DNA of 64,000 nt, taken from assembly GCF_963921235.1 (NCBI RefSeq), contig NC_086108.1:47618001-47682000 (forward strand). Reading direction: 5' to 3'. How positions within the stretch are numbered: position 1 is the stretch's first letter; every line of letters begins with the position of its first letter. Below the pieces are notes generated by a model. That model was not told the DNA's origin, ran no database searches, and saw only the letters and a program-made list of their open reading frames with translations. Made by a program: the position numbers and the translations under genes. Source of the DNA: Mobula hypostoma (lineage: Eukaryota). This document shows, piece after piece, positions 1 through 64,000 of the stretch.

Positions 1-2963
1 TATGTGTTTGGATATAAAAATAATAAGCTATTAGCATCCCAATTAAAGGCAGCTAGAGCTAAAAGACAAATTTTAAAAATTCATAAGGGAGACAGTAGTT
101 TAGATTGTAATTATGAAGACATTAATAAAATTTTTCAAGACTTTTACATTGAACTTTATAAATCTCAGTTTCCAGCTGATCCTTCTCAAATGAATGCCTT
201 TTTACAAAAGATTGATCTTCCTAGAATATCTGTTGAAGATCAACAAACTCTTGATACTCCTATTACTGAAAAAGAAATTCAGAAAGCTATTCTTTCAATG
301 CAATCTGGTAAAGCTCCTGGATTGGATGGTTTTTTTGTAGGATTTTTATGAAAAATTTGAAAAATTGCTTTCTCCATACATGTTGGAAACACTTAAAGAT
401 TATTTTTTGTTAGGAGAGTTACCTCCCACATTTTATGAAGCTTCTATTTCATTATTAAATGTGGATGCTAAAATTCTTTCAAAAATAATGGCTAATTGAC
501 TGGAGAATATTCTAGCTAAAATTATCTCTCAGGATCAAACAGGTTTTGTAAAGGGCCGTTATTCCTTCTCTAATACTCGGAGACTGTTAAATGTTATATA
601 CCCATCCTTTTCTAAGACTCCCCAATGTGTTGTTTCTCTTGATGCTGAAAAGGTATTTGATAGAGTTGAATGGAAATACTTATTTAACGTCTTAGAGAAA
701 TTCAGCTTTGGTACTAATTGTAATAAGTGGATTAGAATGATATATAAAAGCCCTATTGCTACTGTTATTACTAATAATTGTAGATCTCCTTTTTTTCGAC
801 TTTCACGGGGTACGAGACAAGGATGTCTGTTAAGTCCCCTGCTGTTTAAGTTGGTGTTGGAACCCTTGGCCATTGCACTTCGTGAAGCTAAAGACATCCA
901 TGGAATTTCCATAAATGGGACTATTCTTAAGATCTCCCTTTATGCCGATGATCTCTTCATTTATGTTTCGAATCCTGAAGAATCCATTCCTAGTTTACTG
1001 AAATTATTAAATGAATTTGGAAAGTTTTCAGGATATAAACCAAACCTTCATAAAAGTGAATTACTTCCTCTAAATGATTTTGCTTTGATATATGATGACA
1101 CCCTTTTTAAAGTTACGGACTCTTAAATATTTAGGTATTATTATCACTAAAAATTACAGAGACCTTTATAGAGCTAATTTGGTTCCTTTAGTGGATTTTA
1201 TGAAGCAATTATTTCGTAGATGGAGTCCACTCACACTTTCGTTAGCTGGCCGAATTCATGCAGTTAAAATGATGATTCTACCAAAACTTTTATATGTATT
1301 TCAAAATATTCCTATTTTTTTAACTAAGAAGTTTTTTGAACAGGTTGATTCTATTATTTCATCTTTTGTTTGGAATAATAAAAGACCAAGAATTGGGAAA
1401 TATCATTTACAAAAATTAAAAAAGGATGGAGGTCTTGCTCTGCCTAATACTAATGGGCTGTTAATATACATTATATGTGTTCTTGGTTATACTGGGCTGA
1501 TAGAAATGAATGAGCATCTTGGGTTGATTTGGAATTGAAAGCTGTGAAGCAATTTTACTTAACTTTGTTATTAGGAGCTTTTTTATCTGTACAACTGGCC
1601 AAAATTTCTAATCTAAATTTATATCCTACGATTAAGCATTCATTACAAATTTTGTACCAGTTTCATAATTTTTTTTAATCTCAAAAAATTTAACCTTCTT
1701 AGTTTAATCTATCGAAATTATTTATTTAAACCTTCACTAAGTGATCCTACCTTTTCTCTTTGGAGGAATAAACGAGTCTATTCCTTCATGGATCTGTTCC
1801 AAGAACGCCGATTGATGTCTTTTGAGAAATCAGTAACTAAATATTCTCTCTCGTACTCACATTTCTGACAAGAATATTTAAGTAATTTTGAATATATACA
1901 GGATTCTGACCTGTTAGACATTATTTTAAAAATGAATCCTTTAGTGAAAGGTTTTCTTGGGAAAATTTATAATTATCTATTACAACAGTACAATTATCCT
2001 TCACTTAAGATTCAGCAAGATTGGGAAAGAGAACTTAACATGACCTTGATAACAGAGGATTGGTTGCGAATTTTGAAGTTGGTTAACTCTTCTTCAATTT
2101 GTGCCAGTCACTCTTTAATTCAATTTAAAATTGTACATTGTTACTATTTGACAAAGGAGAGACTGTCTAAAATATTTCCTAATGTTGATAGTGTGGTAGA
2201 TGTAAAACCGAGACAGCTACATTGACACATATGTTTTGGTCGTGTTCTGTATTGAAACAGTTTTGGAAATCTATTTTCTCTACAATCGCTAAAGCTTTAA
2301 AAATTAATTTACAATCTAATAAATTGACAGTTTTGTTCAGTATAATCCCTCAATATATTCATGGTATTTCTATATCAGACCAACATGTAATTGCATTTGT
2401 TACATTATTGGCCAGAAGGGCTATTTTATTGAAATGGAAAGATGCCTCTGCTCCCACTTTGATACAATGGTTCTCTCAGGTGATGTTATGTCTTAGTTTG
2501 GAGAAAATCAGAAGTCGAACTTTTGATCCTCAATTTGAGTTTGAGAAAAGGTGGGGTTCTTTTGCCCGCTACTATCATCTGATTTGAGTTAATTAAGATG
2601 TTTTCCTTCTGATTCTTGTTTAAATGGATTTGAGTTGGCGGATTGATGTTTTTTTTTTATGGAAGCTTGTACGGCGTATAGCTCCGGGGTTGTGCTCCCA
2701 ATGGTTTTCTTTCGGGTTTTTTTGTTAGCAGGGTTTTTTTTTGTTTTAGTTAGTAGGGGTTCTTTTTTCCTTCTTTCTTTTTTCCAAAAAAAAATAGTTT
2801 TAACACTTTATTTTTTCTTCTTATTATTGATATATTGTTTAGCTTTGTTAATCAGTTATTTGGTAATTTAATTCCTCATTGTACATATTGACATGTTGAC
2901 TTGATTACTTTAATGTACTTCTTTTTGTTGATCTTCAATAATAATTAATAAAAAAGATTTAAA
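1..2963 (+). mobile_element. L1-clade LINE, 3' part of ORF2 (RT and C-terminus), frameshifted; 5' end lies outside the window
   Basis: ORF fragments contain GKAPGLDGF, RGTRQGCLLSPLLF, SLYADD and HMFWSC. T-rich 3' UTR ends in AATAAAAAAGATTTAAAA at ~2948-2963. Several stops and frameshifts. Confidence 0.93.
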
Positions 2964-5421
2964 ATGTGAAGATGTTGAAGCTGGAAGGTGTCTTTTCCAA
3001 TGATGAGCTTGATGTGGGTTATTCCAAGAGCACTCGTCACACTATCCGGATGACCGAGGACACCCTGTTCAGAGTGAGGTCGCGGCGAGTGGCCCCTGCA
3101 GAGGTGGAAGATGTTCAGCAGCATTTGTGTAAGTTGAAGGGATCATCACTGAGTCCCGAAGCCCCTTCGTGTCCTCAATAGTAGTGGCCAGGAAGAAGAA
3201 TGGGAAGGTACGGATGTGTGTGGACTACAGGACTCTGAATAGGCGTACCTTCCCCGACCAGTATACGGTCCCAAGGATCAAAGAATGTGCTGGCCGAGTG
3301 GTGTGAAGTGGTTCAGTGTGCTGGACTTGAGGAGTGGATATTACCAGATCTCCATGAGTGAGACTGACAAAAGAGAAGACGGCATTCATATGTCAACTGG
3401 GATTCTTTCAGATCAAAAGGATGTCCCAGGGCATCTCGGGAGCCCCTGCAACCTTCCAGCAGGTCATGGAGAAAATGGTGGGGATATGAACTTGCTTGAG
3501 GTATTGGTATACCTGGATGACCTCATAGTGTTTGGGTCCACCTTGGAAGAACATGAAGCGAGGCTACTGAAGGCGCTGGGCCGCCTGAAAGCTGAAGGGT
3601 TAAAACTTTCCCTGGACAAGCGCCAGTTCTGCAAGTCATCTGTCAGCTATGCTGAGCACATAGTCTCAGGGGATGGAGCAGCTAAAGATCTGTCTATGAT
3701 AGAGGCAGTAACCACAAGGCCAAGGCCCCAGACTTTGAGTGCTTTGTGCTCGTTCCTCGGGTTCTGTGGTTACTATCAGACGTTCATGAAGGGTTATACG
3801 AAAGTGAGTCACCCATTGAATCAGCTTCTGTGTGGTTATCCTCCCTTGGGGAATAGAGAGGAGGACAGAAGGAGAGGAGGGTAAAGAGTATCTTAGCCCT
3901 TCGGAGCCTTTTGGACTGAGTGGGATGCAAAATGTGAAGAGGCCTTTCAGTTGCTGCAGGAGATGCTGACCCAGGTGGCTGTGCTGGCTTTTGCAGACCC
4001 CTGATTGCCGTATGTACTGCAGACAGATGCCAGCAGAGAAGGCTTAGGGGGATCAGAATCAGGGCACCAGGTTGAGACCTGTTGCATTTGGCAGCCAGAG
4101 TCTGTCGCCTTCTGAGAAAAACTACCCCACACACAAGTTGGAGTTTCTGGGGTTGAAATGGGCTGTGGTGGATAAGCCGAGTGACTACCTCTACAGGGCC
4201 AAGTTTGAGGTGAGGACGGACAACAACCCCCTAACTTATATCCTGACCTCGGCAAAATTGGATACCGCAGGCCATCGGTGGTTGGCAGCGTGGTCTGTCT
4301 ATGATTTCAGCCTGAAGTACTGGCCGGGAAGTAGGAACATTGTTGCTGATGCTTTGTCCCGTCGTTCGTATGAAGGGCTGGACAGGGACGGAGAGTGGGA
4401 GAGCATTCCTGCCCCGGGGGTGAAAGCCATGTGTCAGTTTGCCATCATGGAGAAGGCGGATGGAAGGCAAGGGCAGGATCGAGCGGTAGATCAATTGGGA
4501 GCTTCTGATGACACCATTCCACAAGTTTACTGTAACCTGACAGCTCTGAAGACAAACCAGTTACTGGAATTGAGTCCTGGGAAAGTGGCAGCTCCTCAGC
4601 GAGATGACCCAGGCATCGGTACCGTTTGATCAGCGGTTGAAAAGGGAGACATGACTCAAGTGGAGAAGACGAAATATGCTGCGGTGCCTCCATTACTGAA
4701 AGAATGGCCCAGGTTGGAGTTGAGGAACCGGATCCTATACCGGGTCACGTCACCCTCAGACCGACTTTGGCGTTCCCAGCTGGTTCTGCCTGAGAAGTAT
4801 TGGAGGACTGCGTTGAAATCACTTCATGATGATTCTGGATGTTTGGGGGTGGAAAAGACCTATGGATTGCTCAGAGACTGGTTTTACTGGCCCCAAATGA
4901 AGCCAGAGGTCGAAGAATACTGCAAGTCGTGCATTTGATGCATATAGAGCAAGACGCTTCCTACACGGACAGCTCCCTTGTCCCACTTGCAGAGTGCAGG
5001 GCCCCTGGACCTGGTGTGTATGGATTTCCTGTCAACAGAACCAGATGCCAGCAACATGGTGAATGTCTTAGTCATCACGGATCACACCACCAGATATGTG
5101 CAGGCTTTCCCCACCAAGGACCAGAGGGCGTCTACAGTGACCAAAGTGTTATGGGAGAAGTATTTCACTTATTATGGGCTCCCCAGGCGGATACTCAGTG
5201 ATCCGGGGTGGGATTTCGAGAGTAGGCTCATACATGAATTACTGAGCATGCTCGGAGTCCAGAAGTCGAGGACTACTCCCTATCATCCACAGGGTGATCC
5301 CCAGTCCGAGAGGCTTAATCAGACCTTGCCAGACACGCTAGAAACCTTGGAGATCAGCAAGAAGAGCAGGTGGAGTCAACATATTGGACATCTGGTCCAC
5401 TGTTACAACTGTACCCCAAAT
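2964..5421 (+). mobile_element. Ty3/Gypsy LTR retrotransposon pol (RT, RNase H, integrase), degenerate
   Basis: Motifs LDLRSGYYQI, VYLDDLIVF, FLGFCGYY; RNase H NYPTHKLEFL and RTDNNPL; integrase LHDDSG..GVEKT, VCMDF, SDPG.DFES, TTPYHPQGD. Domain order RT-RH-IN is Gypsy-like. Confidence 0.93.
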
Positions 5422-5804
5422 TAAGCTTTTTTGTCAGTGAGAGCTGAAGAGAGAAGATGCGAGAGGAGAAAGCTGGTAGACCGCAGGACAGAGTGGACTT
5501 AAAGTGAAGGTCTGGGAGTCGATGACACTCGGAGGAAATCGATAGGGAATAAATGGATGGAAAACCATGAGCTCCAAAGTGCAAGTTAGACTGTTTCATT
5601 AAAAATGGTCCCTTTTTCTTTTTGTTTTCTTTATTAACCCTATAATCAAATTAAGAATTATAAATCTCAATTGCACATGGCGTACTGTCTGATATTTTGT
5701 GGTATTGATTTGTAACAGGGGAAAACATCACACAGCATCCATACAAACGAAATTGCACAAGTCTTCCTCTGGACTAACGTTCCCAGCCGAACCTGACGGT
5801 TACA
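5422..5804 (+). mobile_element. Possible partial 3' LTR of the Gypsy element
   Basis: Non-coding segment directly after the truncated integrase, ending in GGTTACA (LTR-like CA end). No second LTR copy in the window to confirm. Confidence 0.35.
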
Positions 5805-6005
5805 ATTATATCGGGAGATCCGAACATCGTGCATCACATTTTCCAGAAATATCAATCAATGAAGAAAAATGGGAAAGTAAAGGGTGAAATAATATTGATG
5901 ATTCATTTTTATCTAGGATTTCTATTTTTAAGGTAATAATGAGTAGTCAAGAATATTAGTGGGCATCAGGAGACATTATATCATCCAATTTCATATTCCT
6001 GTTAC

Positions 6006-6070
6006 CTGTTCTCCATTGAGGTTGGTTTTCATTTTTCGACAGGCTAAATGACAGATACACATTCTATAAC
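6006..6070 (-). CDS. TRMT1L: TRMT1L coding exon 5 (65 nt): (G)[21 protein letters not shown]
   Basis: Acceptor ttccaacAG, donor GTAAC, phase 1 to 0. Resembles the vertebrate TRMT1L segment [13 protein letters not shown]. Confidence 0.93.
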
Positions 6071-7086
6071 CTGTTGGAAAGTGAATTTAGCAAGATTAGT
6101 AAGAAGAAAATGTGCAATGAACAGGTGGCAAAATATTGGCCATATTCAAACTAAGTTAACGACTTTCTTGACTTAATGAAACACATTTCTTTAATTTTTT
6201 AACAGAGCAAATTGATTTTGAAAAGCGGTGGTTGATGGTAATGGGAGGGGTTGTGGAAGTGGGGGGAGACTGCTTTATAACTACACTTTCAACAGTGGCT
6301 TTAAATCTTACGATGAACAATTGAAAAGGTCCTAGCATTTAAATGCTAGGATTTGACAATGTGAAGAATGGATCCACAAACTGACTTGAGCAATGTTGTC
6401 AAGTTTTCAGAAAAGTTTATTAGTCTCAAAGCAATACGCAATCTACACAAATCCTGTCTACACAATGCAAAGTTAGAAGTTTAATGATTACTAAAGATCC
6501 CACGCATTAATTTATTCTCATTGAAACATTCTAAAATGTCTGTGATGCGAGAGGGATCAACCTACTTATTATGAGAAGCAAGTTACAAAGTATGCAGGTA
6601 GAAAAACTGAATAGTTGACCACTGCCTGATATAAAATAGTCAGCAGAAAGTACTGGGTGTCTTGGATGGATTCCTTCTGATTAACAAAAGAATGATTTAC
6701 TACAGCATTGAGACTCAAGTTGGTTAAAATCATGTAGGGTCTGACTATACAAAATATGTTTTCATAATGTCCATTTTTACTTTTCATGCCTGCTCATAAA
6801 ACAGCTTAACTTTGATGAGCTTAAAGATTAAAAAAAATATACCAAATATTAAATCATTATCCTAAAAAATATATTTATATTGTGCTTTCTCTGTCTGTTT
6901 AGAGATGCAGACAATATTGTAATGTAGAAATTGTGTTGATGAATTAGTTAGCAAAAAGGATCCAAAGGGAGTGGATAGCATTTGAGAAACAGGAAAACCT
7001 GCATAGAAGCATAAAACCATTCCAATGCTTCAGCAAATCAAACAAATGATTCAGCTTTGAAACGGTCATTACGTCCAGAAAATCAG

Positions 7087-8210
7087 CAGAATCAGATTTA
7101 ATATTGCCAATATATGTTGTGAATTTTGTTGTTATGCAGCAACAGAATATAGCAATATATAATAAAATCAGTAAATTACAGTAAATATATATCAAAAATT
7201 TAAATTAAATAGTGCAAAAAGAGAAAGAAAGTAGTGAGGTAGTGCTCATGGATTCAATGTCCATTCAGAAACCTGATGGCAGAGGGGAAGAAGCTGTTCC
7301 TGAAATGTTGAGGAGTCTTCAGGCTCCTGTACCACCTCCTTGATGGTAGCAATGAGAAGAGGGCATGTCTTGGGTGATGGAGGTCCTCAATAATGGATGT
7401 TGCCTTATTGAGGTATTGTTTTTTGAAGATGTCCTGGATACTGGGAAGGCTAATGCTCATTATGGAGCTGGCTGAGCACAACTTTCTGCAGCTTATTTTG
7501 ATCCTGTAAAATTGCACCCCACCCCCTCCATGCCAAATAGTGATGCAGCCAGTTAGAATGCTCTCTGTAGAAATTTGTCAGTGTCTTTGGTGACATACCC
7601 CTCAAACTCCTAATGAAATACAGCCACTGTAGTCCCTCCTTTGTAAATGCATTGAAATGCTTGACCCAGGATAGATCCTCAGAGATGTTGACACGCAAGA
7701 ATTCAAAATTGCTCACACTTTTCACTACTGATCCCTCGATGAGGACTGGTTTGTGTGCCCTCATCTTACCCTTTCTGAAGTCTACAATCAACTCTCTGGT
7801 CTTACTGACGCTGAGTGCTAGGTTGTTGCTGTGACACTACTCAAAAGACTGATCTATCTTGCTCCTGTATGCCTTCTTGACACCATCTGAATTTCTGCAA
7901 CAAGTTGTATTGTCAGCAAATTCATAGATAGCATTTGAGCTGTGCCTAGCCATGTCTTCGTGGGTGTAGATAGAGTAGAGCAGTGGGCTATGCACATATC
8001 TTTGATGTGCACCAATGTTAATTATCAGCAAGGTACAGATGTTATTTCTGATCTGCACAGACTGTGGTCTTCTGGTGAGGAAGTCGAGGATCCAGTTTCA
8101 GAGGGAGGTACAGAGGCCCAGGTTTTGGAACTTTTTGATCAGAGCTGTAGGAATGATTGTGTTATACGCTGAGCCGCAGTCAATGAACAGCAGCCTGATA
8201 CAAGTATTAG
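7087..8210 (-). mobile_element. Rex1/Babar-type LINE, 5'-truncated, decayed
   Basis: RT C-terminal motifs FADNTT, MIVDFRK, NISEDLSW, HALFSLLPS.R, FRNSFFPSAIR. 3' tail ends ATCTGATTCTG. Confidence 0.8.
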
Positions 8211-9138
8211 TATTACTAATGCAAGAAATACAAAAGCAAAAAAAGTGCAGCTACTGAATGTGCGAGAGAAAAAAAATAAAACAATAGGCCATGTTATCTA
8301 CCAATGCTATCTAACCTGTCGAATAATTTCCACAATTTTCTGCTTTTATTTCAATTGCTTTTAAATCTACGATGAAGTTTTCTGTAATTATGGTAAATGC
8401 TATTATTTTGTCGCTGGAAGTTAGGTTCTCATGGTGAAAAACATCATGCACGACTTTTATCATGCAGATGAGCTCAAAGAAATTGAAGCTAATCCTGAAC
8501 AGCAGCACATTAGAAACAACTTCAGTAAACAGAACCTGCATTTATGCAAACTGAACATTGAACACTAAGTTTAAACCGAGCTCCATTAAATTTTCCGTCA
8601 ACCTGAACCATAAGTGAATTTTGAAATTGCTTATATTAAGTTTTTTAAAGATGTTAACTTAAAAATTACTCATTTCAAGTTGTTCAGCCTTTTCAAATTA
8701 TATGCATTGGTCATTAAGTCACTTGTTTAACTTTATCAAATAAAGCTAGATTATGAAAATAAGATCAATCAGCTGTGATTCAATTAAAATAATCCGAGCT
8801 ATCAAGATTTAAATTATATGAAACACAGATAAATGGAGTAAATAACAGATTCAGAAATTAAGCATATTTTAATAGTTTAAAAAATATCCATGTATCCCTT
8901 AATGAGAAATTCCCTAAAATATGTACGTCAAGTTATAATAAGCAGAAAGAACAATGTTGGGTATAACATTATTATTACTGAAAATTCCATTGACATTTTT
9001 TAAAATAAAATGATTAAGACGACAGGTGTTGGTGTAATTAAATAATTAAAATAGTTTAAGTAATTAATTGCTTGCCCATTCAGACTAATGGATGATACAT
9101 TTGCCTTGACTCAGGGATATAGGGGTAGAAAGAGTTAC

Positions 9139-9252
9139 CTTCAAATTCTATTGAAACTTTCCAGTGCAGATGTTGCAAATGCCTTCGTAGCTTGTGACTA
9201 TAGTTGGGTTTAAACTTTTCTTCTGGACACAAAGGACAGGTCTTCTTGCCAG
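9139..9252 (-). CDS. TRMT1L: TRMT1L coding exon 4 (114 nt), C2H2 zinc finger: (A)[37 protein letters not shown](G)
   Basis: Acceptor tttatcAG, donor GTAAC, phase 1-1. Closely resembles TRMT1[31 protein letters not shown]. Confidence 0.95.
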
Positions 9253-9299
9253 CTGATAAAACATAAAACATGCTGTCAACTCTTACTATTCAACAATAT

Positions 9300-9640
9300 C
9301 TGACAGTTTGATGGGTTGAGGAGTTTGATGCTGTGGTGTTTAATCAAGCTTGGCATCACCAGTCAAGGTGACATCCTCAGTGCACAGTTGTTGGTGCTTC
9401 TCTCTGAGTGTTTGCGTTTATACTGGCCCCCATTTGCTTGCCTTGGTCCTGATATCGAGATAGACACCATTTATGAACCCCTAAGGGCCAAAGAAACACA
9501 AGCCAATAGAACTGAAAGGGTAGCCACTCAGGAGATAAACATCAACTGAGGATGTCACTTCAAATGGTGATAAAACGTCTCCAAGTTCATTGGTAAGCTC
9601 CGCAACATCAAAACACTCAACCCAACCTACCAATATTCAC
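9300..9640. mobile_element. Old Penelope-like element remnant (second family) with inverted termini and decayed hammerhead motifs
   Basis: GGGTTGAGGAGTTTGATGCTGTGG (~9313) is an imperfect inverse of CCGCAACATCAAAACACTCAACCC (~9600). CTGAGGATGTCAC..GTGAT occurs on both strands. Internal DIEIDTIYEPL resembles a PLE ORF end. Confidence 0.6.
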
Positions 9641-10669
9641 TACCATCCTAAGTATACAACAGTAAAAGTGGGAAATAAAGACTGTATGAATGAAATCTGA
9701 TTTTAGTGTCAAATTTCCAATTGTTTTCAATCAGTACAAATCACAACAGCAGTTCCTGAAAAATAATAAACATCTGGACTCTTACAATAAAGCATGCATT
9801 AATCACAACCTTTTTACTACTGCTGATTTGAGTGTTCAAACACAAATATTCTTGCCTTGCAATACTGGATACAGGAAAGTTTTCATTGCAACCCTTAAAG
9901 ATGTACACGTTATGAATTTTGTGATAGCATTTCTACTGGTTAATTCCAATTTTTTCCCACATATGCAAATACAGAGTTCACTTTCTTTCAACTTTGTTGA
10001 CAATGGCATCTAATGCCTTTGACAGGTGGTAGTAAGCAGCCCACTTAAACAGAAAAAAATCCCTGTGACAATCGTGCTCACAGTATGCTTTTGAGCAAAA
10101 TGTTCTGGAAATTTAGTCCAATAATAATAATAATAATGGAATGTGTATTTCTACAGTAAGTCAGGATGATGTGTGACTTAGGAGGAGCAATTTCCTTGTG
10201 TGGCATTCCCATGCACCTTGGCTGTTGTGTGCATGGTCTAAAAGATGCAATCAGAATTCACCAAAGCTCACAAACTTTACAGCCTTTTTCTCCTAAAAAT
10301 TTGTGTAAACTGATAGGTAAGAACACAAATCCCTTTCTAAATACCACTTTGAACAAATCTCTATTTTTGTTTTATCATGAGTAGATCAAAATCTTAGGAA
10401 TTTCCCTGTTGTGGGTGTATCCTCACCAGACAGATTTCAATCATTTCAAAGGGAACCATTACTGCTAACATTCAGGAATCCAATTTAAACAAATCTTCAT
10501 GCTTAGGCAGACAACAAAGAATAGATACTGTCCTTCACTTGCCCCTTCTTAGTTTAGATACTAATCTACAATGGAGATACAGATAAAGGCAGCAGTACCA
10601 ACTAGTGTACAAACATAAATAACTTTTAAGAAAGTAAGCAACTTTAAGAACTTTTGATAACCCATTGGA

Positions 10670-10970
10670 GGGCACACGGGTGGCACAGTAGCATAGAGCT
10701 TATCGTAACACTGTACAGTGCCAGTGACCGGGGTTCAAATTCCGCTGCTGGATGCAAGAAATCTGTACATTTGCCCCATCTCAGGTGTCCTCCCAAATCC
10801 CAGAAGGTGTATGTGCTAGTAGGGGTTAGTAACCCTTATGTCAGCCCTGGAAACATTGTGATACTCGCGGGTGGCCCCCATCACATCCTCAGGCTGTGTT
10901 GCTCGCTGACACAAATGATGCACTTCAATGTATGTGACAAATAAAGCTGATCTTTAAAAATCTGATCTTT
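10670..10970 (+). mobile_element. tRNA-derived SINE
   Basis: A-box-like TGGCACAGTAG, B-box GGTTCAAATTCC, tail AATAAAGCTGATCTT. Confidence 0.7.
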
Positions 10971-11193
10971 AAGGTTTCTAAAGTACAATGCTAAAAGTAA
11001 CACATTATCATAATGGTAAAGGATGTGCTAGATTAAAACTTGTTTAGACTTTTGTTAAGTACACTAATTAAGAAAATAAATTGAACAGCAGCCTCACAAA
11101 TTAAACTTACCAATGTGAATTTCAACTGCATTGCAATGAATAAAGAAAATGAATATCTTCTGTAGTTTTTGAAACACTTAACCTCACACTCAC

Positions 11194-11256
11194 CGCCTTC
11201 AATATCTATAAGATTCTTCAAGTCTGCCAGAGACTGTTGGATAGAGATGTGTCTTT
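11194..11256 (-). CDS. TRMT1L: TRMT1L coding exon 3 (63 nt): (E/K)RHISIQQSLADLKNLIDIEG
   Basis: Polypyrimidine tract with ccAG acceptor, donor GTGAGT, phase 1-1. Resembles TRMT1L KRHISIQRQLADLENL. Confidence 0.93.
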
Positions 11257-11439
11257 CTGGGGAGGAAAAAAAATAAGGTATTTCAGTATTCTGAAAATAC
11301 TATTGAAGTAAAACAGTTTCCCCCAGATAATGTTATATTAATATGTTACTTGGTAAATTAGTCAATACATATCATGCAGTGTTTAACTAATATGCAGTAG
11401 GGCCTAGGTCTGAGAGCAAGGAATGAGCCAATGTTTGGC

Positions 11440-11822
11440 TGATTTAAGGGCCAGGCCAGATCGAAAAGATCAGTGCCTCAGGGCCAGAGGAGAGGGATCA
11501 CCAGGGTTTAGCTCACTGCCACAGTGAGATTTACTCGTCTCTGTGTTGAACTGAAGCTGTGGCCTGCAAGTAATGGGCTCCTGGGCCACCTGCAGTGATG
11601 ACTGGCTTTGTGGCTGTGGACTCACTTTCATGAATTTTAGTTCCAAATGTTACTTGTTTGCATGTATTGTTCTTTTTTTTTGCACTCTGCGTGTTTGATT
11701 GTCTTCTTCTTTTTAAAAAATGGATTCTATTGAGTTTCTTTGTTTTGCAGCTGCCTAAAAGGAGTTGAATCCCAAGGCTGTGCATAGTGCACGCACTTTG
11801 ATGATAAATGTACTTTGAAATT
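11440..11822 (+). mobile_element. Decayed non-LTR 3' tail fragment
   Basis: T-rich segment ending CTTTGATGATAAATGTACTTTGAA, similar to the tails near 22560 and 62320. Confidence 0.45.
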
Positions 11823-12021
11823 TGGTGTAAGCCCATTTTATTACCGAGAAACAAATCTTACTCTTTTATTGTCAATCCTGAACAGTGAAGGAGACAGAGA
11901 AAGAAAAGGCAAAAGGAATGAGAAAGGAGCTGTCATGAGGAGGGGTAGAGAGTATGTGGAAAGAAGGTGGTGTAGGTTATCACCAGGGAAGGTACGGATT
12001 AGGCCAGGATGGTATCTTTTT

Positions 12022-12297
12022 CATTTATTTATTGAGACACAGCATGGAATAGGCCCTTTCGGGCCTTCGAGCCACGCCGACCAGCAACACTCGATTTAAC
12101 CCTAGCCTAGTCATGGGACCATTTACAATGACTAATTAAAGTACTAACCGGTACATCTTTGGACTGTGGAAGTTAACCAGAGCACTCGGAGAAAACCAAC
12201 ACGTTCCACAGGATGTACAGATGATGTCAGAATTGAACGCGGAACTCGAACAGCCCAAACTGTAATAGGGCTGTGATAACTCCTATGCTGCCATGGC
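12022..12297 (-). mobile_element. tRNA-derived SINE (family also at ~15735-15920 and ~16165-16910)
   Basis: Copies share CAATGAC(T/C)AATTAA..TCTTTGGAC, a B-box-like GTTCAATTC on the - strand and an (AAAT)n-like tail. Confidence 0.65.
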
Positions 12298-12369
12298 TCC
12301 TCCACTTTAACAGAACTAACTGAGCCATTTTTAAAAAGAGATGTTTCGTTTTCTTCCCTCTAGCCATAC

Positions 12370-12534
12370 CTGCCACTCCAGTTGTTGTGGTTGGATCCAT
12401 TGGTTCAGACAAGCTTTCATGCTCATCAGTGGTGGTTGCTGTACTGAAGTTTGGTTCAGCTGATTCTATCTCAGAGTGCAAGTTAGCTGCAACACTTCCA
12501 GCATCCTGAACTGTGTCATTCCCAAAACTGAACG
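12370..12534 (-). CDS. TRMT1L: Putative TRMT1L coding exon 2 (165 nt, S/T/E-rich): (T)FSFGNDTVQDAGSVAANLHSEIESAEPNFSTATTTDEHESLSEPMDPTTTTGVA
   Basis: Acceptor atttcAG, donor GTATGG, open frame, phase 1-1 compatible with flanking exons. No recognisable homology. Confidence 0.7.
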
Positions 12535-14996
12535 CTGAAATATTTGAAGAGCAGACTGAACTTTTTCAAGTAAAAAAATCACTGCTGATGTTGGTTAAAG
12601 AAGTATTATTTTTTTCCCCAAAAAACAAATACAGAAATTCATATTGTCAGTTTCTGAAAATGATGAATGGATTAATATTGTGATTCCAAGGGAGGGTTAT
12701 ACCAAAATGCTGTTTTATTAATATAACAGTTAACTAGTGATATGATGACTAGCTATGTGAAACAAAATGCCTTCAAACTAGTACATTTTGTGAAATGGTT
12801 TATCCCCTACTCTTCAATCAAATTTCAACCTAATCCAAACATTATAACTACAACAGGCTCATACCTTACCAGTCTAGTTATTTCTTGCAGGTTTTCCAAA
12901 CTCCAAATTCCCTCTCTTCTAGACACACTCAGTAATAATTCGGGGTTTTGTTTTTAAGTCACAAACATACTGATGTGTTGTAATTGCTAAATCCGAAATT
13001 TTCATTCACACTAACTAACGTGCCCAATAGCTCTGCACCTTCTGATCTTAGAAACACACATCCTTTCCCACTCCTCCCCCCAAATAATTCACCACTCAGG
13101 CTCTAGTGATCCAACTGTAGCTCCTTCCTAACAACTTCATAGAGAAAAAACATTTGTTATTCTTGGAAATCTTAATACCAATTCCCTTCCATCCTTATTC
13201 ACTTCCATTTTCTTCTTTCCTTTCAGGGTCAGGCTCAAGACCATTTATTCTTCAAAATCATCAGAATCATTTATCTACATTTAACTTAAGTGAGCCACTG
13301 GATTGTATTTCTTGTGATCCTCGTCTTGCTGAATTCTGATTATCAGATAATTCAAAATTGTATACTCCTAAAAGAAACTGCATTTTTAAATAGGCTGAAA
13401 ATTTGATACTTAAATACATTATAAAATTGATCAATTAAAATATTTTTGAAATATGAATACTGAAACACAAATCTTAAAATATATTATCTTCTGTTGGGTT
13501 CCAAACATTCTACAATAGAGTTATCTTTTACTGAAATATTGATCTGTGGCAACAGTCATGGAAAAGCTACTATGTTATGGTCCTAAAAGTTACATACAAC
13601 ATGGTGTCATCCTTTCTTCTCTCCTCCCACTCATCCTTCGCCCAAACCTGTTTGTACGATGATTTCCTCTGCCACCCATTCAGTTTAGTTTCCTTCTGTC
13701 TGTGTTATCGATTCTGTTTTTAGTAGTTCCAACCAGCTGCAATTCTCCACAAATCACTTCATGGTAATGCAGCTTCAAACATTGCGCCCAATTTCGGTTA
13801 ACACAATTGTCTAAGATATTAAAAACTGGCAAATAAATCTAGCAGGGAAAATGTTCACTTGTCGTTAACTTGTAAAATGTCTTTATTTAGCTAAATTAAT
13901 TCACCATGATCATGCAGAACAAAAGCAGGGGGAAAAGCAGCAAATAGTAAAAAATAATCCAAAGAAAATTCTTCAGCGTTTTTATTGTATTATAATTTAA
14001 CCCATTTTGTCGATTAAAACACATAATAGTATCAATGTAATTTAGTCTAATTTTCTATGTCTTTAGTTGTATCCCACATTTCTGACAGTTCTAGTGTAAT
14101 CGTGGGATTAAGCATCTTCATCCATGTGTCAGACACTCAAACTAATTCCATCACAACAGAGACACTGCGGACATTGTGAAAGAAAAATTGCGAGCTACCG
14201 TTCCCATAAAAAAAAGTTGAGACCCAGATACAAAATCAAGCAAAATATACGGAAGCTTAAAATTATTTTCAAGTCTCCATGACAACTAAGAGCAAATAGA
14301 TTTACAGCAATAAAACAAATATGATAAAAAGTAAACAATCCACCAAAAGAAAGCAAATGTCATGTATAGGATATTAACGGCATCTAAAGATGTTGTGAAG
14401 CACAAGGAGAAAAAATACGGGACTTGGGAGGTGGGGATGAAATCAAATGTTCGTAAATAGGAGACTTCACTTCGGTCGCTCCTAATGCGCCCTGTTCTAC
14501 ATTGTTTGAAAAACTTTTAACACAATTGATCGGGCGCATCCTATAATTGCAACCTCGTCAAAATTCACCCCAAAGTATTTCAAACATATATAGTGAAACG
14601 AGATGTCAGTAAGTAACAAGAACAGATTACTTGTTTTAAAATGCAAGATAAACTATTGAACTATTGATCGTCCTATAAAAGGTATAAAACATTTTAATTG
14701 TGGAAATATAATCATAAGGAACATTTGCTGATTTTCACTAACGTGTGCCTCACATGCCCACTGACTGCACACCCGGTTTGAATTCTGGTGCTTATCTCCC
14801 GGAGAGCCTGTCTGTCAGCTCCGTTACCAGGATCAGGCCCTAAGACGGAGCTCTGCGGTCAGGCCCTCAAACTAACTCCATCACAACAATGTACAGATGC
14901 AAACATGGTAAAAGAAAAAATGTGGTCTACTATTCTCTTCTAAAGAAGCTGAGGCCCAGATATAAAATTAAACAAACAAGTTTTCGATTCTCTTAC

Positions 14997-15057
14997 TTAA
15001 ATTTCTATTTGAGGCAGTGTCCTCCTGGTGCAGCTCCTCCGCTCGATGCTCCGCCAT
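14997..15057 (-). CDS. TRMT1L: TRMT1L first coding exon (61 nt): MAEHRAEELHQEDTASNRNL
   Basis: Strong start context AACATGGCGG inside the CpG-rich patch. Donor GTAAGA, phase 1, joins downstream exons in frame. Confidence 0.85.
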
Positions 15058-15200
15058 GTTACCAACGGTGACGTTCGATAAATAAGAGGGAGGAGAGGCG
15101 AAGTGCCAGCCCTGCGCCTGCGCCTTTTGCGAAGGACATGTTGGGAAATGTAGTCCTTTCCGTTTTCGCGGTGGGAGAACCTCTGGAGGGATTCTTGTTC
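15040..15200. promoter_or_regulatory. Bidirectional CpG-rich promoter shared by TRMT1L and SWT1
   Basis: ZNF143/THAP11 SBS-type GACTACATTTCCCAACATG (- strand, 15137-15155), NRF1-like TGCGCCTGCGC (15113-15123), E2F-like TTTTCGCGG (15163-15171), CRE half-site TGACGT (15069-15074), YY1-like CCGCCATGTT (15051-15060). Confidence 0.8.
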
Positions 15201-15326
15201 CACTAATGCCTTATCTAACTGAAACATTTGATTTTCTGAGGAGAAGGCAGTTTTATTTGAAACGTTAATACTTCGCATAGTCCCATTCGAGCAGTTGAAG
15301 TGGGCGTCTCATTAGATACATCTGTG
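15180..15326 (+). other. SWT1: Putative non-coding exon 1 of SWT1 (start approximate)
   Basis: Consensus donor TG|GTAAGT at 15327 just downstream of the promoter. The first coding exon has an acceptor 11 nt before its ATG, so an upstream 5' UTR exon is required. Confidence 0.55.
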
Positions 15327-16189
15327 GTAAGTATAAATGGAGGTTGTAATTTCTGAAGCAGAACAACTCTGGTTTTGGTTGTGGGCCTGCGATGCTGGAT
15401 CACACCTGATGCCGTCCCGTACCTACTGAATCTGCCGGAATCTCCACAACGCTTGACAGAATGACAGAAAATCCCGAAATCCCCAGCTAGTCAGACATTT
15501 GGGTATGGAAACAAGTTTAGCATTCATCAACATTTTATACGCCGCCTAAATCAACCTCTTGAATATTCACATCTTTTTGAACTAATTTTAAAATAGAGAA
15601 ATAAATCCGAGAAACAGTCAGAGTAGATGATCAACTAGATCTTCTGGAGACTCCTTGCCCTCAATGATGAAAATGGTCTGATGTTTACTGTATTTTTTAA
15701 CTTCCTATTTCATAATTCAGTCAGTTAGACAACTTTTATTTAGAGATACAGTCCGTGCCGTCCAATTACACTTGTGACCAATTAACCTACTAACCCGTTA
15801 GTGGAGCACCCAGAAGAAATTCATGTGGTCACAGTGAGAACATACAAACTCCTAGACAGCGGCGGAATTGAACCTGGATCACTGGACCTGTAGTAGTGTG
15901 AACGCCAACCGCCATGTTACATGTCGAGCAGTCTCTGTGAGGTGTGTATGGGTGATGGAACTTGGTGGGAGGAGGGAAAGAAACTGGGTATCAAGGAGCT
16001 GGGGATGAGGCTAGCTTGGGGGTGGGGGGTGGAGAAGGGTGTGGGACCAATTGGAATATATGATCTGGGTGGACCAGAAGAAAAGATAAAGTAATAGCTG
16101 AGTTGCAGTTAGTTACCTTCAGTTAGAGAATTCTGTGTTCATTTAGTGAACTGACTCCATTCCTTCTATTTATTTATTGAAATAGGGTG

Positions 16190-16692
16190 CGGTTGTGCTG
16201 AAACTGTGGAGGGTTCAAAGGAGGTTCATGAATATGATTCCAGGATTGAATGGCTTGTCATGAAGAGCGTTGGATGGCTCTAGGCCTATTTACTAGAATT
16301 CAAAAAAATGAGGGGTAACCTCATTGAAACCTATTCAATGGTGAAAGGCTTTGATTGAGTGGATGTGGAAAGAATGTTTCCTATAAAGGGAGAGTCTAAG
16401 ACCAGAGGACACAGCCTCAGAATAGAGGGGTGTCCTTTTAGAACAGGGATGAGGAGGAATTTCTTCAGCCAGAGTGGTGAATATGTGGAATTCTTTGCCA
16501 CAGGCAGCTGTGGAGGCCAAATCTTTATATATATTTAAGACCAAGATTGATAGATTCTTGATTAGTCAGGACATGAAGGAATATGGGGAGAAAGCGGGAG
16601 ATTGGGGCTGAGAGGAAAAATGAATCAGCCAGGATGAAATGATGAGCAGACTTGATGGGCCAAATGGCCTAATTCTAATCCTGTATCTTATG
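16190..16692 (+). mobile_element. CR1 LINE 3' end, apparently nested in a SINE
   Basis: Typical CR1 3' region (AGAGTGGTGAATATGTGGAATTCT, GATGGGCCAAATGGCCTAATTCT). SINE-like sequence on both sides. Confidence 0.8.
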
Positions 16693-17309
16693 GAATGGGC
16701 CCTCTCAGCCCTTTGAGCCACTGCACAATCGCCAATATTTTTTTTCATTCTAGCCTAATCATGGGGCAATTTGCAATGACCAATTAACCTCTCAACCGGT
16801 ATGTCTTTGGACCATGGGATGAAACCAGAGCACCTGGAGGAAACTTACAGGCAGCAGCGGGAATTGTACCCAGCTTGCCTGCACTGTAAAACGTTGGGCT
16901 AATCACTCCTCCTCTTCCTGTTGCTTTAGGGGTTTCCAACAACTTAGACAAGGGCCCAGGCCTCTCGATCCATTAGTTTAGTTTTAAACTTGAAAACCAT
17001 CTTCGAGGATCATGTAAAGGCTACTGTCAACTTTGCATTAGTAGATAACATAAACTACCACATATCTACATTCAAATTCTTCAATAACAACTGGAATATA
17101 TAACCAACCCTAAAAACAATTGTGTCAGCTCAACTCTAAATGGCAAACGTACTAGATGACACAAAAATACCCAACCACAACCTAATAACTAACTAATGCC
17201 AGTGAAGAAGACCCAGCTGTTAAGCTTCCAAGGAAATTCTGGAGCCATAAAGAGGCTGAGCACGGGATGTGCTCTACATGAGGAACATGACTATAGACAT
17301 ATTAAACTC

Positions 17310-17600
17310 CTGCACTGACAGATCCATTCCTGGTGACATCACCACCTTCAGACTGGTTGCATCATCACCTGGTATGCAGGCTCTGATTTGCAGGATTAAA
17401 AGAGGCTTTTGAGGGCTGTAGTCTCAGCCCAGCGCCGTCGTGGGCACAGCCTTCCCCACTATTGAGAATAACTTCCAAAGGCAGTGCTTCAAGAAGGTGG
17501 CGTCCATCATTGACCCTCACTATCTTGGGGCATGTCTTTTTTTCATTACTACCACCTAAAGGAAGGAGGTACAGAAGCCTGAAGATCCACTTACTGAAGA
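17310..17600 (+). mobile_element. Rex1/Babar LINE fragment
   Basis: Similar to 22040-22270 (GACTGGTTGCATC..., GGAAGGAGGTACAGAAGCCTGAAG). Confidence 0.55.
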
Positions 17601-18179
17601 TAGTGATTGTGTGAGGCAATCAATATAATATGCATTGATCTGGTCCAGCTGAAAATTTAAAGAAAAAATTGTTCTGCATCAATATTTGTTGAAAAGGGGA
17701 TCATGGGTTTCAGGGAGATCTTGGACTGACTAGGGAAGAGTTGAGAAGGCAGTTTAAGGACTGTGAAAGCAAATTGTACAATGCATTTCATTTCTTGCCC
17801 ACTAACCCACTCTTGATTTGGTTTAGTTTAATTTGCAAAATTTTGATGAAAGAACTATATGATCATAGAAATTTTCTTATCATCTTGCATCTTCTCTTAC
17901 CTTTTTGTATTTGAAATGACATGGGAGGGGGTTACTTTCCATAGGGGTCTATGGCAGCTACCAGGGAAAAATATAGTGCTCTCATTTTTTCCTACTTATG
18001 ACTTTGTCAAAAGCATTTCCAAAGTCGAAATAAAACTAAGACACTGAAGCAGAATTAGGCCCTCTGGCCTATTGAGTCTCCTCTGAAATTCCATCATGGC
18101 TGATTTATCCTACTTATCCCATTCTCCTGCCTTTTCCCCATAAACTTTGACACTCTGACTAATCAAGATCCTATCACCT

Positions 18180-20022
18180 TGGACGGAGGTGTTGGAAATG
18201 GATCAGGTAAATTTGAGGGCATGGTGGAAGTTGGAGGCAAAGTGGGTGATGTCGATGAGTTCAGTATGGGTGCAGGAAGCAGCACCAATGCAGCCATTGA
18301 TGTAATGTAGGAAAAGTGGTGGATGGCCACATAGACTGTTCCATGTAGGCGACAAACAGGCAGGTATAGCTGGGACCCATGCGAGTGCCCATGGCTATAC
18401 TTTTCATGTAGCCAACAAACAGGCAGATATAGCTGGGACCCATGCCATGTAGCCGGCAAACAGGTTGGTGTAGCTGGGTCCCATACAATGTAGCTGTCAA
18501 ACAGGCAGGCATGTTTTATAATTTCACTTTTAATGTCACTCCTAATAATTTCTCCTTTGGCTCCTCCCACTTCTTTCAAACAAAAGATGTAGAGTGCTTC
18601 CTGCACTCAATGCAGAACTTGTCAACTTCATCCACTTTGCCTCCAACTTTCACCCTGCCCTCAAACTTACCTGTCCATTTCTGACATCTCACTCCCCTTT
18701 CTCAATCTAAATGTGGAGACAGCTTATCTACTGATGTCTATTATAAACCCACAGACTCTCACAGCTACCTGGACTATATCTCCTCCCACCCTGTTACTTG
18801 TAAAAACGCCTTCCCCTTTTCTCAATTTCTCCATCTCCACATCTGCTCTCAGGATGAGGCGCTTCATTCCAGAACGAAGCAGATGTTTTCCTTCAAAGCA
18901 AGGGGCTTCCCTTCCTCCACCATCGACACTGCTCTCAACCGCATCTCTTTCATTTCACACACGTCTGCTCTCACCCCTTCCTCCTGCTACCCTACCAGGG
19001 ATAGGGTTCCTCCCATTCTCACCTACAACCCCATGAGTGGCTGTGTCCAGCACGTAATTCTCCGAAACTTCCGCCATCTCCAAAGGGATCCCACCACCGA
19101 GCACTCTTGCCCTCCTCCCCTCTCCCACTTTCTGATTTCTGCAGGATTAGCTCCCTACGTGACTTCCTTGTCCATTCGTCCCTCCCCACAGATCTCCCTC
19201 CTGGTACTTGCTCTTGCAAGCAGATCAAGTGCTACACCTCCACCCTCCGTACCATTCAGGGTCCCAAGCAGTGCTCCCAGGTGAGGCGACACTTCACCTG
19301 TGAGTCTTTTGGGTCATATCCTATGTCTGGTGCTCCTTGTGTGGCCTCCTATGTATCGGTGAGACCCGATGTAGATTGGAAGACTGCTTTACTGAGCGTT
19401 ACACTCCGCCTACCAGAAAAAGTGGGATGTCCCAGTGGCCACCCATTTTAATTCCACTTCCCATTCTCATTCCAATGTGTTGATGGTTGGCCTCCTCCAC
19501 TGTCGTGATGAGGCCACACTCAGATTGGAACAACACCGTGTATCCTGTCTGGGTAGCTTCCAACCTGATGGCGTGAACATCGATTTCTCAAACTTCCAGT
19601 AATGCCCTTCCCCCCCCCCACTCCTTTACCATTCGCCATCCCCTTTTCCCTCTCTCACCTTATCTCCTTGCCTGCCCATCACCTTCCTCTGGTGCTCCTC
19701 CCCCCCTCCCTTTTCTTTCTTCCATGGCCTTCTATCCCCACCTATCAGACTCCCCCATCTCCAGCCCTGTATCCCTTTCACCAAACAACTTCCCAGCTCT
19801 TTATTTCACCCCTCCCCCTCCAGGTTTCACCTATCATCTTGTTTCTCGCCCTGCTCTTTCTTCCCCCCCCTCTTTCTCCCCCCCCCCCCACCGGACTTTT
19901 AATTCTACTCCTCACCTTTTTTCTCCAGTCCTGCTGAAGGGTCTTGGCCTGAAACATCAACTACTCTTTTTCCACAGATGCTGCCTGGCCTGCTGAGTTC
20001 CTCCAGCATTTTGTGTTTGTTG
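18180..20022 (+). mobile_element. Penelope-like element (RT end, GIY-YIG region, pyrimidine-rich tail), 5' part rearranged
   Basis: AMGTRMGPSY.CLFV is on the - strand. TDVYYKPTDSHSYLDY.SSHP, GIY-YIG-region remnants, PVATHFN and the terminus GATGCTGCCTGGCCTGCTGAGTTCCTCCAGC are on the + strand. Confidence 0.85.
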
Positions 20023-21009
20023 CTGGGAGCAAAGGATGTTGGGAATGGTGAGTGTGGAGTGCAGCAGGAGGAGTGTGGGACAGGTAGCAGCAGAGTGCTA
20101 GGGTGGGGGGGAACATTAGTGCAGGTGCAGACACACCCAGCCCTGAGACACCAGAGCAAGGTAATTTGATTCTAAACAATTGGTGTATTGATAATTACAG
20201 AATGTCTCTCTGGTGCTTCCTGTTCCCTCCCCCTTTTCCCAACCATATTGCCCTCTCCCTGTCCCCTTCCCACTATCAGTCCACAATAGAGACCCATATC
20301 AGAATCAGGTTTATCATCACTCACATAGGTCAAGATTTTTTTTACAGCAGTAGTACAATGCAGTACATAAAATTACTACTATACTGTGCAAAAGTCTTGA
20401 GGCTGATTTATACTTGTGCGTCAACTCAATGCCGTAGGTATGGCGTCGCTGCAAACCCTACGTGGATCCCTACACTGTAGCCTGACACGCACCTCTCCCA
20501 AAATGTAACTACGTGTTACAGCAACGTAGACCGCAACAACTGTGATTGGTCTGCCTGGTAGCATCGCATTTCCTCCTACGCTGCAATACCTTCCCATTGG
20601 CTGACCAAAGGGCAGGGAAGGAACTCTGGCTGCAATGCTTTCCATAAAGCTTTACAGACCTCCAAAATTATGGGGACACGTTTCGCTTTTACGAAAAAAG
20701 TCGCTCGCTTTAAACTTGTTTACCCCGAGAAAGACTACCATGTCCATGAAGCTTTGCACGGGCAGGTGTGTGCGCATGCGCGACATGCCCGAATTGCAGA
20801 GCGACGCAGGCACACCAACACACAAGTATAAATGCTCACAACGGCGTTGCCCACTTGTGTAGGTTACGGCGTTGAGTTGACACACAAGTATAAATCAGCC
20901 TTTAGGTACCCTTACTACATAGTTCCTATCCACCTATAGTTCCTTAGGTGTATATGTGTATGTACATTTGTATGTATATGTATATATCTAAGACTTTTGC
21001 TCAGTACTG
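20022..21009. mobile_element. Non-autonomous Tc1/mariner-like element (same family as 34141-34650 and 37160-37635), interrupted by a MITE
   Basis: Shared body (GCAAAGGATGTTGGGAAT..CCAGCCCTGAGACACCA) and TIR-like CAGTACTGTGCAAAAGTCTTAGGCAC. Confidence 0.7.
20400..20901. mobile_element. MITE with ~36-bp TIRs (AGGCTGATTTATACTTGTG..), probably PIF/Harbinger
   Basis: TIRs match with 2 mismatches. Flanks TTG and TTA fit a TWA-type TSD with one change. CpG-rich interior. Confidence 0.8.
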
Positions 21010-21699
21010 TGTCACATCTGTTTGTTTAAAAAATCCATGGTGGTTTTGAATGATCCTGTCACTATTTCCCAAATACTTTGCCAGTAAAATTTTAACAATA
21101 TACTGTAGAAAATATCATATTACTGATATCAGAGGCCTATAGTCCCCAGCTCTCTCAATTTTAATTGGTGAGTTACATTAACTCTGTTGCACTCCATATG
21201 AAATATCAAAAATGGCCATTCACAATTTCAGCCGTCACTTTCTCATGTACTTTGTAGATTATCTGGATGCTATCAGGGGATGCCTTTTGACTCAATCTCT
21301 GTTCTTTTCCCACAAGATTGGTTGTCAAGTATCTAAACTTGATTGAGGAGTAACTATTTTCTCAGATAAACACTGAAAGGCATAAATAGGTATCTTCAGT
21401 CTGTAACACATTCAGACCGCTTTCACTCAGTCATTTATCTGTTTTATTTTTTGACTGAACCAGCTGGTTTCTGATCATACAAACTGACAGTAGGCTAAAT
21501 TTCTCACTGCATATTTCTTCATTTTCAAAACAGTTATCTTTCTCAACCTGTCTAATTCTTAAATAGTCTTCACTGCCACTCCACACTTGTAGTGGCAGCT
21601 TGCTTTCCTTACCTCTGTGAATATAATTTCTTCCTCATTTATGATTGTGCGAAAATTCCAAAATTATTTTAGTTTTTGTGTCCCTGATTTTTCCAGAAT

Positions 21700-22590
21700 C
21701 AAAGATAGTGATGAATTGGCATACAGGAAGGAGAATGAAAATTTGTCTGAGTGGTAGCATAACAACAACCTCTCACTGAATATCAAGAAAACCAAGGAGC
21801 TGATTGTAGACTTCAAGGAGAGTGAAACCAGGGATCCGTGAACCAGTTCTCATCAGAGGGTCAGAGGTAGATAGGAACTTTAAATTCCTGGGCGTCACTA
21901 TTTTGAGGACCTGTCTTGGACCCAGCATGTAAGTGCAATTGCAAAGAAAGCACAGTAGGACCTCTACTTCTTTAGGAGTCTACGGAGATTCATCATGACA
22001 TGTAAAACTTTGACAAACTTCTACTGATGTGTAGTGGAGAGTGCATTGACTGGCTGCATCACAGCCTGGTGTGGACACCAATGTCTTTGAATGGAAAATC
22101 CTACAAAAGGTAGTGGATTTGACCCAGTACATCATGGATAAAGCCTGCCCAACCATTGAGACATCTACATGAAACGCATCTATCATCAGAGATCATCGCT
22201 ACCCAGGCCATGCTTTTTTCTCACTGCTCCCATCAGGTAAAAAGTACAAGAGCCTCAGGACTCATACCACCAGGTTCATGAACAGTTACTACACCACAAC
22301 CATCAGGCTCTTGAACAAAAGGGGATAACTACACTCACTTGCCCATTCATTGAGGTGTTCCCACAACCAATGATCTTACTTTAAGGACTCTATCTTCTTT
22401 CATGTTCTCGTTATTTATTGCTATTTATTTGCATTTGCACAGTTTGTTGCACAGTAGTTGATCTTTCATTGATCCTGTTAGAGTTACTATTCTATAGATT
22501 TGCTTAGTATGTCCGTAGGAAAATGAATCTCAGGGATGTAGCTGGTGACATTTATGCACTTTGATAATAAAATTTACTTTGCACTTTCAA
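21700..22590 (+). mobile_element. Rex1/Babar-type LINE, 5'-truncated
   Basis: Encodes remnants KTKELIVDF, FKFLGVTI and EDLSWT. 3' tail GATAATAAAATTTACTTTG. Confidence 0.8.
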
Positions 22591-22670
22591 ATAGTGTTCA
22601 AGATTGAGGTATATCATCTTAATGGCTGATGCAGAATAGTAGGTGGGAAAAGCAGATTTCTGTGTTCTTA

Positions 22671-22849
22671 CAACACACATCGAAGTTGCTGGTGGGCCAG
22701 GCAGCATCTCTACGAAGAGGTACAGTCGACGTTTCTCGGCCTGAAACGTCGACTGTACGTCTTCGTAGAGATGCCGCCTGGCCTGCTGCGTTCACCAGCA
22801 ACTTTGATGTGAGTTGCTTGAATTTCCAGCATCTGCAGAATTCCTCATG
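22671..22849. mobile_element. Fold-back PLE mini-element with 14-bp TSD
   Basis: Near-perfect palindrome centred at ~22738. TTTCTGTGTTCTTA is duplicated at 22657-22670 and 22850-22863. Confidence 0.85.
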
Positions 22850-23331
22850 TTTCTGTGTTCTTATTTGATTTTGTGACATGAGATTTTGTGGAATCGTGTA
22901 TGACTGCTTAGCACTCCTAGGATCATTCCATTCTGATTGTAAGTGTTGGCTGAAAAATATGAATTTGCTAGGAGGAATACATCAGTTTATTGTCTGATTA
23001 GAGTGAAGAACAGCTGGCTCAATTTTGGCATGCCCACAGAGGTTTGTGAAGTTGATTTTTGGAAGTTTGGCTGAAATGGACAGCAAGTGAGAACTTGCAG
23101 AAAATCTACTGAGATTTGTTTTTGCCATTTCTTTCCATGGAGCTAATTAGTCTAATGTGGTAGTGAAGGTAATGTCTATGAGAGGGCAGACTGAGGCCCA
23201 CCCATGAGATGACAAGAAAAAATGTCCTCTGATTTGGTCTGGATGGCCTAAAGAGCTAAGCAATGTTAAATATTTTTTAGAACTTCATAAACGTAACTGT
23301 TCTCAATAAATACAAAAAAATGAAACAGCTT

Positions 23332-23466
23332 CAAAAACAAGAGAGAATCTGCAGACGCTGGAAATCCGAGCAACACACACAAAATGCTGGAGGAACTCAA
23401 CAGGCCAGGCAGCATCTGTGGAAAAGAGTACAGTTGACGCTTCAGGCTGAGACCCTTCATCAGACT
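23332..23466 (-). mobile_element. PLE terminus with near-intact hammerhead motif (GAAA changed to GAAG)
   Basis: - strand reads AGT-CTGATGA-AGGGTCTCAGCCT-GAAG-CGTC-AACTG. Confidence 0.75.
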
Positions 23467-25069
23467 AAACAACTTATTTAAATATCAAAAAAGATTGGAA
23501 TGTATATTTTCATTATCAATTAATTGCAATTAAAAGATTAATGATAATTTATAAGTACTTTTAAATTAAGAAAATGTTAGAATATTAAGCCTCTCACATT
23601 TAACAAATAATTTAAAATTTGATGCAAGGGGACTCAGCCTTTCAATACAAATTCCCTCCATAGAAGTCTTCACGTGTGGGAAAATGTGTTCTTTCTAGGT
23701 TTTGGATCGACTGTAAAATCTTGTAGCAAGTGGTGGGTAATCTTCAGTGGTGGGTAATTATCCTAAGTTAATGCTGGCATGCTGAAGCATTGATTTTTGA
23801 CAATGGGCAATGAGTACTTTAACAGTGCTGCCTGCTGCTCTATGAGTTTGGGGCTGGAGAATGTGGGTGGAACAGTAAGAGTGGTCAGTCACTAATAGAA
23901 GTTGCAAGATTTCCATATTAAAGCCTGCACAGAGAAATTCAACATTGCTATCTTTTACAGTGGCATGTTGGTAAGCGTTGTTGCTACTTTTACCATTGTT
24001 ACTACTGAAAATTATGGGAGATATATTTTGTTTTGGAATAGTTTGATGTGGTTCTGTGCCTTGATAACCATTCTGAGAGAACCATCGCTGCTTGGTTTAA
24101 AATGAAAACTAAAAGCGCACAAGATCCAAGAAGAGTAGCAAAGTGATTCAGTGGTGCAAAACAGCATCCCATATGACTGTAATGATGTGAGCTGTGGTCT
24201 TCTGTAGTTGCATACCCCAGCATTTAGGTCAGTGAACAGTACCTCCTTTCATTTGAATAGGGAAGAACAGCTTCACGGGAGAAGGATAAATATTTGGTAG
24301 TGTTATTAAGGGACTCTGATAATCTGGTGTACAGCTGTTCAGAAATTCAGATTGTTTAGCATTTGTCTCACCATACTGTTTCGTAAGTACCCCATGATCC
24401 CAAGCCTTACCTGGGCCCTGCACTCCATCTGGGGTCTGTTTCCACTGTGCTCCCTTTAACATCTCCGGAACTTGGTTTTTCCTGTGGTCCCTTGGGATTA
24501 GGATATTTGGCCCATCAAGTCTGCTTCGCTATTCAATCATGACTGACTGATTTTTTTTTAACCCTGTTCTTCCACCTTCTCCCTTTAATTCTTAACCCCC
24601 TTACCAAGCAAGAATCTATCAATCTCTACCTTATATATTCAGTGATTTGACTGCACAGTTCTCTGTGGCAACAAATTCCACAGATTCAGCACCCTCATTT
24701 CTTCCTCATCTCTGTATTAAAGGGATTCTAATGCTGTGCCCTCAGATACTGCTCTCTCCTTACATGTCCACTCTTTCCAGTCCTTTCACTGTCTGCTAGG
24801 TTTCAAAGTATAACACCTCTGTGAAACATCTTTATTTTTTTTAGAAAAGTGAATTGAAGGTTTACTGATGTGCTCATAGGAATGATATCGAACAGTCTGC
24901 TTGTCTGGTACTTCTAAAGCTCTGAATGTCAGATTATTGAAATTTTACTGGGAGCATGTCATCAATTAATTGAGATTAGTTTAATGATTATAAGTGTGTT
25001 TTTAATTATTCTACATTGATTTAAATGTTAAGCTTTTAATTTGAATCAAAGAAATATCAGAATAGTGGT

Positions 25070-25830
25070 TGTCTGCCATGTCTGACGAAGATAGAAGATC
25101 TGTGCAGTAGAGTTTTTTTTGGCGTGTGCCTGCGTGCGTGCGTCCGTGATGATGTCTTTTTCATGGCTTTACAAGGCGCGGAGAGAGAGAGAGAGAGAGA
25201 CACTGTGTGACGCACCACTCCTCACACACACATTTTCGCAGTATTTTCCCCTTTTTTTATTTTACCAGGTGGAGTTGCGATCTTGACACTCAACCCGGCA
25301 CGGATGGAAAGCGTACTCGGGAGCGGACCGGACTGGTTTCAAACCCGGGAACCTCCGCTCTCGGGTGTCATTGCGCCACCAGCCGGCCCACACAGTGGAG
25401 TTTTTAAAGTGGAAAAATCATTGCACTGGGGCAGTTCCACTCTCTTAATATTAGAAGTCTGGGGTCCACTGGTATGAACAAGAGTCACAAATTGGGGTCT
25501 TCCTTGGTTGCAGTAATGACCATGATGTCTTCTGTGCCTTGTCATGCCCTTCACTCTGAGCATTGCAGAACTGCCTTCTTGGCCATTGGATCTCACTGTA
25601 GATGTCATCTACCCAGTCTGCCGGAGCTGACTTCACATGCTCTAACAGGCATGTCCCTATAGGCCTGCCAGCTTCCCTCATCTGATTTAGTTTGCCTGTT
25701 GAAGAGATGAACCAAGGCGTGGCTGCTGCTACTTGGGGCAAAGGTGAGAGCTGAGTGTCCGGTGGGACCAAAGGTGAGTAAGCTGCTCCAGAACAGACAT
25801 GACAAGACTCTTCACTCAAGGTGAAACTCC
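25070..25830 (-). mobile_element. Decayed non-autonomous element related to 49288-49845, containing a younger tRNA SINE (~25120-25388, - strand)
   Basis: Shares AGGTGAGAGCTGAGTG..GGTGGG(G)ACCAAAGGTGA with 49740-49776. SINE head on - strand: GGCCGGCTGGTGGCGCAATG..GGGTTTGAAACC. Confidence 0.6.
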
Positions 25831-27069
25831 TCCCTGGATACACCCACTGTATTACTGTTACAAAATTCAATGTTTTGGCATATTTAACAGGCATCTGGGT
25901 GGGGGAGTGGGTGATGGGCTTAACTGTCAACTTTTCCAGTTATTTTGTAGACAACACTTGTTCTTCGAACTGCTGTTTGTATAAAGTCTGTACTCAACAT
26001 TATTAAAACCTATGTCAATAACTGTAAAAGAATAATCAGGAACTAATAGACTTGGTAGTATATTGTCTGAAATGCATTGTAAGGCAGTATATCCTCCAAA
26101 TGAGACAGAGAAATCTGTGCCATGTATTAATTGCCAATGACTCTTAATCCTCCTTTTTTTAATCTTGTATATGCAACTACAGTAACTGTTTTTGCAAATC
26201 CATGATTTTTTTTTTTACCAGCCAAGGATAATACCCCACTTGAACGGCTTGTTGTGGTTATCTCTGCAACATTTAAGATTGTGAGGCAAGGATGCCGAAC
26301 AACAATTTAGAAAACAGAATTGGTTAATTTGAAAATGCATTGATGCTTTAGGAGACTTGTGTGTTTCAACCAGTAGACTAATCTTGATGAGCAAGCTATT
26401 TAAGAAATTAGAATCTATAAATCATAATGGTTTTCTGGTATTTCTGTTTTTACTCACTGATTAGTTTAAGCAGCATCAGTGGGGAGAACGGAGCTAATGT
26501 TTCAGGTCGATAACCTTTACTGAAATAGAAAAATGTGAGAAAACAAGCCCAAGATAGGATGCCAAAGGCCAGTTAATCATAGCTAATCTGTCTATGGGAG
26601 GTCTCAGCAGAACAAGTACAATAAAGAAGAGGAGAAGGATGAAAAATACTGGAACCATGAAATGAAGAGCAGTACAGTTGTTGGAAATACTGGGCAGATA
26701 GCTAGGAGAAAACAGATAACATAAAATCGGGACATCCTGGGAATACTCAGCAGGTCAGGCTGCATCTGCAGGATGGGAAACAGTAGTTCCAGTTGAGACC
26801 CTTCATTAGAACTAAGAGAATGAAATGCAGAGCAGGTTTGCTAGGCATGTCTGCTACAACCAGAGGAGAAGGAAAGGGGATTAAAAAGGCAGGGTAAAAC
26901 TACAAACAAGGAGAGCCGTGTCACAGATGAATTACTGATGCAGACACAAATCAATTGACCTGAAATTGTAGAATTCGTTATTAAATCTAGGAGGCTGCTA
27001 CTTGCTCAGACAGAGGAGGGGGTGCTGTTTTTTAAATCTTTTGTTGGTCTGAAAGTAGCAGTGCAAGAG

Positions 27070-27500
27070 TCTGTGCATTTTGCAGCTCATATATTCTTTC
27101 AATTATGTTCCTTTGTCTCTGAAAGAGCAAGGACAGAGACAGTGACCACAACCACAAGTTATACAATAGCCTTGGAGTGGGATAGGAACAGATGGTATGG
27201 GAAAGTATTTAATTGAGGGAGAGAGAAGTATAAAGCTATTTGGCAGGAACTTGGGAGCATAAATTAGAGATGGGATGTTCTCAAGGAAATGCTCAATGGA
27301 AATGTGGAGTTTGTTTGGGGAATACTTGCATGTGTTTTTGTCCCATTGAGTAGGAAAGGATAGTATGGTGAAGGAGTCATAGTTGACAAGAGAAGTGGAG
27401 CACCTAGTCAAGAGGAAGAAAGAAGCTTGCTTAAGGTTTAGGAAGCAAGGATCGGTCCAGGCTCTAGAGAGTCAGAAGATAATCTGATTGGAGCTGAAGA
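27070..27500 (+). mobile_element. CR1 ORF2 fragment (end of endonuclease region), decayed
   Basis: Similar to the CR1 at 59900-60100 (SDHN.ISF.I.LE.DR region, GGAACTTGGGAGCATAAAT). Confidence 0.6.
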
Positions 27501-28227
27501 ATAAACTTGGGAGAGTTCAAGGATAGTATCTGCCCTGCTGTTATAAGACTATTAATACAGAGTCCTAGTATATGATGAACTCTTTATCTCTCAAATCTAC
27601 TACACGATAGGTTTGCACCCTATTTCTCCCTGCACTGCAATTGCTCTGTAACATTTTATTCTGCATTGTTATTATTTTATTTTGTCTTGCATATCATTCA
27701 TTACAACCATACACTGAGATAGTACAAGTTTTTCACTGTATGTTCGTACATGTGACAATAATAAACCAATTCGCAATGTTGAAAGCAGTGTTGTCTATTC
27801 TCAGGCGCAGTTGATAAACTGGATTTCTTGTATAGTATCCAGAATGTATAAGTGATGAGCTGAAGAATAGACTTATGAGAGCTCAAAGACAGCATGTTAC
27901 CTTGCTTTTATAAGACTTGAACAATACCCTAGTATATGATGAAGTCTTGATTTCATAATCTAGTGTGTTATGACTTTGCATCTTATTATTTGCCTGCACT
28001 ACACTTTCTCTGTAACGGTAATACTTTATCCTGTGCTGTTATTGTTTTACCTTGAATTGATCTGTTTTGAACAGAATGCAAGACAAGTTTTTCACTGTAC
28101 CCTGTTACAAGTGACAATAATAAACCAATTTGCCAATTTAAGCAAGAGGAATGAATCTCGAGCATAACTTTTATTCTAATAATAATTTGGTACTTCTTCC
28201 TTTTTAAGATTCTCAGGTGAAATAAAG

Positions 28228-28308
28228 ATGTCAAGAAAACATTCAAAGCACAAGGGAGAGAAGGATAAATCTCAATCAAATTCACGAAGGCACACCCCCA
28301 ACTATTCT
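28228..28308 (+). CDS. SWT1: SWT1 first coding exon: MSRKHSKHKGEKDKSQSNSRRHTPNYS (exon begins at 28217)
   Basis: Acceptor ttctcAG at 28215-16, ATG at 28228, donor GTAAGG at 28309, phase 0. Basic N-terminus as in vertebrate SWT1. Confidence 0.8.
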
Positions 28309-29668
28309 GTAAGGAGACTTTTTACTTCCATTTTGTTTTGGTTCAAATGTCATCATGGCATCTTCCTGCATTCCGTGCTTATCCCACCAGCTATGCACCT
28401 CCTAATCAAAATTTGCATTTTCTTTAACTGAATGCATTTTAAAAAAATATGGTACTTTTATCTTCTTAGGCCCTAATGTTTTGTATGTTCTGTAAACTTC
28501 AACTAGTAACTTTCAGAAATGTGATCCTACAAATATCAGCAAGTCAGTTCTAGCAACTCTTTCTACTTGATGCATTAAATGGAATTGATCACATTCAATT
28601 TGTCTTCATTTTCAAGTGTTGTTGTCTTAATAACTACTTTGCCTTATGGAGGTAATGTGACATTCCAATAATTGTGATTTTAAGAAATAAAACCTTTTTG
28701 TGTAATTTTTTTTACATTTTAAGTTATCTTGGATAGGAAGGAATTTGTTTTGAAATGCATCTATAGTTGGTGTGAAGGTTAAAAGACATAATTCTTTTTA
28801 CTTTTTAATATTTCGAAATAGACTTTAATCATGAAAATAAATGCAGTGGATTCAGGTTAATTGGGACACATCAGGATGAGTGCATTTTGATCCAATTAAA
28901 CGGCTGCCCCAATTAGCCAAAGTTTCTTGAAAAAGGTATAAAATTGACAAACTACCATTTAACTGAGTAACATATTATGTATTTAAATGAAATACAGAAC
29001 AAATTACAGCACTATCAATACTATTACAGTACTATAAAACAGTATCAATTCCTAATTGTTATTTACAGAAGAATTCATCCAGTGTACCTGTACACTGCTG
29101 CGTTCTTTTGATTGACTGTAAACTAATAAAATCAGCGCAGGCGCCTAGTGTAGATAATGAATTGCCTTCATACAATGCTATCAGTGACTGCATCCTCAAA
29201 ATCTTCGTTTCTATTGGAACATGCAAGATGATGTCGATACCTTAATTCTTATTTCCTTACTCGTTGAAATAGTGAAATCAGCAGTCAGGCAGCATCTATA
29301 GAAAAAGAGTACTGCTGACGTTTCAGGCTGCTGAAGGGCCTTGGCCAGAAACATCAACTCTACTCTTTTCCATAGATGCTGCCTGATCTGCTGAGTTCCT
29401 CCAGCACTTTGTGGGTGTTGCTTGGATTTCCAGCATGTGCAGATTTTTTCTTGTTTGTGAAGTAGGGAAATCATTTCATTTTCACTCCCAGCTGTTTGTA
29501 GCATCTCCAAGCCTGAATGCTTGAAACTTCAGTGATCAAAACAGTTCTGAGTTGTCTTTTTCAAAAACGCAAACAGGAGGAATTCTGCAGATGCTGGAAA
29601 TTCAAGGAACACACACCAAAGTTGCTGGTGAACGCAGCAGGCCAGGCAGCATCTTTAGGAGGAGGTAC

Positions 29669-29704
29669 AGTCGACGTTTCAGGCCGAGACCCTTCGTCAG
29701 GACT
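29669..29704 (-). ncRNA. Minimal type I hammerhead ribozyme motif (intact core)
   Basis: - strand reads AGTC-CTGACGA-AGG GTCTCGG CCT-GAAA-CG-TC-GACT. Confidence 0.8.
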
Positions 29705-30242
29705 AACTGAAGGAAGAGTTAGTAAGAGATTTGAAAGTGGGAGGGGGAGAGAAAGCCCCCTTTCTCCACCAGAGAAAGCAGGATCTCCCAGTGGCCACAC
29801 ATTTTAATTCCACATCCCATTCACATTCTGACATGTCTATCCACTGTAAAGATGAAGCCACACTCAGGTTGGAGGAACAACATCTTATATTGCGTCTGGG
29901 TAGCCTCCAACCTGATGGCATGAACATTGACTTCTCAAACTTCCGCTAATGCCCCACCTCCCCCTCGTACCCCATCCGTTATTTATATACACACATTCTT
30001 TCTCTCACTCTCCTTTTTTTCCCTCTGACACTCTGACTATACCCCTTGTCCATCCTCTGGGTTTCCCCCCCCCCCCTTTTCCTTCTCCCTGGGCCTCCTG
30101 TCCCATGATCCTTTCATATCCCTTTGGCCAATCACCTGTCCAGCTCTTGGCTCCATCCCTCCCCCTCCTGTCTTCTCCTATCATTTTGGATCTCCCCCTC
30201 CCCCTCCAACTTTCAAATCTCTTACTAGCTCTTCCTTCAGTT

Positions 30243-30278
30243 AGTCCTGACGAAGGGTCTCGGCCTGAAACGTCGACT
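30243..30278 (+). ncRNA. Minimal type I hammerhead ribozyme motif (intact core; predicted cleavage after C30274)
   Basis: Stem I AGTC/GACT, core CTGACGA (30247-53), stem II AGG/CCT, GAAA (30267-70), palindromic ACGT helix III, GUC triplet. Confidence 0.8.
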
Positions 30279-30759
30279 GTACCTCCTCCTAGAGATGCTG
30301 CCTGGCCTGCTGCGTTCATTAGCAACTTTGATGTGTGTTGCCTGAATTGTCTTGCTGCTTATTTCTCACTAACTATCAGTGACAAAAAAAACTGCTTTTT
30401 TAACACAGGTGCACGCAACTGACACTATTTAAAAACTCTAGGCATGGTGTAGTGCACGACTCTGATGCTAGTTAGAAACTGTCTCCTACATAAGAAATAG
30501 GAGCAGGAGTAGGCCAGCTGGCCTGCCAAGCCTGCTCCATCATTCAACAAGTTCATGGCTGATCTGGCCATGGACTCATCTCCACCTTACCTGTCTTTTC
30601 CGCATAATCCCTACTTCCCCTACTATGTCTCTTGCCCCAGTTAAGCAGTTTAGTGTCCAAAATAAATGAAGGAAATTCAGGCTATTATCTAGATTAGTTT
30701 ATGTTCTCTAAGAGTTATGCCAAATAAGTGGCTGCTCCAATTAACCAGAATCCACTGTA

Positions 30760-32330
30760 TACAAAGAAAGAAACGGTGCAAAACAATAAAATCTTTACAT
30801 TCATGGTAAGTACGTTTGATAATATAAACTTTAAAGAGAAAAGGTACAGACGAACATAACACCATTGCCACTCATGTGACCCCCCCCACAGAGGTGATGT
30901 ACTCTTTGTTCAAGGAGGTTCCCCCACTCAACTTAGCCCCTCAATGTGCAGTAGCAGAAGGAGGTTATACTGTGGTTCTTCCCCGCAATCTTAGCATTGC
31001 TTCAGTGCATCCCTCACCAATCCACTCCAGCCAATTCCTGTTACTCGCCTTAACTATTCCGAACCAGTCCCCAGCACCTACAGACAGTCAGGCTCGACAT
31101 TGGATCGATTGGGCCAGCGGGCCAGCTACTGAACAGTATGGCCTTGGTTGTCCTGCATTTGACTCTGGCTCTTGATGCTAACTTGAACTGGTCACAGATG
31201 CTGATCAATCTGTGAACTGACCACAGCGTCATCCATGTACACGGAGGTTTTGACTTTTGTGTTTTAGGAGAGCACAGCCATTATGTACATGTGATATCCT
31301 GTGGAAAGCTGATTAGGCAGGCATGTACCCCTCTGTCCTGTACTTAGACAATAGTATCCCTGAGTAGCATGAGGCTGTCAGAGATTGCCCTCCCTGGTAC
31401 AGCATGGGTTTGGTCTGGGTGGATCACCTGTCCCAGAGCTGACTTGTCCCAATTGGCTATGGTTTTGGACCGGATTTTTTTTTAATTACACGTTCAAGGT
31501 AAAAATGGGTCTCCAATTCCTGACGTCTTCCATCTCTCCTTTCTGCTTTTTGATGATTTCATTTCTCATGGAAACTGACAAGTTGCCAGCCAGAAACATT
31601 GCATTATACACTTCCAGCAGGTCAAGGCCCATTTGGCCCCACAGAGTCTAGTAGAACTCTACTGGTAAGCTGTCACTTCTGGAAGTTTCATTCATGCCAA
31701 GAGAATGAATGGAGCCAGTTAGCTCCTCCAAGGTCAGTGGCTGATCTAGACTCTCCCTTTTGCGATTGCCTAGCACCTCTGAACAAGAGAAGGAAGTTCT
31801 GGGAGACTGTGCTGTCTGTGATCTTGCTGTCACACAGATTGACATAAAAGGATCTGCAGATCCTTAATATATCTGTATGTAAGATTGTTACTGAGCCATA
31901 CGCTTCCTGTGGACCTTTTGGAAGAAGCGTGAACATGTCTTGCTCCACAAAGCAGTTCCTGGATCAGAAGGTGATCCTGGAGGATTCAGAGGCAAAGAGC
32001 CCAGCTTGTCTGTTCTTCACCTCTTGGAATTCCTTTCTCATATTCACCCGCCTTGACTGCAGAGGAGAGGTTGATGCAAATCTCTCTGGGTGTTATGCAG
32101 TTCCCTCTGACTGGCTTGCATTGGTGCTTCACATCAACTCCAAGGAGTCACCCCCCCCTTCCCCCTCCCCCACCACCTCTTTGGCCTCGATCATAGAGAA
32201 GTTGCCTCCTGGCAGCAGAATACCCAGACCGGATGTGCGCCTCTCATTTTCACCCTGACCATAAAGACAGTCCCTGGGAATATCATCGCGTCCACCTCCC
32301 TTTGTTGCAGAGGTGTGGCAGCCTACACTC
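30760..32330 (-). mobile_element. Tx1/L1-clade LINE remnant, internally deleted
   Basis: - strand peptides ICRSFYVNL and LDQPLTLEELTGSIHSL..SDSLPVEFY resemble the ORF2 region before RT. Confidence 0.65.
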
Positions 32331-32839
32331 CTGCAAAAAAAGTGTCTTTGTTATTACAGCTTCAAGAAGATCAGTTGTAATTCTTTCACAACTTTGTATT
32401 TATATATCCATGTTAATTCTCCTATGTTAGTCATGCCCTTCTAGTTGAAGATTAATACTGTTATTTAAGGAGTTTCCCCCTTGTATTTTGTTCACACCAA
32501 GGTTAGGCAGATTGTCCTATGATTACCATTTTCTTTCTCTTTAATCAGTGATTTTACTTGACCATTTTTAGACAGGAAGAACTGAAAAAATGCTTGCTGC
32601 TTGCTTTTCCTTAACAGAATATCAACTTGTCTATTTTTAAAGTCACTAAGCCTCTTAATTATTATTATCCTAATTATTTTTTATCCGTTCATTATTTTAC
32701 CCGCATTTCTGCAATGTTCTCTTGTTTGACAAGTCAGTTGCTTGGCATACTATGTTTTTTTTGTCGTAAGTATTGTGCCAAGAAATAAGAAATTTTTAAA
32801 GTAAATTTTGCATTCAATTATTTTTCTTATAAGCTCTCA

Positions 32840-33810
32840 GAGCAAATTTAATTCTGTATCAAATGAGGAAGTGGACCAAGGAATAACAGATGGAACTTAA
32901 CCTTTACGTGTGATTTGTTGCATTTTTGGAATTTAAACCGCGGTGGGACTTGCATAGTAAATGACAAGACCTTGGGGAGTATCATAGAACAGAGATTTAA
33001 GGGTTCAACATAGGTAGACAGGATAAAGAAGAAGACATTTGGCATGTATGGACAGGGCATTAAGTAAGTGCAGGAGTTGGGATGTCATGTTACAGCTGTA
33101 CAAGATGTTGTTGAGATCCCACATGGAGTATTATTAGAGTTACAGGCACCCAGTTATTGGAAAAATGTACTTGGGCTGGAAAAGTTGCAGAAAGGATTCT
33201 CAAGGATATTCACAAACAAGAGAAAATCTGTAGATGCTGGAAATCCAAGCAGCACACACAAAATGCAGAAGGAACTCAGCAGGCCAGGCAGCATCTATGG
33301 AAAAGAGTAAACAGTCGGTGTTTTGGCCTTTTTCCAAAGATGCTGCCTGGTCTGCTGAGTTCCTCCAGCATTTTGTGTGTGTGTTTCTCAAGGATATTAC
33401 TGGATTGGAAGGCTTAAATTATAAGGAGAGACTTGATGGGCTTGGACTCCCCCCTTCTCTTCTCTCCCCCCCCCACCAGAATGTCGGCAGCTGAAAGGCG
33501 ACAGAGTTAAATGCTGTAGAATCATAAGGGGCATAGATAAGATAAGTGGTCACAAACCATGGATTTGGAAGTCTAAAACTAGAAGCGAAAAATTTAAAGG
33601 GACGTGAAGGGCAACATTTTATCACAGTGCATGGTGTTACATGGAAGGAACTGCCGGACAAAGTGGTAGAGTTGTGTATAATTAAAATGTTTAGATGATG
33701 TTTAGACAGATTCATGGTTAGAAAAGTTTCAGTAAGTGCAGGCAAATGCTGGTAGCTTGTGTAAGCGATTTGTTTGGAATGAATGAGTTGGGCTGAAGGG
33801 CCTCTTGTAT
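32840..33810 (+). mobile_element. CR1 LINE 3' part, decayed, interrupted by a PLE fold-back mini-element (33211-33384)
   Basis: CR1 C-terminal remnants (LEKLQKGFSRI, GLEGLNYKERL). TSD TTCTCAAGGATATT at 33197-33210 and 33385-33398. Confidence 0.8.
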
Positions 33811-34140
33811 GTGAATCACAGTTTGTGATTTTGTTGCTGTCAAATTTCTGTGTAGTAATTCCTGTTATCCAAACAACTGATGCAAGAATCGTCTGTACAT
33901 GTATCCCAGGGTCTTCCTGTTCTATAACACTCATCAGGGCCCTGCCATTCTGTGTGATACAGTCTGAATTAATTTCCAAAGTGTATCACTTCACATTTGT
34001 ATAAATTTAAGTTCCATCAGCCATCCCTTTGCCCATTTTCGAAGTTGAACTTGATCTTGTTGTAACCTTAAACTTCTTCACTGTCCATTATACCTCTAGT
34101 TTTGGTGTCATGTGCAAACTTACTAGTTATGTTACCTATA

Positions 34141-34650
34141 CAGTATTGTGCACAAGTCTTAGGCACATATATATATATATAGCTGGTGTGCCTAAGACTT
34201 TTGCACCGTTCTGTATTTGTCAATGTGGTGCAGAGAGAGAGTTTGTAAATCTGGCGGGAGCAAAGGATGTTGGGAATAGCGAAGGTGGAGTGTCACGGGA
34301 GGGGTGTAGGACAGGTGGCAGAGAAGGAGTGCCAGGGCAGGTAATGGCATGGGTTCAGACATGCCCAGCCCTGAGACACCAGGCAAAGTTATTTGATTCC
34401 TGACAACTGTTTCATTGATCACCACAGAATGTGTCTCTGATGCTTCCCACTCCCTCCTGTCTACCTTCCGCTTTTCCCAACCTTGATTCCCCTCTCCCTG
34501 ACCCTTTCCACTCTCAGTCCACACTAGAGACCTATATCAGAGTCAGGTTTGTCATCACACATATATAAAGAATTTTTTTATATGACCACAGTACAATGCA
34601 ATACATAAAATTACTACAATACTGTACAAAGGTCTGAAGTACCCTATATA
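34141..34650. mobile_element. Non-autonomous Tc1/mariner-like element with hairpin termini
   Basis: TA|CAGTATTGTGCACAAGTCTTAGGCAC-(AT)n-GTGCCTAAGACTTTTGCACCGTTCTG|TA at 34141-34213, followed by the shared family body. Confidence 0.75.
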
Positions 34651-35287
34651 TCTCTTATCTATCTCTCTGTAGCACACAATTGATTACATAATCTCCAATC
34701 TAAAAAGCAAAAGGGAATTTTCAGGGCCCATTGTATATCAAATGTATCCAACTCATTTTGTTTGATATACATTAGTAAACTTCAGATGTACTTAAATTAA
34801 AGAGCAGATGTTAGGTTATCAGCCTGATTAGCATGCTAATGACATTAGCATTACAGGCAAGTAGATAATCTAAAATTTGGCAGTGTTACTATCTGAGTGA
34901 CATAAATGTTTGTTATTACAGTGCTGAGTCTGCAAAGCCATATTTCTTTGGTATTAATGTGAAACTTTGGAGAGTATGTTTGCATTTCAGTTCTGCCTCC
35001 TTTAGTTTCCCTTCTCATTTGAAGCTAATTGTTCATAGTCAGTTCCAGTGTTGATAACGAATGCTTAAACTCAATTCAGGTAAAGTAAGCAGCTTTTCCT
35101 TCCAAAAAGATATATCTGGATACCTCACTCTGAAATAGTGTTTTTTTTTCTGGGTTGGGGTGATGGTAAATTGATCTATTGGTTCATTGACTCTGAAATC
35201 TATCATTGATCTTTTCTACTCTGTTCCACTGTCTTGCTCTTTAACTGATCCATGTTCATTCTACCCAAAAACCTGAACAATTATTAG

Positions 35288-35389
35288 GGAGAAAAAAGCA
35301 AGATTGAGCAGAAGGCACAGTATAGTGGAGGGAGCTCATTACCAGGACAATCTTCCTTATCGCCATGCACTGAAAAAAGAAGAAAACTG
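35288..35389 (+). CDS. SWT1: SWT1 coding exon 2 (102 nt): GEKSKIEQKAQYSGGSSLPGQSSLSPCTEKRRKL
   Basis: Acceptor attAG, donor GTGAGC, phase 0-0. GEK..EKR(R)KL resembles mammalian SWT1. Confidence 0.8.
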
Positions 35390-36772
35390 GTGAGCTTTTG
35401 CATGTATTTTTTGATATTAATCTATCAAATCAGGCTTCATGACAGTTTGCTGATTCATTCCATAGGTTTATGAACCTGAAATTTTTTTTTGTACTAAACT
35501 GCACAGCATACAACATTGAAGTACAATGATAATAAATGTAGCATGAACGAAAGTTAGTACACCCAACTGCCAATGGTGGCTTATTGGTAAAGCAGTTGGA
35601 ACTGTGCTGCTTACAGCCATGTCCTTGTGGTAATCTGGATGATATTTGAATTAACATCAAAGTACGTGGAAAATGAAATGATTAGATTGTGAACCACTTG
35701 CTCCTGCTCTGCCATTCATTAAAATCAAAACTGATCTTGTACCTTAAGTCAATTTTCCTAGCCAGCTTGCATATGCATTGATTCTTATTTTACTCACAAC
35801 ATAGAAGGCATTTGGTACCAGTGAGTTTATGCAGATTTGCAAAGCACTCCCGTTGGTCTCATTCCTTTATTTCCCTGCCATTATTCCCTCTATGTCTATT
35901 GACAGATTTTGCTGCCATCCACCTATATCAGGAGAAATTACAGTAGCCAAATACAGTTGTTAGCAGGTCATAGAAATGTAGAAGAAAAACAGCTCCTGGG
36001 ATAAATGCATGTTGTCATAGGGAAAGTGGACTGTATCCAAGATGGGTTTTAAACCTGGGTATCTATGTGGCAACAGCCTTTACTCACATCACCCTTTGTT
36101 GTACAGTTCCCAAGGCAAATTTGCCCATTGGTTTGAATGTCAAAATTGCAGAATACCTCAAGTATAATTCCACAAAAGCAATAAAACTACCCTTGTCTTC
36201 TGCACTTCATAAACTAGCACAGTAAAGATCTACTGTAGGTACACCAGTATTTAATCATTCTGTTCTATTAAACACACTATCTGGATATGTGTTTAATTGC
36301 TTCTTTAAAAATCTAGAATTATTAAATCCATTAATTTCCTTGTTCCCTTAAATACTGCTAGACTTCTCAAACACATTTTCTTTCAATAAAACCATGTTGA
36401 ATTTCTCTAGTCATATAATGGTTGTAATTGCACATTGAGCAAGAATGAATTCCAGCATTTTCCTGAAGGCAATCTCAGACTAATTAACTTTTAGTTTTCT
36501 ATTTTCTCTTTATTTCTCAAATGTCTGTATTAAATTTGTGATTTTCCAACTTACTGAATCTGGTTTCATTTTGTGTTGTTTCCATAAACTGCAGTTCTTC
36601 CAAAATTGCAAGATGTGATCTTGAAGAGCTGCTTGAGGGTTAACAAGAGTTTTGAAGGAACTCAATGGATTAGAGATGTAACACTGAGTTTGTAATCAAT
36701 ATTTTCTATTGGGAAGTTATAAAATGTTCTGAATTTTGACCATCTTATATTGTATTATATTTTCTTCATTAG

Positions 36773-36846
36773 AGCCATCTGGAGGTAGAAACTCTAAAAA
36801 CAGTGAAACGGTCCCCGGAAGATCAGGCAAAATCTTTCTGGCCCAG
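36773..36846 (+). CDS. SWT1: SWT1 coding exon 3 (74 nt): SHLEVETLKTVKRSPEDQAKSFWP(R)
   Basis: Acceptor ttcttcattAG. Donor AG|GTCTGT is weak but supplies the phase 2 needed by the next exon. Confidence 0.6.
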
Positions 36847-36910
36847 GTCTGTATTGGAGATATTTCTGGAGGTAAAGATTAATCAAAGAAAAGCGATATA
36901 TTAGTAGTTT

Positions 36911-37079
36911 AGCAACACATATCAAAGTTGCTGGTGAACGCAGCAGGCCAGGCTGACGAAGGGTCTCGGCCTGATACGTCAACTGTACCTCTTCCTGTAG
37001 ATGCTGCCTGGCCTGCGTTCACCAGCAACTTTGATGTATGTTGCTTGAATTTCCAGCATCTGCAGAATTCCTGCTGTTT
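36911..37079. mobile_element. PLE fold-back mini-element with decayed hammerhead (GAAA changed to GATA)
   Basis: Inverted arms. CTGACGAAGGGTCTCGGCCTGATACGTC at 36953-36980. TSD-like ATTAGTAGT(T/C)TA on both sides. Confidence 0.75.
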
Positions 37080-37159
37080 ACATTAGTAGTCTATATAGTT
37101 TCAATACAATTGGAAGTTTTTCTAGAAGTGTGATGTAATGTGAAATATATTCTGTATAT

Positions 37160-37635
37160 CTAGGGTGCTTTATACCTTTGCAGAGTACTGTATTTATCAA
37201 TGTGGAGCGGAGAGTGAGTTTGTAAATCTGGTTTTGCAAAGGATGTTGGGAATGGTGAGAGTGGACTGTTGTGGGAGGGGTGTGGGACAGCTGGCAGAGA
37301 AGGAGTGCTGGGGTGGGGGGAGAGGGTGTTGGTGGCATGGCTGCTGACATACCCAGCCCTGAGACACCAAGCAAGATCATTTAATTCCAAACAATTGGCT
37401 AATTACGAAATGTCTCTTTGATGTTTATTGCTTCCTCCCCTCTTCCTGCCCCCTTCCCACTCTCAGTCCATAATGAAGACCCATATCAGAAGCAGGTTTG
37501 TCATCACTCACACATATGTCAAGAAATTTGTTTTTTAGTAGCAGTACAATGCAATACATATGTTATTACAATACTGTGCCGAAGTCTTGGGCACCCTAGC
37601 TATATATATGTGACTAACACTTTTGCACCGTACTG
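37160..37635. mobile_element. Non-autonomous Tc1/mariner-like element (third copy)
   Basis: Same body as 34214-34620; terminal hairpin at 37569-37635. Confidence 0.7.
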
Positions 37636-37934
37636 TATGTACAGAAGTGTGAGGCCATAGCTTCCTGAAAATGGTGACACAGGTGGATAGGGCAATTGGC
37701 ATGCTTGCCTTCAAATGCCACAGCACTGAGTATCAAAGTTGGACATCACATTACAGATGTACAAAGCTTTGGGTAGACTTTGAAGTACCGTATATAGTCC
37801 TGGTCGCCGTGCTATGGAAGGATGTGGTAGCAGTCAACTGGAATATCATGGCCTAATAGCTGTACTTTAGAGATTAATAAATGTTGGGTGTATTGTCTGT
37901 AATGAAGGAGACTGAGGGGTGATATTATAGATAA

Positions 37935-38480
37935 CCAGTTGCATATTGGGGACTGCTTCACCAAGCAGCTTCACTCCATCCACCATGCCAGCCATGATCT
38001 CCCAGTGGTCAGCCACATCTCTCTACAGCTTCTCCATAGCCAAGTCAAGGCTAACTGCAAATTAGAGGAACCATATTCCACCTCCAACCTGAGGACATGA
38101 ATGGTGAAATCTCAAACTTCCAGTAGTGCTTCCATCAGTCCCTTTTCCTCTTTCTTTTCTCTTTTTCTGATCCACCTAGTTGCCAACATGCTAGCAACAC
38201 ATAAAATGCTGGAGGAACTCAGTAGGCCAAGCATCATCTATGGAAAAAAGTATGGTTGCTTTTTGAGCTGAAACCCTTCCGCAGGGTTTCGGCCCAAAAC
38301 GTTGACTCTGCTTTTTTCCATAGATGCTGCCTGGCCTACTGAGTTGCTCCAGCATTTTGTGTGTGTTGCTCAGATTTTCAGCATCTGCAGATTTTCTCTT
38401 GTTTGCCAACATTTCCCCTTCCCCACCTTCTCCATCTGCCCATCACTCACATACTCCTCCCACTGGTTCCCCTACCCTTG
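37935..38480 (+). mobile_element. Old PLE GIY-YIG tail with a nested fold-back mini-element (~38190-38402)
   Basis: GATCTCCCAGTGG..TTAGAGGAAC..CTCCAACCTGA remnants. TSD TTGCCAACAT flanks the palindromic insert. Confidence 0.65.
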
Positions 38481-38738
38481 AGAACTTCTGTTACTGTTCT
38501 TAGATCTCTCTATGACTGAATACAGTCCATGAAGCTGATTTTATGGCATTTGTACTGACATTTAAGTTCAGAAATTGAAAGTCTGTTTTAGACCACAATG
38601 ATTTTTTGGTTCAGTAAGGAGTTGATAATATCCACCACAGTGGCCAGTCTATTGCCACAAGTCCAGAATAAAGGGAGGCAGCATTAAGCAAACATTGGAA
38701 CTAAGATTGTTGGGGATTTTGTTTGTTTCTTTACTTAG

Positions 38739-40104
38739 ATCAGCAGATTCAAGTGAAAAAAATAAATCCAAATCAGAGAAACACAAATATCACACTGCTT
38801 CATTGAAGTCATCATCATCTGATGATAAAAACACCAGGCACAAATTAAAACAAAAGAAGAAGCATAAGAAGCATTCACGAGAGGAAAGTAAGGAAAAAAA
38901 GCACCACAGTTCATCATCTACGAAACATGCAGCTGATACGTATGTCTCGGAAGCACAGCCAAATGAATTACAGAGATGTAAAAGATGTCAATCTTCCAAA
39001 TTTTGTAAACATTTATTTAAATGCGAAGCAAAGCTATCATCAGCAGAAGTAGATCCTGAGGTGCTGAAGACAAAAACATGTGGCCCTACATATGAAAACT
39101 TGCAAAATGATTTTCAATATTTTGTTAACAAAACATATTTTTTGAAAAAAGCTGAAGAGACTTGTGAGAGTGATATAACTAATCATTCGACAATAGAACC
39201 TACAGGGGCAGCAAGCAAACTTACTTCATATGATAAATCTAGAGATCTTTTAAAGGAATTTGAGAGTAAAGAACAAACAAAAAATTCTCCGGCGTTGCAA
39301 GATGAATCTAATTATTCAGATACAGTGCAAAATTCTGAAGGTTCCAGAGAAGTTCTGAAAAACATTGAAGAATTAGGTGGTTTCAAAAATAAATCTCACC
39401 ATATGAACTTGCATGAAAAGTCTAAAATATCTAAAAATGAGTTTGATGTGTGGAAAGTAACCAATGCACCTCTGAGACCTGTCAAAAATACAAATTTTAA
39501 TGATGGTTCAAAATTTCTTGAATCTAGTTTTTGGGAGAAATGTAACAAAATATCTAATTCCTTGCGAGTGCTCAGAAAAAAATCTAAAACTTTGGAACGG
39601 GTCAGAGATGAAACCAGCACTGAAAGAACGTCTTCCCATTTGACAAAATTCTCAAAAAAATCTGGTGATGATTTGAAACTGTCGGAGGTGAAAAAAGCCA
39701 ACATTTCAATTGAAGAATCAACAACCTCAGGAACAGATAACAGAGTGTTCAATCTCCCTAAAAGGCCATCTAATGATTCTAGAAGCACCAAATCAGTCAA
39801 TGAAGGAAAGGAAATTTTGGAATATTCACCAAAACATGAGGCTTCAAATTCTCAGCAATCCAGAATCTTTCAAAGAACTGAAATACTTACATTTTCATCG
39901 AAGAACTCTCAGAATGCTGAGCAATTGAAAATGACAAAACCTGAAAAAAAGTTTCAAAGTTTTAAAATTGCTAGACCCTGTGTCATCGATGCACTACCTC
40001 AAGCTGGGTCTAAAAAGTTATTAACTTCAGATGGGAAATCTTCGGACAATTCTACAAAATCTACCTCTCTACTGCAGAATCTCGTATTGGCCCCACAACA
40101 GCTG
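38739..40104 (+). CDS. SWT1: SWT1 coding exon 4 (1366 nt), large K/S/E-rich low-complexity region
   Basis: Uninterrupted frame within ORF 38695-40176. Acceptor ttacttAG (phase 2), donor CTG|GTAATG (phase 0). In frame with the downstream PIN exons. Confidence 0.88.
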
Positions 40105-40350
40105 GTAATGATACTTTACTGTCTTTATTTTGCCTCTTACACTATAATGTTTATTTGTGATTATATTAGTTTTTAAAAGGTTAATATAGTTAGAGGTAAG
40201 CAACAATGCCACTCAATGTACACTGGCAGATCATGATATTTTTCAGTGCTGCTCTTGTACACAAAAGAAATTAAAGCACCTCACAGAAGCAGCTCTTTAA
40301 GCAGACATTACTGTCTCATGATTCTTTTGCCTCACATTTATATTAAAGTA

Positions 40351-41922
40351 CAGTGCCTATAAAAAGTAATCCCCCCCCGCACATTTTCATGTTTTATTGT
40401 TTTACAACATTAAATCATAGTGGATTTAATTTGGCCTTTTTGACACTGATCAACAGAAAAGACTCTTTCATGTTAAAGTGAAAAAAATGTCTCCAAATTG
40501 GTCTAAATATATTACAGTTGTTAAACATTAAATAATAGATTCACCCCTTTAAAGTCAGTATTTAGTTGATGCACCTTTGTCAGCAATTACAACCTTGAGT
40601 CTGTGTGGATAGATCTTTACCAGCTTTGCACATCTGGACACTGCAATTTTTCCCCTGTTTTTCTTTACAAAACTGCGCAAAGTCTGTCAGATTGCATGGG
40701 GATTGCGAGTGAACAGCCCTTTCCAAGTCTAACCACAGATTCTCAATTGGATTGAGGTCTGGGCTCTGACTTGGCCACTCCTGGACATTAACTTTGTTGT
40801 TTTTAAGCCATTCCTGTGTAGTTTTGGCTTTATGCTTGGGGTCTTTGTCTTGCTGGAAAACAAATCTTCTCTCAAGTTGCAGTTCTCTTGCAGACTGCAT
40901 CAGGTTTTCCTCTAGGATTTCCCTGTGTTTTGCTGCATTCATTTTACCCTCTACCTTCACAAGCCTTCCAGGGTCTGATGCAGTGAAGCATCCTCATAAC
41001 GTGATGCAGACACCACCTTGCTTCACGGTAGGGATGGTGGGTTTTAGCTGTGTGGTGTTTGGCTTACGCCAAGCATAGCGTTTAGCCTGATGCCCAAAAA
41101 GCTCAATTTTAGTTTCATCAGACCATAGAACCTTCCTCCAGCTGTCTTCAGAGTTTCCCACATGCCTTCTGGCAAACTCTAGCTGAGATTTCATGTGAGT
41201 TTTTTACCAGCAGTGTCTTTCTCTTTGCCAGTCTCCCATAAAGCTGTGACTGGTGAAGCACCCGGGCAACAGTTGTATACGCAGTTTCTCCCGTCTCAGC
41301 CACTGAAGTTTGTAACTCCTCCAGAGTTGTCGTAGGTCTCTTAGTGGCCTCCCCCCTTGCACTGTCATTCAGTTTTTGAGGATGGCCTACTCTAGACAGA
41401 TTTACAGCTGTGCCATATTCTTTCCATTTCTTGATGACTTAACTGTACTCCAAAGGGTATTTAGTGACTTGGAGATTTTCTTGTATCCAGCTCCTGACTT
41501 GTGCTTTTCAATAATCTTTTCACGGAGTTGCTTGGAGTGTTCTTTTGTCTTCATGGTGTAGTTTTTGCCGGGATACTGACTCACCAGCAGTTGGACCTTC
41601 CAGGTACAGGTGTATTTTTGCTACAATCAATTGAAACACCTTGACTGCACATGGTGATCTCTATTTAATTAATTATGACTTCTATAACCAATTGGCTGCA
41701 CCAGTGATGATTTGCTGTGTCATACTTATGCAATTAATTATTTTGTGCTTTATATTTGTAGTTAATTTAGATCACTTTGTAGAGATCTGTTTTCACTTTG
41801 ACACAAGAGTTCTGTTGATCGGTGTCCAAAAAAAAGCCAAATTAAATCCACTGTGATTCAATGTTGTAAAACAGTAAAACACGCAAACTTCCAAAGGGGA
41901 TAAATACTTTTTATAGATACTG
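40351..41922 (-). mobile_element. Full-length Tc1-like DNA transposon (1572 bp), transposase frameshifted
   Basis: TA flanks on both sides, ~200-bp TIRs starting CAGTGCCTATAAAAAGT. Transposase pieces MKTKEHSKQLREKI..GYKKISK, VLWSDETKIELFG, FQQDKDPKH, WPSQSPDLNPIENLW. Confidence 0.95.
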
Positions 41923-42284
41923 TACATTTGATTTTCTGTACATTTAGTGGTTATAATGGAAACAATACTATGGATTGAATAAATATGCCTGCTTTATTTG
42001 CATTGTAATTTGTTGTAATTAAACAGGAAAGGATGTAAATATTCAGAAGATCAGTCAGTGCCAGTAGATATGTAAATGGAATTAATATTTCAGATGATAA
42101 CTTTTTGTTAGAAATGATAAAAATAACACTAATCAGTTATAACTGATGAGAGGTCATTAATCTGAAATAGTAACTCCACTCATCCCATGCATTGCTTGGC
42201 TTGCTGAATATTTACTGTTTTTAGTATCTTAGTATTCTATCTTATGTAGTATTTTACTGTTCATCATTTTTCAATTCCCTGAAG

Positions 42285-42350
42285 GATTCTCAGATAACAA
42301 GTGAATTTACCACTTTACTAAATGATGCAGATATGGATACTGATCAAAAG
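42285..42350 (+). CDS. SWT1: SWT1 coding exon 5 (66 nt): DSQITSEFTTLLNDADMDTDQK
   Basis: Acceptor ccctgaAG, donor AAG|GTGGGT, phase 0-0. The join gives D.DQ(K)-MEI, as in SWT1 DQEMQI. Confidence 0.8.
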
Positions 42351-45112
42351 GTGGGTGTTGCTTGATTTAAAATTAAAATCAGTTCATGGCTGGAGGCTTT
42401 GAATATATTAATTCCACTGATTTTAACAAAACACTTTAAGTCTGTTATTTATAGATTGCCATGTCTTAAGTGAGCAAATCCCCACACATTCACTTTTGAT
42501 GCTCAGAAAATTATTGTGGTTAAAGTAATTAAAACTTTAAAAAAAATTTAAATCAAATTGATGATTGCTTGAACTGTTACCTGTAGAAGATGTGAGGACA
42601 ATCATTAATTTCTGTACTCTGTTTCAGATTTGTGCCTGTATTCAAATAGGCTCTTATTCACACATTTAAATCTGAAACAATTTAGCCCTTGACTTCTGCA
42701 GTAAAATATATGACACCTTTTGTTTTATATCTGAGGAGTATAAATGACTGCAGTTGATATTCTCAAGTAGTCATTGTTTCAATTGCTTTTTAATTTTGCT
42801 TGGCAATTTTACAGCTAGGTGAATACGAAGGAAATTTGCAGGTTGTATATATTTAATGTAAGAAGTCCTAATATAAATCAGGAACACAATGGAAAAAAAT
42901 TGTGTCTTGAAAAGAATCTCTCGTAGGAGATGCATCATTGCAAGGATTTCTGCCCCATCAGAAAAAAAAATCTGCAACTCCCTCCCCATCATATAGCAAA
43001 TTAGCAAGTTTATCTTGCTGATCTTCCAGTTGTATATCAGCTACACATTAATAAATGGTCTCAGCCTGAAACATCAACTGTTTATTCCTCTCCATATATG
43101 CTTCCTGAGTGCTGGGTTCCTCCAGCATTTTGTGTTTTGCTCAAGATTTTGTACATCTGCAGTATCTGTTTTGTTTAGAATGTGTACTATATTTTCTTAT
43201 ATTATTCACAATTGATCTTCAGTTTGAAGTCATGCGGCATTTTCAGGCTGCCTCCAGCACATCCTCAGACTCCGTTGGTCGTTGGTGTAGGTCACACATT
43301 TCATTGAATGTTATGATGTTTTGATGTCTATGTAAAAACAAAAATTAATCTTTATAAATTGTTAATCTTTAACTTTTCATCCTTCCTTGGTAGATTAAAC
43401 TTGCACTTCTGGCATCATTCAGTGTGATGGCTGGTCGCATAAATCAGGATACATTTCTTTAAGACTGAATCTATTTCCTGTTCAGTTCTTCTTTTGCAGT
43501 GATACGTAACTTGGCTTTGTGAATGGATACAAATTTATTTGTCATTGTATACCATTGTGAGTCAGTGATGATCTGGAGTTACCTAGTAACCCTATTGTTG
43601 AACTCAAATAATAATCATGTTCTAATTTCTTTTTGTTTAGTTTTGAAGTTTCATGTATATTTTTGTTTAGATATCAGTGACCAAGGTAATTAGATAATAT
43701 TGTATGACTTATATACAGTTGTGTATACTGTGTATGGGACAAAAATGAAGTTAAATAGAATTAATCTACAGTTGGACAATATATCCAAGGTATGCTCATC
43801 TATTTTAATTGCTCTATGAAGTAACTGTTATGTCTGATCATCCCTAATTTATCTACTTACTAATAGCAGCTATGCTTTTAGATACCAAGGCCTTAAATTT
43901 AGGAACAACTTTGTTAAGCTTCACTACTCTAATACACAATCCTCCATTTCAAAATATTTGGTGAAATCTACTTCAGCTGTTCCATTTCATCTTTTTGTGG
44001 CTTGGTGCTAAATTTTGTTTATAAATACTCCTGGAATGCTTTGCTATGTTAAAGGTACTTTTATAAGTACAAGTCAATTTTGAGTTGGTTGTAAAATTGA
44101 GACAGTCATGAATGACTTGATGGAACAATGCAATGTTGTCAACTGTGCAAAATTAAATATTAATCTAAGCTCAATTTTCAGTTCAGTGAAATTTGTCTGA
44201 TTTAAAATTTTGAATCCAATTTTAGTTTAAAGAAGTTTTAATTTAAATAGGCAAATTATTCCACACTAAAGGGCAAATTGGTTGCAACTTGGCTCTAAGA
44301 GTTCATTATATAACATCCAATAAAATGTGGCGTTAGTCAGAGGCACCCTCCACGGTGTGTAATCTTGGAAATATTTGTGTTATCTGGGGCTCCTCAGAAT
44401 GAAGAGGTCTACAGATATAACAGTCTTATTCATGATAGATAAATTGATTAAGATTCCATTTGTTAAACAAAAAGTAATTGTAAGTATGTTCCCCAGTTTC
44501 TATGATCTTTAAAAGATTTTTTTAAAAGAGGAGCAGCTTGTTTGAATTATTTTAACATTTAATTCCCATCATTTATTAACCAAGAGGCACTTGTAAGAAA
44601 TTAACATTAGAAACCAATTGGACATCTTTTCTTTTGATTTTAAACTACTCCTTCAGCTTCTGTGATTCTGATGGCCATTCTAATGCAAAATTTTTTGGTT
44701 GATTACCTTGTATCATGTTTTTAAAATGGATCAGTATGCTTGTTGGAAATATAAACACTAATTATGTGAAGTCTATTTAAAACAAAGGGCATTGTTTAGC
44801 AAATGTAATTAAAATGTTCATACCGTTATTTATTTTTCCTCACTGACAACCTTAACATTTGGAAAGTTTAATGCTTGGCTATTAGTCAGTTTGGTGCTTT
44901 GTTTTCATATGCTTGGTATTAAGTAGAAGAATATATTTTAGACCATGGAACAATGTTATTATATAAATATGTATTAATTTAGGTTTTATTAAAGTTACAA
45001 AAATTATCATTTTAAAAATTTAGCAGTTGAATTCCTACCAAATGTCATATTTGCATGAATTTTAGTCTGGATCCATTTGCAGCGCTAAAAGATTTTGGTT
45101 TTCCCTTTGAAG

Positions 45113-45239
45113 ATGGAAATAACAGAAGAGCTGCAAACAGCTCGTTATGAAAAAGTTTTGGAGGTAGAACTGGGGCAGAGCTACGGAGAATTGACGAGTA
45201 TGGAGATAGATCCACCAGAGGAAGTTAAAACATTCTTGT
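45113..45239 (+). CDS. SWT1: SWT1 coding exon 6 (127 nt): MEITEELQTARYEKVLEVELGQSYGELTSMEIDPPEEVKTFL
   Basis: Acceptor ccctttgaAG, donor GTAAGT, phase 0 to 1. Resembles SWT1 MQIVEELHAAR..GELMSMEID. Confidence 0.92.
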
Positions 45240-45579
45240 GTAAGTATATTTTTGCAATTTTTTTTTCCTTCTTCATCTTTGTCAACCATTTTCTGGAATG
45301 ATGTTTATATTGATGACCATGCCTCTTAAAAGATCCTTTTATTGTAAACTGAGTATTTCACCTCTGATTAGAAGATGGTTTCATACAAGTTGACTGGACA
45401 TTTTGTAGTACTTCCAAGTATGTATTAATGTTGGCTCCCATTGTGCACAGTGTTGCTTAGCCCCAGCAGGCTTAGCAATACAGGGGATGGGCCAGAACCT
45501 TTCAAAAGTTGGTTTGCAAATATTGACTTGCCCAAAAAGGTAACTGTTAAGGTAAGAGCTTGAATCAAATAAAGAGAAG

Positions 45580-46190
45580 GCATGCAAGTGCGGAGAAACC
45601 TTTTGGAGCAGCCAGTTTGAAAGCGGCTGTGTTTAAGCTCTGAATGCTCTGTTTGTGGTCAAAATGCTGACATTTTTTCTGTGAGGCTTTGGTGAAGAGG
45701 CGGAACAAAGTAAGGTCTTTTAACTTTAATCTTCAGATTTATTGCAGTTGGGATGGCAGTTAGGGCTTGTCAAGCAGGATGTGGGAGGTTGGGGAGGTTT
45801 CCAGTGTCCCTGCTAACTTCACCTGAGGGAAGTATGCCCACCCTACGCGTATATAAAATCTCAACAACCATGGATGGTGTGAATGTGCATGGTCTTTTTC
45901 CCAGGATTGGGGAATCAAGAACCAGATGACATAGAATTAAGGTGAGAGGGGAAGGAATTAATAAGAACCTGAGGGTCAACGCTTTCACCTAGAGAATGGG
46001 CTGTTCATAGAATAAGTTAACAAATGAAGTGGATGAAGTGGGTGCATCAACAACATTTAAAAAGCACGGGACAAGCACGTGACTAGGAAAGAGAGTGATG
46101 TGGACCAAATGCAGGCAACTGAATATAAGTCAGCTAATCTCTTGATCAGCATAAACTACTTGAGCTGATGGGCCTGTTTCTGACTCTACT
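45580..46190 (+). mobile_element. CR1 fragments (5'-like segment joined to a 3' end)
   Basis: 3' part has CR1-like GGATGGTGTGAATG..AAGGTGAGAGGGGAA and GATGGGCCTGTTTC. Confidence 0.55.
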
Positions 46191-46420
46191 TATTTTTCTA
46201 GGTACAATTTGTTAATAGTCCAGTGTGAATGATTAGGTTTACATAGGGAGTTTTCAAGAAATTTGGCCACCAGGTTAACTGATATTTTTATTGAGCTCGC
46301 TTAGCCCCAGTTTATTTGTAACCCTAATGTTCCTAAGTTAATTGTTTGAAAGTTAACTTGATCCAAATTAAAGGGAGTTTTCAGGAAATTTTGGCTGTAT
46401 TTGTGTTGAAATTACTGGTA

Positions 46421-47166
46421 CAGGTTGAATACCCCGTTCCAAAATTCCAACATCCAAATTTTTTATTTTGAGTGCTGAGATTATGTCACAAATAGAACAT
46501 TCCACAAGACCCTAGGAGGGTTTCCAAGTGATACACAGGTCTCTGTGCACCAACAGAAGTTAGTGAAAAATAGAAAAACACTGCATAAAGTGAAAAATTA
46601 AGATCTCAATTGTATATCGTCAGCATCAGAGGAGACATATGCCGCTTAATGGTGTGCTGATCATGAAACAAGCAAACATCTATCATTATGAACTGAAAAT
46701 TGAAGGTAATTTCTAGTTGCAGAAAGTTATGAAAAGGATTGCATTACATTTTTAAAGCATCTGCTGATCATGAAAATTTAGCACCAGAACAAGTCTGTGA
46801 TGCTGATTGCTTTTATACCTTACATGAAACATTAAAAAAGTAAAATATAAAGTGCACTGTAATCTTCTGATCAAAGCACAGCATCGTAGGTGGAGACATA
46901 AACCTGCCATTGTTTATTGTTCAACAGCTGATTCAAGTACGCTGCTTTTATTACCCTGCACACATTATATTTCCATTTTATTAATAGTATGTAATTTTTC
47001 CTGTTAAGCACACAGGATGATGAACAAGTGTAAGACAAAAGACTGCTTACAGGTAGCACATAAATTCAGAATTTGTAATGATGGCGATCCCAAGATATCT
47101 CAGAAAAAATCCAAAATCCTAAACACTTCGGGTCCCAAGGGTTTCAGATAAGGGGTATACAATCTG
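46421..47166. mobile_element. Tigger/MER2-group non-autonomous DNA transposon
   Basis: TA|CAGGTTGAATACCCC ... GGGGTATACAATCTG|TA, imperfect TIRs with TA TSD. Confidence 0.75.
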
Positions 47167-47403
47167 TAATTGTATTTTGGCATGATAAGGCTTCATCTTG
47201 AATGGGACTTGATTCCATATTAGCTGTTTGCAGGGCAGTAATGGTAGAGGTTTCCACAATTGGATGTATAGTTTTAGAAAATATAAAGAACCACAATGTA
47301 GGAACTCAAATATTTGCTGTGCACTGTAACTGTGGAGGTTTACCTTAAACTCAGATGCATTACCTAATTTTCCTTTCTTTTTAAATTGTTTCTGATTGTC
47401 TAG

Positions 47404-47505
47404 CCCAATCAATTCCCCAGCCTGATATTCTCCTTGTGTTGGATACCAATATTTTTATCAGTCACCTTAACTTTATTGTGAATTTGAGAGACCACGGAGT
47501 TTCAG
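47404..47505 (+). CDS. SWT1: SWT1 coding exon 7 (102 nt), start of PIN domain: (S)QSIPQPDILLVLDTNIFISHLNFIVNLRDHGVS(G)
   Basis: Acceptor tctAG, donor GTTAGT, phase 1-1. Contains the PIN motif VLDTN. Confidence 0.93.
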
Positions 47506-48217
47506 GTTAGTAAATAAAAGTTCATTATGAAAATGCATGAAAACAAAACTGGTATCGATGATTTCAGGGTGAGAGACATGAAAAATATTTTGAATACTTA
47601 AGGAATTGTTGAGGCCAAAGCATCAAAATTGGGTCTGCTGTAATTTTTTAATATTTGGAACTTGTAATCCAATTTGGAAATCAAAGCATTTTCATGCAGG
47701 CTTAAATCAAAAGTACCAATAATACCAATCTAATAAGGTATAACAAATACTTGCATACTGATACTGATCCAGCTGTATTTTCCACATTTAAATTTTATCT
47801 TAATCAGTAGCATTTGCAATTCAGTAATGAGGTAAAAATTTGTATATTTGAAAATAATTATATAGGTCATCAATGTGTTTTGTGGTTGAAGTAGCGATGG
47901 CATTTCATGATAGAAATTTTATTTTTGGTTTGGTCATACAATTATATTGATTCAAAACTCAATGTTTTGAGTAACTTATGGAGATTTGTAAGTAGGCACT
48001 CTAGGAAGAGTTGCTGAATTTTAAACGGATAAATTTGCTGTTATGGGAAACTAATATTTAACACAGTAATCACTCTTGTAGTTCTCTGCATGTATGGGAT
48101 GGATGCCACTGCTGTTGATTATTTCAATGATAAAGATGTAGGAGATATTTCCTTTAAATTATTGCGATTCACAGTGTGTATGCAGTGTAACTATATAATT
48201 AATTTCTACAATTACAG

Positions 48218-48406
48218 GTGTTGGTTTCCCAATCTTAGTTATCCCATGGGTTGTGCTCCAGGAACTGGATTCCTTAAAGAATGGAAAGCTATCTGGAGGT
48301 GTCAATCGCAAAGCTGTACCTGCTGTACATTTTGTTTATTCCTGCTTCAAAGGTCGGCATCCACACGTATGGGGCCAATCTATGCAGCAAGCAGCTCAAA
48401 AATTCT
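48218..48406 (+). CDS. SWT1: SWT1 coding exon 8 (189 nt), PIN domain: (G)VGFPILVIPWVVLQELDSLKNGKLSGGVNRKAVPAVHFVYSCFKGRHPHVWGQSMQQAAQKF
   Basis: Acceptor attacAG, donor GTAAGT, phase 1-1. Resembles SWT1 IIPWVVMQELD..KAIPAVHFI..LWGQS. Confidence 0.95.
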
Positions 48407-49287
48407 GTAAGTAGAAGTATAATCATTGTATCTGACACTGACCTCTAGGTCATTAGTGAATAAGAAAGAAAAATAAGTTTCAAGTTTACCTTGTAGTTTA
48501 TTATAAGCCAATTTACTGTTATCAAAAACAATCAGAAAATACTACATTTTTTATTCTCGTTACACATCACTGTCCTATTCACTGCTTTTATGTCACTGCT
48601 CTCACATTTTATGTAACATTCATTTTCCGGCAGTTTTACCATTTTCTTATCTGAAGCCATTTGAATACTGTTGGTGTTTGGATCCTTAACTGGTCACATT
48701 CCAAACCTTGCTTAGTAGGCAATTTTGATGTGTAAGCGAAGGTGATATCAATCTATAGATTACTTGGAAGTGAAGGAGAAAAGAAACGGGCTAAATTGTG
48801 TCCTTGCCTGACATGCAGTTGCAAACAATTACTGAGCAGAAATTGTTAGTCTGCACGTGGATTGAAATGCTTTAATTAAAAATGTTAAATCTTCTGAAAA
48901 AAGTTATGAAGTAATTTATTAATAGATATATTTTCATTTGTTAGTTAACATTTGCAGAGTTTTAAATCTTTCACTATTTTCCCAGTGACTGGGCTTGGTT
49001 GTTTTGTCTGCTCTCATTACATATGAAGAGTGTGTTTGGTTTCACTTTAAAATATGTATATGTGCGTCTGGCCAGTAGTGAGGCAACTATGATTTGATTT
49101 GTATGTTTGTTTCACTGTAGAGCACAGTTACTTTAGTTTTAAATTGTTGAAAATGCAGTTATAGTGATTTAAAGGAAGCTTGAGGTTTAGATAATTTAAA
49201 AATTTATTTTATTGCCAGGTGCATTTTCTATTGAATAAAGGGCAGCATAATTGATGAAAAATATTTATTGTCGATTCCTTTCGTTTA

Positions 49288-49845
49288 TGTGTCTGTTTGT
49301 CCATCGTCGTTAATGAGGACCTCGACACCGTTATGATGGTGTCGAGACTAGCGCTTGATTTGGATTTAAGTGAGGGAGAGTTGCGCAACGTCAGCCTCAC
49401 TCTCTCTTCCCAATTCCCATCTGGATCCAGTGGCAAGACAGAGTCTAGACGGCTGGAGATGGGACTAGGTGCAGTGGATGACCAGGACATCTTTTGTGTT
49501 TTGTCCTGCTCTACACTTTCCACGATGCTTGCAGAGACCGCTTTCTTGATCATTGGACCTTCCATTGGTCTTGTCCGCTCAATCCGCCAGAGTCTGTCTT
49601 CACATGCTGGGATAGACAACTCCCTATCTCACCGAGGGTTTGAGACCTGTTGGCTACCCTCACCTGGTTTAGCCGGCTTGTCGAAGCCGTTGCCCGGGAT
49701 GTGGCCGCTGTCGCATGCAAACAGCTACGGGGGGCCACAGGTGAGAGCTGAGTGCCAGGTGGGGACCAAAGGTGAACTAACCGCCTTGAAAAGGATGCAA
49801 CATCTTCCCCCATCAGAGGTGCTACCCCTCCCTGACGCCCCATAT
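49288..49845 (-). mobile_element. CpG-rich (young) non-autonomous retroelement, RTE-related by resemblance
   Basis: GC/CpG-rich block in an AT-rich intron, stem-loop CTCGACACC..GGTGTCGAG at 49321-49346, related copy at ~25400-25830. Confidence 0.55.
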
Positions 49846-50917
49846 AATAGTTGTTCATTTATAACTAACAAGAAAGAGCTGAAATTGGACAGTGGCAATA
49901 TGTGATAGGAACTGTAGGTGGCAGAAGTTTGCAAGAAACATTTATAATGCCATAAAGAACAACAAATAGACAAAAGTTTGCAGTATGTTTTCCATTATGT
50001 ACAGCAGTGACTATACTTCAAAATATAATTTTGTTGGTTGGATAGAATATCCTATGGTGATTAAAGGAACTGGTTTTTTGTCTTGCTTAATGACAAAAGC
50101 ATATGCTGGGAAGTAAACATTGATAGTATGTGTAATTTGTTTCAGCTTTTCCATGTATTTTATTAATGTGATTCTAGCAACCATGCTGTGCTGACTACAC
50201 ACTTAACAAGTTAGAACTGTACGTATTCACAGGATGCATTTGCAGAAACCAAGAAAGTGTAAAGATGTCAGCATAATCTTCAAGATTGGAAACACTTAAA
50301 AGGCTTGATGGAAGAGGTTGCTATGGAAAGAGATCCCCTGTTTAATGATGCAGGAAGAACTTGAGATCTATTACAAAGCACATTTGGCAGGAGATGGCTT
50401 ACTAGATCAATTCCAGGAATGTTGATATCATAGAACGTAGAAATTTGCCTATTCTAGAAACTGTCTAAAATTTCCCTAGTGCACAGCCCTTTATCTTTCT
50501 AAGCTGTATGTACCTATCTAAGCGGCTCTTAAAAGACCCTATCGTATCCGCTTCCACCGTTGCCGCCAGCAGTGCATTCCACACACCCGCCACTCTGTGT
50601 AGAAAACGCTTACCCGTGACATTCCCTTGGTACCTATTTCCAAGCACCTTAAAACTATGCCCCTTCATGTCAGCCATTTCAGCTCTGGGAAAAAGCCTCT
50701 GGCTATCCACATGATCTATGCTCCTCATCATCTTATGCGTCTCTATCAGGTCACCTCCCATTCTCTGTCACACCAAGGAGAAAAGGCCAAGTATACTCAA
50801 CCTATTCTCATAAGGTACGCCCTCCGATCCAGGCAGCATCCTTGTAAATTTCTTCTGCACTCTCTCTACCGTATCTATATCCTTTGTGTAGTGACGTGAC
50901 CAGAACTGAACACAGTA

Positions 50918-52553
50918 CAGGTTTTCCCTGCCATCCGAAGGTAGAGCGTTCCTGTGAAACAGTTCATAAGCCAGAAGGTCGTAAAGCGAAGAAGCAATTA
51001 CCATTTATTTATATGGGAAAAATTTGTGAGCGTTCGCAGATCCAAAAATAACCTACCAAATCATGCCAAATAACACGTAAAACCTAAAATAACAGTAACA
51101 TATAGTAAAAGCAGGAATGATATGATAAATACACAGCCTTTATAAAGTAGAAATACTTCTCTACAATCATTGCCTGCACTGTTCTCCGTAGCGAAAATCT
51201 CACACAAGCGCTCTCGGCCAAAACATGGCGCAAGCGCTCTCCAGTAACCTTTAAGCTATGAAGCTGCCAAATCGTACCAAATAACGAATAAAAATACACA
51301 GCCTATATAAAGTAGAGATAATGTATGTACAGTGTAGTATCACTTACCTGAATCGGGAAGACAGCGCCGAGCACACTGATGGTGGTGCGTTAGGCTGAGT
51401 CGTCGGAGGTTGGGATGGTGCAGTGGCTCCCACCCTCCAGGCCGCTGACCAATACTGATCCGCGAAGCATGCAGGGGTACAGCGGTGGCTGGGACACACC
51501 CAGCACATCTAAGAAAAAAGCCGAAATAAACAAGCTAATTAATTAGGTGCCGCCTGGCATGTAAATGTCGACCCAGATCAGAGGCAACGCAATCAGCAAT
51601 TGCCTCTGCTCTGGGCCGACATTTACGTGCCAGGCGGCACCTAATTAATTAACTTGAATATTTTGGCTTTTTTTCTTAAAGATGTGTTGGGTGCCTCCCG
51701 GCTACCGCTGCATTCTCCGCGAATTGGTATCGGTCCATGCCCCGGGGGTTGTGGTGGTGGGACACTGGGGTGTCGTCTCTTTCCATTAGGGCAGGCAGGT
51801 CATCTTCTTCTATGTTTGCCTGCCTCGATGTCAAAGGTCGAGGTTCGTCATCTGCTGTGGCTGATGTGGAAGGCTTGAAAAACGACAGTATGCTTGACTG
51901 CTAGCCTTGCGCATTTTTCTATCATACAGTTCTTTGTAAGCACTGAAACCATCCTGTAAATATGTCCTAAACCGACATACCCTTTCAAAATTAAAGTCGT
52001 ACTTTTCTGCAATCATTGCAGCGAAAATCTCATGCAGTTGCTTCACGTTCAGTTCCTGGACGACTTCACTTTCGGTCCGTTTGCTACTGCGTTCGGTTTC
52101 GATTGTTATCCTTTCCTCTTCCAATTGCATCAGCTCTTCATCTATCAGTTCTTGCTCATGGGATGCCAAACCCTGTTCAACATCATCTTTGTCAACTTCC
52201 ACAAACCAAACTCACTTACTCCTTGCTTTGTTCACCACGATCAAAACGCTTAATTATGTCTAGTTTTGTGCTAAGTGTAACACCCTTACGAGCTCTTTTA
52301 GGCTTTTCCGATACCGTAGAACTCATCTTGCTAATGGCTGCTCACAGGCACGTGTTTAGGCAGTGCCTGCAAGAATGCTGTTCCGAATCCGAGGGAGAGC
52401 GGCTGCTCGGGGCGCGCGCTGCCTTTTTTTCGCGAGCTGCCTTTTTTCGTAACGGTGAAAACACCTTCTGTTAGCGAAAACAGGGAACTAATGTTGGTCT
52501 TTCGTAACAGTGAGGTTTCATAAAGCGAACGTTCGAAAAGTGGGGCACACCTG
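50918..52553 (-). mobile_element. Tigger/pogo-like DNA transposon, internally deleted, with a transposase C-terminal remnant
   Basis: TA|CAGGTTTTCCC ... GGGGCACACCTG|TA. ORF 51831-52202 (EVDKDDVEQ.LASHEQELIDEELMQLEEE..YKELY) resembles a Tigger acidic tail. Confidence 0.8.
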
Positions 52554-52666
52554 TATTCCAAGTGGGGTCTGGCCAAGGTCTTGTATAGCTGGAACATTAC
52601 CTCACGGCTCTTGAACTTAATCACACGGTTGATGAATGCCAACACAGCCTTCTTAACAACACTATC

Positions 52667-55600
52667 TTTCTTTCTTTCTTTTTAAATCTTTTTATTAATT
52701 TTCAAAATTATAAACTCAATAACAAAGTTGGTACAAAGAGATTGGAATAATCTTAATCAGCATATACAAAAAGGATTTTAAGTTACATAGATATAATAAA
52801 CTTCTAAACTCATAATGAAATTAGCCATTAAAAAAAGAAAGAAAAAGAAAAAATATATATGTAAACAAAGAAAAATCCCCAAAAGAAAAGGGAAAAAAAA
52901 ACCCCAAAAAAACAGAACAAAACAGGGCTAGACCAATATCTTGAATCAGACACGTTCAGTAATGTCGTCAACTCCGCACCTCTATTCATATAATTTAAGT
53001 TTAAAGAAAGATTCGGAAAGGTCAGATTACATCATATGAAAATGTTGCATAAAAGGTTTCCAAGTTTCTTCAAATTTAACCAAAGGGTCAAAAATATCAC
53101 TTCTAATTTTTTCTAAATTTAAACTTAATATAGTTTGAGAAAACCATTGGAATGTAGTAGGAGGATTGATTTCCTTCCAGTTCAACAAAATAGATCTTCT
53201 AGCCATTAAAGTAACAAATGCTATCATCCGACAGGCTGAAGAAGACAAAGATCTATGTTCTACCATTGGCAATCCAAAAATTGCCGTAATAGGATGGGGT
53301 TTTAAATCAAAGCATAGAACTGTTGAAATAATATCAAAAATATCTTTCCAATATATTTCCAGAAGAGGACAGGACCAAAACATATGAGTTAAAGAAGCCA
53401 CCTCAGAGTGACATCTATCACAAGTAGGGTTTATATGGGAATAAAAATGAGCTAGTTTATCTTTGGACATATGGGCTCTGTGTACTACTTTAAATTGTAT
53501 TAATGTATGTTTAGCACATATAGAAGAAGTACTAACTAATTGGAAAAATTTTATCCCATTTCTCTATAGGTAGACAAAGTTGAAGTTCCCTTTCCCATTC
53601 ATTTTTAATTTTATCAGATATACCTGGCTGTAATTTCATAATTATATCATAAATAATTGCTATTAATCCCTTCTGCAAAGGATTTAAGCCTAAAATTTTA
53701 TCAATAATGCCAGTAGGATTTGAAGTCGGAAAGGTAAGCAACATAGTATTTAAAATATTTCTTATTTGTAAGTATCTAAAAAAAATGGGATCTAGGCAAA
53801 TCAAATTTCTTAGATAACTGCTCAAAAGACATAAAACAGTTATCCAGAAATAAATCATGAAAACATATTATACCTTTCGTTTTCCATATCAAAAAGGCTT
53901 GGTCCATTACTGAGGATTGAAAAAAGAAATTAGATATAATAGGACTTGATAACATACATTAATTCAGGACAAAAAATTTACGAAATTGAAACCATATTCG
54001 CAATGTATGTTTAACTATAGGGTTAAACGTTTGTTTATTCAGTTTAGATAGTACAAAAGGCAGTGAAGTTCCTAAAATGGAACTTGTACAGAGTGGCCTT
54101 CAAAGTTTACCCAATATGGGCTTGGAGTTATATTCCAATCTTGCGTCCAAAATATTAAATATCGAATATTAATTGCCCAGTAATAAAATCTTAGGTTAGG
54201 CAATGCCAAACCACCCTCTTTCTTAGATTTCTGTAAGTATTTTTTACTTAATCTGAGATTTTTATTTTGCCATATATAAGAGGAAATTTTAGAATCAATA
54301 GTATCAAAAAAAAGTTTTAGGAATAAAAATTGGTATTGTTTGAAATAAATGTAAAAATTTAGGTAAAATAATCATTTTAATAGTATTGATTCAGCCAATC
54401 AATGATAGAGACAATGGGGACCACTTAGTAATCAGTTGTTTAACCTGATTAATTAATGGTAAAAGGTTAAAATTGAATAGATCCTTATGTCTCTTAGTAA
54501 TTTCAACTCCTGGGTAAGTAAAATAGTCAGTCACTCTAAGTGGAGAATTTCTATAAGTGGGAACCTGCATATTTAATGGAAAAAGTTCACTCTTACCTAG
54601 GTTCAATTTATAACCAGAAAAACTACTAAACTGACCAAGCAAAGTTAATAATGCCGGAATAGATTTTCCTGGGTTAGAAATATATAAAAGTAGATCATCT
54701 GCATATAGTGATAATTTATGAATCTCATTTCCACGGGTAATACCAAATATATTAGGGGAGTCACGAATGGCAATAGCTAGCGGTTCCAAAGCAATATCAA
54801 ATAGTAGTGGACTAAGAGGACAGCCCTGCCTAGTACCACGGAATAGATGAAAAAGAGGGGATCTTTGATTTTTAGTAAATACAGAAGCCAAAGGGGTAAG
54901 ATGTGTCAATTTAATCCAAGATATAAATATCGAACTAAAATTAAATTTCTCAAGGGTGTTAAATAAATATGTCCATTCAACTCTATCAAAAGCTTTCTCA
55001 GCATCCAATGAAGTAACACATTCTGGAATTTCGGGTGAAGGCATATAAACAATATTCATTAATCTCCTAATATTAAAAAAGAGTAACGATTTTTAATAAA
55101 TCCAGTCTGATCAGCAGAAATAATTTGAGGTAATACATTCTCCAATCTCATTGCCAATATTTTAGAAGACATCTTAGAATCCACATTCAGCAAAGATATA
55201 GGCCTATAAGATGCACATTCAGTAGGGTCCTTATCTTTTTTAAGAATTAGGGAAATAGAAGCTCGATAAAAAGATTGTGGTAATTTACCTATAGATACTG
55301 CATCCCTAAAAACACGACGTAGCCAAGGGGTCAGTGTAGTAGAGAAAATTTTTTAAAATTCTACTGTAAATCCAACTGGGCCAAGTGCTTTACCTGAATT
55401 CATCGAAAAAATAGCATTCTTTATTTCCTCTACTGTAATAGGTACATCTAGTTTTGAACGTTCATTAGATGATAATTTTGGAATATTCAATTTCTTAAAA
55501 AGTTCATGTGTTATATTAGATTCATTAGGACATTCTGATTGATATAAGGAGGTATAGAATTCTTGAAAGGATTTATTAATCTCATCCTGGTCAATTGTCA

Positions 55601-55755
55601 AAGTGCCATCTTGTTTATGAATCTTAAGAATCTGTTGTTTAACCGAGGCCGATTTCAATTGATTAGCCAAAAGTTTCCCAGTTTTATCACCATGTATATA
55701 AAATTGACTCTTAGTTTTGATTAATTGACTTTCAATTGAAGATGATAATAAGAGA
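52667..55755 (-). mobile_element. L1 LINE, 5'-truncated, with 14-bp TSD
   Basis: SLDAEKAFDRVEW, GTRQGCPLSPLLF, LYADD, CDRC..HMFWSC. TSD TTAACAACACT(A/G)TC at 52653-66 and 55756-69. Confidence 0.95.
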
Positions 55756-56889
55756 TTAACAACACTGTCAACCTGCGCAGCAGCTTTTAGTGTCCTATCA
55801 ACACGGACCCCAAGATCTGTCAGATCTTCCACACTGCCAAGAGTCTTACCATTTATATTATATTCTGTCTTCAAATTGGACCTACCAAAATGATCCACTT
55901 TACGCTTATCTGGGTTGAAGTCCATCTGTCACTTCTCAGCCCAGTTCTGCATCTATCTGCATCTATTGATGTCCCACTGTAACCTCTGACAACCCTCCAG
56001 ACTATCTACAACACCCCCAACCTTTGTGTCATCAGCAAACTTACTAACCCACCCTTTACTTCTTCATCCAGGTCATTTATAAAAATCACAAAGAGGATCC
56101 CAGAACAGAGCCTGCAGAACGCTACTGGTCACTAACCTCCTTGTAGAATATGAACCATCTACAACCACCCTTTGCCTTCTGTGGGCAAGCCAAATCTGGA
56201 TCCACAAAGCAAAGTATCCTTGGATCCCATGGCTCCTTACTTTCTGAAAGAGCCTTGCATGGGGAACCTTATCAAATGTCTTACTGAAATCCATATACAT
56301 TACATCCACTATTCTGCCTTCATCAATGTGTTTTGTTACATCCTCAAAGAATTCAATCAGGCTTGTAAGGCACGACCTGCCCTTGACAAAGCCATGCTGA
56401 CTATCCCTAATTAGATTATGTCACTCCAAATGCTCATATGTCGTGTCTCTCAGGATCTTCAACAACTTCGCTACTCCCTTTATTGAACAAGGGAACAACA
56501 TTTGCAACCCTCCAATTCTCCGGTACTTCTCCCATCCCTAATGATGCAAAGATCATCGAAAAAGGCTCAGCAGACTCCTCCCTTGCTTCCCACAGTAGCC
56601 TGGAGTATATCTCATTGAGTCCCGGTGATTTATCTAACTTAATGCTTTTCAAAAGCTCCAGCACATCCTCTTGCTTAATATCTGTATGCTCAACAATTTC
56701 AGTCCACTGTAAATCATTCCCACGTCCTTTTCTCTGATGAATACTGAAGCAAAGTATTCATCGAGTACCTCTGCTAATTCCTCCAACTCCATGCACATGT
56801 TTCCGCTGACACACCTGATTGGTCCTATTCTCACACGGCTCATCCTCTTGCTCTTCACATACTTGTAGAATGCCTTGGGGCTTTCCTTA

Positions 56890-59669
56890 TCTTTAAATCT
56901 TTTTATTGAATAAGTATACAAAAAGGTAAGCCATATAGGCACTAATACACTGTTAGTATATAATAAAATTACAGGAGATATTAATACAGAAAAAAAAATG
57001 ATACAAACAATGTAATTTAAACATAACATAATAGTATACTAATTTTTATATATATCAATAAAGAAAAGGGAAAAAAAACCCCACCGTGCAACTAAACTAA
57101 AAGCAAAGCAAAGCAATGGGCTAACTTGGAACCAAGTAGAGTTAAAGAACTTAAAATCACGTCCTCAAACCCGACCTCCATTAAAAGCAGTAAAAAAAAA
57201 CAAGAAGGTGTTTAAGTGAGGAATCATAAAGATTGCTTCTAATTTTCTCCAAATTCAAGCATAATATCGTCTGAGAAAACCAAAAAAAGGTATTTGGAGC
57301 ATTAAGCTCTTTCCAATGTTGTAAGATACATCTTTTTGCCATTAAAGTAAGAAATGCAATCATTCTACGGGCTGAAGGAGAAAGATTACTGGAAATTTTA
57401 GGTAGTCCAAAGATAGCAGTAATAGGGTGAGGAGAGATATCTATATTCAATACCTTTGAGATAATATTAAAAATGTCTCTCCAAAAAGTTTTCAGAGTAG
57501 GACAAGACCAAAACATATGAGTTAAAGAGGCTATCTGCCCCGGACATCTATCACAAAAAGGATTAATATGAGAATAAAAGCGAGCTAATTTATCTTTGGA
57601 CATATGTGCTCTATGAACAACTTTAAATTGAATTAGGGAATGTTTAGCACAGATAGAACAAGTATTGACTAATTGTAAAATCTGCCCCCAGTCATCCACG
57701 GAAATGATAGAACCCAATTCCTGTTCCCAATCTACCCTAATGTTATCAAATGGAGCTTTCCTAAGTTTCATAATAATATTATAAATCATAGCCAATGCAC
57801 CTTTCTGACATGGATTAAGGTTAATTATAGTATCTAAAATATATGTAGGAGGAAGCATTGGAAAGGAAGAAAGTATAGTACTTAGGAAATTTCTAACTTG
57901 TAGATATCTAAAAAAATGTATTCTTGATAAATTATATTTATTAGATAATTGTTCAAAAGACATAAGGGAACCATCTAAAAATAAATCCAAAAACCGTGAA
58001 ATACCCTTAGTCTTCCAAATTTGAAAAGCACAATCCGTAAAAGAGGGAGGAAAAAATATGTTACCTAGAATAGGAATCGCTAGCCCAAATTGGTTAAAAT
58101 CAAAAAATTTTCTGAATTGAAACCAAATACGTAAGGTATATTTAACTATCGGGTTAGAGACCTGTTTGAGGTGTTTCAAATCAAAAGGAAGAGAGGAACC
58201 TAAAATAGAGCCAAGTGTATAGCCCTGAACGGATTGTAATTCCAATGCTACCCATTTAGGAATGGATAGTATATCCTGGTCGTAACCAAAATTTCATATG
58301 TCGAATATGAATTGCCTAATAATAGAATCTAAAGTTAGGTAATGCTAAACCTCCATCTCTCTTAGCTTTCTGTAAATGTATTTTACCCAGTCTCGGGTTT
58401 TTATTTTGCCAAATAGATGAAGAAATTTTTGAGTCAACTTTATCAAAAAGAGATTTTGGAACAAAAATCGGTAATGCCTGAAATGTATATCACAATTTTG
58501 GCAGAAAAAACATCTTAACTGCATTAATACGACGAATCAAAGTTAAATTTAATGGAAACCATTTAGATGAAAGTTGAATAATATGGTCAATTAAGGGTAA
58601 GAAGTTAATCTTAAATAAATCTTTGTGTTTACAAGTAATTTTAATCCCAAGATATGAAAAATAATTATTAATCAATTTAAACGGAAAGTTATGATATAAG
58701 GGAAGTTGTTTATTAATCGGGAAAAGTTCACTCTTACTAAGATTTAATTTATAACCTGAAAAAAGACTAAATTGTGCTAATAACTCTAAAACAGCAGGGA
58801 TGGATTTTTGAGGATTAGAAATATATAAAAGTAAGTCATCAGCATAGAGTGATATTTTATGGGACTTTAAGCCCCGAGTTATCCCAGTAATATTTGGAGA
58901 TTCCCGAATGGCAATTGCAAGAGGTTCTAATGCAATATCAAATAATAAAGGACTAAGAGGACAACCTTGTCAAGTACCTCGAAAAAGAGGGAAAAAAGGT
59001 GAGCTTAAAGAGTTAGTACGGACCGAGGCCACAGGAGAATGATATAACAGTTTGATCCAGGATATAAATTTTGAGCTAAAATTAAACATTTCAAGCACCT
59101 TAAATAAGTAAGGCCATTCTACTCTATCAAAAACTTTCTCAACATCTAAAGAGATAACACACTGAGGAACATTTTGTGAGGGGGTATAAACAATATTTAA
59201 CAGTGTGCGAATGTTATAAAAAGAGTAACGACCTTTAATAAAACCCGTTTGGCCTTCCAAAATAATAAAAGGAAGTACTTTTTCTAATCTGTTTGCTAAT
59301 AACTTAGAAAAAATTTTAGAATCAACACTTAATAAAGATATTGGTCTATAAGATGCACATTGAGCAGGATCTTTATCCTTCTTTAATATTAGAGAGATTG
59401 AAGCTCTATTGAAAGATTCGGGAAGTTTACCAAGTTTTAATGAAGCCTCGAAAACCTTACAGAACCAAGGGATTAATGAAGGTGCAAAACATTTATAAAA
59501 TTCTGCGGTAAACCCATCAGGGCCAGGAGCTTTCCCCAGGTTCATAGAGGAAATAACATTCTTAATCTCATCAGTGGTAATGGGAGTATCTAGCATAGAA
59601 GACGTATCCTGTGAAATCTCAGGGAAGTCTAGGTTATCTAAAAAATCATTCATATATTTAGAGTCTCGA
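56890..59669 (-). mobile_element. L1 LINE, 5'-truncated, with 13-bp TSD
   Basis: GKAPGPDGF, YRPISLL, DRVEW, CDRC..HMFWSC. TSD GGGGCTTTCCTTA at 56877-89 and 59670-82. Confidence 0.95.
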
Positions 59670-61719
59670 GGGGCTTTCCTTAATCCTGTTCACCAAAGCC
59701 TTCTCATGGCCCCTTCTGGTTCTCCTAATTCCGTTCTTAAGCTCCTTCCTGGCAACCTTGTAATTTTCTAGAGCTCTGACAGTACCTAGTTTCTTGAACC
59801 TTTCATAAGCTTTTCTTCTTAATTAGATTTTCTACATATTCGATGCACCATGGTTTTTTAACCCTACCATCCTTCCCCTGCCTCAATGGAACATACCTAT
59901 ACAGAACTATGCCACATTTCTGCTGCGCATTTCCCTGAGAGCATCTGCTCCCAATTTATGCTCCCAAGTTCCTGCCTAATAGCATCATATTTCCCCCCTA
60001 CTCCAATTAAATGTTTTCCCAAATTGTCTTCTCCTATCCCTCTCCAGCTCTATGGTGAAGGAGATAGAGTTGTGGTCACTACCTCCCAAAATGCTCTGCC
60101 GAGAGATCTGACACCTGAACATGTTCATTTCCCAATACCAGATCAAGTACAGCCTCTCCTCTAGTTGGCTTACCTGCATATTGTGTCAGGAAACCTTCCT
60201 GAACACACCTAACAAACTCCACACCATCTAAACTCCTTCCACTAAGGAGCTGCCAGTCAATATCAGGAAAGTTAAAATCTCCCATCACAACAGCCCTATT
60301 ATTATTGCACCGTTCCAGAATCTTCCTCCTTATCTGCTCCTCGATATCCCTATAAAAAACACCCAGTAGTTATTGCCCCTTTTCTGTTTCTGACTTCCAC
60401 CCACACTGACTCAGTAAACCAGCCCTCCGTGACTTCCTCCTTTTCTGCAGCCGTGACACTATCCCTAATTAGCAATGCCACACCCCCACCTCTTTTGCCT
60501 CCCTCTCTGTTCTTTTTGAAACATCTAAAGCCTGGCACTCTCAGCAGCCATTGCTGCTCCCAAGACATCCAAGTCTCTGTAATGGCCACAACGTCACAGT
60601 TCCACGTATTGATCCACGCTCAATATTTGTATCCATATAGGCCATTGAATGCATCTGCAAATCTGAGTCCTCAACAGTTGTTAATACATTTGCATTGTAC
60701 TTGATGCTGAACTCTGGTCCTTGCGTAATGATCATATCAAATATACTTGGTACCTGACATTTCATGTACCCCAACACATTCACGTTACCACTATTCCAAC
60801 ACTTAAATATACACTTTGTGCAGTTTGCACACTCCCAGATTTCAAATATGGTAGGCACATAACTAAGATGCTCATTAACCTATTTTCTCCATCTTTGTGA
60901 ACAGAAATTAGCCAATCATTTGAAGCAATTACAGACCAAGATTGTTTCCATTTTCTCAGCAGCCAGATTCGCATGTTAGCTGTTTTTAGAGAGGTGACCA
61001 CATAACTATGAAACCACTTGGGAGAGATACAGGAACCTGCACAGGATACATATGCAAAACAGTGATTCTACAAGGTTAATTTCCCATGTATGATTGCTGT
61101 CTGAAGCAGTGTATGCCACTCGGTTCAAGGAGTATGGGTCAACTAGTGTGGTTGACCATTTAATCAAATTTTTAAGCATTTGTTAGCAGTTGTTAAACCA
61201 AAATCAAATTGGACCATTCAACCCATCAAGTCTCATCCCCGCTTGATTATGGTTTACTTATTTTCCCTCTTAACTCCAATTCCCTGCCTTCTCCCTGCAA
61301 CTTAGAAGCAAGCTTATCACCCAGATGGACACATAGTTTGGCTGTGATCAGCATTGTTCAGCAAAGTATAGTGGTTGATTATCCTTGGATATTGTAGTGA
61401 ATGAACTTCAATTCACAGTGCCTTAGATCATTGACTGGTCTTGAATGTCAACGATCAATGATCCAAATCCAGTCAACATGGTACCTGTTAACAATGCTCC
61501 AGTCAACATCTTCTGGATAGATCATGAAACCATATATTTCACTTTTGTTTTTCATCTTGGATGTGGTTCTGGAACTGTTGGAGCCTGTGATTTGCTGTTT
61601 GTAAATCATTTCGGTGTTCCAGGTTTGCTGTCTCTGAGAGGATTCCAGAAGGCAGAGGTGGCGAGTGTGGGCAGGCTGTGGGATGAGATGTGAGCCAATA
61701 TTTGACTCCATTTTGCCAA

Positions 61720-62342
61720 TTAAAGCTTCCATTGATCGTTGATTAAAGCGACGAGGGAGATCGAAGCATCGAGCAGAATGCGGGAGCTTGGAGATCGTTT
61801 GGGTGTTTTGCCGCTCTGCAGTCTCCACAAGGATTCTAGGAGGCAGAGGCAGCATGTGTGAACTTCATAGCGAGGGAGCTGTGGGACGGGGCATGAGCCA
61901 TTGTTTGACTCAATTTAAAGCTTTCATTGTGCACCGATTAACACAGCAATGGAGATTTGAAGCACCAGGGCAAGTGCAGAGGTTGAACGCCAGCTCCTTG
62001 TCTTTTGATTGCTCTGCTACAGAGAGGGAAAGGCCTGTCACTGTGCCCGGAAAGGGTTGCCCGGGTTTTCTGTATCTTAGATGTGAACTTGGACTATAGA
62101 CTTCTTTTCTCCGTCTTATAATTTTTTTTATTTTGTGTTTTACACCCCTGATCTTACTTTTTTCTGTGTAGGAGGCGAGATTTGGGGATTGATTTGCCCG
62201 TTCCATCTTTGTTCATATTTTTTGTGCAGGGAGGGGGTAATTTGTGGGCTGATGATTATGCTTCCTTTCTTTTGGTTTCATGGCTACCCGGAGAAGTAGA
62301 ATTTCATGTTGTATGCTTTGATAATAAATGAACCTTTGAACA
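61720..62342 (+). mobile_element. Non-LTR-type repeat fragment with a Rex/L2-like 3' tail
   Basis: GC-rich head, T-rich middle, end GCTTTGATAATAAATGAACCTTTGAAC. Confidence 0.45.
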
Positions 62343-62807
62343 TATTGTGGAAACCAGTCTCTTTTGTACTCCATGATTCTATGGACTTCTGGTATAATGT
62401 TCCAACCTGTGGAGCTTCTTGTGACCCAGTTCACAAAATGAAATGGGGTAACACTCCTGGTGCTCATTTTCCTCAACTTTACTGCAGCTAACTCTTCTAG
62501 TCATTTTATGTATGTACGCAGCTATGTCAATTGCATTTTGGTTCTTGTGAGGATTAACATCACTGACAAGTGTGATAGATTGATGGATGTTTTATCACTT
62601 GATTCTTTGTATTCTTCTTAATGAAATGGTACTGCGTATATATACCCTGACTAGAATGTGTACAGAGGCAAAATGTTTGGATTAAATTTCAAAAGTGTTA
62701 ATTTTTCTTTGTCTAAATTAATAAAATTCAAAATTTTCAAACTCTATGATAAATACTACTAATATGTAGCATCAGCATAACAAGTGGATAAAGCACTGGG
62801 GATTGAG

Positions 62808-63075
62808 GTTCAGAATCAGGTTTATTATCACCGAAGTATGTCATGAAATTTGTTGTTTTGCTGCATTAGCACAGTACAAATCAGAAAAAGTTTACTATAT
62901 ATTGCAATAAGAAATATAAAACAGGACAAAAGAGGGCAAAATAGTGAGGTAGTGTTCATGGACTGTTCAGAAATCTGACTGCAGAGAGAAAGAAACTGTT
63001 CCTTAAACTTTGAGTTTGCATCTTCAAACTCATTTACCTCCTACCTGATGGTAGTAGTGAGAAGAGGACAGGGAT
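62808..63075 (-). mobile_element. Rex1/Babar LINE 3' end
   Basis: Clearly similar to 7087-7365 (CAGAATCAG.TTTA..., ATAGTGAGGTAGTGTTCATGG, TGATGGTAG..TGAGAAGAGG). Confidence 0.75.
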
Positions 63076-64000
63076 GGTGTCAGGTTGACTGGGGAGCACT
63101 AAAATTTCTATAGACACTGTGTCCCAGATCATACCAGTTTAGATAATATGGACAGAGAAATGGGTATAAAATCAGCATAATGTTATTAGGAGAATATTCT
63201 TTGTAATTTTAAAATAGTGTATTCTATGGTCTGGCTGCCTTTTTTAATCCTTAGCATATATTCATTCATGGTAATTGTTTTTCTTCTCTGTAGCAATCTT
63301 CCTCTCCTGCAGCCAGTGGAATATATTCTTTGCCATTTAATGTGATAATAGGAAAACAATTCCTCCCTTTTTGATAATTCAATTTATTTTTGATCCTAGT
63401 AAAATACTTCTAATGGAGATGTGTTTTGTGGCTTTAGTAAAGAAAATTAAAACATCTATCAAGATACTACTGTTATTTCTTGATGTGTGTAATGAACAAT
63501 AATTATCACGTGCCAATTATTCATTAGATATTTCTGTCAAATTATTCCCAGAACCACCAGTGCAGCACATAATAGCAGTGAACAAAAGCAGCTGCCATTG
63601 AAACATTGAGCCGATTATGGAGCTTAGTGAGCCATTCCTCTACAGTCATAAATATATAGTCTCCTCCTCCATCCTCCTCCACGACTGGTTTCATTTCCAT
63701 TTATAGTAAATACTCTCTCCATCAATCAGATTACTTGCGGCCTTCACAGTACCAAATGTAATTTCTATAGTAATAAATATTGAACGTAGGTGATCGTCAT
63801 TTGCCAGTGACATCACTCATTTTATATTAACTGCAATTAGCATTTATTTCTGTCTGCTGAATTCTCCAGAAATGTACAGTTATGATTTGAAATTTACTTC
63901 AATAGTTCTATTTACAGAAAAAGTATTTTATTTGTAATTTAGTATGTGATCATCATTTTTCAACAAGGATCAGCATTAAAATTAACTTTTATCAAGAAAT

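What the first reader, a model, noticed from the sequence alone, without database searches (positions are those of the whole stretch)
29565..30348. Two intact minimal hammerhead ribozyme motifs in opposite orientation within a PLE in an SWT1 intron
Seen: identical motifs AGTC-CUGACGA-AGG(GUCUCGG)CCU-GAAA-CG-UC-GACU at 30243-30278 (+) and 29669-29704 (-), embedded in ~150-bp near-perfect inverted arms. Helix III is only the palindrome ACGU. Established: PLE termini carry minimal hammerheads with a palindromic helix III that are thought to cleave as dimers. Inference: the + copy is transcribed in SWT1 pre-mRNA, where it could either self-cleave after C30274 or be sequestered by pairing with its own antisense arm ~450 nt upstream. 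That pairing would silence it and form a long dsRNA (potential ADAR substrate).
Basis: partly seen in the sequence, partly recalled or inferred. Interest (0 to 1): 0.75.

Follow-up and report, generated by a model that had tools for sequence, protein, structure and literature searches.

The report
Ordinary Penelope fold-back with passenger hammerheads
This is a broken, mirror-ended copy of a very abundant jumping gene lying in an intron; its tiny ribozyme motif is one of tens of thousands of identical copies in the genome and is predicted to be locked inactive by pairing with its own mirror image, so it is most likely ordinary repeat debris rather than a gene switch.

Summary
In detail: identical 36-nt minimal type-I hammerhead motifs at 30243-30278 (+) and 29669-29704 (-) in 151-nt arms, 95% complementary, inside a spliced GT-AG intron, 28309-35287. 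It is not special. The exact 36-mer occurs 32,886 times in the genome. 19 of 60 sampled family loci have the same head-to-head layout, 18 of those 19 with the tail on one end only, as here. Core letters decay like non-core letters in inserted copies and I found no helix covariation. Opposite-strand min-HHR pairs 100-700 bp apart and inverted pLTRs are in print (PMC4209133, PMC3846280). Folding predicts full masking of the sense motif by the earlier-transcribed antisense arm, no intact partner motif lies in cis in the window, and published min-HHRs are inactive as monomers. Corrections: helix II likely uses the register with an unpaired A after A9, giving G10.1-U11.1 where relatives mostly have G-C. 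Cleavage and editing were not testable (contigs only). The scan noted this family and layout before on other DNA of this genome. Verdict: known kind, low interest.

The parts
28208..28308 (+).
   Evidence: Spliced contigs in 4 of 4 runs
28309..35287 (+). GT..AG intron of 6,979 nt that holds the element
   Evidence: Joint 28308 to 35288 in 4 of 4 runs, one study
29569..29607 (-). PLE 'tail', about 38 nt, present in full only on the inverted arm
   Evidence: Two classes of 3' ends among 30 loci; blast of pLTR
29599..29749 (-). Inverted, 5'-truncated pLTR (left arm)
29669..29704 (-). Minimal type-I hammerhead motif, antisense in the host pre-mRNA
29749..29766 (.). Head-to-head junction with a 7-bp/4-nt-loop micro-palindrome; family similarity of the sense copy starts at 29765
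   Evidence: Sequence
29765..29949 (+). Last ~60 codons of the PLE GIY-YIG endonuclease, 5'-truncated after the catalytic motifs, with a 12-nt deletion against relatives
   Evidence: Translation matches C-termini of family loci; the longer relative L005 scores GIY-YIG PF01541 above cut-off, L026 below it; the fragment itself has no Pfam hit
29950..30197 (+). Pyrimidine-rich 3' non-coding part of the element
   Evidence: 92-94% identity to the 39 best other genomic copies scored
30198..30348 (+). Sense pLTR end (right arm), without the full tail
30243..30278 (+). Minimal type-I hammerhead motif, sense in host pre-mRNA; predicted scissile bond after C30274; G10.1-U11.1 closing pair (T30266)

Best explanation
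The element is a 5'-truncated Penelope-like retrotransposon copy with an inverted copy of its own end at its head, and the two hammerhead motifs are passengers that likely do nothing for the host gene. Shown: the layout (antisense pLTR with tail, junction, endonuclease fragment, sense pLTR without tail), its commonness, neutral decay of motif copies, and splicing of the host intron across it. Inferred: both arms were copied from one template lineage in one insertion event; during host transcription the antisense arm is made about 450 nt before the sense arm and zips onto it, so the hammerhead never folds (in a head-to-head pair the antisense arm comes first whichever strand is read); the ~150-bp duplex is likely a passive ADAR substrate that leaves with the intron. 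The motif was kept by selection in active master elements, for the transposon's own cycle (likely protein-assisted cleavage, as for the Anolis Poseidon element), not at this locus.
For: 32,886 exact copies; 48,360 flank-anchored copies. 19 of 60 sampled loci head-to-head with both motifs, 18 of 19 with a one-sided tail. Non-CpG core changes 5/740 vs non-core 14/1258, p=0.47; CpG core 4/74 vs 33/518, p=1.0. Both arms share a variant seen in 1 of 87 sampled copies, and arms of pairs are closer than unlinked copies (5.0% vs 6.8%, p=0.003). Fold-back -382 kcal/mol, arm duplex -295, helix I probability ~1e-49; arm pairing is predicted once ~30 nt of the right arm exist, before the motif is transcribed. 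Monomer folds inactive (open-core forms P < 0.001). Other sense remnants in the window have broken cores. In four other organisms the 36-nt motif is the conserved island, with loose ends at 30243 and 30280 and no non-CpG core change at 10% share. Literature: monomers inactive, dimers weak (PMC4209133); Poseidon HHR needs protein and no reads end at the site (PMC11167929).
Against: No cleavage assay or locus-specific raw reads: masking rests on equilibrium folding without proteins or kinetics. hnRNP binding could slow the 450-nt loop closure. With tens of thousands of copies in transcripts, partners in trans are abundant. Spliced mRNA being present does not exclude partial cleavage. The neutral-decay test has few events and samples contig C1 only, and says nothing on selection at this single locus. 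No clean target-site duplication: a 7-nt repeat at 29552 and 30347 sits 10 nt outside the tail end. Only 1 of 19 sampled pairs shares a rare variant between arms, so that line of evidence is this locus's own.
Confidence: 0.87

Rival explanations
1. The sense hammerhead cleaves the host pre-mRNA after C30274 (with a partner in trans or with protein help) and tunes host expression, with the antisense arm as an off-switch.
For: Core letters are all intact; the motif is sense in the pre-mRNA; family transcripts are abundant in the contigs; intronic HHRs with proposed regulatory roles exist in amniotes (PMC10761166, passages).
Against: Masking P > 0.997; no intact cis partner in the window; a hand-drawn double-hammerhead scores -11.5 against -30.3 kcal/mol for a misfolded dimer (nearest-neighbour only); G10.1-U11.1 instead of the conserved G-C; one of 32,886 identical copies; intron spliced in 4 of 4 runs.
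Confidence: 0.04
2. The long duplex, not the ribozyme, matters: it is edited or bound and alters splicing or retention of the host transcript, as inverted Alu pairs can.
For: 151-bp, 95% duplex predicted; young repeats are the main A-to-I targets across metazoans (PMC9989829, passages).
Against: No exon lies between the arms; the element is over 1.2 kb from the donor and 4.9 kb from the acceptor; only the normal joint was listed for these exons (56 further joints not shown); thousands of like pairs exist. No other letter reached 10% in the laid contigs, but that test is blind because multi-copy contigs swamp the locus.
Confidence: 0.05
3. The two arms are independent insertions that happen to abut, or were made alike later by gene conversion.
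For: Family density is high (one core-intact motif per 36 kb); no clean TSD; in 3 of 19 sampled pairs the arms differ at 18-23 of ~141 sites.
Against: Head-to-head pairs 19 against 2 tail-to-tail and 3 tandem in 60 loci; one-sided tail; a shared rare variant; micro-palindrome at the junction.
Confidence: 0.04

Closest known systems
Minimal hammerheads (min-HHR) in pLTRs of metazoan PLEs (Cervera and de la Pena 2014, PMC4209133; read parts 1-2 of 4)
   Same: Type I, 4-5-bp helix I, no helix III stem, palindromic 15.2-16.2, unpaired base between 9 and 10.1, mostly in truncated copies; dual motifs 100-700 bp apart on opposite strands are described there.
   Different: Helix II is about 4 bp (7-8 in Schistosoma); the dominant subfamily here has U at 11.1 (32,886 exact copies vs 4,891 with C); copy number is about ten times the 9,000 given for Xenopus tropicalis (different search methods); motifs are homogeneous, like D. 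virilis.
Inverted-pLTR insertions of endonuclease-bearing PLEs (Arkhipova et al. 2013, PMC3846280; Craig et al. 2021, bioRxiv 10.1101/2021.04.23.441226; passages of both)
   Same: 5' truncation, inverted 5'-truncated copy at the head, 30-40-bp tail on one end, palindrome at the inverted junction, TSD not always present.
   Different: Nothing structural found; this copy is only shorter and non-coding.
Poseidon element of Anolis carolinensis (Frangieh et al. 2024, PMC11167929; read parts 1-2 of 4)
   Same: C-terminal GIY-YIG, HHR in the pLTR, two 3' end classes defining the tail.
   Different: No biochemistry here; RT domain and clade placement not tested.
Conserved intronic HHRs of amniotes, RECK and C10orf118 (PMC10761166, passages)
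   Same: Hammerhead in an intron, sense to the host.
   Different: Those are rare and shown to cleave; this is a minimal motif in a mass-copy young repeat with an antisense twin.
Non-LTR retrozymes (bioRxiv 10.64898/2026.07.22.740005; part 1 of 5 and passages)
   Same: PLE-derived type-I HHR; over 40% of Xenopus copies overlap introns although depleted there.
   Different: Retrozymes are head-to-tail tandems; this is head-to-head and carries ORF sequence.

Membership tests
EN+ Penelope-like element | C-terminal GIY-YIG endonuclease in the family ORF | tested here: met
   Relative L005 PF01541 26.4 bits over cut-off 22.6; L026 20.2 bits, under it; window fragment continues the same C-terminus
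EN+ Penelope-like element | Telomerase-like RT upstream in the same ORF | not tested
   No full-length copy fetched
EN+ Penelope-like element | pLTR in inverted orientation at the 5' end with 30-40-bp tail on one end | tested here: met
EN+ Penelope-like element | Target-site duplication (optional) | tested here: inconclusive
   7-nt repeat at 29552 and 30347, offset 10 nt from the tail end
Penelope/Poseidon clade | RT phylogeny | not tested
   Label rests on resemblance only
min-HHR (type I) | Core CUGANGA, GAAA, UH with helix I closing both ends | tested here: met
min-HHR (type I) | Unpaired base between 9 and 10.1; palindromic 15.2-16.2 | tested here: met
   Preferred register in folding; relatives read GGG/CCC
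min-HHR (type I) | G10.1-C11.1 pair | tested here: not met
   T at 30266 gives G-U; C holds 57-86% of depth in four other organisms. A usual, not obligatory, feature: compensatory changes at this pair are reported in crickets (PMC2837043, one passage)
min-HHR (type I) | Helix covariation across copies | tested here: not met
   Helix I: partner A in 14 of 100 listed rows vs 8 of 100 unselected rows; helix II: about 2 of 100 compensated (counted by eye, first 100 of 2,040, 95,802 and 2,951 matches). A young burst gives little power
min-HHR (type I) | Self-cleavage as a dimer | not testable with these tools
   Needs assay
Rfam hammerhead families | Score at gathering threshold | tested here: not met
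   No match in window nor at E<=10 in 29500-30400
Non-LTR retrozyme | Head-to-tail tandem units each with an HHR | tested here: not met
   Head-to-head, one sense motif per strand

The most novel reading that the evidence does not exclude
The head-to-head layout is a built-in safety catch: because the antisense arm is always transcribed first, such insertions mask their own ribozyme and are tolerated in introns, while solo sense-strand intact motifs are purged. Together with a dominant subfamily that swapped G10.1-C11.1 for G-U yet reached over 30,000 identical copies, the genome would be a large natural experiment on whether PLE hammerheads cut in vivo.
Probability: 0.08. Interest if true: 0.5.

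Novelty: new member of a known kind. Interest (0 to 1): 0.14.

Why it matters
For this locus, little: it is one of thousands of like insertions. At family level the numbers are useful. Whether metazoan PLE min-hammerheads cut in vivo is open (PMC4209133, PMC11167929), and a genome with about 96,000 core-intact motifs, solo and self-masked, in both orientations, allows a well-powered strand-bias test once genes are annotated. The G-U subfamily suggests that optimal catalysis is not needed for amplification (inference).

Tried and rejected
Rfam: no hammerhead match at gathering or E<=10 (four weak unrelated hits, taken as chance). Pfam on the window's endonuclease fragment and five other non-PIN frames: nothing. 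SWT1_3rd search of the genome and PDB search of the PIN exon: blank, uninformative. Sequencing runs: no holder on record as RNA and all are contigs, so 5' ends at 30275, strand and editing could not be read; the tables for other letters and molecule ends were empty, which is no evidence either way. Short unique contigs beside the element (30342-30578) give no expression measure. Covariation inside the genome and across organisms (unphased): none found. A-to-G scars in the 60-locus sample: A>G 14 and T>C 16 rare changes against C>T 63 and G>A 47 (A is 25 and T 41 of 141 columns); not tested statistically. TSD search: inconclusive. Paper searches for PLE ribozymes in sharks or rays and for U11.1 showed no paper on this family or on a G10.1-U11.1 PLE variant; the library is partial and no supplements were read, where alignments of PMC4209133 may hold such variants. 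Look-ups of earlier findings near this place and by sequence: none. Strand bias in introns could not be tested without annotation.

Full report
Observation. The two 36-nt motifs are at 30243-30278 (+) and 29669-29704 (-) and are identical. They lie in arms of 151 nt, 95% complementary, 448 nt apart. All catalytic letters of a type-I hammerhead are present, with C30274 as H17. Rfam gives no hammerhead match. A relaxed core pattern finds 95,802 places in the 3.48-Gb genome against 653 for the reversed control, so the motif class is real. Contigs of 4 of 4 runs from one study splice 28308 to 35288, 35388 to 36772 and 36844 to 38737 on the + strand, so the element is intronic and the right-hand motif is sense. 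A PIN_4 exon follows at 48199-48411. The name SWT1 fits this but is recalled, not confirmed.

Anatomy. From left to right: a ~38-nt tail and an inverted pLTR (29569-29749), a micro-palindromic junction (29749-29766), the last ~60 codons of a GIY-YIG endonuclease (29765-29949, 12 nt shorter than relatives), the 3' non-coding part, and a sense pLTR end without the full tail (to about 30348). The 30 best-matching loci show two classes of 3' end, with and without the tail (5 rows did not print). This is the standard PLE insertion of PMC3846280 and bioRxiv 10.1101/2021.04.23.441226 (passages read): inverted 5'-truncated copy at the head, tail on one end, palindrome at the junction. PMC4209133 (parts 1-2 of 4 read) reports dual min-HHRs 100-700 bp apart on opposite strands. 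A TSD is not clear.

How common. The exact 36-mer occurs 32,886 times. Among the first 100 listed matches, 9 neighbouring pairs within 3.5 kb are head-to-head, 1 tail-to-tail and 2 tandem, which extrapolates to about 3,000 pairs with both motifs exact (contig C1 only). I fetched 60 loci covering the first 74 of the 100 listed flank-anchored hits. 19 of 60 have a head-to-head pair with both motifs; 18 of these 19 have the tail on one end, one on both. 30 of 74 anchored copies are identical to the window motif and 64 of 74 keep the core. Intactness in both arms is therefore expected often (0.16 if independent).

Selection. In inserted copies, core and non-core letters change at similar rates: 5/740 against 14/1258 outside CpG (p=0.47) and 4/74 against 33/518 in CpG (p=1.0). 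Copies selected for a changed helix letter are mostly uncompensated: 14 of 100 in helix I against a background of 8 of 100, and about 2 of 100 in helix II (counted by eye). Across four other organisms, by contrast, contig depth peaks on the 36-nt motif, loose ends begin at its edges, flanking sites are 57-99% changed at several positions, and no non-CpG core letter differs at 10% share. That points to selection in master elements, for the transposon.

A variant. Folding prefers helix II GGGU/GCCU with an unpaired A after A9, the register that PMC4209133 gives for min-HHRs. Position 11.1 is then U. The C form is exact in 4,891 places, and C dominates in the other organisms (57-86% of depth). 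In the anchored sample T outnumbers C 64 to 8 while the mirror CpG change G12 to A is seen twice, so U11.1 came from master elements and not from decay (inference). Its effect on catalysis is unknown; my search found no paper on it.

Mechanism at this locus. Both arms share three subfamily markers and one variant seen in 1 of 87 sampled copies, which fits one insertion from one template lineage. In the host pre-mRNA the antisense arm comes first. Equilibrium folding pairs every base of the sense motif with it (P > 0.997; whole fold -382 kcal/mol), and pairing is predicted from a transcript ending at 30230, before the motif is made, though not yet at 30215. Alone, the motif folds its core into an inactive stem. 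Other sense remnants in the window (29333, 36953, 38280) have broken cores; the gene beyond the window was not examined. Published min-HHRs were inactive as monomers and weak as dimers (PMC4209133); the Anolis Poseidon HHR cut only with protein, was not needed for insertion in vitro, and no RNA-seq reads ended at its site (PMC11167929, parts 1-2 of 4). I conclude that the motif is masked and inert here (0.87). The duplex is a likely ADAR substrate, as young repeats are across animals (PMC9989829, passages), but this is untested: all runs were contigs and multi-copy sequence swamps the locus.

Against my reading. Folding ignores proteins and kinetics; partners in trans are abundant; spliced product does not exclude partial cleavage; the sample tests say nothing about selection on this one copy; only 1 of 19 other pairs shares a rare variant between arms.

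Earlier notes. The scan has noted this family and its fold-backs on other DNA of this genome. Those notes are unchecked AI text; they agree with the reading I had already written down, and one calls the genome a cartilaginous fish, which I did not test.

Verdict. A new member of a known kind; interest 0.14. The boldest open reading is family-wide (self-masking as a safety catch, testable by strand bias in introns), probability 0.08.

Noticed in passing
window 29285-29457: Older, decayed fold-back PLE end of a related family directly left of the element (about 80% alike, core broken); it can also pair with the left arm.
   Followed up: partly
window 22672-22852 and 36911-37079: Two short head-to-head fold-backs of the same family that turn inside or at the edge of the hammerhead motif, each with a tail on one end.
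   Followed up: partly
window 19412-20024: Older PLE 3' fragment with endonuclease end and decayed motif, 66% alike to the element.
   Followed up: no
window 30266: The dominant subfamily in this genome has U at hammerhead 11.1 (32,886 vs 4,891 exact copies); four other organisms mostly have C.
   Followed up: partly
G000:C1:2546804-2546875: Two exact motifs abut head-to-head with no spacer, a perfect 72-nt palindrome.
   Followed up: no
window 28208-28308, 35288-35388, 36772-36844, 38737-40104: Exon chain of the host gene from spliced contigs; about 173 nt of further 5' sequence lies outside the stretch laid.
   Followed up: partly
window 27491-28133: Imperfect direct repeat with about 364-nt spacing.
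   Followed up: no
window 3243-5424; 500-2587 and 53027-59689: Decayed frames that read like a Gypsy-type pol (+) and several LINE-type RT remnants (labels from recollection).
   Followed up: no
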